Source: Malacoraja senta
Taxonomy: Eukaryota
Assembly: GCA_038087875.1 (NCBI GenBank)
Contig: CM075978.1
Location: 160,580,001-160,644,000 of the forward strand
Direction: 5' to 3'
Length of the DNA stretch: 64,000 nucleotides
The notes below the pieces were generated by a model, which saw nothing but the letters and a program-made list of their open reading frames with translations, was not told where the DNA came from and made no database searches. Of this stretch, positions 1-64,000 are shown in pieces; the first letter of the stretch is position 1, and every line of letters starts with the position of its first letter. The translations under genes and the position numbers were made by a program.

Positions 1-550
1 AGCTATCTGTAATAGAAGGCAACAGCTGAAATAAATTACTTGGATGAAATTTGGCAGCATGATAGATAATTGGTAAAAAATAGAATTGCGTTGAACCACT
101 GATCATTCCGACTTCAGTGGCAGTAAAAAAAGAAGTGTATAATCAACTCGATATTTTCATCTTATTGTGGTTTGTTCAACATATCGTTGGTATGTAGAAT
201 TAAGTATAAAAGGATTTTGACTTAACTTGTCTTTACATCATGACATATATTTAACCCAAAGTGGAAATATAAGCCAACATGTCTAATCCTTTTCCTTTGT
301 TTTTTCATAATGCTTAAATAGTACTAATAACAGGAAGAAATTATTCTCCTAGATAAATCAGCATATTTTTCTTCAAATCTATTACTTTTCTTAATAAAAC
401 AGTCCCTGAGCTTAAACAGATTCTGTGGATGACAGGGTGTAATTCCAATGGTTATGTGTTCACTGGCAGATCTCCTCCTTCGGCAGTTCTTCAGCCGTTC
501 TCAAGGGGTTCTCAGGGAATTTCCACGGTGTCAATTGTTTGAAAATTATA

Positions 551-810
551 GGTAGATACACAGCGCTGGAGTAACTCAGCGGGACAGGCAACATCTCTTG
601 AGAGAAGGAATGGGTGGCGTTTCAGGTTGAGACCCTTCTTCAGACCTGGATGAGAAACTGAGTTAATCTCACAGATGGAGTCTGAAGTCTGAAGAAGGGT
701 CTTGACTCAAAATGTCTCCTTTCCGTGTACTCCTGGGGTGTTGCTTGACCAGCTGAGTCACTCCAGTACTTTGTTTTTGCTCGAGATTCCAACATCAGCA
801 GTTCCATATT
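551..810. mobile_element. Penelope-terminus mini-element, inverted pair (degenerate hammerhead cores)
   Basis: gtagatacacagcgctggagtaactcagc...gacccttcttcagac followed by gtctgaagaagggtcttgactcaaaatgtc...ctgagtcactccag in the opposite orientation. Confidence 0.7.
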
Positions 811-944
811 TCTCCATTTTTTTCTGCTAGAACCTGGATTTTCTGTTTTAAACTTTAGATATCCAAAATCTGCACTTTTTCTGCTTTTATCCTTAGTTTT
901 AACTGTGCTGGATCTTGTTTTGAAAAAGACAAGATTTTAGTGAT

Positions 945-1060
945 AAAAGCAAAGAGACACAAAGTGCTGGAGCAACTCAGTGAGTCAAGCAGCACCTCTT
1001 GAGAACATGGATAGGTGATGTTTCAGGTTGGGACCCTTCATTAGAATGGGACCCTTCATC
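945..1060 (-). mobile_element. Penelope-terminus mini-element with probable TSD
   Basis: Single arm (gctggagcaactcag...ggtgatgtttcaggttgggacccttc) flanked by agattttag(t/a)gat at 932-944 and 1061-1073. Confidence 0.6.
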
Positions 1061-1189
1061 AGATTTTAGAGATGTTCCACTTACCTCACTATCACTCCTC
1101 TGATGTCCATGCTCATTTGTTGTCCCCAAATGATTTTGTCTTTATAAGTTCTTCCATACATTTCTAAGTCACTACCTTTCTGTAATATT

Positions 1190-1997
1190 TTTACACCATG
1201 ACCCGTTTGCCACGATCATAGAAAGGGTCCTCTCCAATCACTTTTGCGTACCATTCATCTCCTTTTAATCTCTCCTTCTTCTTTGCTTTTAAAATAAAAC
1301 TCTACTGCTTAATGGAGTTAACCTACAAATAGACTTTTCAACTCGTTTGTTATTTCTTATTCCACAAGATTTGATTCTTTGGTATAATTGATCAGTTCTT
1401 TATCTCCCCAGCTCAATTGCCGCACTTTTTTCCAATAAAATATTTCTTTCTTTTATCCTGGTTGCACTTCATGTCAAAAAGAGCATACGTGGTCTATAAA
1501 TGATTCAACTTGTTAACAGCAGATCTGTTTGCTCTAAAGCAAAAATGCCATATTCTTTCTGTAGCACCGATTGGTTTCTGAACTTACCATTAATACTTTC
1601 ATTCTCACTTCCAAACGCTAACAGCATTGCAGACTTCTTTGTAAATTATATTATATGAAGGAAATCTTTTGCTCACCAACTAAAGCACCCGTCCAAACTC
1701 CTCACTGCTCTCACCATGTTCTCTGCATCTATTTCGAGTTTCTTTGTTTTCTTCTTTCATTACCCCTTTGGGCACTTCTCCATGCAACCTACTCCAATTT
1801 CCTAACGCACTACCATCCTATGCCATGTAAAATACCTCCTTTCCTTCTGCACTGTCTGCTGGCTTTCCAAAACAAAAATATCAATCACCCCTTTAAAAAA
1901 ATTGTTCAGGTAATCCGTTTTTGCAAAAGACATTACATGGTGTAGAACAGAAACTTCCACAGATTGAACTCAATGGTCCAATCTAAGTTTCTGCCCC
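1190..1997 (-). pseudogene. Highly decayed Gypsy/Ginger-like integrase relic (tentative)
   Basis: Minus strand, piecewise across frames, in the expected order: IGPL; IF..FGKP..SAEGKEVF (cf. FGxPxxIxSDxGxEF); PKG..E..N-like; R.KGD...W.GP-like. Confidence 0.35.
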
Positions 1998-2089
1998 TTC
2001 TGCATCACTGAAACAGCCTTCTACTATGCCTTGCATTGATGGTTCATTAAATTATTTGACCATTGAAATGAAGTTTGGTGGTGAGCTTA

Positions 2090-2220
2090 CGTTTGGGAGA
2101 TCTGATTATAATCATGTTGCTTGTAGGAAGTTGCTCTGCAGATTACTGGCACTTTGCTATGGTTAAACTTCAAAGGTATTTCTTTGGTTGTGAAGTGCTT
2201 TGGGATATTCTGGTTTTATG
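2090..2220 (-). mobile_element. Deu-domain SINE relic (SacSINE1/AmnSINE-like)
   Basis: Minus strand cccaaagcacttcacaaccaaagaaatacctttgaagt...gcagagcaacttcctacaagcaacatgattataatcagat resembles the Deu core as I recall it. Confidence 0.5.
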
Positions 2221-2279
2221 TATTGTGGTCTCTTTCTATCTATCTACTACGAAATGTGCCTTATATGTAATTATGACCC

Positions 2280-2670
2280 CAAGACGCCTCCGGGGGTGCC
2301 GCTGAGAAGCCGAGGCCAGAGCCTCGCAGGTCGGAGCCCAGGAGCCTCGCTGTTCGAAGCCATGGAGGCGTCCGGAGAGTTTCTGACGGCAATAGTGGAG
2401 AGGTTGGTGCAGCCAACCGACAGATGAGGATGGACATGTGGACAAGTGAGGACGCCACTGCCGGGGGAAGGAACAAAGGGAGACCCAGCGTGGGAGGACC
2501 GACGCGAGGGGGGAGGGTGGAGAACAAAGGGGGACCCGGCACAGGTGTACTTTGTAACTGCCCTTTTAAGTGCCCTTTATGGATGATTATTTGCATATCT
2601 TGGGTATGCAAAGAATTTCACTGTGACTAGTCACATGTGACAATAAAGTATTCAATTCAATAAATCAATT
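2280..2670 (+). mobile_element. GC-rich non-coding retroposon with a Rex1-type 3' tail
   Basis: GC-rich body with gaacaaagggagaccc repeats, then aagaatttcactgtgactagtcacatgtgacaataaa and a (ttcaa)n tail. Confidence 0.55.
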
Positions 2671-2836
2671 CAGATTTAACCATGTCAGTCAGTGCTCTTT
2701 TGGTTGGTTTCCAATCCTCTATACTCCATACATTTCAACTCATCCAAAATTTGTTTTTTGTTACTGATAATCTGTTACTTCTGTCCTTGGTCATTTAATA
2801 ACCCTTCACATATATTCTCCTTTTTTTTAATTGCTT

Positions 2837-3942
2837 CATAGAAACATAGAAACATAGAAAATAGGTGCAGGAGTAGGCCATTTGGCCGTTCGAGCCAGCA
2901 CTGCTATTCAATATGATCATGGCTGATCATCCAAAATCAGTACCCCATTCCTGCTTTCTCCCCATATCCCTTGATTCCGTTAGCCCTAAGAGCTATATCT
3001 AACTCACTCTTGAAAACATCCAGTGATTGGTCTTCTATGGCAGGGAAATCCACAGATTCACAACTCTCTGGGTGAAAAAGTTTTTCCTCATCTTAGTCCT
3101 AAATTGCCTACCCCGTATTCTTAAACTGTAACCCCTGGTCCTGGACTCCACCAAAATCGGGAACATTTTTCCTGCATTTAGCCTGTCGAATCCCTTAAGA
3201 ATTTTCTATGCTTCTATAAGATGCCCTCTCATCCTTCTAAATTCCAGTGAATATAAGCCTAGTCGACCCATTCTTTCATCATATGTCAGTCCCGCCATTC
3301 GGGAAATTAACCTGGTGAGCCTAAGCTGCACTCCTTCAATAGCAATAATGTCCTTCCTCAAATTAGGAGACCAAAATTGCACACAATACTCCAGGTGTGG
3401 TCTCACCAGTGGTGTGCAACTGCATTGGAACCAACATGCCATTTGCTTTCTTCACTGCCTGCTGTACCTGCATGCTTACTTTCAGTGACTAATGTACAAG
3501 GACACCCAGGTCTTGTTGCACCCCTTTTCCAAATCTGACACCATTCAGATAATAAACTGCCTTCTTTTTCTTGCCACCAAAGTGGATAACCTCACATTTA
3601 TCCACATTATACTGCATCTTCCATGCATCTGCCCACTCACCCAACCTATCCAAGTCACCCTGCAGCCTCACAGCATCCTCCTCGCAGCTCACACTGCCAC
3701 CCAGCTTTGTGTCATCCGCAAACTTGGAGATGTCACATTTAATTCCTTCATCTAAATCGTTAATATATATTGTAAATAACTGGGGTCCCAACACTGAGCT
3801 TTGCTGCACCCCACTAGTCGCTACCTGACATTCTGAAAAGGACTCGCTAAATCCTACTCTTTGCTTCCCGTCTGCCAACCAGTTCTCTATCCGTCAATAC
3901 CCTACCCCCAACACCAAGTGCTCTAATTTTGCACACTAATTC
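2837..3942 (-). mobile_element. CR1 (HER1-like) LINE, RT C-terminus and 3' UTR
   Basis: ORFs with SVLGPQLFTIYINDLD...KFADDTKLGG and RPHLEYCVQFWSP; (catagaaa)n tail at 2837-2860; cut by a gap. Confidence 0.95.
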
Positions 3943-4100
3943 NNNNNNNNNNNNNNNNNNNNNNNNNNNNNNNNNNNNNNNNNNNNNNNNNNNNNNNNNN
4001 NNNNNNNNNNNNNNNNNNNNNNNNNNNNNNNNNNNNNNNNNNNNNNNNNNNNNNNNNNNNNNNNNNNNNNNNNNNNNNNNNNNNNNNNNNNNNNNNNNNN
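3943..4100. other. Assembly gap (158 N)
   Basis: Run of N. Confidence 1.
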
Positions 4101-4179
4101 CAGGTTATTGATTACCCATTTCCCTTTGGTACTCAATTCCAACTAGAAAGAAAGCTGACAGCAGAGCATGTAATCCCAC

Positions 4180-4290
4180 AACATCTTTTAAATGTTTCAC
4201 AGACAATAAATAACTTTTAAAATGTAATAATTGCAGGCACATCACCAGCCAATCTACATTATCAATAGGATAATGATCAGATAATGGGCC
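4180..4290 (+). mobile_element. Possible second Deu-domain SINE relic
   Basis: tttcacagacaataaataacttttaaaatgtaa...cagccaatc...ataatgatcagataat. Confidence 0.3.
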
Positions 4291-4688
4291 AGATGGCCTG
4301 ACCTTCCTGCCTGCATACTTCTTTGTAACATTCATCAGGGACGCCATTTGATGAACATACAATTTAGCTGCAGATGATCGGTTGGTTACTAAGGCAAACC
4401 ACCATTTAATAAAATCTTTGTTGTTCTGACTATAACTTCAACTCTACCATCCCATCTATCTGCAGTAACCTTTCAACTGTTTGCCCTTAAAGTATCTATT
4501 TACCTCTGGCTTGAAAATGTACAAAGACATTATTTCCCCCACCCTTTGAGGAAAAGAGTTCCCAAGACACGCGAGTCTCTGAGATAAAAATATTTCCCTC
4601 ATCTCCGTCTTACATTTGCAAACCATTTTATTTTTAGGCAATGATTCCTTTTTCTCCCACACGTGGAAGTATCCTCTTTACATTCATC

Positions 4689-5159
4689 TCAGAATCTTGT
4701 GCTGTCCTTCGCCTTGTCTTCAAGAATGACGTTGCGGAGATCCTTGCTCCTGAAATCACGATGGCTCTTATCGTACAGTTCACGGTGGGCCTGATACCAT
4801 TCCACCAGGTCTCTCTCTTGTTCCCTGGAAAAATGATAATGCCTTGTGCCCAACCTGTTCTTCGCCGGCGCAGATGGGGCATCAGTCTCCTGAGCCAAAT
4901 CCGAGTCCCATGCAGGGACATAAGCTGGAGCAGGAGATGGGGCAGCAGATGGGGCAGCAGATGAGGCAGGAACTGGGGTGGGAACTGGTGAAGGTGCTAA
5001 GGCAGAAGATAGGGCAGGAGATGGGACAGGTACTGAAGCAGGGGCAGGAACAACAGCACGGACAGAAGCAGTGGCTGGAGCCTCCAGTAGTTTAATGTTC
5101 TCTATAATTACTTTTTTTACTTTTGCCTGCATCGTTTTTTTCATCCTAGTTCTCCTCAT
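4689..5159 (-). pseudogene. MADF/Myb-SANT DNA-binding protein, N-terminal part (Harbinger accessory protein)
   Basis: accATG at 5159, Pro/Ala-rich linker, then FSREQERDLVEWYQAHRELYDKSHRDFRSKDLRNVILEDKAK (MADF-like LYDKxHxD motif); truncated within the domain. Confidence 0.7.
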
Positions 5160-5231
5160 GGTCCTGATATTATGTTTATGTCTCAAGATCTCACGTGGTT
5201 TTAATGTGACCCGGTAAAAGGCGGGCTGATT

Positions 5232-7042
5232 TAAAGCATCATTATTTAAAGCAAATTTTCCCCCATTACTGAATAAACTACATAAGAATATTCAATACTG
5301 GAAAACACTTCCTATCTCAATGGTTGGCAAAATTAATGCCATAAAAATGATTTTTTTACCGCAAATATTATACCCTTTTCAGACAATTCCGATATATTTG
5401 TCAAAAAACTTTAAAAAAAAATTGGACTCCATTGTTAATGATTTTATCTGGGATTATAAGAATCATAGGATAAACAAAAGACATTTGTGTAAATCAAAAA
5501 TAAATGGAGGCTTGGTTTTACCCAACTTTCTGTTTTATTTTTGGGCAGTTAATATTAAAAATATGAATTTCTGGTTGGAAGAAATAGATCAACAACCAGA
5601 TTGGTTAAAAATGGAAAAGGAAGATTGTTTGCCTTTTGATATCGGTTCGATATTATTTGCTACATCCAAATTAAACAAAAAAATGTATAGGGAAAACCCT
5701 ATAATATTTAGTGCCATACGAATTTGGAAACAATTAAAAAATACATTAAAATTAGATAATTTATCACTTTTTCTCCCAATTGTGAATAACCCTTTGTTTA
5801 AGCCCTCATGGTTGGACAGGGGTTTTACACAATGGAAGAATTATGGAATTAAAAATATGGGACAACTTTATAAGGAAGGCACTTATCTGACATTTCAGGA
5901 GTTGCAACCGACTTATGGACTCCGAGGAAATGATTATTTCAGATATCTTCAACTCAGAGATTATGTAAAATCGAATACTCAAAATTTTCGAATTAGAAAT
6001 TCAGAAATTCTTGACGAATGTTGGAATAAACATCCTAATACAGAAAAATTAATATCTTATATATATAATATCTTATTAGACAGTGACATTCCATCGACGG
6101 ACTTACACAGACAAACATGGGAAAAAGAATTAAATCAAATAATAACGAAAGATACTTGGGAAGAAAGTTTACAACACATACATCAATGTTCATTAAATGC
6201 CAGACATTCTTTAATACAATTTAAAGTAATACATAGGTTACATTATTCAAAAACAAAATTACATAAAATCTTTCAACATATCTCACCTATATGTGATAAA
6301 TGTCAACATTTAGAAGCTACCTTATCTCATATGTTTGCAAACTGTATAAAAATTAAAAAATTCTGGGTAAATATTTTTAGTATAATATCTAAAGTGACCA
6401 GCACACAATTGGACCCGGATCCAAAATTAATAATACTCGGAACATTAGAATTAAATCAAACATTTACAACAACACAAAGAAACTTTATTGATTATAGTAT
6501 AATAACAGGAAAAAAATTAATTCTAAAATTTTGGAAAGGCCCTACGTCCCCCACAATCAAAATGTGGATTATAGAAATGACGGAGACCTTAAACGTGGTA
6601 AGAATCAGATTTTCCCTGTTGGACAAACAGGAATTATTCGTTGGAACATGGTCTCCCTTTATTGATTATTTAAAGGGTCAGAATGGTTCAGCACAGGAAC
6701 CTGACTAATACTCGGGCTAAAGAATGGATGAAATGCTATACTCTGAAATGTACGAATATATCTCGAATGAAGTTTTTTATTTTAATAAATTTTTCCATTC
6801 TTCTTTAACCATCTTTTTCTTTTTTTTTTTTTTTTTTTTTCTCTTTTTCTTCTCACTCTTTTCTTTCTTTACTTCATCTATCTTTTTAGTTCTATCTAGT
6901 TTAAAAAAAAAAAGGCAAAAGGTATTGGAGACAATGTAATAATAATTGATAATATTATCAATTTTAAAATGTAAGACTGTAATGATGTTAATAGGTTGTG
7001 TACTTTTCTCCAATAAAAAATATTTTCAAAAAAAAAAAAAGA
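5232..7042 (+). mobile_element. 5'-truncated L1 with 16-bp TSD and poly(A)
   Basis: TSD aaaaggcgggctgatt at 5216-5231 and 7043-7058; T/AAAA target; aataaa plus A-tail. Confidence 0.95.
5233..6708 (+). CDS. L1 ORF2 C-terminal half, uninterrupted
   Basis: Frame is open from 5233 (KASLFKANF...W..LPISMVGKINAIKM); GGLxLPN motif; CCHC knuckle CDKCQHLEATLSHMFANC. Confidence 0.9.
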   Translation, partial: KASLFKANFPPLLNKLHKNIQYWKTLPISMVGKINAIKMIFLPQILYPFQTIPIYLSKNFKKKLDSIVNDFIWDYKNHRINKRHLCKSKINGGLVLPNFLFYFWAVNIKNMNFWLEEIDQQPDWLKMEKEDCLPFDIGSILFATSKLNKKMYRENPIIFSAIRIWKQLKNTLKLDNLSLFLPIVNNPLFKPSWLDRGFTQWKNYGIKNMGQLYKEGTYLTFQELQPTYGLRGNDYFRYLQLRDYVKSNTQNFRIRNSEILDECWNKHPNTEKLISYIYNILLDSDIPSTDLHRQTWEKELNQIITKDTWEESLQHIHQCSLNARHSLIQFKVIHRLHYSKTKLHKIFQHISPICDKCQHLEATLSHMFANCIKIKKFWVNIFSIISKVTSTQLDPDPKLIILGTLELNQTFTTTQRNFIDYSIITGKKLILKFWKGPTSPTIKMWIIEMTETLNVVRIRFSLLDKQELFVGTWSPFIDYLKGQNGSAQEPD

Positions 7043-7789
7043 AAAAGGCGGGCTGATTGACAACGGACGTCGAGCGGCGTCGGGTGATGACGTCATCGCG
7101 CAACGCAACGCGCTAGGCCAACTCCGTCGAGACGGTGGGCGGCGTCGAGGCGGTGCGCGCGGCGTCGAGGCAGCAGCGGGGCGGCAGGCCGTTGCCGCAC
7201 GAGATTTTTGGACAGTGTCACTTTTTCAGAGCTCCGCGCTGTGTCTGGAACAACTCCATACGGCACCGGCGATCTACGTGGGACCGACCCCGCGACCAAC
7301 GCGCGGTCCTCGGGCGGCCCCCGCTTCCTGTTAGGTCGCGCTTGCCGCATGAAATCGCCCGCCCATGGGACAGCTTGCCGCATGAAATCGCCCGCCCGTG
7401 GGACATTCTTCTAAACACCATTGGATGCAAGGCTAGCCTGTTGAAACTTTCCACAGAGAGCAACTCACTTATTCTTGGTATTAGCTGAGGAAACCTCCTC
7501 TGAAATGTTTCCAACTCATTAATACTCTTCCATAAATATGGACATCAAAAATATATGGATGTGATCTCACCAAATGCTCCAGATAAATGAAGCATAATCT
7601 CTGTAATTATATATTTGATTTGCCATTTTGTTACTTTTCCTGATTACATGTGAATCCCCCTATCAGCCTTTTGCAAGTCTTGCACAAGGACACCCAAATC
7701 ACTCTAATGTAGAGTGATTTGGGTGTCCTTTGTGCAAAATCTCTAATGAGATTTGTGATCTCTCATCATTGAGAAAATAAGGTTTTTTG

Positions 7790-7923
7790 TTCCTCAGTCT
7801 GAAGAAGGGTCTCGACCCAAAACGTCACCCATTCCTTCTATCCAGAGATGCTGCTTGCCCTGTTGTGTTACATCAGCATATTGTGTCTATTTTCAGTGTA
7901 AACCAGCATCTGCAAATCCTTCC
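7790..7923 (+). mobile_element. Penelope-terminus mini-element (hammerhead core with G12>A)
   Basis: gtctgaagaagggtctcgacccaaaacgtcacc...ccagcatctgca; flanked by taag(g/c)ttttttg at 7778-7789 and 7924-7935. Confidence 0.7.
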
Positions 7924-8029
7924 TAAGCTTTTTTGGTTGTCCACATTGAACAATTTCACATTTTCTAACATTATTATCCTTTTGCCAGCTCATAGCTGGC
8001 ACATTTAACCCACCTCCAGTAAAACTCTG

Positions 8030-8915
8030 AACCATTATCCAATTATTTGGGAAATGCCGGTGGCTCAGCATCTGTGTCAGCAGATGATGTAGGCCACACA
8101 CCCTTCCAACTCCAAGTGACCCCGATTTCTGTGCTCCCCTTCAATTTGCCAGAGCCTCGGTTCTTGTGCTCCATTTCAACACTATGACCCCCTAGTTCCC
8201 ACACTTGAAGGAGACAACCTCCATCATGTGCATCCCTGGTAACAATAAGATTCTTTGGTCTGTTTGGATGCGGCTCTGGGAGTTGGAAGGGATAGTGGAT
8301 GAGGATTGGGAGAGGTGTTATGAAAATCACCTCTTCTTATCTCTTCCCTTCCCACAATTCAACAACTCCAACAGTCCTTTCACGTGCAACAGTAATTCAC
8401 TTAAACCTCCTTCAATTCACAGTACAAAATTCAATGTTCTTGATTTCGTCATCCGTAAAGTGGACAACACTGGACACAGATTGGGGATCACTTTGTGAGG
8501 AACTTGTATTCAGCCAAAGCTCAGCAGATTTTAAACTTCATGGGAGCTCACATACATACACCTTCGATATATACCTGATTTGACGTCTGAAATTGTTTCT
8601 GTGTGAAACAGACATTAAGCTACATTTGGTGCTTTTTTGGGGGAATTCAACTACACTGTCCCAGAAGGGTGTGTAGTTGAGCACTTCAGGGATATTATAA
8701 CATAGGACAAGGGCCCCATCAAGTACCAGAATTGACTTTTATCCTTCAGCACCACTCCAATCCTCGAGTTTGCTAAGGCCCCGACAACCATTCCACTTAC
8801 TCCCACTGATGATTGGACATTCACTTCTCTAAATTTATCTCAGAAAATCTGAGTGAGAGTCACATGCTGGCTTTTTAATCCACGATGCCCATGCTGGTAA
8901 TCAAGACCTGCTCTA
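8030..8915. mobile_element. Old Penelope-like fragments in mixed orientation
   Basis: Degenerate GIY-YIG-region similarity to the 32050 element on the plus strand, with RT-like remnants on the minus strand. Confidence 0.4.
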
Positions 8916-8919
8916 TGCT

Positions 8920-9770
8920 GCAGAAGGACTTGGGAGAGGTTGGGAGAGTGGGCAGATAAGTGGCAGATGGAATATAGTGCTGCAAAGTGTGGAGTCATGC
9001 ATTTTGGTAGTAGGAATAAAAGTGTAGAATATTTTCTAAATGGGGAGAGAATCCAGAAATCGGGGGTGCAAAGGGACGGGAGTGCTGGTGCAGGATTCCA
9101 GAAAAGTTAATCTGCAAGTCGAATAGGTAGTAAAGAAAACAAATTCAATGCTAGCATTTATTCCAAGAGGGCTTGTATACAAAAACAGGGATGTAATGCC
9201 CTATAAGGCGCTCGTAAGGTCGCATTTGGAATATTGTGAGCAATTTTGGGCACCATATCTGAGGAAGGATGTGCTGGCTCTGGAGAGGGTCCAGAGGAGA
9301 TTTACAAGAATGATCCCAGGAATGAGTAGGTTAACCTATGATCAGGATTTGTCGGCACTGGGCCTGTACTCGCTGGAGTTTAGAAGAATGAGGGGGGACC
9401 TCATTGAAATACAGAATAGTGAAAGGCTCGGATAGAGTGGATGTGGAGAGGATGTTTCCAGTAGTGGGAGAGTCTAGGACTAGAGGTCATAGACTCAGAA
9501 TTAAAGGACGTTCTTTTAGGAAGGAGATGAGAAGACATTTCTTTAGTCAGAGGGTGGTGGAATTCTTTGCCACAGAAGGCTGTAGAGGTCAAGTTAGTGG
9601 ATATTTTTAAGACAGAGATAGATTTGTGATTAGTACAGGTGTCAGAGGTTAAGGGGACAAGGCAGGAGAATGGGGTTAGGAGGGTGAGATAGATCAGCCA
9701 TGATTGAATGGTGGAGTAGACTTTATGGGCCGAATGGCCTAATCATACACCTGTCACTTATAACCTTATG
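8920..9770 (+). mobile_element. CR1 LINE 3' fragment
   Basis: YKALVRSHLEYCEQFWAPYLRKD, ESRTRGHRL and a typical 3' UTR. Confidence 0.9.
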
Positions 9771-9772
9771 AC

Positions 9773-10689
9773 TAGAGCCAGGATGTTTAGGCATTAAAAA
9801 CTGAAATAGGCAGGCAAAAATGCATAATAAAGTGCAAAAAAGGCATGGAAAAAGGCATTTATTGACCAAAAAAGGGCATAAAAAAGCATGTATTTCCACC
9901 ACCAAATTATGGTTAAAATGATAATATAAAGGTATACTACATTAAATGACCAAAGTTGCCAGGTTGTACATAATTACTAGCATTTTTTTCAAATTATCTG
10001 GTGTTAAACTATGCCGTCTGTCAGACAGAATATGCTTCAGTTGTGAAAAAACTCTTTCTACCTCAGCTGAGGTCACTGGTGCATACCCGAAACAAGCTAC
10101 AGACTCTATATTCATGTCGATATCTTGTGCATTACAACTACCTTTGAGAACTTTAGCTATGTTTTGTATTTCTTCAAGATCGTTGTTAGCTAAAATCACT
10201 CTCTCACATTTTCCTTGTATGTCTTTACCTACATCGCCAGGAACTTTACGAATATCGTCAGTTACTTTGTTGAAAACCTGCAAGTTATTCACTAATGTTT
10301 CGCAACGTTTCTCGAGGGAAGTGATAGCTTGAGGGAAATTTGCAAAATGGGAACCAATAAATAGATTTTGGAGGAGACTGAACCAGTGGGCTGCGGCACG
10401 AATGAATGAACGACCGACGGTGACGCCGACGGTTTCGCCCCGGTAGTGGAAATGTTCTTGTAATTTATACTATGTTAACACGTTAATAATAACATTAATA
10501 TTAACGTATTAACATTGAAAACTTCATTGTAATCACGGTACAACTAGAGATAATAGCACGACCTTTTAGCAAAACGGCAAAAAAAGGCTGATTTAGGCAC
10601 TCGATAGTGAAAAAGGCATATTATCTTGGTGAAATCATAAAAAAAGGCATGAAAAGGCTCTCATGGCATTTATGGCAAAATCCTGACTA
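9773..10689 (-). mobile_element. Non-autonomous hAT-superfamily element (internal deletion)
   Basis: ORF 9942-10292 ends YAPVTSAEVERVFSQLKHILSDRRHSLTPDNLKKML (hAT dimerization domain); imperfect TIRs tagagccaggat / atcctgacta; near-TSD cttatgac / cttatact. Confidence 0.8.
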
Positions 10690-10913
10690 CTTATACTAAT
10701 CCCATTTTTTGGTACTCTAAAGCGTTCTTGGCATTGGGGAATGTTTCTCACTACTTACCCCATTCCTCAGCCATCTCTACATCATGGAAAACAAACCCAA
10801 CCTATCCTGTATCCCATCATAGCTGCATTTTCCAGTGCAATTACATTGTTTTTATAGTGTTCTATTTAACTGCACACCGTACGCCAGCTGTGGCCTTATC
10901 AAGGTTTTATATA

Positions 10914-11101
10914 AGGTAGACAAAATTGCTGGAGAAACTCAGCGGGTACGGCAGCATCTATGGAGCGAAGGAAATAGGCAACGTTTCGGGCCGAAACCCT
11001 TCTTCAGACTCCTTCGCTCCATAGATGCTGCCTTACCCGCTGAGTTTCTCCAGCAATTTTGTCTACCGTCGATTTTCCAGCATCTGCAGTTCCTTCTTGA
11101 A
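10914..11101. mobile_element. Fold-back Penelope-terminus mini-element with a hammerhead core
   Basis: Inverted arms; minus-strand CTGAAGAAGGGTTTCGGCCCGAAACGTT; exact TSD caaggttttatata at 10900-10913 and 11102-11115. Confidence 0.85.
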
Positions 11102-11169
11102 CAAGGTTTTATATAGTTGCCTTATAATCTCGCCGCTCTTATTTTCTATGACTTAGCTAATGAACTTCC

Positions 11170-11432
11170 ATCACCCCGGCAAGCGGGCCTGAACATCGGG
11201 CCGCACATAGCGGCGACAGCGGGGGGTTCGGGAGCCCCCCGACCACGGGAGGACAACAGAGGATGATGACTGAATTTTGGAGCCTTCCCTCAACTTTGAT
11301 CCTGCTGTGTGGGGATGTCTGTGTTAAGACTATCAGGTTATGTGCTCTTTATTATTCGTATGGCTGTATGGCGACCACACATTTCATCGTATCAATTGGT
11401 ACATGTGACAAATAAATGTATCTTCTATCTTG
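11170..11432 (+). mobile_element. GC-rich retroposon with a Rex1-type 3' tail
   Basis: Ends atttcatcgtatcaattggtacatgtgacaaataaa plus a tatct repeat; related to 26781-26965. Confidence 0.55.
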
Positions 11433-11462
11433 AAAGTAAATATCAGATATCCTTTCTTAACT

Positions 11463-11635
11463 GTGTAAGAAGGAACTGAAGATGCTGGTTTAAACCGAAG
11501 ATAGACATAAAAAGCTGGAGTAACGCAGTGGGACAGGCAGCATCTCTGAAGAAGGGTCTCGACCCGAAACGTCACCCATTCCATCTCTCCAGAGATGCTG
11601 CCTGTCCCACTGAGTTACTCCAGCTTTTTGTGTCC
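11463..11635. mobile_element. Fold-back Penelope-terminus mini-element with an intact hammerhead core
   Basis: ctgaagaagggtctcgacccgaaacgtca at 11546-11574; exact TSD atcctttcttaact at 11449-11462 and 11636-11649. Confidence 0.85.
11546..11574 (+). ncRNA. Minimal hammerhead ribozyme core (Penelope-type)
   Basis: CUGAaGA, extra A, stem II GGGU/ACCC, GAAA, palindromic ACGU stem III, GUC triplet; stem I is weak. Confidence 0.6.
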
Positions 11636-12416
11636 ATCCTTTCTTAACTACCTCATCTACCTGTGCTACTGCATTAAGGGATCAGGGATCTTTGGATACA
11701 TGCACCAAAATGTCTCTGTTCTTCAGTCCTACCATTCATTATGTATATCCTAGCCTTATTCATCCTTCCAAAATGTATCACCTCATTCTTTTTCCAAGAT
11801 CTACAAATGTCATTGCTATTGCTATTGCCATCTGTATGGGCAATGGTGTGGCCACGTACAATGCTAACCTGAGTGGTGGGCCTCCACCACTTTCTTAGGC
11901 AATCTGTTCCAGATTGTAACCACCTCCAGGTAAAAAAAAATCTTCCTGCATTGTCCTCGAAACTTCTTATTCCTCACCTTTTACCTATAACTTCTGGTCT
12001 TGGACACCTTTGCTATGGGGAAAAAAAATTGCTTTCTACCCCATCTATACCGTTCAAAGTTTTATGTTCCTCTCTCAGGTTCCCATTCAGCCTTGTGTGC
12101 TCCAAAGAAAGGCTGATTAGAGCGGGTATCAAGGGTTATGTGGAGAAGGCAGGAAAATGGGATTCGGAGGCAGAGATCAGCCATGATTGAATGGCGGGGT
12201 AGACTCGATGGGCCGAATGGCCTAATTCTACTCCTATAACTTGTGAACTTGTGAAACATACTCTTCTCATCTAGTCTCTCCTTATTATTGAAACATTCCT
12301 GTTAACATCGTGAAGACAGAACATGAATCGCCTCTAGACTTTCTGCAATCATGATCTTCCTATCATGCGGTGACCAAAATGTACACAACGTTCCAGCTGT
12401 GATCTAACCAATGTTA

Positions 12417-14214
12417 AAGCCCTGTCTCACTGTGCGAGTTGACCCACGAGTGACCCCGAGTGAAAGACTCGTGGTTGCGTACGATACTACAAGTTTATGA
12501 TCCAGAGTTTAACCGAGTTCCCACGGGTATGTCTAAGTTTCCCGTTTACTTCTCATTTCTGCGATGTTCCAAGTTCGTCTCCCGAGTGTACCAAGTTCCT
12601 CTCCCGTTAATCTTGAGGCAACAATGTATATCGAAGTGTTGAAAAATCATCACATGTTAAAAAAATGATGTCATGCCAGCCAAAGAACGTAGACTATTGT
12701 GTTTGCTGCATGTGTTCTGCACAACCTGATCCGTATCAGAGGTGCAGCTTCAGGATCAGCAACAGCCATGCAGGACGGTGACTTAGTGGACAGTCAAACA
12801 GGGAGAATAACACTAGGTGCGTGGAGGAGTGGTACAAACGACAAGACTTTGGTGCCACTGCAGTGTTTTCGAGGTAACACGGGGACCAACAGTGCAAAAG
12901 AGCAGAGAGACCATCTGTGCTCCTACTATAATTCAGAATTGGGCAGTGTGCCGTGGCAGGACAGCTTATTTTGAGCGGCTGCCGACCACAGGTACATCAC
13001 TGCATGAGGAGAGCCCACATGCAGAAAAATCTAGTTAATTTCATGTTTAGTTTAAATCCTGCTGACTTTTCTTTGTTTAACTTTAAGTGTGGATTTTATT
13101 TTTTATTGTGGTGTAAAAGTAATTTCATTGCATCTGTCTTTCCTTTAAAACGTGGTTATCATGCATCTGCTTATCTGATTGTAGATCTCAAAACTTGTCA
13201 TTTAGCGCATTGCATTGTATCTTTTATTGCCTGAATTTAGACTTGTGCATTTCTCAGCTGAATTAGTATATAGTGGAAATACTTTTGTGCTTCATTTGTT
13301 GATTTTCATGTATGAGAAGCCCTTTTTCAGACCACTGTGTTGTTTGCTGTGGTGCTCCTTTTCTCAATATGTGCAAAAAAGCGTTTTTTATATTGAACAA
13401 GATGAATAAAGACTTTGTTTCACATTCACCGTGCTGTTTGTCTTATTTTCTGATCTACTGAGAGGGGACAATTTTAAACATTTAAAAAGCACAGCATATG
13501 AGGCAGCTGAGTCCTTAAATCTCACAAATGATTGTGAGAATCAAGATGTGAATATATTTTGCCTTCCTCTATTTTGTGTTTTATGATGAAAGGAATATTA
13601 CATTCAAGTCATGAGACTGTAGTGATATTAAAATGAAGACTTCCAGACATCAATTTGATCTTGATAGCAAAGAACTCTCTTTTATTGTGCAATGAAGTAA
13701 ACAAACAGTGAGAATCAAACGGATCAGCAAAAAGCTTTTCAACACAACACAACACAACACAAATTTATATATAAACTTCAAGCAATTTTTTCTTTTCAAC
13801 CCACTCTGTCACCTTATCAATAACTTGCTTAACTTTGTTAAGCAGAATTTGTCTTTAAAAAGTCTAAGTAACTGATATTTCTGTCCCTGATTATTGTTTC
13901 TAAAAAGAGTTCCCACGGTAGAATCACGAGTCACAAAGTTAAACGCACGGGCCACTACGTTCTTACAACGAGTTTAAACGTTTCAAATTTTAACCTCAGG
14001 AGTACATTTTACTCGTGGAAAAGTTCAAACATGTTTGAACTTTTTCAAGAGTTAACAAGTTTCACGGGTACCTCCCGTTAGCGCCAAGAGTCGCTAAGTT
14101 GCGTCCACGAGTTCCGACGTTCCCGCTACGTTAATTGTACGTGATTACCACGATTTAAATTTGTTTTAAACTCGGGGTACCTCGTGGGTCAGCTCGCACA
14201 GTGAGACAGGGGTT
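12417..14214 (+). mobile_element. PIF/Harbinger deletion derivative, both TIRs, TTA TSD
   Basis: TIRs aagccctgtctcactgtgcgagttgacccacgag / ctcgtgggtcagctcgcacagtgagacaggggtt; tta at 12414-12416 and 14215-14217; splits an old CR1. Confidence 0.9.
12699..12974 (+). pseudogene. Harbinger transposase C-terminal fragment
   Basis: ACVLHN...GAWR...N...AKEQRDHLCSYYNSELGSVPWQ matches the HARBI1-like DDE transposase C-terminus. Confidence 0.85.
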
Positions 14215-14809
14215 TTATATAAAGTTGGACCAAAATCTCCCAGCTCTTATATTCTATGCTCCAATTACTCAAGGCAAGCAACCTGTTTTCATCCTTCACT
14301 TCCTATCTATCTTTGTTGCCACCTTCAGGGTGTTTTGGTTTTGTAATTCAAGGTCTCATTATTCATCCAATACGCTCTAGGGCCTCACCATTCTTATATG
14401 TCCTCAAATTATACTCCTCAGATGTATCAACTCACCTCATTATTATTGGATACAAAGAGACAAACCCTTCCATCACGTTTTATGCTCACACTAGTTTTAG
14501 CAAGAGGGTCAAGAGTCAAGAGATTTTATTGTCATGTGTCCCAGATAAGACAATGAAATTCTTGCTTGCTGCAGCACAACAGACTGCTAGGCAAGTCTCA
14601 CCTCCCTACCATCATGGGCTAATTGTACAAGTCTAGTGGATTAATGTGCTCATAAGTGTCCCTATTAAGCCATTTTAACCTCCGCCTATTTACACATGCC
14701 TCTCCCTAGGGACTATATTGAATACTTTTGTAACTTTGTCAGCGCCTCTTGTATACTTGTACTCTATGCAAACAAAGAATCTCACTGTACCAAGGTACCA
14801 CTGCACCAA

Positions 14810-15625
14810 TGAAGGTGTTCAGTGAAATGATCGACCAGTCTACGCTTGGTCTCGTCGATGTATAAGAGTCCACATCTTGAATAACGGATACAGTAGATGA
14901 GGCTGGAGGTGCAAGTGAACCTCCGCCTAACCTGAAAGGACTGTTGGGGTACCTGGACAGTTGAGGGAGGAGGTATAGGGACAGGTGTTGCATCTCATGA
15001 GACCAAACGTAGACTGGGCTCTTATACTGTATATCGGCACTACCAAACGTGGACTGGGCAATCGCTTCGCTGAACAACATCGCTTAGTCCGCCTGGACCT
15101 ACCTGATCTCCTAGTTGCTAAACACTTTGATTCCCCTTCTCATTCCCACACTGACCTTTCTGTCCTAGGCCTCCTCCATTGTCAGAGTGAGACTAAACGC
15201 AAATTGGAGGAATAGCATCTCATGTTTCGCTTGGGCAGCTTACAACCCAGGGGTATGAAAATTGATTTCTCTAACTTCAAATAACCACCGCATTCCCCCT
15301 TTCTCCATGCCTCCCCCTCCCTAGTCATGCCAGCTTTTCGTTCTCACCTAGCAAACAGCTAACAATAGCTTGTTTCCTTTATCATTATTACTTTCTTTGT
15401 GTATCTTCCATTCATTAGTTCTATATCTCTCTACATCATTGTCTACATCCCTCGTTTCCCTTTCCCATAACTTTCAGTCTGTATGAGGGTCTCGACACAA
15501 AACGTCACCAGGAAATTTGTCTCCAAGAAAACTTGACTCCAGAAATGCTGCCTGTCCCGCTGAGTTACACCAGCATTTTGTGTCTATCTTCGGTTTAAAC
15601 TAGCATCTGCAGTTCCTTCCTACAC
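14810..15625 (+). mobile_element. Penelope-like element 3' fragment with an inverted 5' segment
   Basis: LYIGTTKRGLGNRFAEQ...VAKHFDSPSHSH (GIY-YIG); 14810-14997 is a similar region on the minus strand; ends in a degenerate hammerhead and terminal repeat. Confidence 0.85.
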
Positions 15626-15936
15626 CATATATCTGTCCAATTGCCTTAAACTTACTGACATTGTTCCTATACCTGGGTGACCACAAATGCTCACCTTTTA
15701 CCAATGACTTGTACAGCTGCTTCATGATGTCCCAATTATGGTACTGGATATCCTTCCCAATGAAGGCACGCACGCCAAATGTTTTCTTCACCATATTGTT
15801 CACCCAATAGTTTAAAATCGTATATATTTCTATTGTATTTTAATGATCAAAGTGTCATTTGACAATTAATGAGCTTATTATATAGTGATCTAATAATATT
15901 AAAATAGATTTCCACTGCTGAGAACAGAACTCTTAC

Positions 15937-16080
15937 CTGTTTCAAGGCTTTGACCTTGCTTTCCAGGTGATGTATATCCTGCAACTGATTCAGATTCTCT
16001 GTGTCTTTCACAGCCATCGCATTATGTAATTCAGTAATGATGTCCTGTAATTCCTGAATTTTTTGTTCTTTATCAACTAC
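15937..16080 (-). CDS. Internal coding exon of a host coiled-coil protein gene (downstream exon)
   Basis: Minus strand: acceptor tttctgattattacag, 144-nt phase 0-0 exon VVDKEQKIQELQDIITELHNAMAVKDTENLNQLQDIHHLESKVKALKQ, strong donor CAG|gtaaga. In phase with the 50136-50268 exon. Confidence 0.85.
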
Positions 16081-16149
16081 CTGTAATAATCAGAAACAAA
16101 TCAGTGTAAACAAAAAAATCACTTATCCTCACATTTTCACCAAGTATCC

Positions 16150-16495
16150 GGCTTGGATAGAGTGGATGTGGAGAGGATGTTTCCACCAGTGGGAGAGTCT
16201 CGGACTAGAGGTCATAGCCTCAGAATTAGACGTTCCTTTAGGAAGGAGATGAGGAGGAATTTTTGTAGTGAATATGTGGAATTCTTTGCCACAGGAGGCT
16301 GTGGAGGCCGTCAATTAATATGTTTAAGGCAGAGATAGATTCTTGATTAGTAAGGGTGCCAGGGATTATGGGGAGAAGGCAGGAGAACGTGGTTATGAGG
16401 GAGAGATAGATCAGCCGTGATTGAATGATGGAGTAGACTCGATGGGCCGAATGGCCTAATTCTGCTCCTATCACTTATGACCTCATGACCTTATG
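16150..16495 (+). mobile_element. CR1 LINE 3' end
   Basis: DRVDVERMFP..GESRTRGHSL and a 3' UTR. Confidence 0.9.
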
Positions 16496-16849
16496 AGTAC
16501 TGTCAATGTTTTCTGTTTAGGAAACAGGAAATACAATGACGGAATCAGTCTGTTTTTCATTTGCATTAACCGATTGAATCTGGCATTTGCTCTTTTTTTC
16601 TAGTATATTTAACAACTTTTTGATCAGAGAGCTCAAAATTTTACTTCCTGGCCTTCTCCATCTAGAAATGTACCCAGCTTGCAGTTGAAAAATCACAACA
16701 TTAAACATCTTTCACATGTTCAAATGTTGTGTTTTGGGTCCGATCTAGTTCATCTCATTGAAATTGGTCCATTGTTCCTTCTTCAGTTGAATAATTTTAA
16801 CTTGGAGTGATTTCTATTCTTTCGCATAACTAAATCTTATGATATTACC

Positions 16850-17240
16850 AATGTTATTTTCGAGATGTTCCACATAAGAGGCTCAATGCCATTCAAGACT
16901 TGATTGGCATCTCATCAACTACAACAGCCATCCATCCCATCCAACTATGTGTACCTTCTACAAAAGGTGCTGCAGTTATACACATCAGCTTCCCCATAGT
17001 ATTTCCATGCCCTAGATCTCTACCACTGAGATGGTCATGCACAACAGGGATATGTGATTATTATTCATCCTCTTCAAGTAGCCCTCCTGATTTAGAAATA
17101 TATTGCCATATCGTCACTGGGTCTAAATCCTGCAACGTCCTCCCCAGTTCACTAGGCTATCGCCACCCTCTTAAAGGCACTTACGGATTGACAATAATTG
17201 CTTGCCTCACCAATGACAACCAACAAAGTGAATAAATAAA
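16850..17240 (+). mobile_element. Old L2-like LINE 3' fragment
   Basis: Degenerate tail ending aataaataaatgaa; resembles the minus-strand L2 at about 51290-51730. Confidence 0.45.
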
Positions 17241-17464
17241 TGAAGTAATTCAGCCTGGCTCATTTCCCTGGATCATTGGACTTCCCACCTTTTTTGTCAT
17301 TCTTTATTCTAGTCATCAGTAGGAACTCTATTATCACATCAATGTCTCTCAAGTCATGGATCCACATATTGCCTCTCAATGCAGGATATAATAAACCACA
17401 ATTATATATCTTATTTCTTCTGGCTGTACTGAAAATGCCTCCAAACCATTCAGCCATTTTAATT

Positions 17465-17627
17465 GTGTAGGAAGAAACTGCGGGTGCTGGTTTACATCAA
17501 AGATGCTGGAGTAGCTCAGTGGGTTGGGCAGCATTTCTGGAGAAAAGGAATAGAAGTCTCGAAATTATACCTTTTCTCCAAAGATGGTGCCTGACCTGCT
17601 GAGATGCTCCAGCATTTTGTGTCTATC
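17465..17627. mobile_element. Fold-back Penelope-terminus mini-element (core deleted)
   Basis: Inverted arms; TSD ttcagccatt(t/a)taatt at 17449-17464 and 17628-17643. Confidence 0.75.
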
Positions 17628-17906
17628 TTCAGCCATTATAATTATGGTGTCAGATAATCCAACCCACTGTCAAGCTTGGCATTCCAATATACCCAATTCT
17701 CCTCAATGAAGTTCTGGTTTCCATTACTAGTGTTAGTTTAAATTAGCAGTGCCTTGCTGCTCCAATGGAGTTCCCAAGGATCCGACAGGTAAGGATGAAC
17801 ATCCACAGATTTCCCAGATCTTCAAATGGAAAATCTGCCAAAAAAACAATGGGGCGACGTTAATATAAAAGAGAGACTAGCTCCCTGGACCAATGCAATT
17901 ACTGTA

Positions 17907-18190
17907 CAGGTACTCCCTGAGTTACAAATTACCTGATTTACAGAAATACAAATGTATGCAGATTCTCCAATACATTAAAAAAAAAAATTTCAAGCGAGTG
18001 ACAATAATAAAATGATTCTAGTATTCATTAATGACCGGTATTGGGCAACTATTCAACAACATTTAAGAATTATAGCAAGTGTACGTAGAGCAATACAATA
18101 TTGATAGCCAATGAAACCCGATGATTCTGACTTCAGGGGAAATTGGCTTCAGACAGTACTCCGGACATTACATAGCTGAGGGACTGCCAG
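17907..18190. mobile_element. Old Tigger/pogo-like MITE
   Basis: ta|caggtactccctgagttac ... gctgagggactgccag degenerate TIRs. Confidence 0.4.
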
Positions 18191-18529
18191 AAGTCGTTTT
18201 TCTTTAATTGGCTAGTTTACTCTTAATGATTTTAATAGAATTTTAGTATTCTGTTATTTTTAGCTGGTAAATGTAAAGCTTTTTTTTGTAATTTTGCACA
18301 CACTATTATTGAATGTGTTTGTCAAAGTATTCACAAGCATTCAGTGACAGCGACCACGCTCACATCTTTAATGGATAATGAGTCAAAGGAGGGCAGGGCC
18401 TTGACGCATTGGCCATAAAAGATGTACAACAGGGCACTGGTACCAAAAGAGCTAGGTAGAGCACAAAAGGGGGGAGGGGGGGTTTCTAGTAAATTGCAGA
18501 ACCGCATCACATCCATGCTAGCGTAAACA

Positions 18530-18757
18530 GGGATCCCCGTACACTGGCACTATCCTGCACACACACACTAAGGACAATTTTTACCAAAGCCAATTAACAT
18601 ACAAATCTGGAGTGTGGGAGGAAACACGGAGAAAGCCCTCGCAGGTCATGAGGAGAATGTACAAACTCCGCACAGAAGGCACCCGTAGTCAGGATCGAAC
18701 CTGAGTCTCTAGCGCTGTAAGGCAGCAACTCTACCACTGCGTCATTGTGCCGTCCCA
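18530..18757 (-). mobile_element. HE1-like tRNA-derived V-SINE
   Basis: Minus strand gggacggcacaatgacgcagtggtagagttgctgccttacagcgc...ggttcgatcc (A/B boxes) followed by the V-domain. Confidence 0.85.
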
Positions 18758-19572
18758 GATGATCCACAATATTTGGGGCTGCAACATTGATTTAGACCTC
18801 AGCTGGAGCTCAAGCTGAATCATGGACTAGAACCTCGCAGAATTCTGCAGGCAAATGAGAGTTCCTAAAAAGAATCAAATGCACAATATCCCTCATTTCC
18901 AAGTAGGCACCCTGTAACTTATGGTTCAGAAGTAAATGCTGTTGAGCTGAATGATTGACGTCACATAAAAGGATCATAACAGCTGCTAAGAAAGGAAGCA
19001 CAGAAAGCACTGCAGTTGCACATTAAGAAAATGAAACTGTTTGCAATTCTCAAAAGCAGCTACATTATGTGAAATGAGCCTGCAGGATGTTGAGAGTGAA
19101 GACAATGACATCCAGAACATGGAGAATTCTGAAATCAGTCATGTCCCTGCAGCTCCATCCTGTTTCTTCTGTGTATCCATGAGAAAAGCAATAACTGTAC
19201 TTCCTCCAACAAACAGGATATCAATCATCTTCTATCTAATAAAAACAGAGTTGGAATCTGACTGTATTGCCGATTTCTCATGTGGCAGCCAATAAGAACC
19301 AGAGTGCCATTGACCATAACTGCAAGAACCAATGCTGCACCAGTTGCAGCAGTTGATTCTACATTTTCTCAGAAAATATTCTGCAACTTTTTCGTTGACT
19401 GTCTAAAGAATCAAAATGCCTTCATTGCATACTCTTCAAAGAATAGCAGGCTTGTCGTTCTTTGCCTATGGTTGACAAAGATTAAACCACACATATTATT
19501 TTTGATTTCTTTAATAAGAAAATCATTTCTTCATTTTAGGAGCTGGCTTCATGCTGTGAAAACTTATTAACC

Positions 19573-19913
19573 ACATAGAGTCATAAAGTCAAACAGCATG
19601 GAAATAGGCCCTTTGGCCAAATTTGCCCACACCAACCAACATGTCCCATCTGCACTTGCCTGTGTTGGGCCCATATCCCTCTAAACCTGTCCTATCCATG
19701 TACCGCTTCTTAAACGTTGCAATAACACCTGCCTCAATTACCTCCTCCAGCAGCTCGTTCCATACACCCACCACTCTTGGCGTGAAAACGTTACCCCTCC
19801 AGATTCCTATAAAATCTTTCCCCTTCACCTTAAACCTATGCCCTCGATTCACCCGCTCTGGGGAAGAGACTCTGTGCTTCCACTCAATCAATGCCTCTCA
19901 TGATTTTGTACAC
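19573..19913 (-). mobile_element. CR1 LINE 3' end
   Basis: RGHRFKVKG...FTPRVVGVWNEL and tail. Confidence 0.8.
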
Positions 19914-20057
19914 ATCTGGGTTTCCTTCTTGTATTTGCCATACAATTGATTAAAATTCAGATTTTTTTTCATTTCTGTTTAATTATAAAACTAGAATCTG
20001 ATTACCCTGGAAGCATCCCCTGTTGAGCTCAAGTAAATGACCAAACTTAAGCAGTTA

Positions 20058-21675
20058 CAGTGGCTTGCAAAAGTATTCATACCCCTTGAACTTTTCCACA
20101 TTTTGTCACGTTACAAACACAAACGTAAATGTATTTTATTGGGACTTTATGTGATAGACCAACACAAAGAGGCGCATTATTGTGAAGTGGAAGGAAAATG
20201 ATACATGGTTTTCAAATTTTTTTACAAATAAAAAACTGAAAAGTGTCGCGTGCAAAAATATTCAGCCTCCTTTACTCTGATACCTCTAAATAAAATCCAG
20301 TGCAACCAATTGCCTTCAGAAGTCACCTAATTAGTAAATAGAGTCCACTTGTGTGTAATCTAATCTCAGTATAAATACAGCTGTTCTGTGAAGGCCTCAG
20401 AGGTTTGTTAGAGAACATTCGTGAACAAACAGCATCATGAAGCCCAAGAAACACACCAGACAGGTCAGGGATAAAGTTGTGGAGAAGTTTAAAGCAGAGT
20501 TAGGTTATAAAAAAATATCCCAAGCTTTGAACATCTCACGGAGCACTGTTCAATCCATCATCCGAAAATGGAAAGAGTATGGCACAACTGCAAACCTACC
20601 AAGACATGGCTGTCCACCTAAACTGACAGGCTGGGCAAGGAGAGCATTGATCAGAGAAGCAGCCAAGAGGCCCATGGTAACTCTGGAGGAGCTGCAGAGA
20701 TCCACAGCTCAGGTGGGAGAATCTGTCCACAGGACAACTATTAGTCGTGCACTCCACAAATTGGGCCTTTATGGAAGAGTGGCAAGAAGAAAGCCATTGT
20801 TGAAAAAAAAGCCATAAGAAGTCCCGTTTGCAGTTTGCCACAAGCCATGTGGGGACACAGCAAACATGTGGAGGAAGGTGCTCTGGTCAGATGAGACCAA
20901 AATGGAAGTTTTTGGCCTAAATGCAAAACGCTATGTGTGGCGGAAACCTAACACTGCACATCACCCTGAACACACCATCCCCACTGTGAAACATGGTGGT
21001 GGCAGCATCATGCTGTGGGGATGCTTTTCTTCAGCAGGACAGGGAAGCTGGTCAGAGTTGATGGGAAGATGGATGGAGCCAAATACAGGGCAATCTTGGA
21101 AGAAAACCTGTTAGAGTCCTACAAAAAGACTTGAGACTGGGGCGGAGGTTCACCTTACAGCAGGACAACGACCCTAAACATACAGCCAGAGCTACAATGG
21201 AATGGTTTAGATCAAAGCATATTCATGTGTTAGAATGGCCCAGTCAAAGTCCAGACCTAAATCCAATTGAGAATCTCTGGCAAGACTTGAAAATTGCTGT
21301 TCACAGACGCTCTCCATCCAATCTGACTGAGCTTGAGCTATTTTGCAAAGAAGGATGGGCAAACATTCCAGTCTCTAGATGTGCAAAGCTGGTAGAGACA
21401 TACCCCAAAAGACTTGCAGCTGTAATTGCAGCGAAAGGTGGTTCTACAAAGTATTGACTCGGGGGGGTTGAATACTTTTGCACGCGACACTTTTCAGTTT
21501 TTTATTTGTAAAAAAATTTGAAAACCTTGTATCATTTTCCTTCCACTTCACAATTATGCACCACTTTGTGTTGGTCTATCACATAAAATCCCAATAAAAT
21601 ACATTTACGTTTGTGGTTGTAACGTGACAAAATGTGGAAAAGTTCAAGGGGTATGAAAACTTTTGCAAGCCACTG
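20058..21675 (+). mobile_element. Full-length Tc1 (DD34E) transposon, Passport-like
   Basis: TA TSDs; about 200-bp TIRs starting cagtggcttgcaaaagt; 1618 bp; complete transposase coding span. Confidence 0.95.
20437..21457 (+). pseudogene. Tc1 transposase, 339 aa once five 1-nt indels are corrected
   Basis: Paired-like [28 protein letters not shown], ends KGGSTKY; frameshifts near 20810, 20854, 21038 and 21119-21127. Confidence 0.9.
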
Positions 21676-22394
21676 TATAGCATGAACTATTACTGAAATA
21701 CCCAAAACTAACTTTCATAGTTGTATGGGTGCTGGACATTCATTGAACCTTAATCTCATTTCTTCAAATGGGAACATAACTGCTTCAAAGCAAAGTACCA
21801 TTTCCTATACACAATTTGTAAAGTGCTTAATGGGGAACCTTGAAATCGGATGAATCCGTTACACTACTAACTGACTAAAAGGGTAGACTTAAAAAATACT
21901 GATACCATTTCAATTTTATTTTTTCCTTTCGATAATTGTAGGTTTCTCTAACTTGTTACTCAAAATTAGTTATTTACATAAGTACTAAGTAGCATTTCTT
22001 GCTTTTTATTCAGATATTCCATTTATCCTTCATTCCAATTTGTCGTTCTAAGATACGAGCTTGAAGCGTGATAAAAAATAAAGTGCATATGTGAATCAAT
22101 TTTATTATGGACATATGTAAAAGTTATGCAAATTATCCATGATTTAGCTATTACTAGATATCGTTTTTTCCAGGTATTAAATGACACAAATTTAGTTAAT
22201 CAATATCGGATAAGCTTTTTATCTGTCAGTACACCTTCTTTGTTCACATATTCTTCACATTATTACTAAATTATTTGTTGGAACAAGATCATCAGACAAA
22301 TATTTTTAAATGTTTGCTTTTTAGTAAGTAAGCCATGTATGGGGTTCCCACATATCCCCAATGGATGGCTCTTTCACTCACAACACTACTGGTT

Positions 22395-22527
22395 GTGTAG
22401 GAAGGTACTACAGATGCTGGTTTCAATCAAAGATGGACACAAAATGCTGGAGTAATTCGGCAGGACAGGCAGCATCTCTGGAGAGAAGGAATGGGTGATG
22501 TTTCGGGTTGAGTCCCTTCTTCAGACT
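22395..22527 (-). mobile_element. Penelope-terminus mini-element, single arm
   Basis: gtgtaggaagg...gctggagtaattcggc...gggtgatgtttcgggttgagtcccttcttcagact. Confidence 0.75.
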
Positions 22528-23427
22528 CCATTTACTCTGTTCTCCTGTTTTTAAGGTCTGATCCTTGATTAGCTTTAAAGCTAAGACTGGCCGAATTTGA
22601 ATTGGTCTGGATATTACAATGCCAATGTTTTTCACACCAGATCATTTCATTCAACACAAAACTTGTTTACTGCATGTTCTGAGGTTTTGATTTTCAATAA
22701 TCAGCTGAAAGATTTTCCAGCAGCTAATTTCATCAGCTCTGTCTCCCACATCTTTCAAAAAGAGCGCATTAACAGAGATGTGCGAAAAGGATACGTTTGC
22801 CTCAAAATACTGCAACCACTTGCTGGAATTAAGACTTCTAAACTGAGTGAATTCTCTAAATTCAAGTAGAACTATAATTCCAGGCCAGAGCAGCTTGACT
22901 TGTAAAATAAACAATGGTTAGAAGCCTGTATGATTTAGATCAATAAAATAAGATGCTGCAATCTTTAGAACTATCACCAACCTGTCCATGGACCACCCTT
23001 GTATTGAGGCTATGTACTGTACTATTAAACTTTGCACCAACATGAAAAGCCAAATGCTGTAAGCCCTCTATGGTTCAATGAATGTTAAACTAGCTTATCT
23101 TGCTATTAAAATAACATTTTCATTTGTATATGTATTCAATTCTTCACCCATTTGATCATATTCTCTGCTTTGTTCTACCCTCATCAATGATCCGATTGGA
23201 CTGACTCTCTGATGAACGTTAATGGAACACATTCTTGTTATCAGTGTAATAATCAGATGGTGAAAGCTATTTTGTCTATTCTATTCTTTGCCTATCTATT
23301 TTACCTAGGTTATGCAAGTTATTCAATCTTGAATTATAGATTTTAAGAGTTTCCTACAAGGGAAAACTGGAATAACTGGCATTTTCTGTTGTGCATTCTC
23401 GAGGTATTCCATTGGGTATTTTAGCCT

Positions 23428-23627
23428 NNNNNNNNNNNNNNNNNNNNNNNNNNNNNNNNNNNNNNNNNNNNNNNNNNNNNNNNNNNNNNNNNNNNNNNNN
23501 NNNNNNNNNNNNNNNNNNNNNNNNNNNNNNNNNNNNNNNNNNNNNNNNNNNNNNNNNNNNNNNNNNNNNNNNNNNNNNNNNNNNNNNNNNNNNNNNNNNN
23601 NNNNNNNNNNNNNNNNNNNNNNNNNNN
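23428..23627. other. Assembly gap (200 N)
   Basis: Run of N. Confidence 1.
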
Positions 23628-23880
23628 CCGTCGGCAAGCGAGGAGGACCGTCGGTGAGCGAGAAGGATTGTCAGCAAGCCATCGTGCCAGTACCGGGTCA
23701 GCTGAGGACGGCCTGCGGTGGTCGCAGGGGTCGGTCAAGGACGCGCCTCCGAGAACAAAGAGGGACCCGGCGTTAGGGGGCCGCTGAGAACAAAGAGAGA
23801 CCCAGGGCATGGGGGTGGGTAGGGGCGAAAAGGAAAAGGGCCCATCGGGACAATATTGAATAATTTACGACCCTCTTTAC

Positions 23881-24092
23881 AATAGACAATAGGTGCAGGA
23901 GTAGGCCATTCGGCCCTTCGAGCCAGCACCGCCATTCAATGTGATCATGGCTGATCATCCCCAATCAGTACACCGTTCCTGCCTTCTCCCCATATCCCTG
24001 ACTCCGCTATTTTTAAGAGCCCTATCTAGCTCTCTCTTGAAAGCATCCAGAGAACCTGCCTCCACTGCCCTCGGAGGCAGAGAATTCCACAG
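23881..24092 (-). mobile_element. CR1 3' UTR
   Basis: aatagacaataggtgcaggagtaggccattcggccc... Confidence 0.85.
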
Positions 24093-24139
24093 ACATTTCA
24101 CTACAGCCCATTTCACTACAGGCACTCACTTCCTTCCAT

Positions 24140-24572
24140 CCAATCCACCTTCATGGTGCGTTGCATCAGTAGGTCTGGAAGCATCATCAAGAATGCCTGT
24201 AACCCTGAACACTCCTTTTTTTCTCTTCTACCTTCTGGGAGAAGATACAGGAGCTTGAACGCTCATATGTCCAGTCTTCAGAATAGGTTTCTTCCCTATT
24301 GCTATCTGACTCCGGAATCAATCACCTCTTTGACACCCATTCCCAGAGGTATTGCCATGTTCTCTTACTCTTAACTCTATCTCATTTGATTATTCCCGGA
24401 TTGTCATGCAAAATCGAAGTGGTGCAAAAGAATTCTGCGGTTTTGCACTTGCCGTATTTATTTTTGTATTTATCATTCCTCTTTGCATTTTACTTTGTGA
24501 GCTTCATACAGTACGACCAGGGAATTTCCTTGCACCCTGGTGTACACGATGATAAACTAATCTAATCTAATA
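24140..24572 (+). mobile_element. Rex1/Babar 3' fragment
   Basis: SIIKNACNPEHSFFSLLPSGRRYRSL motif and a (ctaat)n tail. Confidence 0.7.
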
Positions 24573-24576
24573 CTAA

Positions 24577-27347
24577 AACCCCTGTCTCACGGTGCGAGTT
24601 GACCCACGAGGTACCCCGAGCTTAAAACAAATTTAACTCATGGTAATCACGTACGATTAACGTAGCGGGAACGTCGGAACTCGTGGACGCAACTTAGCGA
24701 CTCTTGGCGCTAACGGCAGGTACCCGTGACACTTGTTAACTCTTGGAAAAATTCAAACATGTTTAAACTTTTCCATGAGTAAAATGTACTCTTGAGGTTA
24801 AAATTTGAAACATTTAAACACGTTGTAAGAACGCAGTGGCCCGTGCGTTTACCTTAGTGACTCGTGAGTCTACCGTGGGAACGCTTTAACTCAGCGGGCA
24901 GGCAGCATCTCTGGAGAGAAGGAATGGGTGATTGGATAACGTTTCCAAATTTCTGCTGTGTCTTTGTGTAACTCCAGCACCGTGTGTTCACTTTTTGTCA
25001 ACCAGCATCTGCTCTTTCTCGTGTATGACATTATTTGTATCCGTGGCAGTTGATTGTCGCTCCCTTCAGTTTCCCAGAGGGTCGGGACAGGACTGGAGTT
25101 GGGAGGGAAAGGTGTGTGGGGGGTGGGGGGGTGGGGAGGAGGGAGGGTGGGGGGTGGGGAGGAGGGGTGGGGGGTTGGGTTGACTTAGTACGGGAGACAA
25201 GTGTACTGACTGTGTGGGCAGACACTTTGGTAGTGATTGCCCATGGGGTTCACTGTCGAGGACTTCATAATGCAGGAAGCATTATAAACAGTGGAGCGAT
25301 TAACCCTGGAAAGGGGGGAGACTTCTCTCTGGGTTTGGACCCATTTGCAGGAATTTTCTTGAGGTTATTAACGACAGATAAATGGATGGGAAGGGTTTAG
25401 AGGGCTATGGGCCACATGCAGGCAAATAGGACTACCCAAGACGCCAACTTGGACGGCACGGCCTATCTGGGCCGAAGGACCTGTTTCCGTGTGGTACAGC
25501 ACCATGACTAAAGCCTATCCAGTGGGATTGACATGTTTGTATTTTTCCTTTCTAAAGATGCATTGTATTTTGGTGACTATTGCACACTGCAGACCAGAAG
25601 TGCTTTCAATACCCAGAGAGAAGGGATGGGCGGGTTAGGTGAGCAGAGGAGTGGGGTTGTTTGCAGTTGCAGAGGGAGGGGGCAAGGGCGGTACAGTTCC
25701 CAGTCTCAGCTCCTGTTCTACCGAGCGTGTGGACGTGGATGGGTGGCTTGGTTGGCGGCGGCCCATGGTGTGGCAGAGCCGGCGTGCCCGCTGACTCCCA
25801 TCCCCCCCCCCCCCCGGTCCGGGGCCACGCTGGGAGAAAGCCCCGAGCATCTGCCCCGGGGCTACGGGCACTGACCTGCTGGGATCGCCGACTTGAAGAC
25901 AGTGCAAAGCCCCCGCGCCCGGTGCAATGGCGGGGAACTGGAGAGGGGAGGGAAGGGGTCACACACATGGCCGGGAAGCAGAGGGGTGGGGGTGGGGGTG
26001 GCGACAGACAGGGCCAACAATGAGATGGAGAAAAACAGAAACACCGACGTGTAAAGGAGACCTACAATAGTTCATGATCTCTCTCGCGTTATGGCGGGTG
26101 ATTGTCGCCTGCCCTCTGTTTCTGACGCTAAAGCCTTGGGATCGTTGCCCTTCGTGTTGGCGTGGAGAGGGAGGGGGGTATTGTCCTGTTTGATCGCCCC
26201 CTGCTATCCCAGGGACAGGAGACACAGCGGCTTTTGAGACTGGTGGGCAATGACTACCAAAGTGTCTGCCACACAGTCAGTACACCTCTCCTACACTTGT
26301 CTCCCGCACTAAGATCATCCCGCAGAGAATGATCCCAGCCTAACCCAAGAGCCTTGTCACCCCAGACAGATTAATGACGCCCGCGCATCCCCCCCCCCCA
26401 ACCTCCCTCCCCCTCAACTCACGCCTGGGCACCAAAGGCAGCTCAGGAGGCGAACCCTGAGCTCCGGCTCCCAACAACCTGATGTGCAACTGATGTGAAA
26501 GAACATCGGCTGCGGCCCGCCGGCACCCGGCATGGACTTCTCACACCCTCACACACGAAAAGTGTGTGAGAATAAACAAAAACAAGGAATAAAACCAAAG
26601 CCGGCTTGAAAGGCATCTAAAAATATATTCCGCTTAGAACGAGCAGGCGCGGAGACATCCGTCCACATTCAAAGATTTCATCTCCCGTCTCCCCCAGTGT
26701 GTAGACCTGGCAGTTAATTCAATTAAAATATAGCAAACCTCCGCTCGCTGGTCTTCTAACTACGTGATGTGTGTTCAAACAAATTCAATTCAATTCAATT
26801 CAATTCAATTTATTTGTCTTTTGGACAAATTTGTCATTTGGACCCCTTGAGGTCCAAACGAAATGTCGTTTCTGCAGCCATACAATACAAAACGAAGAAG
26901 ACCCGAGACACAACACAATTTACACATACATCCATCACAGCGCTGTGATGGAAGGCAAAAAAATGTATCTCTCCACTGCACTCCCCCCAGTATAACTGCT
27001 CTGGCACTGGACAGTGCGCATTTTTCCCTTTGTAGGTCAAATCAATAGATGCGGCCGCGCTGAATTCTATCTTTAACTCAAAGCCGCAGGATGGAGATGT
27101 CTTCTTTAACACTGTTGCTTATTAAAACAGACCTTCATTCATGGTTGGCTCAAGAGTAACTTGGGAGAGGAACTTGGTAACTCGGGAGACGAACTTGGAA
27201 CATCGCAGAAATGACAAGTAAACGGCAAACGTAGTCATACCCGTGGGAACTCGGTTAAACTCTTGATCATACACTTGGAATCTCGTACACAACCACGAGT
27301 CTTTCAATGAAACCTCGTGGGTCAACTCGCACCGTGAGACAGGGCTT
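24577..27347 (-). mobile_element. Non-autonomous Harbinger (same ends as 12417-14214) with an unrelated internal cargo
   Basis: TIRs aacccctgtctcacggtgcgagttgacccacgag / ctcgtgggtcaactcgcaccgtgagacagggctt; TAA TSD at 24574-24576 and 27348-27350; about 310 bp and about 200 bp of termini shared with the first copy. Confidence 0.9.
26781..26965 (-). mobile_element. Retroposon with a Rex1-type tail inside the Harbinger cargo
   Basis: (caatt)n tail, stem-loop tttggaccccttgaggtccaaa; body related to 11270-11430. Confidence 0.55.
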
Positions 27348-27559
27348 TAAGTCTATAGCCCTGAAGATAACAGCACTTTAAGTACATATCCAAGCTTTGT
27401 TCAAATGTGTTCAGGTTTTCAGTCTCAACCATCCTTTGAGGCAATGAATTATAACCCCATCATTCACTGTGTGAAAAAAAACCTTGTTTCATCTTCTCTC
27501 TAATCCATCTATCAGTTACTCTGAACCTATAGCCGTTGCCAACAAAAATAGATTCTTCC

Positions 27560-28800
27560 TAATTATAGAAAAACAAAAAAATTGTAGATGTTGGATGTCT
27601 GAAACAAAAAAGAAAATTGCTGAATACACGAAGCAGGTTAGGCAGTGAAAAGAGAAACAGAGCTATTGCATTTATCTTTTATCAGAATTAGGAGGAATTA
27701 CAAATCAAACTTGGTTAAAGATGCAGAGATAAAGAATATGTCCTTCCTATTGACCGTATCATTTTCCGATTCTACTGACTACACCACGTATATATTCCTC
27801 CAGTCTAAACCTCTCCTCCTCATTGTCAAATCAGGACCATATGTTGTATTATCTCCTAACTTCTTTACCATGACCGTATGTTCAGATCTAACTCATTAAT
27901 ATATTTTACAAAAAACATGGGGCCAAGTTCCAACCAAAATCTGGAAATGCTGGTATCACCTCAGCATGTCAAGCAGCACCAATGGTGAGAGAAACAAAGT
28001 CAACGTTCCAGGTCATGGAATGGGAAAGTAAGAAAAGAAGCAGAGGGGAAAGTGGAGAGAACATTCGGAACATCTGTGTTAGGATGGAGACCAACACTAT
28101 TTTAGGTAATAATTATATTTCAAAAACCAGCAATGAGATACAAAAGAGAGAAAAATAAAATTTAAACAGAAAGGTGTAGCCATATCTGTGGAGTGAGGGA
28201 AGAAAGCATATTTAACTGACATGGTTAAATTCAGATGAAGATCCAGAAGCTACAATCTGTCAAGATGCAAGATGAAATGGTTTACTCCCGATTTACTGGG
28301 CATCATTATACCAAGGTAAGAGGCTGAAGTCAGGGAGATCAAATAAAGAATGGGCTGTAGAATTAAAATGTCAGTAGACCTAAAAATCATGGTCACCCAT
28401 GTGAACTGAATGGAGGCGTTCTGCAAAGTTGTCATTCTATCTGGTTTGATTTCTCCAATGTGAAGACGACCACATTCTGACTACATTGCACTAAATTGTA
28501 AGTGTAAATTAATTGCAGCTTCATCTCGGTTTGTTTGGGAACATACATGTTTAGCAAAATAAGTTGTGGCATCTCCTGTGGTTACATACGGAAGTGCTGT
28601 GAGAATGGTGAGTGGTTGGTGGAGATGAGAGAATGGCCCAGAGAGTTGTGGATGGAATGGTTCCTTTGGCACTCTGCAAAGGGAGGAGAGGGAAAGATAT
28701 ATGTTTGGTGCTGGATTCTAGCTTTCCAATCACACACCATTACCTTTTCTTTCTACCACTGAGTCAATTTTGCGTTCCATTTGACACTATGCTTACCAGG
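27560..28800 (-). mobile_element. Old Penelope-like fragments
   Basis: Degenerate terminal-repeat and GIY-YIG-region similarity. Confidence 0.4.
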
Positions 28801-29356
28801 GCCTAACTGGGCTTTACCTTTTTGACCAACCTGCCATGTGAGACTTTGTCAAAAGACTTTCTAATATCCATGCACTTTCTAAAATGCATCAAATTCACTG
28901 CCAATGATGACCCTTCTTACATCCTCCACAAAAAAAACAGTCATTCGTTGTATTAGATCTCCCCTTAATAAATCCCAAAATTAACTGCCCCCATTAATTT
29001 GTGTTGTTCTAAAAGATTTATTCTGCCATTTACAATTACTTCTTCACTACCGAAGTTAAACCAACTAGTCTTCCTTATCCCTTCCTTTTAAAACAATGGT
29101 AATGGCACCACTCCTATGGTCAGATGAGAATGAAAAATGTAGTCAGAGCCTTTGTGATATCCTGCACGTTTCTTTTAATATCTTAAACATTATGTCGTGG
29201 TTATTTTATAGTTACTGTATGTATTTTTTGTATGTTTAGTGAATGTATTCATCTCATTTACAATACTTACATTATTCCATATTTTGTGAATCCTATCAAA
29301 ATATATTCATTCTGAACCTTACCCACAGGCTTCACCTACAAACAAGGTTATTCTTG

Positions 29357-29850
29357 GATATTCTTGCTATTGAGGGAGTGCAGCATAGGTTCGTGAGGTT
29401 AATTCCTGGGATGGTGGGACTGTCATATGTTGAAAGAATGGAGCGACTGGGCTTGTATACACTGGAATTTAGAAGGATGAAAGGGAATCTTATTGAAATA
29501 AGATTATTAAGGGATTGGACACGCTAGAGGCAGGAGACATGTTCCAGATGTTGGGGGAGTCCAGAAGCAGGGGACACAGTTTAAGAATAAGGGGTAGGCC
29601 ATTTAGAACGGAGATGAGGAAAGTCTTTTTCACCCAGAGAGATATGAATCTGTGGAATTCTCTGCCTCAGAAGGCAGTGGTGGCCGATTCTCTGGATGCT
29701 TTCAAGAGAGTTAGATAGAGCTGTCAAAGATAGCGGAGTCAAGGGATATGAGAAGGCAGGAACGGGGTACTGATTGTGGATGATCAGCCATGATCACAGT
29801 GAATGGCTCGAAGGGCTGAATGGCCTACTCCTGCACCTATTGTCTATTGT
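29357..29850 (+). mobile_element. CR1 LINE 3' fragment
   Basis: DILAIEGVQHRFVRLIPGM...LGLYTLEFRRM and a ctattgt tail. Confidence 0.9.
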
Positions 29851-30224
29851 TATCTTTTTGGTTATTAGAAGTCCAAAGTTTTTTCTTTGATATCTCCTAC
29901 TCTTTTGTACTTACAAGACATTTTAATTTTCCTTAATTTTCACTTTCCAATGTTTTCTCATACTCTTTCTTTGCTTCCCAAATTTCCCTTTTAATTTCAC
30001 TCCTAGGTTTTCAAAACTTATACCAAAATCGTTAGAATGTGGGATAACACGTTCCTGTAAAGTAGCTGAATATACCATCACTCAAATTTACCAAATTTCC
30101 AGAACGTTTTTAAGCCAGATCAAAATAAAAAAGGCGTTTCACATCTTTTTGATTCTGAACAAAACTCTACAGGTCTATAATCCCGGACAAAATTAACTGC
30201 AGTATGGAAGGGGGACAAACAAGA

Positions 30225-31115
30225 GAACAGAACAGTACAGCCCAAGAACTGGTCCTTCAGCCCACAATGTCTGTGCCGAACATGATGTCAAGACCAACTC
30301 CTATCTGCGTGCACATAATCCATATCCCTCCATTCCCTGCATTTCCATAAAGCTATTCAAAAGTCTCTTAAAAGCCGCTATTGCATCTGCTTTGAAAATC
30401 CCCCAGCAGCACTTTCTAGGCACTCACTACTCTCTGTTCAAAAAACTTGGCCCTCCCATCTCACCGTCAAAGCCTTTGGTGCTGAGTAAGTCCCAGTCAA
30501 TATTGGTGAAGTTAAAATCATCCACTAAGACCACCATGTTGTTTTGGCATCTTACGGTAATCTGTCTATATATCCTTTCTTCTATCTCCCACTTATCATT
30601 GTGGGGTCTATAATACGTCCAATAAAGTGCTTGCATCTTTCTCATCTGTGTTTTAATCGTATTGCCTCAGTGGATGAGCCCTCCAATTTGTCCTCTCTGA
30701 GTTCCGCCACGACAGTCTCCCTGATTAGAAATGCAACTCCTTTACCTTTTTTCTCTCCCTTTCGATCACGTCTGAAACATCGAAACTCTGGAACATGGAG
30801 CTGCCAGTTGTGTCCCTCTCACAAACAAGTTTTCTCAATGGCCACAACATCAGAAACCCAAGCACCAATCCTGGCTCTAAGTTCTGCTTTCCCCACAATA
30901 CTCCTTGCATTGAAATAAACATACTTCAGCCCATGAGAGTCACCATTTTCCTTTATTTCTCCCTGCCTGCCCTTCTTTTGAGACTTACTGGACCTAACCT
31001 GCACCTTCCCATCAGTTCTTCCAATTGCTGACCTGCTACTCTAGTCCCCCCTCCCCCCCCCTCCCTCTAGTTTAACCCTCCCAGGTAGCACCAGAGAGGA
31101 CATTGGTCCCCTCCA
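30225..31115 (-). mobile_element. CR1 LINE: APE endonuclease region joined to a 3' UTR
   Basis: LKYVYFNARSIVGK and VLVDDFNFTNIDW; 30225-30465 is 3' UTR, so the RT region is deleted. Confidence 0.75.
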
Positions 31116-31704
31116 ATATATCTGATGAAAGCATATCACTGAAGTATGTGGTGAAATAACAGGAAATGCTGATGAAAGTGGTACACTTATTATTAAATTT
31201 CTAAGGGGCTAAATTTCATAGCAGAAACAAATATTTGTTGAGATTAGAATGCGCGATTAACTCACTCATTCTTCCCAGGTCTTAGATGCACATAAAACGA
31301 CCAAATTATTATTGTATTATTTAGCAATCCTAACTGTATATTATCTTAATGCATACTTGTGTTTTAATTTTGTGTGCAGCAAGCATGAGCTGAAGCAGGT
31401 TTACATTTCATCCATCCTTCTTAAAGAGATGGTTGGCATTGCTTTAAACGGTTGGCAAAACCAGCACTCACAAATAGCTGGGTTTTACTAACTTGAAACC
31501 ACTTTGTGGCTGGTAGAATGCACAGCTGATGTGGAGTTACATAGAGAAACATGCCAACTGTGCTCTGTGAGCCTCCAATTGAAAATCTTCACGTTTATGA
31601 GATTTTTACAAACAGCAGTTGGGTGAATCACAACACTGCTTTTAAACCATAAAAAGTGGTATCAAAACTCGATACCTCCTAGGGGGACTCTGAACTTGTT
31701 ACGA

Positions 31705-32655
31705 TTGGGGGGAGGGGGAGCAAGAGCGGAACTGCGGGATATCGAGGAGACCCTTGTGAGGGCCTCGTAACTCCCCCTAGTCCTAACCTTCCACCCCATC
31801 AGCCGTCGTATACAGCGCATAATCCTCTGACATTTTTGCCACCTCCAACGGGATCCCACCACTAGCCACATCTTCCCATCTCCACCGCTTTCCGCAGAGA
31901 CCGTTCCCTCCATAACTCCCTGGCCAACCCATCCCTACCCACCCAAACCACCCCCACCCCAGGTACTTTCCCCTGCAACCGCAGGAGATGCAACACCTGT
32001 ACCTATACTTCCCCCCTCGACTCCATCCAAGGACCCTGACAGTCTTTTCAGGTGAGGCTGAGGTTCACTTGCACCTCCTCCAACCTCATCTACTGTATCC
32101 GCTGTTCCAGGTGTGAACTCTTGTATATTGGCGAGACCAAGCGCAGGCTCGGCGTATGTTTCACTGAATACCTCCGTTCAGTCCGCCTAAACATACCTGA
32201 ACTCCCGGTTGCTACACACTTTAACTCCCCCTCCCATTCCCACACTGACCTTTCTGTTGAAGGAACAGTACCTCATATTTCGCTTGGGCATCTTGCACCC
32301 CAGCGGTATGAACATTGACTTCTCTAACTTCAAGTAACCCTTGCTTTCTCTCTCCATCCCTCCCCCTTCCCAGTTCTCAGACCAGTCTCACTGCCTCCGA
32401 CTATATTTTATCTCTGCTTTGTTGTTACTTTCTCCCAGCTAACAATGATCCATTCTACATTTTCCTTGCTCTCCATTCCATTTGCCCTGTTTTCACACCT
32501 TCACGCTTCCTTATCTACCTCCCTCCCCCCTGACGTCAGTCTGAAGAAGGGTCTCAAACCGAAACATTGCCCATTCCTTCTCTCCCATTGAGTTACTCCA
32601 GCATTTTGTGTCTATCTTTGGTTTAAACCAGCACCTGCAGTTCCTTCATACACAT
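31705..32655 (+). mobile_element. Penelope-like element 3' part with a short inverted 5' piece
   Basis: FTCTSSNLIYCIRCSRCELLYIGETKRRLG (GIY-YIG); ends with gtctgaagaagggtctcaaaccgaaacattg and the terminal repeat. Confidence 0.9.
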
Positions 32656-32674
32656 TTCGTTTGTAGCGGTGCTT

Positions 32675-32968
32675 AGTTTAGTTTAGTTTAGTTTAGAGAT
32701 ATAGTGCGGAAACAGGCTCTTCGGCCCACCGAGTCCGTGCCAACACTAGCACTACCCCACACACTAGGGACAATTTACTATATTTACAGAAGCCATTTAA
32801 CCTACAAACCCGCACTTCTTTGAATGTGGGAGGAAACCGGAGCACCTGGGGAAAACCCACGCGGTCACGGGGAGAACGTACAAACTCCCTACTGACAGCA
32901 CCCGTAGTCAGGATCAAACCCGGGTCTCTGCCGCTTTAAGGCAGTCAGGCTATCGCTGCTCCATCATG
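32675..32968 (-). mobile_element. HE1-like V-SINE
   Basis: (ttagt)n tail, V-domain and tRNA-like head. Confidence 0.9.
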
Positions 32969-33577
32969 CTACTGGCCTGTTCTTAGTAAGCAGCAGTGTA
33001 GACCCCCACACAGAACACATTTAAAACTCTCAGCAATTTTTTGCAGATGTTGTCAACATGGAGTTCTGATTTATTTGCTGAGGCAGGACTGGAGGTGACC
33101 AGCGACAGGGCTCCTTGCCTGCATTTGACCTCACAGTACGGGACCCGAAGCTTGACATAACTTTGTAATGTAATGAACTGTTAATGCTGCAGTGCCACAC
33201 TGCAAAAAGATGCTGGTGAGTTGGTGCACTGTGCATTCAGAATCAGACAATATAATTAAGCCACATAAAGTAAATGGTAACATTTTAAAAAGTTATAAGA
33301 AAATGAACCTAAAGCTTCCTACAAACAATTTAAAAAAAATATATTATCCAATGCACCTGGGACCTGCTGGTCAATAAACAGGATTGTAGAGTACAAATAG
33401 GAAAGAAGTGAGAGCAAATCTTTTTAGATGTGACAACAGCAACAGCTGGATATCATACTTAGGGAGGATGTCAAGAGTCGGTAGAGGATACATTAAGTGG
33501 TGTAGGGGATCAGGGCATTGATTTCCGCAGAGGGACTGAAGAAGCTGGAACTGTTCTCCTCAGAACTTAAAAGATTA

Positions 33578-33743
33578 GAAACATAGAAACATAGGAACAT
33601 AGAAAATAGGTGCAGGAGTAGGCCATTTGACCCAGCACCGCCATTCAATATGATCATGGCTGATCATCCAAAATCAGTACCCCGTTCCTGCTTTTTCCCC
33701 ATATCCCTTGATTCCTTTAGCTCTAAGAGCTAAATCTAACTCT
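33578..33743 (-). mobile_element. CR1 3' UTR
   Basis: (catagaaa)n tail; same sequence family as 2837-3000. Confidence 0.85.
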
Positions 33744-36700
33744 GCATCCACGATTTCTACGGCCATCTCCTTGATTGAAGGTAATATTCAACAAACACAT
33801 TCAATATTAAAAATTAAGCAAAACATTTTCTAATAAGAGGAACACTGGTGATCAAAGGATGCAGATTTGAGATAACTGGGATAAAAGTGGTGGGCAGGTG
33901 GTGCAGGGGTAGGGGATGATGAGAATGTTTTTATTCAGTTCAATATGTAATGCACTACCTAAAAGGTTGTGGAGGGGGACTCAATGGTAAATTTAAAGAG
34001 GACTATGGATAAATAGCAGAATTTTCCAGGGCTATGAGGGAAGAGCAGTTGACTGTGACTAATTAGAGAGCTCTCATAAAGAACCATGCAGGTGCAATTA
34101 GCTGAATGGCTTCCTTCTGCAATAAAACATTCTATGATTCCAAAAGGGCATGTCTAGTCTTTAATAGCTCACGGCCCTATTTTAAATATTATGATTCCTT
34201 CTATTTAGATCCCTCCCCCACCTCCACCCACCCCCGTGTGCTATTCTCCATGGACAATGTAACAATTTGCTTTCATTCGTTTTCCTAGATGCTCTTCACA
34301 CAGACATTGTGCTCCAAAAATATCCTTGTGTTGACCTGTGGTCCAATATTCCTCTATTGTCCTCACTCAGCCCTAGTCCTTAAGAACGTGTTCAAGATCA
34401 CTGATATTTAACCCCCTATTCCATACCTACCTGTGCATTATAACATCCTTGCATTAAATCTCTAGATTATGAATCCTTTTCTCCTTACCAGTAGTTTTTA
34501 TCTTTAACATTTTAAGCAAAATACAGAAAGATAAAATATTAATAGCATTTTTATGTTAATTGATGAATGTGGCCAAATAATATATTACCAGAGATATTTG
34601 TTTGAAGATGAAAACTGCAAAAGGGTGCTGAGCAATATGTTCAAAATACTAATTTTTAATGCGTAGCCCACCCTGCAGTTCCAGGCAACTGATTATTATT
34701 ATTTTGCAATTGTATCCCTCCTACATTATTCAATTAGTCTTGCATGTAGTATTAACAATCACATTTTACTGGAAAACAACAAACATTTTAAATATTAATT
34801 AGGTTTGACATTACTTAATATGATAACTTCTCAAACTGTATAAATCGCACAGATAGCAAACTAAGTTCCTTTGGAATTATCTGAGATTTGCTCATTACTG
34901 ATAAGGAATATGAAATAAATATTCTCCTTCATTAATAGATTGTGCAATTGAAGGGGGGTAACCTCTTCCATTGGTAGAGTGGATAGCAAAATAGCAATGT
35001 TTCCATATAAACAAAAAAGCAGGCCGCATGCTGTTCTAAATATCTAATAAATGTACATATGTATGTGTTCACTCTCCATGAAATGAATTTAGAGACATCA
35101 GACTGTGAAAGGATATCTTTGTCTACTCATTCCTACAGTATGACCATCTGCATTTTATGCATATGTAATCGATTATCTCATGCTTCTAAACACAAAATAA
35201 ACTTTAAAAAAAATAAAAAAAGAATCAGATTTGAATATTTTGATTAATCAGGGTCTCAGATTCCCAAAGCTTGTGAATGTTCCATAAATATGGCAAAGAC
35301 TTTGTTTTTTTATTCAGTTTCTACTATTTGCAGCTTTTGCTATCCACATGCTTTCTGAAGCTGCGTTATTTTTATTTGTCTCACCAGCATCTAGCAGGAG
35401 GGCGCTGGTGTGTTGCTGCTTAAAGAAATCCATCCATTTTAGCTTGATGGAAATCGCTTCTGCCCACCTTTAATAGAAAATTCTTCGCGTTTCTACCACC
35501 AACCCTACCCCCCACCAGAAAAAAACCCACTCAGTTCCTGCTTTCACAAATCAGGAGTGAATACACCATGGAACTGATCTGAAGGCATTCACTTCTCCAC
35601 GGGTCACTGTGCTGTATGGCTTTGCAGCTATTAAAAGTATGTAGATGGCAGACCAGTACTAGGGCTGCCAAACTCACTTCCAGTAATTAAGTAGAGGACA
35701 AGATACAGTAATATAGGCTGGCGGCTGAATGCTTGCTATTTAAATAATGGAAGATTCGTGTCCATATCAGAGTTGTGGGTGAAGTCAGTCGGACAAAGGA
35801 AGAAATATACATGGAGAAATTCATTCAGTGCACGTGCTGAAAGCAGTGGGAATAATTTAGACCCATATTAGTCCCTTGTGAATGCAAAAATTAAGCATCA
35901 TTCAGTCCGCCTATGGTAATAATGCAGAAATTAGACTGCTTCAGAGATGTGTAAATTCCTCACTGCAACTTATGTATCTTTAATCACTGTCCTCCAAACT
36001 GCTGTTCAGATTACACTAGCAGGCACTACATCTTTGTAAATTTTGAGAAAACAAAAATCATCAATAATTTGTACATAATTTAAACATGCCAAACTGCTCA
36101 TAAATAAATAAATAGCAGCACTCTCATTTTAATATGTGTTAGTCACAATTCAAAGAGACACTGCATCTTGGTTTGTTTTGAATCTTTTTACAACCTCCTA
36201 CATTTTTCAATTCATGAGCAGATTCACTAAGGATCGTGAAAGAAAATACCCCTGTGCAATCATGTTTTTGAACAAAATATTCACCAAGCTGTTGACCTGA
36301 TACTTTGCATTTTGTAGAGAACTTATAAATATCTTCAAAGGCATTATATGTTCCAGTCCAGATAAATCCTGCATTTATCTTTTTAAGGATTAATCTCTAA
36401 CTTTTGAATTGGTGACTTCAAGGTGGTGATCTTTTTTTTTCATTTAAAATCCCAAAATGCTGAAGCCACCCAGAGTCTTAGCTGTGTGATTAAAAACATC
36501 ACACTACCTGTAAATCTGCAATACTTTACTAAAGGTCAACTGAAAATGCAATGAAATGAAGGAATGTAAAATGTGGGTTATGGATAAAGCAATCTCTTTG
36601 GAAAAAATGCTGAGGGAATATATACAGCTATCAAATGTTGTGAAATTGACCCAAATTCAGAGTACTAATTAATTTTGTGACTTTACTTTCCACTTTTTCT

Positions 36701-38859
36701 TTAATCTCCTCATATTATTTAAAATTGATTTGTTGTTCATAAGCAATGAAATTACAATTACAATCACATTTAAGTTGACAATATTTTTCAAAAGCTTCCA
36801 TTATAATTTCAGCAAAATGCTTTATTTTCATTTTTTTCAGAAACATCTGAAATAATCCCACGAGCCCTGATCACATACATCTCATGATCTGATTAGCATT
36901 ATATCTTTTGTATTCTACTGTTCAAAATGCATGCAGATAGAGTTTGCAACTGTTGACCCTTTGGGTTCTGAATTCACAGTTTTATTTGTAGGATGCATAC
37001 ACATTAACCACAGTGAGATTCTTTGGCAGTATTTAGGTAAAAAAAACACTTTAATAAAAAGGATTAATGTTCTAATATAAAATATATTAGAGAACTAGAT
37101 CATGGAAGAATGTAGATGATATATAGCAGTGGTCACATGTGAGAACTGTACATTACTTAGAGTCCCATTATCGAGTGTTCGAGTACATTATTTTCTAATG
37201 TGTAAGGCAAAGGTGGAAATCAAACATAAAAATACATTTATTGCAAAAGCTCTTGCATGTAAATTTTTCTGGAAGGAAAGTTAAGTGTAGTTGAAGTATG
37301 GGAATAAAACTATACTCCTGTTTTAAGGGTGAAGATCCAAATATTTTCATCTTGGAATCCAAAAGATGACAACAACAGAAAATTATTTACTAATAGACAA
37401 GTTTTGAAAATATGAAAGACTGTGCTGATGATAGCATTATGATTTCTATGTTTTCAAATAATGTTGTGAAAAATGTTCCTCATAATGCACTACGGCACAA
37501 AAGATTGCCTAAGTAAATTGCATAAAAGGAAAATCGGTCAGGGAGAATTGTACACATATATTGGAGATAACGTGATATTCAAGCTAACAAAATGCAAAAT
37601 GAGCATTGCCAGCTATCAATATACTTTGCCTATTTATTTTCCAATGTGTAGCATTCAGTCAAAACTAAAATAAAATATATAAATAAGATAAAGTATTATG
37701 AAAAACTAACTGGGTAAAGTACAAATGAAAAAAATTTACAAAGTAAGAACTTTGAAAAGAGTAGGTCTTCCTTACCAACAATTTGAAGGGGTAACATGAC
37801 AAAATAATGGATTAAAGCCGAGGACATAGTAACCATAACATTTACCCCATTTTCAGGTGCTAAACACCTTTTAGTTAATTAAAGGGAGGAACTGTGAGCA
37901 ACATTATATTTGTTGAGGATATCACATTGGAAGTAAGTGCATATACACTGACAACATTCTCAGGGCTGATAAATGGATTTATATACAGGTCCTCTGTCTT
38001 CTTGCAGGACCTGCTTTGAAAAGCCTAAAACTATGGTCACCTCATGTGGATCTCGAACAGAACACAAAATTAACTGGCAGAAAGGACACTGCACTGGTGC
38101 TGCTTTAACGGCATCACGCATTGCACTTTCAGATTTGGTATTTGCGACTGTGCCTTGTCCAGGCAGGTAATCCTTGGCTTTTGAAAGGTTATAGAGTGGC
38201 CTGATTGAGACTTTCAGGATTTTGAAAGATATTGATAGGCAGAAAGGGAACGCTTTTTTTTCATCGCTAGTTAGTTCTAGGTCGTGGAAACAAACACTAA
38301 TTTAGAACCAGGCCGCACTTCTTTACACAAAAGGATGGTGGAAATGTGATTCTGTCTTCAGTAATAGCTTGTTCGATAGAGTTAAATCAGAGATCCATAG
38401 ATTTTTGATAAACAAGGCTTAAAGCGATTAAGGTGTAGATATTCAGAAGCAAATCACTGCTTTATTAGGTAATGCAAGTTCCAGAGTGGAATACCATTTG
38501 TAAATCAAATCGCACCACTCCTGAAATTCATCTGTGGGCTTCTGATCACGATTCTCCTTGTCTGTGTGCTACGATTTCCACTTCGATTATACATGGAATT
38601 ACATAATTTCCGCTGAGCTGGTTTCAAGCATCTTGATCTTTTTGAAGCTGCATCTTCCATGCATGTGGAAATAATTAGATCACTTTCTTGAAATCTGCCT
38701 TTTAGATTGTTGAATGGAAATATGTCTTTCAAGAAAGCATAACAAGCTTCTGGACAGCACATTACTCTTATAGACAAAATATCTTTGTGGCACTTAACCT
38801 TCTGGCCAGTAGTGACACCCAGGAGATTGACAATGAAGAATTCTTGCCGAAGGCCAGAA

Positions 38860-39349
38860 TCAGGAAGGCATGACCGGTTCCGCTGTCCGGTCCCGGCAGC
38901 CGCTCGCAGCCACCCAAGCTACTTCCCTCCCCGGCCACATTGTGGTGGCTCCACGCCCGGAGCGCTGCGGCAGCGGTGAATGAGTGAGTTGCTGGCATGA
39001 TCTCCGACCCCCTCCTTCTCAACGCTCCTGCCCTCCCCGCAACTTTATCCCTGGCGGCCCAGCCAAGTTTACTACTTTGTGCAGCCTAGGCCGTGCTGAC
39101 CTGGGCCAGACTCCCCACACGCTGTGGAAAGGAACTCTCCCCCACCCCCCTCCCCCTCCCAGGGGCGCTGTCCTTTTACAGCCGCTTCCCACTTCACACA
39201 GTTCCAGGGTCGAAGGCGTGGCAGGTTCCGCGGAGCAGTCACAACGAGAGTGGCATTGCTCGACCTAACCTCCGGCCTCCAAGACGCAGGTAAATTTCCG
39301 GGCCTTATTTTAGAGTCAAAAATAGCGTCTTGGACGCCGGGAAATATGG
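38860..39349. mobile_element. One-ended Tc2/pogo-like DNA transposon remnant
   Basis: Terminus gcgtcttggacgccgggaaatatgg|ta with an internal inverted ccaagacgc motif; no partner TIR found. Confidence 0.45.
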
Positions 39350-39699
39350 TATTTTGGCACTGAACAAGATTAAATCTGGAATTGGTGCTGGAGCCATCTG
39401 AAGTAAGGCTGGAAGTGGGAGCCAGGGGGTGGAGGTGAGATCTCCATTGGGAGATTTAATTGTGTGGGAACTGACTTGAAGCCCATATCCAAATGTCTTT
39501 AAACTTTGTAATTATATCTAGCTCCACCACCTCTTCCCAGATATCCCCCATCAAAGAGATAAAGATTTAAGGTTTCAGGCCATCTGAGCTACGAACAATA
39601 GATTAGAAAGCTAGTTTTAAGTTGCTGAGAAGGCGGCGGGAAGAATGTGGAAGACAAAGGGATATCTGTGAGAGAGTAAGGCCAGGGTTGCCATGTGGA

Positions 39700-39792
39700 A
39701 GATAGACACAAAAACCTGGAGTAACTCAGCGGGACAGGCAGCATCTCCGGAGAAGGAATGGGTGACGTTTTGGGTCGAGACCCTTCTTGAGA
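39700..39792 (-). mobile_element. Penelope-terminus mini-element with a 9-bp TSD
   Basis: TSD ccatgtgga at 39691-39699 and 39793-39801; degenerate hammerhead. Confidence 0.7.
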
Positions 39793-41029
39793 CCATGTGG
39801 ATGAATTGTTTTATGCTTAAATGGGTTAATGGGGTCTGTTAAAAGTTGACATGGACAAAGAAGCATAATGCTAATATGGACATTTCCAGCTGGTCAAGCT
39901 GTAATAATGGAGACAGAAATACTGAGCCATTTTCACAGATGGATGATTTATAGTAGAGATAGCCTGTTCTTATGTAAACAGAGAAGTTACCTCCAGTTGG
40001 ATAATTCATTGAGTCTAAAAGGTTGCAACATGCCTAAATGGAAAATGAAGTGTCTTCCTCAAGATACTATTGGACCTTGTTACAACTGGAGCCCATGGAC
40101 AGAAAAGTTGAAATGGTAGAGGGATGGAGAATTAAGTGACAGGTAACATGAATTTCAGGATAGATCCTGCTGGCTAAATGAAGGAACTTTGCAAATAAAT
40201 CACCAAACGTATTGATTTCACCAGCAGCAGAGTCCACATGGTGAACACCAAGACAGTCTGGATGAAGTGCAAGTGAATTGTTGCTTCACCTGGAAAAAAT
40301 TGGCTTCCTATATCCTGAATATCCTATCAGCAGCAAAATTATACATATGAAAACAAAACCAATAATGGTATTTGTCATAGAACACAGAACAGTACAGCAC
40401 AGGAATGGGCCCTTTGGCCCACAATGTTTGTGCCGAACATTATACTATTGGACCTTGTTAAACTGATCTCAGCTGCCTGTACATGATCCATATCCCTCTA
40501 TTCCCTGCACTTCCATGAGCTGATCTTAAACACCATTATTGTATCTGCACCCACCCCCACCCTGGGCAATGCATTCCAGATCACCACCACTCTCTGTATA
40601 ACAAAAACTTGCCCCGCGCATTTCCATTGAACTTTCCCCCTCTCACCTTATAGCTATGCTCTCATCTGTTGGACATTTCCACTCTGGGAGAAAGGTTCTG
40701 ACTGTATACCCTATCTATGCCTCCCCGAATGTTATATTCTTCCATAAAGTCTCCCCTCAACCTCCCACTTTTCTGAGAAAACAATCCAAGTCTATCTAAC
40801 GTCCCTGAAGCTGAAACCCTTTCATCCAGGCAGCATTCTGATAAACCTTCTCTGCACCCTCTCCAAAACTTTCTTGTAATGGGGTGACCAGAACTGCACT
40901 AACATTCCAAATGCAGCCTAATCAAAGTCCTATAGAGCTGCATCATGACTTCCTGACTCATACATTCTTACAATGCCCTGGCAAAGAAGGCAAGGATAAC
41001 ATATGCCTTCTTTACCACTCGATCTACTT

Positions 41030-41330
41030 AGCAATAGAGTTGCAGCCTTACAGCGCCAGAGACACGGGTTCTGTCCTGTCTATGGGTGCTTGTCTGTACG
41101 GAGTTTGCACGTTCTCCCTGTGACCCTGTGGGTTTTTTCCGGGTGCCCCAGTTACCTCCCACATCCCAAAGTGCAGGTTTGTAGGTTAATTGGCTTCTGT
41201 AAGTGACCCCTAATCTATAGGATAGACCTAGTATACGGTGATCGCTGATCGACACGGACTCTGTAGGCTGAAAGGCCTGTTTCCACACTGTATCCCTAAT
41301 CTCTATCCTTTATTTTAAACTAAATTAAAC
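41030..41330 (+). mobile_element. HE1-like V-SINE
   Basis: tagagttgcagccttacagcgccagagacacgggttc...V-domain...aaggcctgtttccacactgtatc. Confidence 0.85.
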
Positions 41331-41826
41331 TTGGACTCCAAGATCCCACTGCTCATCACTGCTGTTAAGAGTCTTGCCATTAACTGTATACTAATCCATC
41401 TGCCATTTGCCACACCTGTATAAAATCCATCTGCCATTTCTCTGCCCAATTCTGCAGCTGATCTACATCCCGCTGTATCTTCTGACAGCAACTGTCTGCA
41501 ACTCTTCAAATTTTTGGTGTCGTCAGCAAACTTACTCATCTACATTTATGACTAGGTCATTTATATATATCACAAACAGCAGAGGTCCCAGCGCAGATCC
41601 CTGCAGAACTCCACTGGTCACAGACCTCCAGGCAGAATGTCTACCTTCCACCACAACCCTCTGTATTCTGTGATTAAGCCGGTTCTGAATTCATCCAACC
41701 AATTAATCGTGAATTCTGTACATCTTAATCTTCTGGGTCAGCCTACCATGAGGGACCTTATTAGAGACCTTACTAAAATCCACATATAGAACATCTACCA
41801 CCCTACCTTCATCAATCTCCTTTGTC

Positions 41827-42627
41827 CATTTGTGATAAATGTCAATCCCAAGAAGCTACTATAGCGCACTCATTTGTTTTCTGTACAAAAATTCAAAAAT
41901 TTTAGATTGAAATTTTTGAAATCTTTACAAAATTATTTAAAATAAAACTGATACCCAAAGCAGAATGGATTATCTTCGGAATAACGGAAGATGGTCCAGA
42001 ACTAAATGTGTTCCAAAAGAAACTAATAGACTATGGGTTAATAACTGGAAAAAAGCTAATCCTAAAATTTTGGAAACAGGCTCCAATACCAACTATAAAC
42101 ATGTGGATTTCAAATATGTTCGAAACATTACACCTAGAAGAGATAAGACTCCTCCTGGCAGGTAAACCAGATCACTTCCACCTGACGTGGTCTGCATTTA
42201 TAGATTTATTACAAATATAGGGTGCAAAAGTACCTTAAAAAAAAAACTGAGGTCAGGTAAGGGGGGATGAAAGTTGGAGAGTTGGTATGTCCCATTTGCG
42301 TGATGCTTACAAAAACTATTTGTTTTTCTCTTTTCCCTCTTTCTCTTTCTTCTTCTTTTCTAGGGTCTATTTCCTAACTCTTTTTCTTTTGTTTTTAATT
42401 TTGTTCTTATAGGGTCTTCGTTCTTTCTTGTTGTCACGTTTTCTACACTTTCACTTTTTCCTTCACTTTCTTCTTTCTCTCAATTTCATCCTTTCCCTTT
42501 ACTAGTGTAAAAAACAAACGGAGTACATTAATTGTACGAAGATATATGTGACGAGTACTAATGTATGTGGTTCTAATGTAATGTACTTCTAATAAATAAA
42601 AATAAAAAAAATAAAAATAAAAAATAA
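41827..42627 (+). mobile_element. 5'-truncated L1 with 16-bp TSD
   Basis: CDKC knuckle region, LIDYGLITGKKLILKFWK; A-rich tail; TSD atcaatctcctttgtc at 41811-41826 and 42628-42643. Confidence 0.9.
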
Positions 42628-45348
42628 ATCAATCTCCTTTGTCACCTCCTCAAAAATCACAATCAAGTTAGTGAGACATGACCTGCAGTGTACAAAGCCA
42701 TGCTGACTATCCCTAATTAGCCCATTATCTTTCAATTGAGATTAAATCGTATCTCGAGCGATTCTCGCCAATAGTTTTCCTACATGTTACCAACCTATAG
42801 TTCCCTGGATTCTCTCTACTTCCTTTCTTAAACAAAGGAACAACATCGGTCACTCTCCAGTCCTCCGAGACCTCGCCAGTGGCTAGATAGAGATGAAACA
42901 AAGATCCTTGTCAAACCCACCGCAATCTCCTCTCGTTTCCTGTAATAGTACTGTGCAGGAATTTGAGGGGATCACACATGTAAGGAGCTAGGGTCGGAGA
43001 GAAAATCCTCATCTCCCTAGATCTATCTCACCAAGCAATTATGGTCTCTGGTCTCTTAAGGTATTTGGCAGTTTGCTCTTTCCAAGGATGAATGTGTTCT
43101 GGGTGCTGCCAGGATACACTGCACCGACCGTGAGAAATAATGTTTGATGATTAACCATGACTCTCTACTTTCAGAGTGGAATCCTTTTTTGTGGCTGACA
43201 ATTCTAGTTTTAATAAGTGGAGCTCTTATGGACAATTATGTGTTTTAAAAGACATTTGGACAGATATATGAATAGGAAGGGCTTAGAAAGCTATGGATCA
43301 GATGCAGACAAATAGAACTATCCAGTATGCCAGTTTGGACAGCATAGGCAAAGTGAGCCGAAGAGCCTATTTGTGTGCTATATAGATCCGTGACTTTATG
43401 TAAGCATTAATGGATGCCTGCACTTGTGGGAAGAATTCTTGCAAATTAATGTAATCTCTTCTTTGCGGAATTCATGGCAGATAAAGTAATCCCTCTTTGA
43501 AAAAATGTCTACGAGCCCGTTCAGATGCAATAGTGAGCATCAAATTGGGACAACATGGATCAGCTGTGGCCAGTAAGAATAACCTGTGGGGAAGCAGTTG
43601 ATAGTCAATATCACCATGACCTTGAAGATACGGAGCATGATGAAAGGACATCTCTGAGAAGAAAAGAAGAAAATATGAGCTGGAGTAGGCCACTAGCTCC
43701 CACAAACCTATCCATCCATTCAATATGATCATAGCTAATCTATGCTGGACTCAATTCCCCTTCTGTACCAGTTCCTCTTAACTCAAGTCCTTGATCTTTC
43801 AAATATTTATCAACCTCCACCCCAAAACGATATAATGATCTGGCATCAACCAGCCTTGGGGGAAGAGAATTCCAGAGATCATTTACGCCCTGAGATAAGG
43901 AATTTCAATACACGTCAACTTTAATTGGCTTGCCCCAATTTCTACGGTATATGACCTTAATTGTGACTTTCCCACAAGAAAACTTCTAAAACATCTGAGG
44001 ATCTTGAATGTTTGGGTATGGTCACCCCCCATTTTTCTGAACTCCAAACCCAAACTGTCTTACGCTTGATACAACAACCCTCTCATTCAGGAACTGGCCG
44101 AGCAAATCTCCTTTGGACTGCCTCAATATGGGTGGATTTTAAAAGTGGTAAGTTGAAACCAAATCAGCCACATTCTTGCCATAAAGTCTGAAATAATGGC
44201 AACAGCTTTACAGAAAAGACTGAAATGTTTATTTTCTATGCATGTTGAGCATATTTTGTAATGCGATTTTTCACAATAATTTGTACGTTAAATATCTTCA
44301 ATGTGCTATTTACACATAAAAAGGGCACACAATGTCAATATAAGCCACAGAATATGGGCAAATGTCTGAGATCCCACAATTCCTAGATATTGCCTCTTTC
44401 CATTCTTTTTCTGGTAACAGTTATTTTTTATTTGGAAGCCAGCCACTCTTAACGTCAAAATAATGACAATTTAACATTTTGCGTGAATCTTTCGGGAATT
44501 GAGCTAATAGTTGTGAAGCTAACAAAAGCAATACAAAAGACTATGAAAACTGCACAATGCATCATATGCTCAAAATCTGGACAGCTCACCCATAACTCAG
44601 GAAGAAAATACTCTCAATTCGAACTTGTGTTCTACTCAATTTGCTACTGCACTACACTTTTATACATCATACCACAAAGCATTTTACACAGACTACTGTC
44701 ATGTAACTATCAAATGTGAGATTCTAATAAATATTTAATTATTAAGTATGCAATGTATTTTCAAAGATGGAAGCTAAATATTTAATAAAAGAATTAAAAT
44801 TGAAAGACTGTCTGCATTTTTGGATGTTATTTTGTGAGAGTATATTTTATAATTAACGATTCTTCGAGGTATTTTTCCATCACCTTCATTTATGTTGATC
44901 TTTGTTGCACCTAATGTTTCTCACTATTTTACCACTCTTTTTCAAATCTGATTATTTGTTTGACATAAATATGTAATCACAATGATAATATCAATTTTCA
45001 GGACCGTTGTATAATATGCCACTTTGATGTGCAGTAGGTCCCTGGACTACAATAAAGAAGAAAACAATATTGAAGATGTAATGATTAAAGATTAATGTAC
45101 AGATTCTATCATATTGCAAGTCAGAATGACATATGGTTGCTCTGTCATCCAGTCAAGCTCCATAACCCACTTCTTATTTACTCCTCCATCTTTTAAAATC
45201 ACATCTGAAATTATGTGCCTTTGAAACTATCCATGATTTTCAGTCTTGGGTTATTCTTCTCTAACATGCCATAGTATAGCTCCATTACCCAGGCAAATTC
45301 CAAAGCATGCACACAGTCACACTCACACATATATATATATATATATTA

Positions 45349-45411
45349 CTAGACCAAGGGGGACCCGTTGGGTCCCGTCCCGTCAACACGTGGGGGGGGG
45401 GGGGGGGGGGG
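45349..45411 (-). mobile_element. Helitron-type 3' terminus
   Basis: Minus strand hairpin gggaccc-aac-gggtccc, 7 nt, then CTAG|T next to a (TA)n tract. Confidence 0.55.
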
Positions 45412-45416
45412 ATTGA

Positions 45417-47220
45417 AGGTACTCCTGTTCCTTCATCCCAATGGCAGGAGTGAAATGAGAGTGTGGCCAGGTAAGCGTGGGTCCTTGATGATGCTGGCTT
45501 CCTTTTTTAGACAGCACCTCCTGTAGATCCCTTTGATGGTGGGCAGGTCAGTACCTGTAATGGACCGGGCAGTGTTCATCACTTTTTGCATTCTCCTTCG
45601 TTCTTGGGCATTCGAGCACACAGCCTTGAGGTGCCTCTGTGCTGATGGTTATCAAGGAGGAAGTGTTGCTGCCAATTCAACTGATTGTACTCTGTTGATG
45701 GGGAAGTTGAGGATCCAGTTACAGAGGCATGCACGGAGACACAGTTCCCTGTGCTTGGTAACCAGTTTGGAGAGGTAGACGGTGTTGAATACCAACCTGT
45801 AGTCTATGAACAGCAGCCTGACTTATGTGTTTTTATTGTCCAAGTTGTCCTGTGTAGAGTGGAGAGACAGCTGGATGGCATCCCACATGGATCTATTGTA
45901 ATGGCAGGCAAATTGTAGTGGGTCCAGGTTCTTGCTGAGGAAGGAGTTGATATGCACCATAACCAACCTCTGAAACCACTTCATCACCACGGATATTAGT
46001 GCCACTGGTCAGCAGTCATTAAGGCATGTCACCTTACTCTTCTTGGGCACCGGTATTGTTGATGCCCTTTTAAACCAGGTGGGAACTTCATACCTCACTA
46101 ATGATAGGTTGAAGATGTGCACAAAAACTCCAGCTAGCTGGTCGGCACAGGATTTGAGAATGTGACCAGGTACACTATCAGGTCCAGACTCTTTCTGAGG
46201 GTTCAGTCTCATAAAGGATCTTCGACGTTGCCCTCGGTGACTGAGATTGCAATAACTTCAGAGGCTATGGGAGCCAGAGATGTCACATTAGTGTTATCCC
46301 TACTGTAATACGTAATGAACTCATCCGGGAGTGCTGCCTCACTGTCGTTTGAGCTGCCACTTAATTTTGCTTTGTCGGAAGTGTTGGCGTGCAATCCCTG
46401 CCACAGCTGCTGAATTTCCATCTCAAAAGTTCATAAATCATAGGAGCAGAATTAGACCATTTGGCTCATCAAGTCTACTCCACTATTCAATCATGGCCGA
46501 TCTATCTTTCCCTCACTACTCCCTGTAACCTTTGACACCCGTACTAATCAAGAATTATTAATCGCCACTTTAAAAATACCCAAAGGCCTTCACAGCTGTC
46601 TGTGGCAATGAATTCCAGTTTCACCACCATCTGGCTGAAGAAATTTCTCCTCACCATCTTTCTAAAGGTACTGTATCTCCTTTTATTCCGAAGCTGTGTC
46701 CTATGGTTCTAGACTATCCCTTTGTGGAAATATCTTCTCCACATCCACTCTATCCAGGCCATTCATTATTCGGAAAGTTTCAATGAGATCCCCCCCTCAT
46801 CTTTCTAAACTCCAGTGAATACAGGCCCAGTGCCATCAAACGCTCATCACACGATCACAATCAAAGCGCAATCATCCCTGGGATTATTCACTTAAACCTC
46901 TCTGGACCCTCTCCAACGCCGGCACATCCTTCCTCAGATGTGGGGCCCAAAATTGCTCACAACACACCAAATGCAGTCTGATCATTGCCCTATAAAGCCT
47001 CCAGTTTAGAGCAAAACTCTCTTTTAGCCTTTTTGTTCACTTTATCGAGGTTGTGGCTGAACCTCTTATATGAATTTGTGTCACCAGACTTGAATTCACA
47101 AGATCTGGTCCTCAGAAGACCGCGGACCTCCTGGTTCACCGAAGGCTTCTGTTTGGGGAACACTTGGATGTTTTTTGTGAGAACACACTCCTCCACACAT
47201 TTCCTTAATGTTGAGTAATT
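45417..47220 (-). mobile_element. Decayed Rex1/Babar LINE RT region, interrupted by CR1
   Basis: GPDSVPGHILKSCADQLAGVF..IFNLSL, ALISVVMKWFQRLV..LDPLQFA, SIIKDP..PGH.L. Confidence 0.85.
46426..46995 (-). mobile_element. CR1 3' fragment nested in Rex1
   Basis: Typical CR1 3' UTR and RT C-terminus. Confidence 0.85.
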
Positions 47221-48339
47221 TCAGTGAGCTCCTTTAATGCCATAGGATTACGCGAGCAGCTGAATGCAGAATGTAGCTATGAAATTGCTGTGGGATCTCA
47301 GCCAGCAAGGGCGATATCCATACTTGTGTAGGAGTATTGAAACTTATTGATGCTTAAATTGTAAAATGTTAGCAGTTGCTGATGGAACTGCTGGCAAAAT
47401 CCCACAAAATCTGGACCAATGTAGATGGCACTGAAAGATGAAAGTAATATACTACACAGCACAACATTACAGGGCAGTAACCTCACTATGAACTTCTATG
47501 AACTGTATCTTTGGTTGCACTAGAGACTTTTTTTTGTGCTAGTATTAGGGTTTTTTCCCCATTATTTTTATTTATCTGTGCGAATTGTGTTTATGGGCCT
47601 GTTAAACAGCTGCAAGTGAGAAGTTCACTGTTCCGTGGTCAGTACATGTGACAATTAAACACTCTTGATTTTTGACATGATTATTGAAATAGTATTTCCA
47701 CTTAAGAGTCTTCAGTAGTAGCTGGCATTCTCGACATGCTTGTTCCAATGTTCAATAAAATGTCTTATGCTTGTTAAGGAAACAAATATGATCAGATACT
47801 TCAAAAATATGTCAACTTTGAAAGTTATGATGTTATCTCAATGCAGAAACAATATAATTTGAATTTATTTTCTGTTTGCTTAACTGGTACCTTAAAAAAA
47901 TGAATAATGAATTAAATTAAAACAATATATCAAAACCTTAAAAGGGAACAGAATTTGACATCCTATAAACAGAAATTAAGATTTAATCAAACTGTACACA
48001 GGTGGCTCCAAAGAGTTAAATGGACACAATGCCCCACAGTTATTTCATTTAAAGCTATTTCATCATTCCATGCTAACTTTCAAGCCAGCTAACCCACCAC
48101 CCCCCCCCTTCAATTTTTAAACTAATTTCTTCAGTAGTAAGGTCATTTTTAAACATAGCATTGAATGTCAATATAGTCAATCTAATCAGGTTGTGGTGCT
48201 ATAATAATGACACATCAATAAACCAGAACCATTACGATGTAAAATTACAAACCATGAATTGCAATTGAATAGGAACTAAGTGTTTACCATATTAAGTAAT
48301 GTGTTAATTTCTATGATATAGTCAAAGAAAGGTGTAGCA

Positions 48340-48646
48340 CAAAAATAAGAGTCCCCTTTGGGACCCTTTGGTCTACTGAATCTATGCCAACAATCAAACA
48401 CCCATTATTGCACAAAACCTACCTAACTATGTTGTCCTCCTACATTCCCACACACATGGGGTAATTTACAGTACAAACTAATCTACCAACCTGGGTGTTT
48501 AAGATTTGGGAGGAAACTGGACCTTCCAGAGGAACCACATGCAGTCATAGGGAGAATGTGCAAATTCCACACAGACAGAAGCAGATGTTAGGCTTGAACC
48601 TGAATTGCTGGAGCAAGGTGGCAGCAGCTCTACTAGCTGTACCACT
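48340..48646 (-). mobile_element. Older V-SINE
   Basis: tttgggaggaaactgg...cccacatgcagtcatagggagaatgtgcaaattccacacagac pattern. Confidence 0.65.
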
Positions 48647-49260
48647 CAGGGACGTGCGGTCAGGGGAGGCAGAGCCTCACCTGTCATACTCCCAATGAAA
48701 ATAGATGTTAAGAAAAGTAAAGAAAAATAATAATGAAATAAAATAAATATAAAGATTTTTCCACTGATCTGTGTTATAAATGTCATTTCTATACGAATCT
48801 AATCATTTTTTATAGTCAAAATCGCCAAATTTGCGCAGCTCCGCTGCAAATACAGGGAGAGATGAGAGGTGAGGCAGCAACGAGCTGAGCCTCCCCTCTG
48901 ATTGCGCAACCCCTCAGAAACTGCATGGAGCGCGGGCAATAAGCGTGTGCCTGTTACTATGTATGTCACCAATGTAATGTGTGTAAACCCCTTTATTACA
49001 TGTCCTCACCTTCCATAGTCCAGGTAGCTTATTTCACATATAAATATATTAAATTTGTGCTCGCTGGTCTCATCATAAAACTGCAATGAAAAAGCACCAG
49101 GGGAGGCAGCGATCACGTCTTGAGCCCAGTGGACGGAGAGCGAGCGAGCGTCAATTACATAGGCTCAGCCCACGTAATTGACGCTGCCTCTCTCTCCCTC
49201 CACATTAGCTAGCTTCAGCAGCGGGCAACAATGTTCAAACAAAGCTCATGTAGTGATGCA
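48647..49260. mobile_element. One-ended hAT-like non-autonomous element
   Basis: Starts cagggacgtgcggtcaggggaggcagagcctcacc; gaggcag repeats; no partner TIR seen. Confidence 0.4.
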
Positions 49261-50135
49261 AGAGACGGTGAAAGCATGCTGAATTTCAGTAAATAAAGAT
49301 TTGGCTGATATGTTATATTTGTTGGAAAAGCACAAAAATGGTCAAATGTCACAGGGAACTGTTTATTTTATTACAAATGCCGTTTATAGAATAAAAATCG
49401 CACATTATTCTCGAATTTACTACTACTTCAACACTGTTAAAATCAGGTACTTATCGTGAAAAATTGAGGATTTCAACTTTGAGAGCAACAGCAATAGGTT
49501 CCAAAACTAAATGGTTCATGATTTTAAGTCTTAATTGTATGTATTCTGATTGCAGCAAATGGGGCTCTCCATGGCAGTGCAATGCCCCATTCTGTCAAGT
49601 TTCTAACTTCATCGCTTTAGAAGGACACTCCAGGCAGAGAGTAGGAAATGTTTCACTGGAGGCAACAAGGAGAGTACAATGGGGGAACCTGCCTATTATC
49701 TGCGTTTAAGAGCGAGCTTGTGCTAGCTCAACAGCAGCATCAATGGATACCTGGGAGCAATTCATCCACTCACACTGCAAATAAATGTACTCTAGGAAGA
49801 CTAGAGAATACAAGGAAGTAAATAGGTAAATTTTATATCCTCAAAAAAAAAATTCTCTTACTAGGGCGATTCAGCAGCAAAGCAGCTGATTGCTTCACAG
49901 TTACATAGTTATTGGCTTCGGTTCTAGTAGAATATGATGAAAATGTACCTTGACTTGTTAAGACAGTGAAAAGATTGCCACTTTATTAACAGCTGAGAAT
50001 TTGAAGATCTCAACACCTTATGTAAGTGATAAAAATTTAACGTAGCAAAAATGTTTTCGCTGCATTTCCTTTGTGGCTAATACATTAACACCATCTATTA
50101 TGTTTCAAAGATCACATCATTCGATTCCAACCAAC

Positions 50136-50268
50136 CTCATATTTTGACTGCTGTTGTTGATAAACAGCTTCTCGAAGTTGGGTCTGTAAGCTTTTGATCA
50201 TCTGCTCTTGGGCCACCATCTGGGATTTGACCTCTTCATATTCCATCAAAAGCTCACTGGAGTTTGTG
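50136..50268 (-). CDS. Internal coding exon of a host coiled-coil protein gene (upstream exon)
   Basis: Minus strand: acceptor ttttattttgcag, 133-nt exon (1 nt + 44 codons) reading TNSSELLMEYEEVKSQMVAQEQMIKSLQTQLREAVYQQQQSKYE, donor GAG|gttggt. No stops; heptad-like composition. Confidence 0.75.
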
Positions 50269-50384
50269 CTGCAAAATAAAACAATGTTACAGAGAGAGGT
50301 GAAATTTGAATGCCTTTACAAGAATGTATTTGTTAAATGAGTACACGGCAGCACATGAAATCTTAATTTAATGGTTCTCATACG

Positions 50385-50772
50385 TTGTAGGAGCAGAATT
50401 AGGCCATTTGGCTCATCAAGTCTACGCCACCATTCAATCATGGCTGATCTATCTTTCCATCTCAACCCCACTCTCCTGCCTTCTCCCCATAACTCCTGAC
50501 ACCCGTACTAATCAAGAATCTATCAATTTCCACCTTAAAAATATCTATTGACTTGGCCTCCACAGCCTTCTGTGGCAATAATTTCCACATACTCACCGCC
50601 TCTGGCTAAATACATTCCTCCTCATTTCATTTCTAAAAGTACATCCTTTTATTCTGAAGCCTCTGGTCCGAGACTCGCCCACTAATGGAAACATCCTCTC
50701 CACATCCACTCTAACCAGGCCTTTCCCTATTCAGTAAGTTTCATTGAGGTCCCCCCTCACCCTTACAAACTT
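50385..50772 (-). mobile_element. CR1 3' fragment
   Basis: Typical CR1 3' UTR. Confidence 0.85.
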
Positions 50773-51243
50773 AAGTGGTTCTGCTGTACCACTTGTGGAG
50801 GTCACACATTTTAAATGTTTCAACTCAAACAGCTACTTCAAATGATATTCCTAAACCAGAAGCAAATGATAAACCAGACCTTCAATACTCATACCATTGA
50901 TGTCAAAATAATGCCCTAGGTTTTGCCAGTGAGTGCAAAAAGTCTGGGATTTCTGTGCATGCATTCTCATATACGGCAGGCTCAGACTTACTGCATCAGC
51001 AGCTTGTATCTTTCAATCATGTCCATCACTGGATGTCCAGGGAGTTTATCCCAGGAATTATCCAGCAATTGTAATGGGTAATCCACCCTCCGATCCTGGC
51101 ACAAGATCGTCAAGGCCATTGATTAATTATTTTAATTATTTTAAAGTATTTTCAGTGACTATAGTATATTCTATATTATTCAGAATTTAATTTTTTTGGT
51201 TCATTATTTAGTTTTAAAATGATTCTGAATATTACAAACCCTG

Positions 51244-53853
51244 ACATCTTTGACAGTCAGCAATTAAGGGGGCAGAGCTTTTCTATATATATTCATTCAA
51301 GGGAAGTGGCTTTGCAGGTTGAGCCAGCATTTAATTGCCCTTATGGAGGCAGTGGTGGGCTGCCTTCATAAACTGCTACAGTCCATGCATGAGTGTACCC
51401 ACAATGCCGTTATAAAGAGAGTTCCACAGTTTTGACCCCGCAACAATAAAGGGATGGTGATATATTTGCAATTCAGGATGTTGTGTGGTTTGAAGGACAA
51501 CTTCCAGATTGTGGTGTTTCCACGCTTTGCCTCTGTCGTTATGACCGGTGGAGGTCGTGGATTTGGAAGTCTAGTGAGTTGATGCAGTGCATGCTGTAGA
51601 TGATACAAACTGCTGCAATGGTGCATCGGTGGTAGAATGGATAAATGGTCGTGGATGGAGTGCCTCATCCTACATGTTGTTGACTATCTCGTGTTTCGTT
51701 GAAAGTACATTAATGCAGGCAAGTGGAGAGTATACCATCACACTTGGAAATGTGTAGGAAGGAACGGTAGATGCTGGTTTAAACTGAAGATAGACACACA
51801 ATGCTGGAGTAACTCAGCGGGACAGGCAGCATCTCTGGAGAGAAGGAATGGATGATGTTTCAGGTTGAGACCCTCCTTCAGACTGAGAGCCAGGGGAAAA
51901 CTAGAGATATGGAGATATGTACCCTTCTATATCTTTATGTCTCCCTCTCCCCTGACTCTGTCTGAAGAAGGGACTCGACCCAAAATGTCACCTATTCCTT
52001 CTCTCCAGAGATGCTGCCTGTCCTGCTGAGTTACTCCAGCATTTCATGTCTACCATCACACTTGGACTTGGATTTGATAGACTGTGGACTGGCTTTGGAG
52101 AGTTAGGAGGCAAGTTACATGCTGCAGTATTCCTAACCTCTGACCTTTCTTTTGAAGCCACATTATGTACATGGTTACTCCAGTAGCTTCTGCTCAAAGG
52201 TAAAACCCCAGGGATAGTAGGGAATTCAGTAATGGTGATGTCATTGAATGTTAGGCAGTGAGAGCTGGATTTTGTCTTGTTTTCTCTTTCTTCACTGAGT
52301 GTCAAAAGTTGCTATGGGAATGTTTGAGTCTTTGTTGTGAAACTTTAGCATGCTTTGGAGCATTACATGTAAATCTGAATGGATGGCCAGTGCAATTTAT
52401 GACTATGAATGGTAATTCTATATCAGTGAAATTTAGAAATCATTTTAATTCCACTTTCCATTAAAATATGAGACGGTCTTTCTTCCTATATAAAACAGAA
52501 ATAGTTACAAACTATTATATTCCTATTTGTGGATAATCATCTCTTGCTACATCTTTGACAGTCAGCAATTAAGGGGGCAGAGCTTTTCTATATATATTCA
52601 TTCAAGGGAAGTGGCTTTGCAGGTTGAGCCAGCATTTAATTGCCCTTATGGAGGCAGTGGTGGGCTGCCTTCATGAACTACTACAGTCCATGCATGAGTG
52701 TACCCACAATGCCGTTATAAAGAGAGTTCCACAGTTTTGACCCAGCAACAATAAAGGGATGGTGATATATTTGCAATTCAGGATGTTGTGTGGTTTGAAG
52801 GACAACTTCCAGATGGTGGTGTTTCCACGCTTTGCCTCTGTCGTTACGACCGGTGGAGGTCGTGGATTTGGAAGTCTAGTGAGTTGATGCAGTGCATGCT
52901 GTAGATGATACAAACTGCTGCAATGGTGCATCGGTGGTAGAATGGATAAATGGTCGTGGATGGAGTGCCTCATCCTACATGTTGTTGACTATCTCGTGTT
53001 TCGTTGAAAGTACATTAATGCAGGCAAGTGGAGAGTATACCATCACACTTGGAAATGTGTAGGAAGAAACGGTAGATGCTGGTTTAAACTGAAGATAGAC
53101 ACACAATGCTGGAGTAACTCAGTGGGACAGGCAGCATCTCTGGAGAGAAGGAATGGATGATGTTTCAGGTTGAGACCCTCCTTCAGACTGAGAGCCAGGG
53201 GAAAACTAGAGATATGGAGATATGTACCCTTCTATATCTTTATGTCTCCCTCTCCCCTGACTCTGTCTGAAGAAGGGACTCGACCCAAAACATCACCTAT
53301 TCCTTCTCTCCAGAGATGCTGCCTGTCCTGCTGAGTTACTCCAGCATTTCATGTCTACCATCACACTTGGACTTGGATTTGATAGACTGTGGACTGGCTT
53401 TGGAGAGTTAGGAGGCAAGTTACATGCTGCAGTATTCCTAACCTCTGACCTTTCTTTTGAAGCCACATTATGTACATGGTTACTCCAGTAGCTTCTGCTC
53501 AAAGGTAAAACCCCAGGGATAGTAGGGAATTCAGTAATGGTGATGTCATTGAATGTTAGGCAGTGAGAGCTGGATTTTGTCGTGTTTTCTCTTTCTTCAC
53601 TGAGTGTCAAAAGTTGCTATGGGAATGTTTGAGTCTTTGTTGTGAAACTTTAGCATGCTTTGGAGCATTACATGTAAATCTGAATGGATGGCCAGTGCAA
53701 TTTATGACTATGAATGGTAATTCTATATCAGTGAAATTTAGAAATCATTTTAATTCCACTTTCCATTAAAATATGAGACGGTCTTTCTTCCTATATAAAA
53801 CAGAAATAGTTACAAACTTTTATATTCCTATTTGTGGATAATCATCTCTTGCT
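51244..53853 (+). repeat. Tandem duplication, 2 x 1305 bp
   Basis: Units 51244-52548 and 52549-53853; duplicated ORFs offset by 1305; about 11 substitutions counted by eye. Confidence 0.97.
51749..52050. mobile_element. Two-core fold-back Penelope mini-element (second copy at 53054-53355)
   Basis: Long inverted arms with a hammerhead-like core on each strand; TSD taccatcacacttgga at 51733-51748 and 52051-52066; inserted in an L2. Confidence 0.85.
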
Positions 53854-54107
53854 ACAGCAAGTAATGAATAATAACTTTAATTGTGAAGAAATAATCCAAT
53901 TAGTGCAACTACCACTGTAAATGACATGGTTTCCATAATATTTTATAACCAGTCATTCTAATAGAGGCCAAGCCTAACCTATATATTCAATTCAATGAAG
54001 CTTTTCAGTTGCATCATTTTCTAAACCTGTGCCATGACCCGATTGAACGACTACAAAATATACCATGCACAACAGGTCAACCAAACTGAAGGAACAAATT
54101 TTGTAAG

Positions 54108-54424
54108 ACACCAAAGAGAGGCAGAAAATGCTGGAGTAACTTAGCAGAACAAGCAGCATCTCTGGAGAGAAGGAATAGGTGATGTTTCGGGTCGAGACCC
54201 TTCTTCAGACTGTCAGGGGCGAGAGAGACATAGAGATATAGAAAGGTACATACAGTATCTCCATATCTCCTGTTGCCCTTTGCCCTGCCTCGCAGTCTGA
54301 AGAAGGGTCTCTACTCAGAACATCACCCATTCCTTTTCTCCAGAGATGCTGTCTGTCCCGCTGAGTTACTCCAGTATTTTGTGTCCATCTTCGGAGTAAA
54401 CCAGCTTCTGCAGTTCTTCTCCAA
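54108..54424. mobile_element. Two-core fold-back Penelope mini-element
   Basis: Inverted arms; minus-strand core CTGAAGAAGGGTCTCGACCCGAAACATC; possible TSD aaat(t/a)ttgtaag. Confidence 0.8.
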
Positions 54425-55204
54425 AAATATTGTAAGGAAGTTGTGTTTTAGACCCTATGTAAGAAATAGAAGAATCACTGCAGATCAAAGGCAACCGAGT
54501 GAAATCCTTTGAGATCTTTCAATCTGAAGCAAAATAATTCAATCATCACAAGTGTGCATATTGGTAAACTAACCACCATGAAATAGGAAAATCAATACTT
54601 TGGAAATTATGAAGAAATAAATCTTGTTTCTCTCGACTCAGCATCTATTGGATAGACAATTCAAAGCATGCTATACACTTTCTTCCTATAAACTGCTTTG
54701 ATATCCTTTCAGCATTTGTTGTATTATTTTCATGCATACACTCATCTCATCTCCCTCCATGAGGATCTAAATATGATTTGGACTAACCTCATAAACGGAA
54801 GGTGATTGACCTGCTAGTTATTTGCATTTTTACCCCTGAAGTGTTCCCACCCCTCCACATCTGTCAAAAATGTCAAAATGCAAAAAAATGTGGATTCCTT
54901 GAAAGCTTTGTTCCACAAAGAAATGTGCTCCAGTCATAACGGCAGAAAATGTTTTCACTGTTCGACTAAAGTTAAGAAAAGTTGCATCCCTTACCCCACG
55001 CTTGCTAATCTGTTAAAGGAATACATTCTCCAATTTGACAACAGTTAACACCTGGCATGAGATCAAAGAGGTGATTACAAGAGTAATATTTACGTTCTAT
55101 CCAGCAAAGTAGTAAACTGATACATACTGAAAACAGTCAGTTTAGTCTTATCGTTTGTCCAATTAAATCCATTATGCACTTCTGTGTAGGTTGGAGCAAA
55201 GGAA

Positions 55205-55480
55205 TATGGAGCGAAGGAATAGGTGACGTTTCAGGTTGAGACCCTTCTTCAGACTGATGTGGGGGTGGTGGGGAGGGAAGAAGAAAGGAAGAGGCGGAGA
55301 CAGTAGGCTGTGGGAGAGCTGGGAAGGGGAGGGGAAAGAGGGAGAAAGCAAGGACTACCTGAAATTGGAGAAGTCAATGTTCATACCGCTGGCGTGTAAT
55401 CTACCCAATCGAAATACGAGGTGCTGCTCCACCAATTTACGGTGGGACTCACTCTGGCCATGGAGGAGGCCCAGGACAGA
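55205..55480 (-). mobile_element. Penelope-like 3' fragment (continues at about 58726-58755), split by Rex1
   Basis: Reverse complement of the 32200-32600-type sequence, including the hammerhead terminus. Confidence 0.8.
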
Positions 55481-58400
55481 AATGAATGAATGAATGAATG
55501 AATGAATGAATGAATAAGTTTATTGGCCAAGTATTCACATGCAAGGAATTTGCCTTGGTGCTCTGCCCGCAAGTGACAATGACATAGAGTGACAGTTAGG
55601 AATGACACATAAAACATTAAACATTAATAATAAAACATTATTGATTAAACACGTGAATTAAGTAAAATACCAGATCAAAGGGAGGCTACAGATTTTTGGT
55701 TATTGAGTAGAGCTACTACTCGTGGAAAAAAAGCTGTTTTTATGTCTGGCTGTGGCAGATTTGACAGTCCGGAGTCGCCTTCCAGAGGGAAGTGATTCAA
55801 AAAGTTTGTGACCAGGGTGAGAGGTGTCAGAGCTGATCTTACCCGCTCGCTTCCTGACCCTTGCAGTGCACAGTTCATCAATGGAGGGAAGGTTGCAACC
55901 AATAACCTTCTCAGATGATCAGACGATTCGCTGCAGCCGCCGGATGTCGTGCTTGGTGGCTGAGCCAAGCCAGACCATGAAGGAGAAGGTGAGGACAGAC
56001 TCTACGAGGGCCTTATAGAATTGGACCATCAGTGCCTGTGGCAGATTGTGCTTCCTCAGCTGTCGCAGGAAGTACATCCTCTGTTGTGCCTTTTTGACTG
56101 TGGGATCGATGGTAGGTCCTTGGAGATGATGGTTCCCAGGAACTTCCAGTTCCCAGATGTGACTATGGTGTTGTTGATGGTGAGTGGGGTGAGGGGAGGG
56201 GGAGCTCTCCTAAAGTCTACTATCAATTCCAGTCTTAAGAGCATTGAGCTCTAGGTTGTTGCTACGGCACCAGGACGCCAGCTGTGTCACTTCCTGTCTG
56301 TAGGCAGATTCCTCCCCATCCTGGATCAGTCCAATCAGGGTTGTGTCATTCGCAAACTTGAGAAGCTTGACAGAGGAGTCAGTGGAGATGCAGTCATTGG
56401 TATAGAGAAAGTAGAGGAGAGGGGAGAGTACGCAGCTCCTATGCTGAATGTTTGCGGGTCCGAGATGTGCTTTCCCGCCTCACATGCTGCTTCCTGTCTG
56501 TCAGTAAGCTGGTGATCCACCAACGGAGGGGTTCAGGCACAGTCAACTCGGAAAGTTTGGAGTGTAGTAGCTCTGGCATAATGGTGTTGAATGCAGAGCT
56601 AAAATCAACAAACAAAATCCATGCATAGGTCCCCTGGCGGTCTAGGTGCTGGAGGATGAAGCGCAGGCCCAGGTTGACTGCTTCATCCACAGATCTATTG
56701 GCCCGATATGCAAATTGCAGAGTGTCCAGCAGGGGGTTTGTGATATTTTTCAGCTTGGCCAGCACAAGCCTTTCAAGGGTCTTCATGACTACAGAGGTCA
56801 GTGCGATAGGCCTGTAGTCATTAAGACCAGTAATCCTTGCCTTTTTGGGTACAGGGACAATAATGGAGACTTTGAAGCAGGCAGGGACAGTACAGGTTTG
56901 CAAGGACTGGTTGAAAATGTCTGTGTAGACCGGTGCCAGTTGTTCGGAGCTCGGGGGTAGAGGGGGAAACATTGTCCGGTCCTGGAGATTTCCGGCTTTT
57001 CTGTCTTCTGAACAGCCTCTCCACCTCCTCTATTTTTAGTTGATGATGGAGAAATGATGTTTTGCAGCACAGAGGGGATGGGTAACTGGGTGTGAAGTGG
57101 TGATTGGAGAGAGGTGGGTGGGAAAGGGTCCAGTCTTTTCAGACTGGAATCTTGCTTTAAGTAGGTGTGAAGTGGTGAATGGGGAGAAGTGGGTGTAGAA
57201 GGGTCCAGTCTTTGCAGACTGGGGTCTGGCTGTGTTGGTTGGGGAGTGGGTACCAGGGTTACGTTTCGGCTTGTCAAACCTGCAGTAGAACTCATTCAGT
57301 TCGTTGGTCAGCTGACGATTGTCCAAAGAGCGGGGGGCTTTCCTCTTGTAGCTGGTGATTCTTGCAAGCCCTTCCAAACTGAAGAAGAGTCACTAGCTGA
57401 GAAATTGCTCTTCAACTTCTCAGAGTACCTTTCCTTGGCAGCTCTGATTCCTCTTCTCAGCTTCTACTTTGCCTGCCTGCAGAGGTCTGCATCCCCGCTC
57501 CTGTAGGCCTCCTCTTTAGACTGTTGGAGCTGCAACAATGACAAGCCCTGCAGTAAACCAGGGCTTGTCGTTGTTGAACCAGGTCCGGGTCCTAGTTGCA
57601 ATGCAACTGTCATCACAAAAGCTGACATATGATGATACAGTGTCCGTATACTCATCGAGGCTTGTGGTTGCTTCCCTGAACACATTCTAATCCGTGCAGT
57701 CAAAGCAGGATTGTAGGTTCTCAATGCCCTCGATTGTCCACCTTTTTGTTTTTCTGACTACAGGCTTAGCAGATTTTAGTTTCTGCCTGTAGGTCGGAAT
57801 AAGGTGAACTAGACAATGATCAGAGAGACCCAGACCTGCCCGGTGAACAGAGCGATATGCGTTCTTGATTGACATGTAACAGTGGTCAAGTGTTCTCTCC
57901 CCTCTGGTGGGGCAGGTAAACTGAAGTCTATACTTTGGAAGGTCACGGCTGAGGTTAGCTTTGTTAAAGTCCCCCAAAACAATGACCGTGGAGTCCGGGA
58001 AGTCACTCTCTACCCTCATTACCTGGTTAGCGAGTTGCGTTTGCGCCTCACGTACGCAGGGATGGGGGGGCGGAGGTATGTAAACTCCAACGAGAATAAA
58101 GGAGTTAAATTCCCTCGGAGAGTAGAAGGGTTTGCCGTTTATAAAGAGGGATTCTAGGTTGGGAGAGCAGAGGTTTGACAGTACCGTGATGTCGCTGCAC
58201 CAGTCCTGGTTGGTATAGAAGCATATTCCATCACCTCTTGATTTCCCCGCTGCCTCCACTGTCTGCTCTGTGAAGTTGGAAGCCAGCCAGTTGCAGCGCG
58301 CTGTCCGGGGTCGACTCACAAAGCCAGGTCTCGGCCTTGTCTGGCGCAGGAGTTGCAGTTCGTCCACTTTGTTATTGAGAGAACGTACGTTTGCCAGGAA

Positions 58401-58725
58401 TATGCTCGGGAGTGGTGTCGTCGCCGGAGTCGGGTGAGTGTTCCAGAGCGCTTCCCACGGGTCCTCCTCTGTCTCAAGACCTTGAACGCAGCCACAGCCC
58501 CGCCGATGAGTATGTCCAAATAATCCAGCGAGTGAGAGAAATCCGGTATGATGTTTGGTGGTACCGTATGTCCGATGTTTATGAGTACCTCTCTCATGAA
58601 AGTAATCTTTGTAGAGTTTTCACAGACGACACAAACGAACAAACACATACAAAACAGCAAGGAGCAGTACACCGTGGCAGCCATCGTCGGCGCCAGCAGC
58701 AGCAAGCAGCAGCTACACGGCAAGC
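55481..58725 (-). mobile_element. Near full-length Rex1/Babar LINE (APE + RT), frameshifted
   Basis: 5' MAATVYCSLLF..., RRTRGKRSG, GKSRGDGIC, LGDFNKANL, TLDHCY, SDH, NDYRPIALTSVVMKTLERLV, DFSSAFNT; (ATTC)n tail at 55481-55515. Confidence 0.92.
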
Positions 58726-59444
58726 AGTCGGATTCAGAATGGGAGGGGGAGTTAGCACTTCCGGAGTACTTAACAATGTGCTCATCCTTTTATACTTTTT
58801 AATTGTGAAATTTGAGCAATGTATGTAGACTGTATTGAATATTTTGTATAGCCTCCGAAAATGTCGGATGAATTCTTTGCGCGGTTCATGTATTGTATAT
58901 TTATTACCTGAATAAAGTCTGTTTTGAAATTTAAAAAAATATTTTTTAATGATTACAATATGAGCATCAGTCTTCACACATTCTCAACAATACCATTTAT
59001 ACGAAACCATACCTAACTGATGTTGAAAGGTGATGATAATCAGCCTCTTTGAACCATTTTAGTAATTCTGGTGAACATATTACTAGTGTCTTTGGGGCAG
59101 GTGTTCCAACATTTAGACCCAGTAACATTAAAGGAACAGCAATATAAGTCAGAATAATGTATGCGTGGTAAGTGTTGATGTTCTCAACCATCAGAAGCAT
59201 TTAGTGCAGTTTAGTTTATTATTGTCACGTGTACCCACGCACAGTGAAAAGCTGTTGTTTGCATGCTACCCAGTCAAAGGAAAGACTACGCAACAATACA
59301 ATCAAGCCATCCACAGTGCACATATAAAGGATCTGTCCCCTTCTTATTGGCAGAGGTTGCGGTTTTGAGAGTGCTATTTGTGCAGCCTTGCCGGGGAACT
59401 GCAATACATTTTGTAGACGTTATATGTTGCAACCTGCAGAACTG

Positions 59445-60987
59445 GATTAAGTGGATGTGGAGAGGCCGTTTCCACTAGTGGGAGAGGGCACAGCCTCAGA
59501 ATAAAAGGACACACCTTTAGAAAGGAGCTGAGGTGGAATTTCTTTAGTCAGAGTGATGAATCTGTGGAATTCATTGCCATAGACGTCATTGGGTATTTTT
59601 AAGGCAGGTTCTTGATTAGTAAAGATGTCAAGGGTTATGGGGAGAAGGCAGGAAAATGGGGTTGAGAGGGAAAGATAGATCAGCCATGATTGAATGGTGA
59701 AGTAGACTCAATGGGCTGAAGGGCCTAATTCTGCTCCTATAACTTATGAACATAAATCATTGAGCACTGTTTAGGATGGGTCTGAGCTACCACTCAAGTG
59801 TGTTGCTTTGTCACGTTATTATTAGCAGATTATTGTCTAAATGGTGTCAATTTTGGAAAAGGGGAAGTACAACGGGATCTGGGGGTCCTTGTTCATCAGT
59901 CACTGAACGTGAACATGCAGGTACAGCAGGCAGTGAAGAAAGTGAATAACATGTTGGCCTTCATAACAAGAGGAGTTGAGTATAGAAGCAAATAGATCCT
60001 TCTGCAGTTGTACAGGGCCCTAGAGAGACCACACGTGGAGTATTGTGTGTAGTTTTGGTCTCCAAATTTGAGGAAGGACATTCTTGCTATTGAGGGAGTG
60101 CAACATAGGTTCACCAGATTAATTCCCGGGATGGCGGAACTGTCATATGTTGATAGAATGGAGCGGCTGGGCTTGTATACTCTGGAATTTAAAAGGATTA
60201 GAGGGGATATTATTGAAACATATAAGATTATTAAGGGTTTGGAAACGCAAGAGGCAGGAAACATGTTCCCGAAGTTGGGTGAGTCCAGAATAGTTTAAGA
60301 ATAAGGGGTAGGCCATTTAGAACGGAGATGAGGAAAAACTTTTTCACACAGAGAGTTGTGAGTCTGTGGAATTCTCTGCCGCAGATGGCAGTGGAGGCTT
60401 TCAAGAGAGAGTTAGATCGAGCTCTTAAAGATAGCGGAGTCAGGGGATATGGGGAGAAGACAGGAACGGGGTGCTGATTGTGGTTGATCAGCCACAATCA
60501 CATTGAATGGCGGTACTGGCTCGAAGGGCTGAATGGCCTACTCCTGCACCTATGGTCTATTGTCCTGGATGGAGTCAAGGTTTTTGGATGTGAGGGATGA
60601 GTCACTTAAGGATACAATTTTTACCAAGCTGTTGATATAGTTGAATTTCCGGTCGATAGCAACCACCAGAATGTTGATGGTACGTAAGTCAATGCTAATA
60701 AATTGAATAAAAGGATAGAATAAAAGGATCAGAATAAAAGGACGTACCTTTTGAAAGGAGATGAGAAATTTCTTTAGTCAGAGCGTGGTGAATCTGTCAA
60801 ATTCATCGCCACAGAAGGCTGTGGAGGCCACGTCATGGGGGTATTTTTAATGCGGGGATTGACAGATTCTTAATTAGTACGGTGTCAGGGAGAGGCAGGA
60901 GAATGGGGTTGAGAGGGAAAAAAAGATCAGCTATGATTGAACGGCGGTGAAGGCTTGAAGGAATGAATGCTCCCAGAACTTATGACA
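59445..60987 (+). mobile_element. Cluster of three CR1 3' fragments (59445-59752, 59820-60563, 60728-60987)
   Basis: RDLGVLVHQSL, RKDILAIEGVQHRFTRLIPGM and repeated 3' UTRs. Confidence 0.88.
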
Positions 60988-61073
60988 TATGGTAGGATTT
61001 TCTCCAGTTAGAAACAGTCCAATGCCTGGCACTTCTGTAGGATGAAAATTATCTCCTCAAACCTTGTCAGAAT

Positions 61074-61215
61074 GGACTTCCGGTGGCGCCATGTTACACT
61101 AACAGACGCACACCTAGCTCCGCTCCCGAAAAATCCGCGATTTTTCACGTTAAAAACGGGTCTACTGGTCGGGACCGATTTCAAAACCTTACTGATGACG
61201 TCATCAGTAAGCGCG
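61074..61215 (+). promoter_or_regulatory. Putative L1 internal promoter (ETS, YY1 and CRE motifs)
   Basis: ACTTCCGG at 61076-61083, CGCCATGTT at 61087-61095, TGACGTCA within a 24-bp palindrome at 61188-61211. Confidence 0.5.
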
Positions 61216-61246
61216 ATGAATTAAACGATGGTTTAAGGACTTTTAA

Positions 61247-62302
61247 ATGAAAAAACTGTCTCCAGTTCAGAGTCCTCAGAGAACAGTTACAAGACAGCTG
61301 CTGAAAAGCCTGAAGAATCCTGAAGAAGTTACCTCTGAAGGGGTCCCTGAAGTGGCTGCAGAAATGTCTACAAGATCCAAGACAGATCTGGCTAAGGACA
61401 AAGATAAAGAATTTGAGGATTTAAAGAAATCAGTGAGAGATATAAAAGATGAAATTGTGGATGAAAATAAAAATATGATGGGAAAAATGATAGAAAAAAT
61501 CGAAAAGATGATGGAGAATATGAGTGCTGGTAATCAGAAAGCTATTGATTCAATTGGCACTATAAACAAACAAATTGATGATGTGAAAGGAGAATTATCA
61601 GGGAGAATTGATAAGGTGGAAGAAGCTACCACGGACAGGTTCACGGCTGTGCTTGAAACAGTGGCTGCAAGTATGTCTACAATCATGGAAATGGAGAGAA
61701 ATATGGCTCGAATGGCTGAAGATATGGAGAGAATGAGGCAAGAACATGAGCAAACTACAGGACAGATGGCGACTCATCTGGGGAAAGTTTCAGACAAATG
61801 CCTTGACCTGGAAGCTTGTTCAAGACGCCAGAATTTAAGAATTCTTGGAGTCTCAGAGGGAGCTGAGGGAAGGGACATTCGTGAGTTTGCTATGGGCTTA
61901 TTCAAACAACTGCTTAATCTCCCCAATGAACCGAAAATTGAAGTGGCACATCGAGTACCGAGATTTAAACCAAGATCACAAGCAAGACCAGACCACCCAC
62001 GACAGATTATCGTGAAATTTCGGGACAATTCAGAACTTGAAGAGGTGATGAGTAAAATCAAATATGGAATGCAACTGAGGCTTGATAACGACTCTATCAA
62101 AATATTCAGGGACTATCCTCATGAAATTGTGCAAAAGAGAAATCAGTTCACAAAGGCAAAAGATATTCTTAAGGGAATTCAAGATGTTAGATACGGTGTC
62201 TTCTACCCGGCTAAGATGCGAATTATTTATAAGGGACATGAGAAATCATTTGTAAACCCGGAGAATGCGTACAAATATGCCCAGAGCATCCTGGAAAAGT
62301 AG
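61247..62302 (+). CDS. L1 ORF1p (coiled coil + RRM + CTD), intact, 351 aa
   Basis: Coiled coil then LEACSRRQNLRILGVSEG, AHRV, PRQIIVKF, IFRDYP, FYPAKM. Confidence 0.92.
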   Translation: MKKLSPVQSPQRTVTRQLLKSLKNPEEVTSEGVPEVAAEMSTRSKTDLAKDKDKEFEDLKKSVRDIKDEIVDENKNMMGKMIEKIEKMMENMSAGNQKAIDSIGTINKQIDDVKGELSGRIDKVEEATTDRFTAVLETVAASMSTIMEMERNMARMAEDMERMRQEHEQTTGQMATHLGKVSDKCLDLEACSRRQNLRILGVSEGAEGRDIREFAMGLFKQLLNLPNEPKIEVAHRVPRFKPRSQARPDHPRQIIVKFRDNSELEEVMSKIKYGMQLRLDNDSIKIFRDYPHEIVQKRNQFTKAKDILKGIQDVRYGVFYPAKMRIIYKGHEKSFVNPENAYKYAQSILEK

Positions 62303-63230
62303 CAGGAATATATGGACGGTATGGACAAATTTTTCTATTATTATTCCACAGTTAATGGCTGATCAGAAGCGAAGAAACAGCTCTTTTAGTACTTAAAAAA
62401 AAAAAATTAAATGAAGAATGCTTTCAGCTGCGAATGTCTAGACTCCTTATGTGTGGAATTTTAACTCAAGGACAATCTGTGTTCCAAACGAAGCAAATAG
62501 AGGATAACAGAGGATCGTCGAGCCGAAGAGAGTGGAATACACCAGAAGCATTAATTGTTTAAGAGATTAAAATACTAATTTAAATTGTAAAGAACTAATC
62601 CTATTAATAATTTAACAATTTAACAATATTAATATAGAAATAGTAACAGATGCTAACAAGAAAAAACAAATTTATGAACTAACACAAAAATTCACTAAAT
62701 CTAAGCCTTATCTATAATTGGGGTGAGGGGAGGAGAAACGAGCACCTGGCTTAGATCCAGGAGCACGTTTCACGTTATCCCCTTCAACCAACAGTTGATT
62801 ATTATTGAAGGTAAAATCATTCGTTTAAACAATTAGTAGATAAAATTGTTATATATATATGATATGTTATAACGAAATATATAGGGTAAATTTGTATTAT
62901 ATATCTGATTGCGAGGTCCCGTCCCATTATGTTATGAGTAATCAAGGGAGCGGAGCTAATTGTTTAACATAGACAATGGAAGTCGATACAAGGTTTTCTC
63001 CCACCTACAGGTGGGCCACTTGTTACAGTGTCGACAATTTTAGATACTGTATTTTCACTTTTTCAATTTTTTTTTACTATCACATCAAGTCACATGTTTG
63101 TGTTTTTTGTTTAGCGATAAGCGTAAAAGGGATATGCCAACTGAACTTGGTAACGCAAAGGTTCCCCCAATACCTAAAGACCTGAGGTATGGATGCACCG
63201 TAAGATTTAAAGGTATTATAACCATTCAAA

Positions 63231-64000
63231 ATGCAAGACGTTAAACAAAAGAACCTAGGAGGAGTCACTTTCTACAGTTGGAATATAAGAGGTGTTAATG
63301 AACCTATTAAAAGGGGTAAGATATCAGCTCAGCTGAAATTGTACAATACTGACATCATCTTTCTACAAGAAACCCATCTCAAATCCCAGGATCAGGCTAG
63401 ATTGAGGGCGAATTGGATAGGTCAAATATATCATTCTTCATATACTTCGAAATCTAGAGGTACGTCAATCATTATTCGAAAAGGCACACCATTCAAAGCA
63501 AAGAATACCATAACAGATAAGGAAGGGAGATATTTGATAGTTACCGGAGAGATTCACGCTACCCCAATTACCTTGGTAAATATATACGCGCCTAACTTTG
63601 ATAATCCTAATTTTTTCAATAAAATCCTGAACATAATCGCAGAATCTAATTAACAAAATGTTATAATAGGAGGAGACTTTAACTGTGTTTTAGATCCGTA
63701 TTTAGATAAATCTAGCCAAAAACAGAGAGGTAATACGAAATCTAAAACTAGTGAACTCTTAAATACTTACATAAATAATACCAATATAACAGATGTTTGG
63801 AGAATTGCTAATCCGACTGGCAGGGAATACTCGTTTTATTCAATGGTACACAAAACATACTCACGTATAGATTATTTCCTGGTGGATACAAAATTAATCC
63901 CTTACACTGTGAACCCAAAATACCATACCAACTCAATCTCAGATCATTCACCGTTAACTTTCTTTTTAAAACTGGAAGGAATGTCTAAGAACAAATCGTT
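63231..64000 (+). pseudogene. L1 ORF2 APE endonuclease with an in-frame stop at 63651-63653
   Basis: SWNIRG, LQETH, NIYAPN, TAA, then the same frame gives IIGGDFNC...YSRIDYF...SDHSP. Confidence 0.9.

What the first reader, a model, noticed from the sequence alone, without database searches (positions are those of the whole stretch)
10900..11649. Family of fold-back, hammerhead-bearing mini-retroposons with their own target-site duplications
Seen: about 15 copies in 64 kb of a short non-coding unit that matches the 3' terminus of the Penelope fragments here (551, 945, 7790, 10914, 11463, 15476, 17465, 22395, 24890, 32538, 39700, 51749, 53054, 54108, 55205). Many are asymmetric palindromes, with one full arm ending ccagcatctgcagttcc and one arm cut near gtcta. 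At least seven have TSDs: caaggttttatata, atcctttcttaact, ttcagccatt(t/a)taatt, taccatcacacttgga, ccatgtgga, taag(g/c)ttttttg and agattttag(t/a)gat. Known: Penelope-like elements carry minimal hammerheads in their terminal repeats and often form inverted termini. Inference: these are non-autonomous ribozyme RNAs of about 90-320 nt mobilised by the Penelope RT/GIY-YIG protein, a retrozyme-like system that repeat annotators would probably call MITEs or SINEs. I cannot tell whether it has already been described.
Basis: partly seen in the sequence, partly recalled or inferred. Interest (0 to 1): 0.8.

Follow-up and report, generated by a model that had tools for sequence, protein, structure and literature searches.

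The report
Penelope retrotransposon tail mini-insertions, often fold-back
The short hammerhead-bearing palindromes are real insertions with target-site duplications, but they are the already described way Penelope-like retrotransposons insert (extreme 5' truncation, an inverted partner copy, a 30-40 bp 'tail' on one end), here amplified to an unusually high copy number, not a new retrozyme-like system.

Summary
All 15 listed copies exist and all seven target-site duplications (TSDs) are confirmed. TSDs of 11 or more matches flank 35 of 113 units against 0 of 384 shuffled flank pairs.

The unit is the 3' end of a Penelope-like element (PLE). In the window a GIY-YIG endonuclease reading frame is followed by a 3' UTR with a textbook PLE minimal hammerhead, then two alternative ends about 40 nt apart.

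Fold-backs are nearly always one tailed arm plus one tail-less arm, both 3' ends outward. This matches the published PLE architecture and the two internal reverse-transcription start sites with extension of both target strands.

Fold-backs are rebuilt at each insertion from a one-sense template and are not copied as palindromes. Arm variants are mirrored within copies, partner arms are each other's nearest relatives, and the same junction types recur on many haplotypes. No tandem arrays or discrete strand-specific RNA were seen, so the retrozyme reading is not supported.

The 5' ends do cluster tightly at the hammerhead's 5' edge. A self-propagating, SINE-like short unit therefore stays possible (about 0.25).

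Two hammerhead variants alone give about 40,000 exact copies genome-wide. Other first readers noted the same family in other windows of this genome.

The parts
10900..10913 (.). Left TSD of fold-back A (caaggttttatata)
   Evidence: Identical 14-mer at 11102-11115
10914..11010 (-). Fold-back A, tail-less arm (reference R180-277). It ends at the gtcta start site next to the left TSD and carries the complete hammerhead core.
   Evidence: BLAST to reference L030:1357-1674; sequence
10980..11007 (-). Minimal hammerhead core of copy A: CUGAAGA-A-helix II (GGGUUUCGGCCC)-GAAACGUU, with predicted cleavage after GUU
   Evidence: Read. The same 27-mer occurs 19,354 times in the genome. It lies at the apex of a -122.6 kcal/mol hairpin.
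11010..11101 (+). Fold-back A, tailed arm (R217-314). It starts a few nt after the hammerhead cleavage site, and the roughly 35-nt tail occupies 11068-11101.
11102..11115 (.). Right TSD of fold-back A
11449..11462 (.). Left TSD of fold-back B (atcctttcttaact)
   Evidence: Identical 14-mer at 11636-11649
11463..11545 (-). Fold-back B, tailed arm (R223-313)
11546..11573 (+). Minimal hammerhead core of copy B: CUGAAGA-A-GGGUCUCGACCC-GAAACGUC
   Evidence: The same 27-mer occurs 20,906 times in the genome.
11545..11635 (+). Fold-back B, tail-less arm (R182-275), ending at the gtcta site
11636..11649 (.). Right TSD of fold-back B
7793..7925 (+). Single-arm copy with tail (R177-309), TSD taag(g/c)ttttttg
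39698..39793 (-). Single-arm copy without tail (R181-278), TSD ccatgtgga
955..1051 (-). Single-arm copy without tail, TSD agattttag(t/a)gat
17462..17630 (.). Fold-back (tailed minus-strand arm plus tail-less plus-strand arm), TSD ttcagccatt(t/a)taatt
51751..52057 (.). 301-bp fold-back. Both arms reach about 40 nt upstream of the hammerhead and meet at a GTAC palindrome. TSD taccatcacacttgga. It is duplicated with its flanks at 53056-53362.
54088..54433 (.). Older fold-back of the same junction class
31866..32337 (+). C-terminal part of the parent PLE ORF. It holds a CX4CX2C linker motif, the GIY-YIG endonuclease (..NLIYCIRCSRCELLYIGETKRRLG..) and the ORF end ..GMNIDFSNFK*. The frame is broken.
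   Evidence: Pfam GIY-YIG E=0.057; nearest Atlas clusters are eukaryotic GIY-YIG, 0.95; 69,613 first-look candidates in the genome
32338..32654 (+). 3' UTR of that PLE copy, with the hammerhead core at 32541-32567 and the tail ending at 32654. This is the long form of the short unit.
14808..15629 (.). Longer example of the same architecture: an inverted endonuclease-region fragment (14808-14999, minus strand) lies head-to-head with a PLE 3' part (15028-15629, plus strand) that ends in the tail

Best explanation
These are mini-insertions of the 3'-terminal region of a Penelope-like retrotransposon (PLE), made by the PLE reverse transcriptase and GIY-YIG endonuclease through target-primed reverse transcription.

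Shown:
- The unit is the last 95-135 nt of the PLE 3' UTR. A minimal type-I hammerhead sits at its 5' edge and a stem-loop region lies downstream.
- Copies end at one of two fixed points about 40 nt apart, which I read as two reverse-transcription start sites.
- About two thirds of insertions are single arms. About a quarter are head-to-head inverted pairs with both 3' ends outward, usually one end from each start site.
- The two arms of a pair come from the same one-sense template at each insertion.

Inferred:
- Both strands of the staggered target cut (TSD roughly 9-17 bp) prime cDNA on two template RNAs, as shown in vitro for an Anolis PLE.
- The two nascent minus-strand cDNAs then pair at short palindromes in the template and copy each other. 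The candidates are GTAC about 40 nt upstream of the hammerhead, CAG-N-CTG at its 5' edge, and UUUCGG-C-CCGAAA in helix II. This would give the recurrent junction classes.
- The sharp 5' limit at ..tcAGTCUGAAGA (an initiator-like TCAGTC) is the 5' end of PLE transcripts that start in the terminal repeat. Reverse transcription starting at the start sites nearest the 5' end would then yield very short copies as by-products of autonomous elements.

Most genomic hammerheads are dead, mainly through CpG decay.
For: Parent element:
- An endonuclease ORF is followed in the same sense by hammerhead and tail at window 31866-32654 and in L033.
- 661 genomic places join the ORF-end motif to a hammerhead core 215-245 nt downstream.

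Hammerhead:
- All sequence criteria of Cervera and de la Pena 2014 (PMC4209133) are met.

Two ends:
- The 3' ends are bimodal.
- Among two-arm units, 18 have both 3' ends outward and 0 have them inward (p = 8e-6).
- 13 of 16 fold-backs pair one tailed with one tail-less end (p = 0.009).
- This matches the two adjacent internal start sites, the 30-40 bp tail and the extension of both strands in PMC11167929, and the 'inverted 5'-truncated copy' and 'tail at one end' in PMC8557442.

Fold-backs made anew each time:
- 30 independent A-type fold-backs each have their own flanks and TSDs.
- At least 7 haplotypes at 5 variable sites are mirrored in both arms.
- Arm distance is 1.73/56 within a copy and 3.55/56 between copies, with no clustering by side (3.55 against 3.59).
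- The partner arm is the nearest arm in 12 of 30 copies against 2.4 expected (maximum 8 in 2000 permutations).
- The palindromic centre occurs at 820 loci, while the window's own arm haplotype occurs only 140 times.
- The central base is G or C about equally, as expected from repair of a G:G mismatch.

5' limit:
- 45% of unbiased arms start at R170-189.
- More than 90% of 100 sampled A-type cores end within R177-181.

TSDs: 35 of 113 units against 0 of 384 controls.
Against: - The template RNA and its 5' end were not observed. In one stranded polyA RNA-seq run, reads holding the unit lie equally on both strands, 95% run on into unrelated sequence, and no start or end pile-ups appear. Neither a transcription start at the hammerhead edge nor hammerhead cleavage is shown.
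- No intact autonomous copy of this family was found. The best open frames among 150 scored endonuclease matches are 404 aa or less.
- A-type cores are linked to the ORF-end motif about 100 times less often than other cores at the 215-245 nt spacing (5 of 661). That spacing is probably wrong for the A-type, because L033 shows 121 nt.
- The palindrome-annealing step is inference from junction positions only.
- The unbiased sample is small (about 195 kb, 108 arms), and part of it lies next to targeted copies.
Confidence: 0.62

Rival explanations
1. A SINE-like, non-autonomous lineage. The roughly 135-nt unit runs from the hammerhead at its 5' end to the PLE recognition stem-loop and tail at its 3' end. 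It would be transcribed from its own dispersed copies, for example from an internal initiator-type promoter, and mobilised in trans by PLE protein. Fold-backs would be insertion by-products.
For: - The 5' end is discrete but ragged, at R177-181, in more than 90% of 100 sampled A-type cores. Only about 4-6% continue into a common C-rich upstream sequence.
- 45% of all unbiased arms start at R170-189.
- The A-type is as abundant as the B-type (19,354 against 20,906 exact cores), yet only 5 of 661 ORF-linked cores are A-type at the tested spacing.
- Many mirrored haplotypes imply many source variants.
- No intact autonomous partner was seen.
- Non-autonomous PLE derivatives are known in other taxa (PMC8557442; bioRxiv 10.64898/2026.07.22.740005).
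Against: - The ORF-linkage test used a spacing that does not fit the A-like family. L033 has 121 nt and the C-rich upstream sequence.
- A transcription start in the terminal repeat of an autonomous PLE gives the same 5' limit.
- No strand-biased or discrete RNA was seen in the one RNA run examined.
- There is no pol III head (no tRNA-like sequence).
- Promoter activity of the unit is untested.
Confidence: 0.25
2. The fold-back palindrome is itself the replicating unit: a hairpin RNA or MITE-like element that is copied whole.
For: - At least 40 full-length copies of the 186-bp fold-back at 88-95% identity lie at other loci.
- 820 loci have an identical 27-nt palindromic centre.
- One arm asymmetry recurs in 6 of 30 copies, always in the same direction.
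Against: - Arm variants are mirrored (at least 7 haplotypes), which a palindromic master cannot generate.
- Arms do not cluster by side.
- Partner arms are nearest relatives.
- Both centre types occur on the same and on several haplotypes.
- The centre count (820) exceeds the window haplotype's arm count (140).
- The recurrent asymmetry sits on three different haplotypes, so it was not inherited from one master.
- Both outer ends coincide with the two start sites.
- TSDs vary in length, unlike those of cut-and-paste MITEs.
Confidence: 0.04
3. A non-LTR retrozyme: tandem hammerhead units are transcribed, self-cleaved and circularised, with the circular RNA as the template.
For: A type-I hammerhead of PLE origin is present, and retrozymes were reported in one cartilaginous fish.
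Against: - The window has no tandem arrays of the unit.
- Adjacent arms are overwhelmingly head-to-head rather than head-to-tail (70 against 15 within 80 bp).
- Single dispersed units have one cleavage site and cannot release a unit-length RNA.
- No back-joined reads appear among the joints listed.
Confidence: 0.03

Closest known systems
[quoted passage not shown] 2021, PMC8557442; Frangieh et al. 2024, PMC11167929)
   Same: A GIY-YIG endonuclease ORF lies upstream. 5' truncation is strong. An inverted 5'-truncated copy is joined head-to-head. A 30-40 bp tail is present at only one end. There are two alternative 3' ends about 40 nt apart, downstream of the hammerhead, and TSDs are present.
   Different: Here the truncation is extreme (95-300 bp in total), so the whole insertion is a small asymmetric palindrome. 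Junctions fall into a few recurrent classes at short palindromes. 5' ends pile up at the hammerhead's 5' edge. Copy number is very high. The hammerhead lies in the 3' UTR after the ORF stop, whereas in the Anolis element the ORF starts inside the hammerhead.
Minimal hammerheads of metazoan PLEs (Cervera and de la Pena 2014, PMC4209133; Lunse et al. 2017, cited from memory)
   Same: The CUGANGA and GAAA boxes are present. [quoted passage not shown] There is no helix III, and positions 15.1-16.1 form the palindrome ACGU, which implies dimeric action. Helix I is very short in the native context. The paper also notes mostly single genomic motifs taken as truncated PLEs, and pairs on opposite strands 100-700 bp apart.
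   Different: The paper calls about 4,000 (coelacanth) and 9,000 (Xenopus) motifs remarkable. Here two exact 27-mers alone give about 40,000. Cleavage activity is untested here.
Animal non-LTR retrozymes (Cervera and de la Pena 2020, PMC7229834; Li et al. 2026, bioRxiv 10.64898/2026.07.22.740005)
   Same: Short, non-coding, hammerhead-bearing sequences related to PLE terminal repeats.
   Different: Retrozymes are defined by head-to-tail tandem units that release circular RNA. These units are dispersed singles or inverted pairs with TSDs, and no tandem arrays or circular junctions were seen.
L1 twin priming (inversion with 5' truncation); from general knowledge
   Same: The second target strand also primes reverse transcription and gives an inverted segment within one TSD-flanked insertion.
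   Different: L1 twin priming inverts part of one RNA without duplicating it. Here both arms copy the same region, so two templates (or two passes) are used, and both initiate at defined internal sites.

Membership tests
PLE minimal hammerhead (min-HHR) | Catalytic boxes CUGANGA and GAAA with a cleavable UH | tested here: met
   CUGAAGA...GAAACGUC (B-type) and ...GAAACGUU (A-type). Core positions are 88-96% conserved over 112 cores, and losses concentrate at CpGs.
PLE minimal hammerhead (min-HHR) | [quoted passage not shown] | tested here: met
   The extra A is present in 93% of cores and G10.1 in 95%. C11.1 is 78%, decaying to T as a CpG.
PLE minimal hammerhead (min-HHR) | No helix III; palindromic positions 15.2-16.2 that allow a dimer | tested here: met
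   A15.1-C-G-U16.1 reads ACGU, which is self-complementary.
PLE minimal hammerhead (min-HHR) | Located in the terminal repeat or UTR of an element that encodes PLE RT and GIY-YIG | tested here: met
   The endonuclease ORF is followed in the same sense by the hammerhead at window 31866-32654 and in L033, and there are 661 linked cases genome-wide. The RT domain itself was not examined.
PLE minimal hammerhead (min-HHR) | Self-cleavage | not testable with these tools
   The polyA RNA-seq run shows no read ends at the site, which is not decisive. Rfam models do not score it.
PLE insertion architecture | High 5' truncation with a constant 3' region | tested here: met
   5' ends range from R1 to R240, and about 5% reach beyond R1 into the ORF region.
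PLE insertion architecture | A 30-40 bp tail present at one end only; two adjacent start sites | tested here: met
   3' ends fall at R271-282 or R302-318. Fold-back ends: one of each 13, both tailed 2, both tail-less 1.
PLE insertion architecture | An adjacent inverted 5'-truncated copy, head-to-head | tested here: met
   18 of 65 unbiased units are inverted pairs with 3' ends outward and none have them inward. A longer example lies at 14808-15629.
Non-LTR retrozyme | Head-to-tail tandem repeats, each with a hammerhead | tested here: not met
   Tandem Repeats Finder finds no array of the unit in the window. Neighbouring arms are head-to-head 70 times against 15 same-strand cases within 80 bp, and those 15 are irregular.
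Non-LTR retrozyme | Circular RNA of unit length | tested here: inconclusive
   Only one polyA run could be laid and no supporting joints were listed. PolyA selection would lose such RNA.
SINE (pol III type) | Head derived from tRNA, 7SL or 5S with an internal pol III promoter | tested here: not met
   No tRNA-like sequence in the window, and Rfam gives no 7SL or 5S match. The unit starts with the hammerhead.
MITE (DNA-transposon derivative) | Symmetric terminal inverted repeats and a TSD of fixed length | tested here: not met
   The arms are asymmetric (tailed against tail-less) and TSDs vary from about 9 to 17 bp or more. One-arm copies with TSDs are the majority (43 of 65).

The most novel reading that the evidence does not exclude
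The roughly 135-nt unit is a self-propagating, SINE-like parasite of the Penelope machinery. Its RNA would begin exactly at an initiator-like TCAGTC at the 5' edge of a minimal hammerhead and end at the PLE recognition stem-loop and tail. It would have produced several hundred thousand dispersed copies (a few per cent of a 1.9-Gb vertebrate genome), each insertion optionally doubled into a hairpin. That would make it a dispersed, non-tandem counterpart of animal retrozymes, and possibly the largest hammerhead family in any vertebrate.
Probability: 0.25. Interest if true: 0.6.

Novelty: new member of a known kind. Interest (0 to 1): 0.35.

Why it matters
It assigns one of the most abundant short repeats of this genome to a known class. 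By extrapolation from about 0.2-0.55 arms per kb, there are several hundred thousand insertions. Repeat annotators would probably label them MITE, SINE or unknown.

It also gives an in-genome footprint, in a vertebrate distant from Anolis, of two results so far shown mainly in vitro: PLE reverse transcription starts at two internal sites one tail apart, and both target strands are extended. The footprint adds two observations. The two ends of one insertion usually use different start sites, and the head-to-head junctions fall at short palindromes in the template.

The perfect 60-75 bp hairpins that result are scattered through transcripts in both orientations. They are obvious candidate substrates for double-stranded-RNA pathways and a known hazard for assembly.

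Tried and rejected
1. Rfam found no hammerhead family at gathering score or at E<=10 on 10800-11750. Only generic miRNA-like hairpin hits appeared, all far below their thresholds. The minimal PLE hammerheads are evidently outside the Rfam models.

2. I first read the hammerhead as antisense to the tail, from fold-back A alone. Single-arm copies (7793, 15442, 32373) show it is sense.

3. The apparent fixed 5' end at query position 165 was an artefact of using a fold-back as the query. The copies continue upstream.

4. The intact 759-aa GIY-YIG ORFs in tandem arrays were tested as the parent. They contain neither the A-type nor the B-type unit and belong to another family.

5. The fold-back as a replicating master was rejected.

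6. The retrozyme or tandem-array reading is not supported.

7. Hammerhead cleavage as the origin of 5' ends: there is only a broad shoulder at R200-223 in the unbiased sample. Tailed arms of A1-type fold-backs start 2-9 nt after the site, not at it. This is suggestive and is not claimed.

8. The ORF-linkage test for A-type cores (5 of 661) was mis-specified in its spacing, as L033 later showed. It cannot count against an autonomous A-type parent.

9. RNA evidence: one polyA run showed no discrete ends or strand bias. This is uninformative for small non-polyadenylated RNAs.

Empty-site tests in related species could not be done.

11. Literature string searches for the core and tail sequences found nothing.
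Full report
**What is there**

The stretch 10900-11649 holds two small asymmetric palindromes.
- Copy A is 10914-11101, flanked by caaggttttatata at 10900-10913 and 11102-11115.
- Copy B is 11463-11635, flanked by atcctttcttaact at 11449-11462 and 11636-11649.

The tail motif occurs 13 times against 0.15 expected. The copy at 53056-53362 shares flanks and TSD with the one at 51751-52057, so it belongs to a local 1.3-kb duplication and is not a separate insertion.

**Orientation and anatomy**

Single-arm copies (7793-7925, 15442-15629, 32373-32654, all on the plus strand) give the sense of the unit. Its parts, in order:
- the hammerhead core CUGAAGA-A-GGGUCUCGACCC-GAAACGUC;
- about 60 nt;
- the sequence ..GUGUCUA;
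- about 40 nt more, ending ..CCAGCAUCUGCAGUUCCUUCCUACAC (the tail).

I used L030:1357-1674 as a natural reference (R1-R318). C3 of the core is at R183, the predicted cleavage is after R210, gtcta is at R269-273 and the tail ends at R312-313.

The core meets every sequence criterion that Cervera and de la Pena gave for PLE minimal hammerheads (PMC4209133):
- both catalytic boxes;
- the G10.1-C11.1 pair;
- no helix III, with a palindromic ACGU at positions 15.1-16.1.

Rfam does not score it. Over 112 cores in about 215 kb, losses concentrate at the two CpGs (C11.1/G12 and C15.2/G16.2), and only 18 cores are strictly intact. Individual copies therefore decay neutrally.

**Parent element**

- Upstream of the copy at 32373-32654, in the same sense, lies a broken reading frame. 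It has a CX4CX2C motif, then ..NLIYCIRCSRCELLYIGETKRRLG.., HFNSPSHS and ..GMNIDFSNFK*, which is a GIY-YIG endonuclease C-terminus. Pfam GIY-YIG scores E=0.057. The nearest Atlas clusters are eukaryotic GIY-YIG fragments at 0.95.
- This domain gives 69,613 first-look candidates in the 1.94-Gb genome. The 150 scored are 71-84% identical, with open frames of 404 aa or less.
- The ORF-end motif followed 215-245 nt later by a hammerhead core occurs 661 times (control 0).
- L033 shows a second subfamily. Its endonuclease frame is intact over about 150 aa, only 121 nt lie between ORF end and hammerhead, and the upstream sequence is C-rich (..ccggacatcAGTCTGAAG).
- A separate family of intact 759-aa GIY-YIG ORFs in tandem arrays does not contain the unit.

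**Ends, orientation and TSDs**

I used a sample that excludes the copies used to fetch loci: about 195 kb, 108 arms and 65 insertion units.
- 3' ends are bimodal, at R265-284 (43 arms) and R300-318 (47 arms).
- Units are single arms (43), head-to-head pairs with 3' ends outward (18), tail-to-tail pairs (0) or complex (4). For 18 against 0, p = 8e-6.
- Among fold-backs, 13 have one tailed and one tail-less end, 2 have two tailed ends and 1 has two tail-less ends. About 49% mixed pairs would be expected from the single-arm frequencies (p = 0.009).
- A flanking repeat of 11 or more matches is found for 35 of 113 units against 0 of 384 mismatched flank pairs.
- TSD lengths vary from roughly 9 to 17 bp.

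This is the published PLE picture. [quoted passage not shown] Frangieh et al. show that a PLE protein cleaves and extends both target strands. They also show that it initiates at two adjacent internal RNA sites separated by the tail, about 90 nt downstream of the hammerhead (PMC11167929).

**Is the fold-back itself copied?**

Searching the genome with copy A gave at least 40 full-length matches at 88-95% identity at other loci. That looked at first like a propagating palindrome. An alignment of 30 of them argues otherwise.

- Each copy has its own flanks and TSD.
- There are two recurrent centre types.
  - A1 has a single asymmetric hammerhead. The tail-less arm runs to A180/G181. The tailed arm begins 2-9 nt after the cleavage site, with small differences between copies.
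  - A2 is a perfect palindrome through helix II and has no CUGAAGA box.
- Both centre types occur on several arm haplotypes and share one haplotype (GTACG).
- At five variable arm sites at least seven haplotypes exist, and each is mirrored in both arms.
- Arms differ by 1.73/56 within a copy and 3.55/56 between copies. Same-side and opposite-side comparisons are equal (3.55 against 3.59).
- The partner arm is the nearest of 59 other arms in 12 of 30 copies, against 2.4 expected (maximum 8 in 2000 permutations).
- Genome-wide, the A2 centre 27-mer occurs at 820 loci, while the arm 27-mer of the window's haplotype occurs only 140 times. The same junction therefore sits on many haplotypes.
- The exact A1 junction of copy A occurs at only 4 loci.

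A palindromic master cannot generate mirrored variants. The arms must be made anew at each insertion from a one-sense template.

**Junction classes (inference)**

Junctions lie at sequences that are palindromic in the template:
- GTAC about 40 nt upstream of the core (the 51751 type);
- CAG-N-CTG at R178-184 (about 8 of 100 sampled A-type cores);
- UUUCGG-C-CCGAAA, spanning helix II and the GAAA box in the A-type (the A2 centre).

Two minus-strand cDNAs primed on opposite target strands have identical sequence. They can pair with each other only at such palindromes, and each can then copy the other. This would explain the reproducible junctions. It would also explain the near-equal G or C at the A2 centre (7 against 8 copies) as repair of a G:G mismatch. 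The step is not demonstrated.

**The 5' limit**

5' ends are not scattered. 45% of unbiased arms start at R170-189, there is a minor cluster at R140-149 and a broad shoulder at R190-240, and about 5% extend beyond R1.

I examined 100 A-type cores listed from the start of contig 1.
- The base before GTC is the expected A in 62, CA in 35 and TCA in 26.
- None has the B-type upstream sequence.
- About 4-6 continue into the C-rich upstream sequence seen in L033.
- The rest run into unrelated, often AT-rich DNA.

The end is therefore ragged but lies within R177-181 in more than 90% of these cores.

The sequence there, tcAGTCT, fits an initiator consensus (from general knowledge). PLE transcription is known to start inside the terminal repeat (PMC8557442). 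My preferred reading is that PLE transcripts start here. Reverse transcription beginning at the start sites 95-135 nt downstream would then give very short copies as by-products.

The alternative is that such short copies are themselves transcribed and form a SINE-like lineage, and I cannot exclude it. A-type and B-type cores are equally numerous (19,354 and 20,906 exact 27-mers), yet only 5 of the 661 ORF-linked cores are A-type. That test used a spacing that L033 shows to be wrong for the A-like family, and no own-genome searches remained to repeat it.

**RNA**

One stranded polyA RNA-seq run from a related sample was laid on 7700-11750 at 88% likeness.
- The library is stranded, because other repeats in the stretch show up to 20:1 bias.
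- Reads on the unit are equal on both strands (for example 305 against 276 on the single-arm copy, and 2235 against 2350 on copy B).
- 95% of reads continue into unrelated sequence.
- No place on the unit shows a pile-up of starts or ends.

This indicates passive transcription of embedded copies. It gives no support for a dedicated small RNA, but polyA selection would miss one. DNA contigs of run X18 match the unique flanks exactly, so X18 is the source species.

**Structure**

The strand of copy A that carries the sense hammerhead folds into a hairpin of about 60 bp (-122.6 kcal/mol, z = -16.5) with helix II at the apex. In such fold-backs the inverted arm supplies a long helix I that the native context lacks. 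In single arms a stem forms between AGAUGCUG (about R229-236) and CAGCAUCU in the tail. It encloses the first start site, which recalls the stem-loop at the Anolis start sites.

**Verdict**

It is wrong in treating the fold-back as a unit and in calling the system retrozyme-like. The architecture is already described, so this is a new, very large member of a known kind. The open question is whether the short unit has become self-propagating (about 0.25). Other first readers noted the same family in other windows of this genome. Those notes are unchecked and were not used as evidence.

Noticed in passing
window 51700-53420: A local tandem duplication of about 1.3 kb carries the 301-bp fold-back together with its TSD and flanks (51751-52057 and 53056-53362, 99% identical).
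   Followed up: partly
L031-L047 (e.g. G000:C14:18.24-18.41 Mb, C5550, C1804, C897): A different and apparently young GIY-YIG element sits in long head-to-tail arrays with periods of about 1.5, 3.7-5.4 and 7.5 kb. Many copies have uninterrupted 759-aa frames. Each unit carries one hammerhead-like motif, CTGACGAAGCTACAGTGATAGCGAAAC. These tandem arrays, not the finding, are where a retrozyme-like or tandem-PLE biology might be sought.
   Followed up: partly
alignment of 30 A-type fold-backs, arm position 33; the window copy is 10914-11101: In 6 of 30 copies, on three different haplotypes and with both centre types, the tail-less arm reads A where the tailed arm reads G (plus-strand terms). The reverse never occurs. 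This is a recurrent, directional difference between the two cDNAs of one insertion, and it is unexplained.
   Followed up: partly
L025:1181-1668: A nested insertion: an A-type fold-back with the 14-bp TSD attctatatttcct lies inside the upstream part of a longer B-type copy. This shows the A-type was active after that B-type insertion.
   Followed up: partly
window 56400-58830 (-), 61247-62302 (+), 63231-63653 (+): LINE fragments unrelated to the finding: RVT_1 (E=2.5e-18) and AP-endonuclease pieces on the minus strand, a coiled-coil ORF1-like 351-aa frame, and a second AP-endonuclease piece (E=6.5e-9).
   Followed up: no
window 9196-9740 and 9876-10555: Two other very abundant repeats. The second shows about 20:1 strand bias in the polyA RNA run, so unlike the Penelope units it is transcribed in one sense.
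   Followed up: no
window 10932-11050 and 11479-11660: Rfam's permissive scan scores the fold-backs as generic microRNA-precursor hairpins (MIR1858 57 bits against a threshold of 137; mir-9186 and MIR1507 36-38 bits against 73). These are chance resemblance to long hairpins, but they flag the copies as possible double-stranded-RNA sources.
   Followed up: no
window 4689-5186 (-): A 165-aa frame has a weak MADF DNA-binding domain match (E=0.002, below the cut-off).
   Followed up: no
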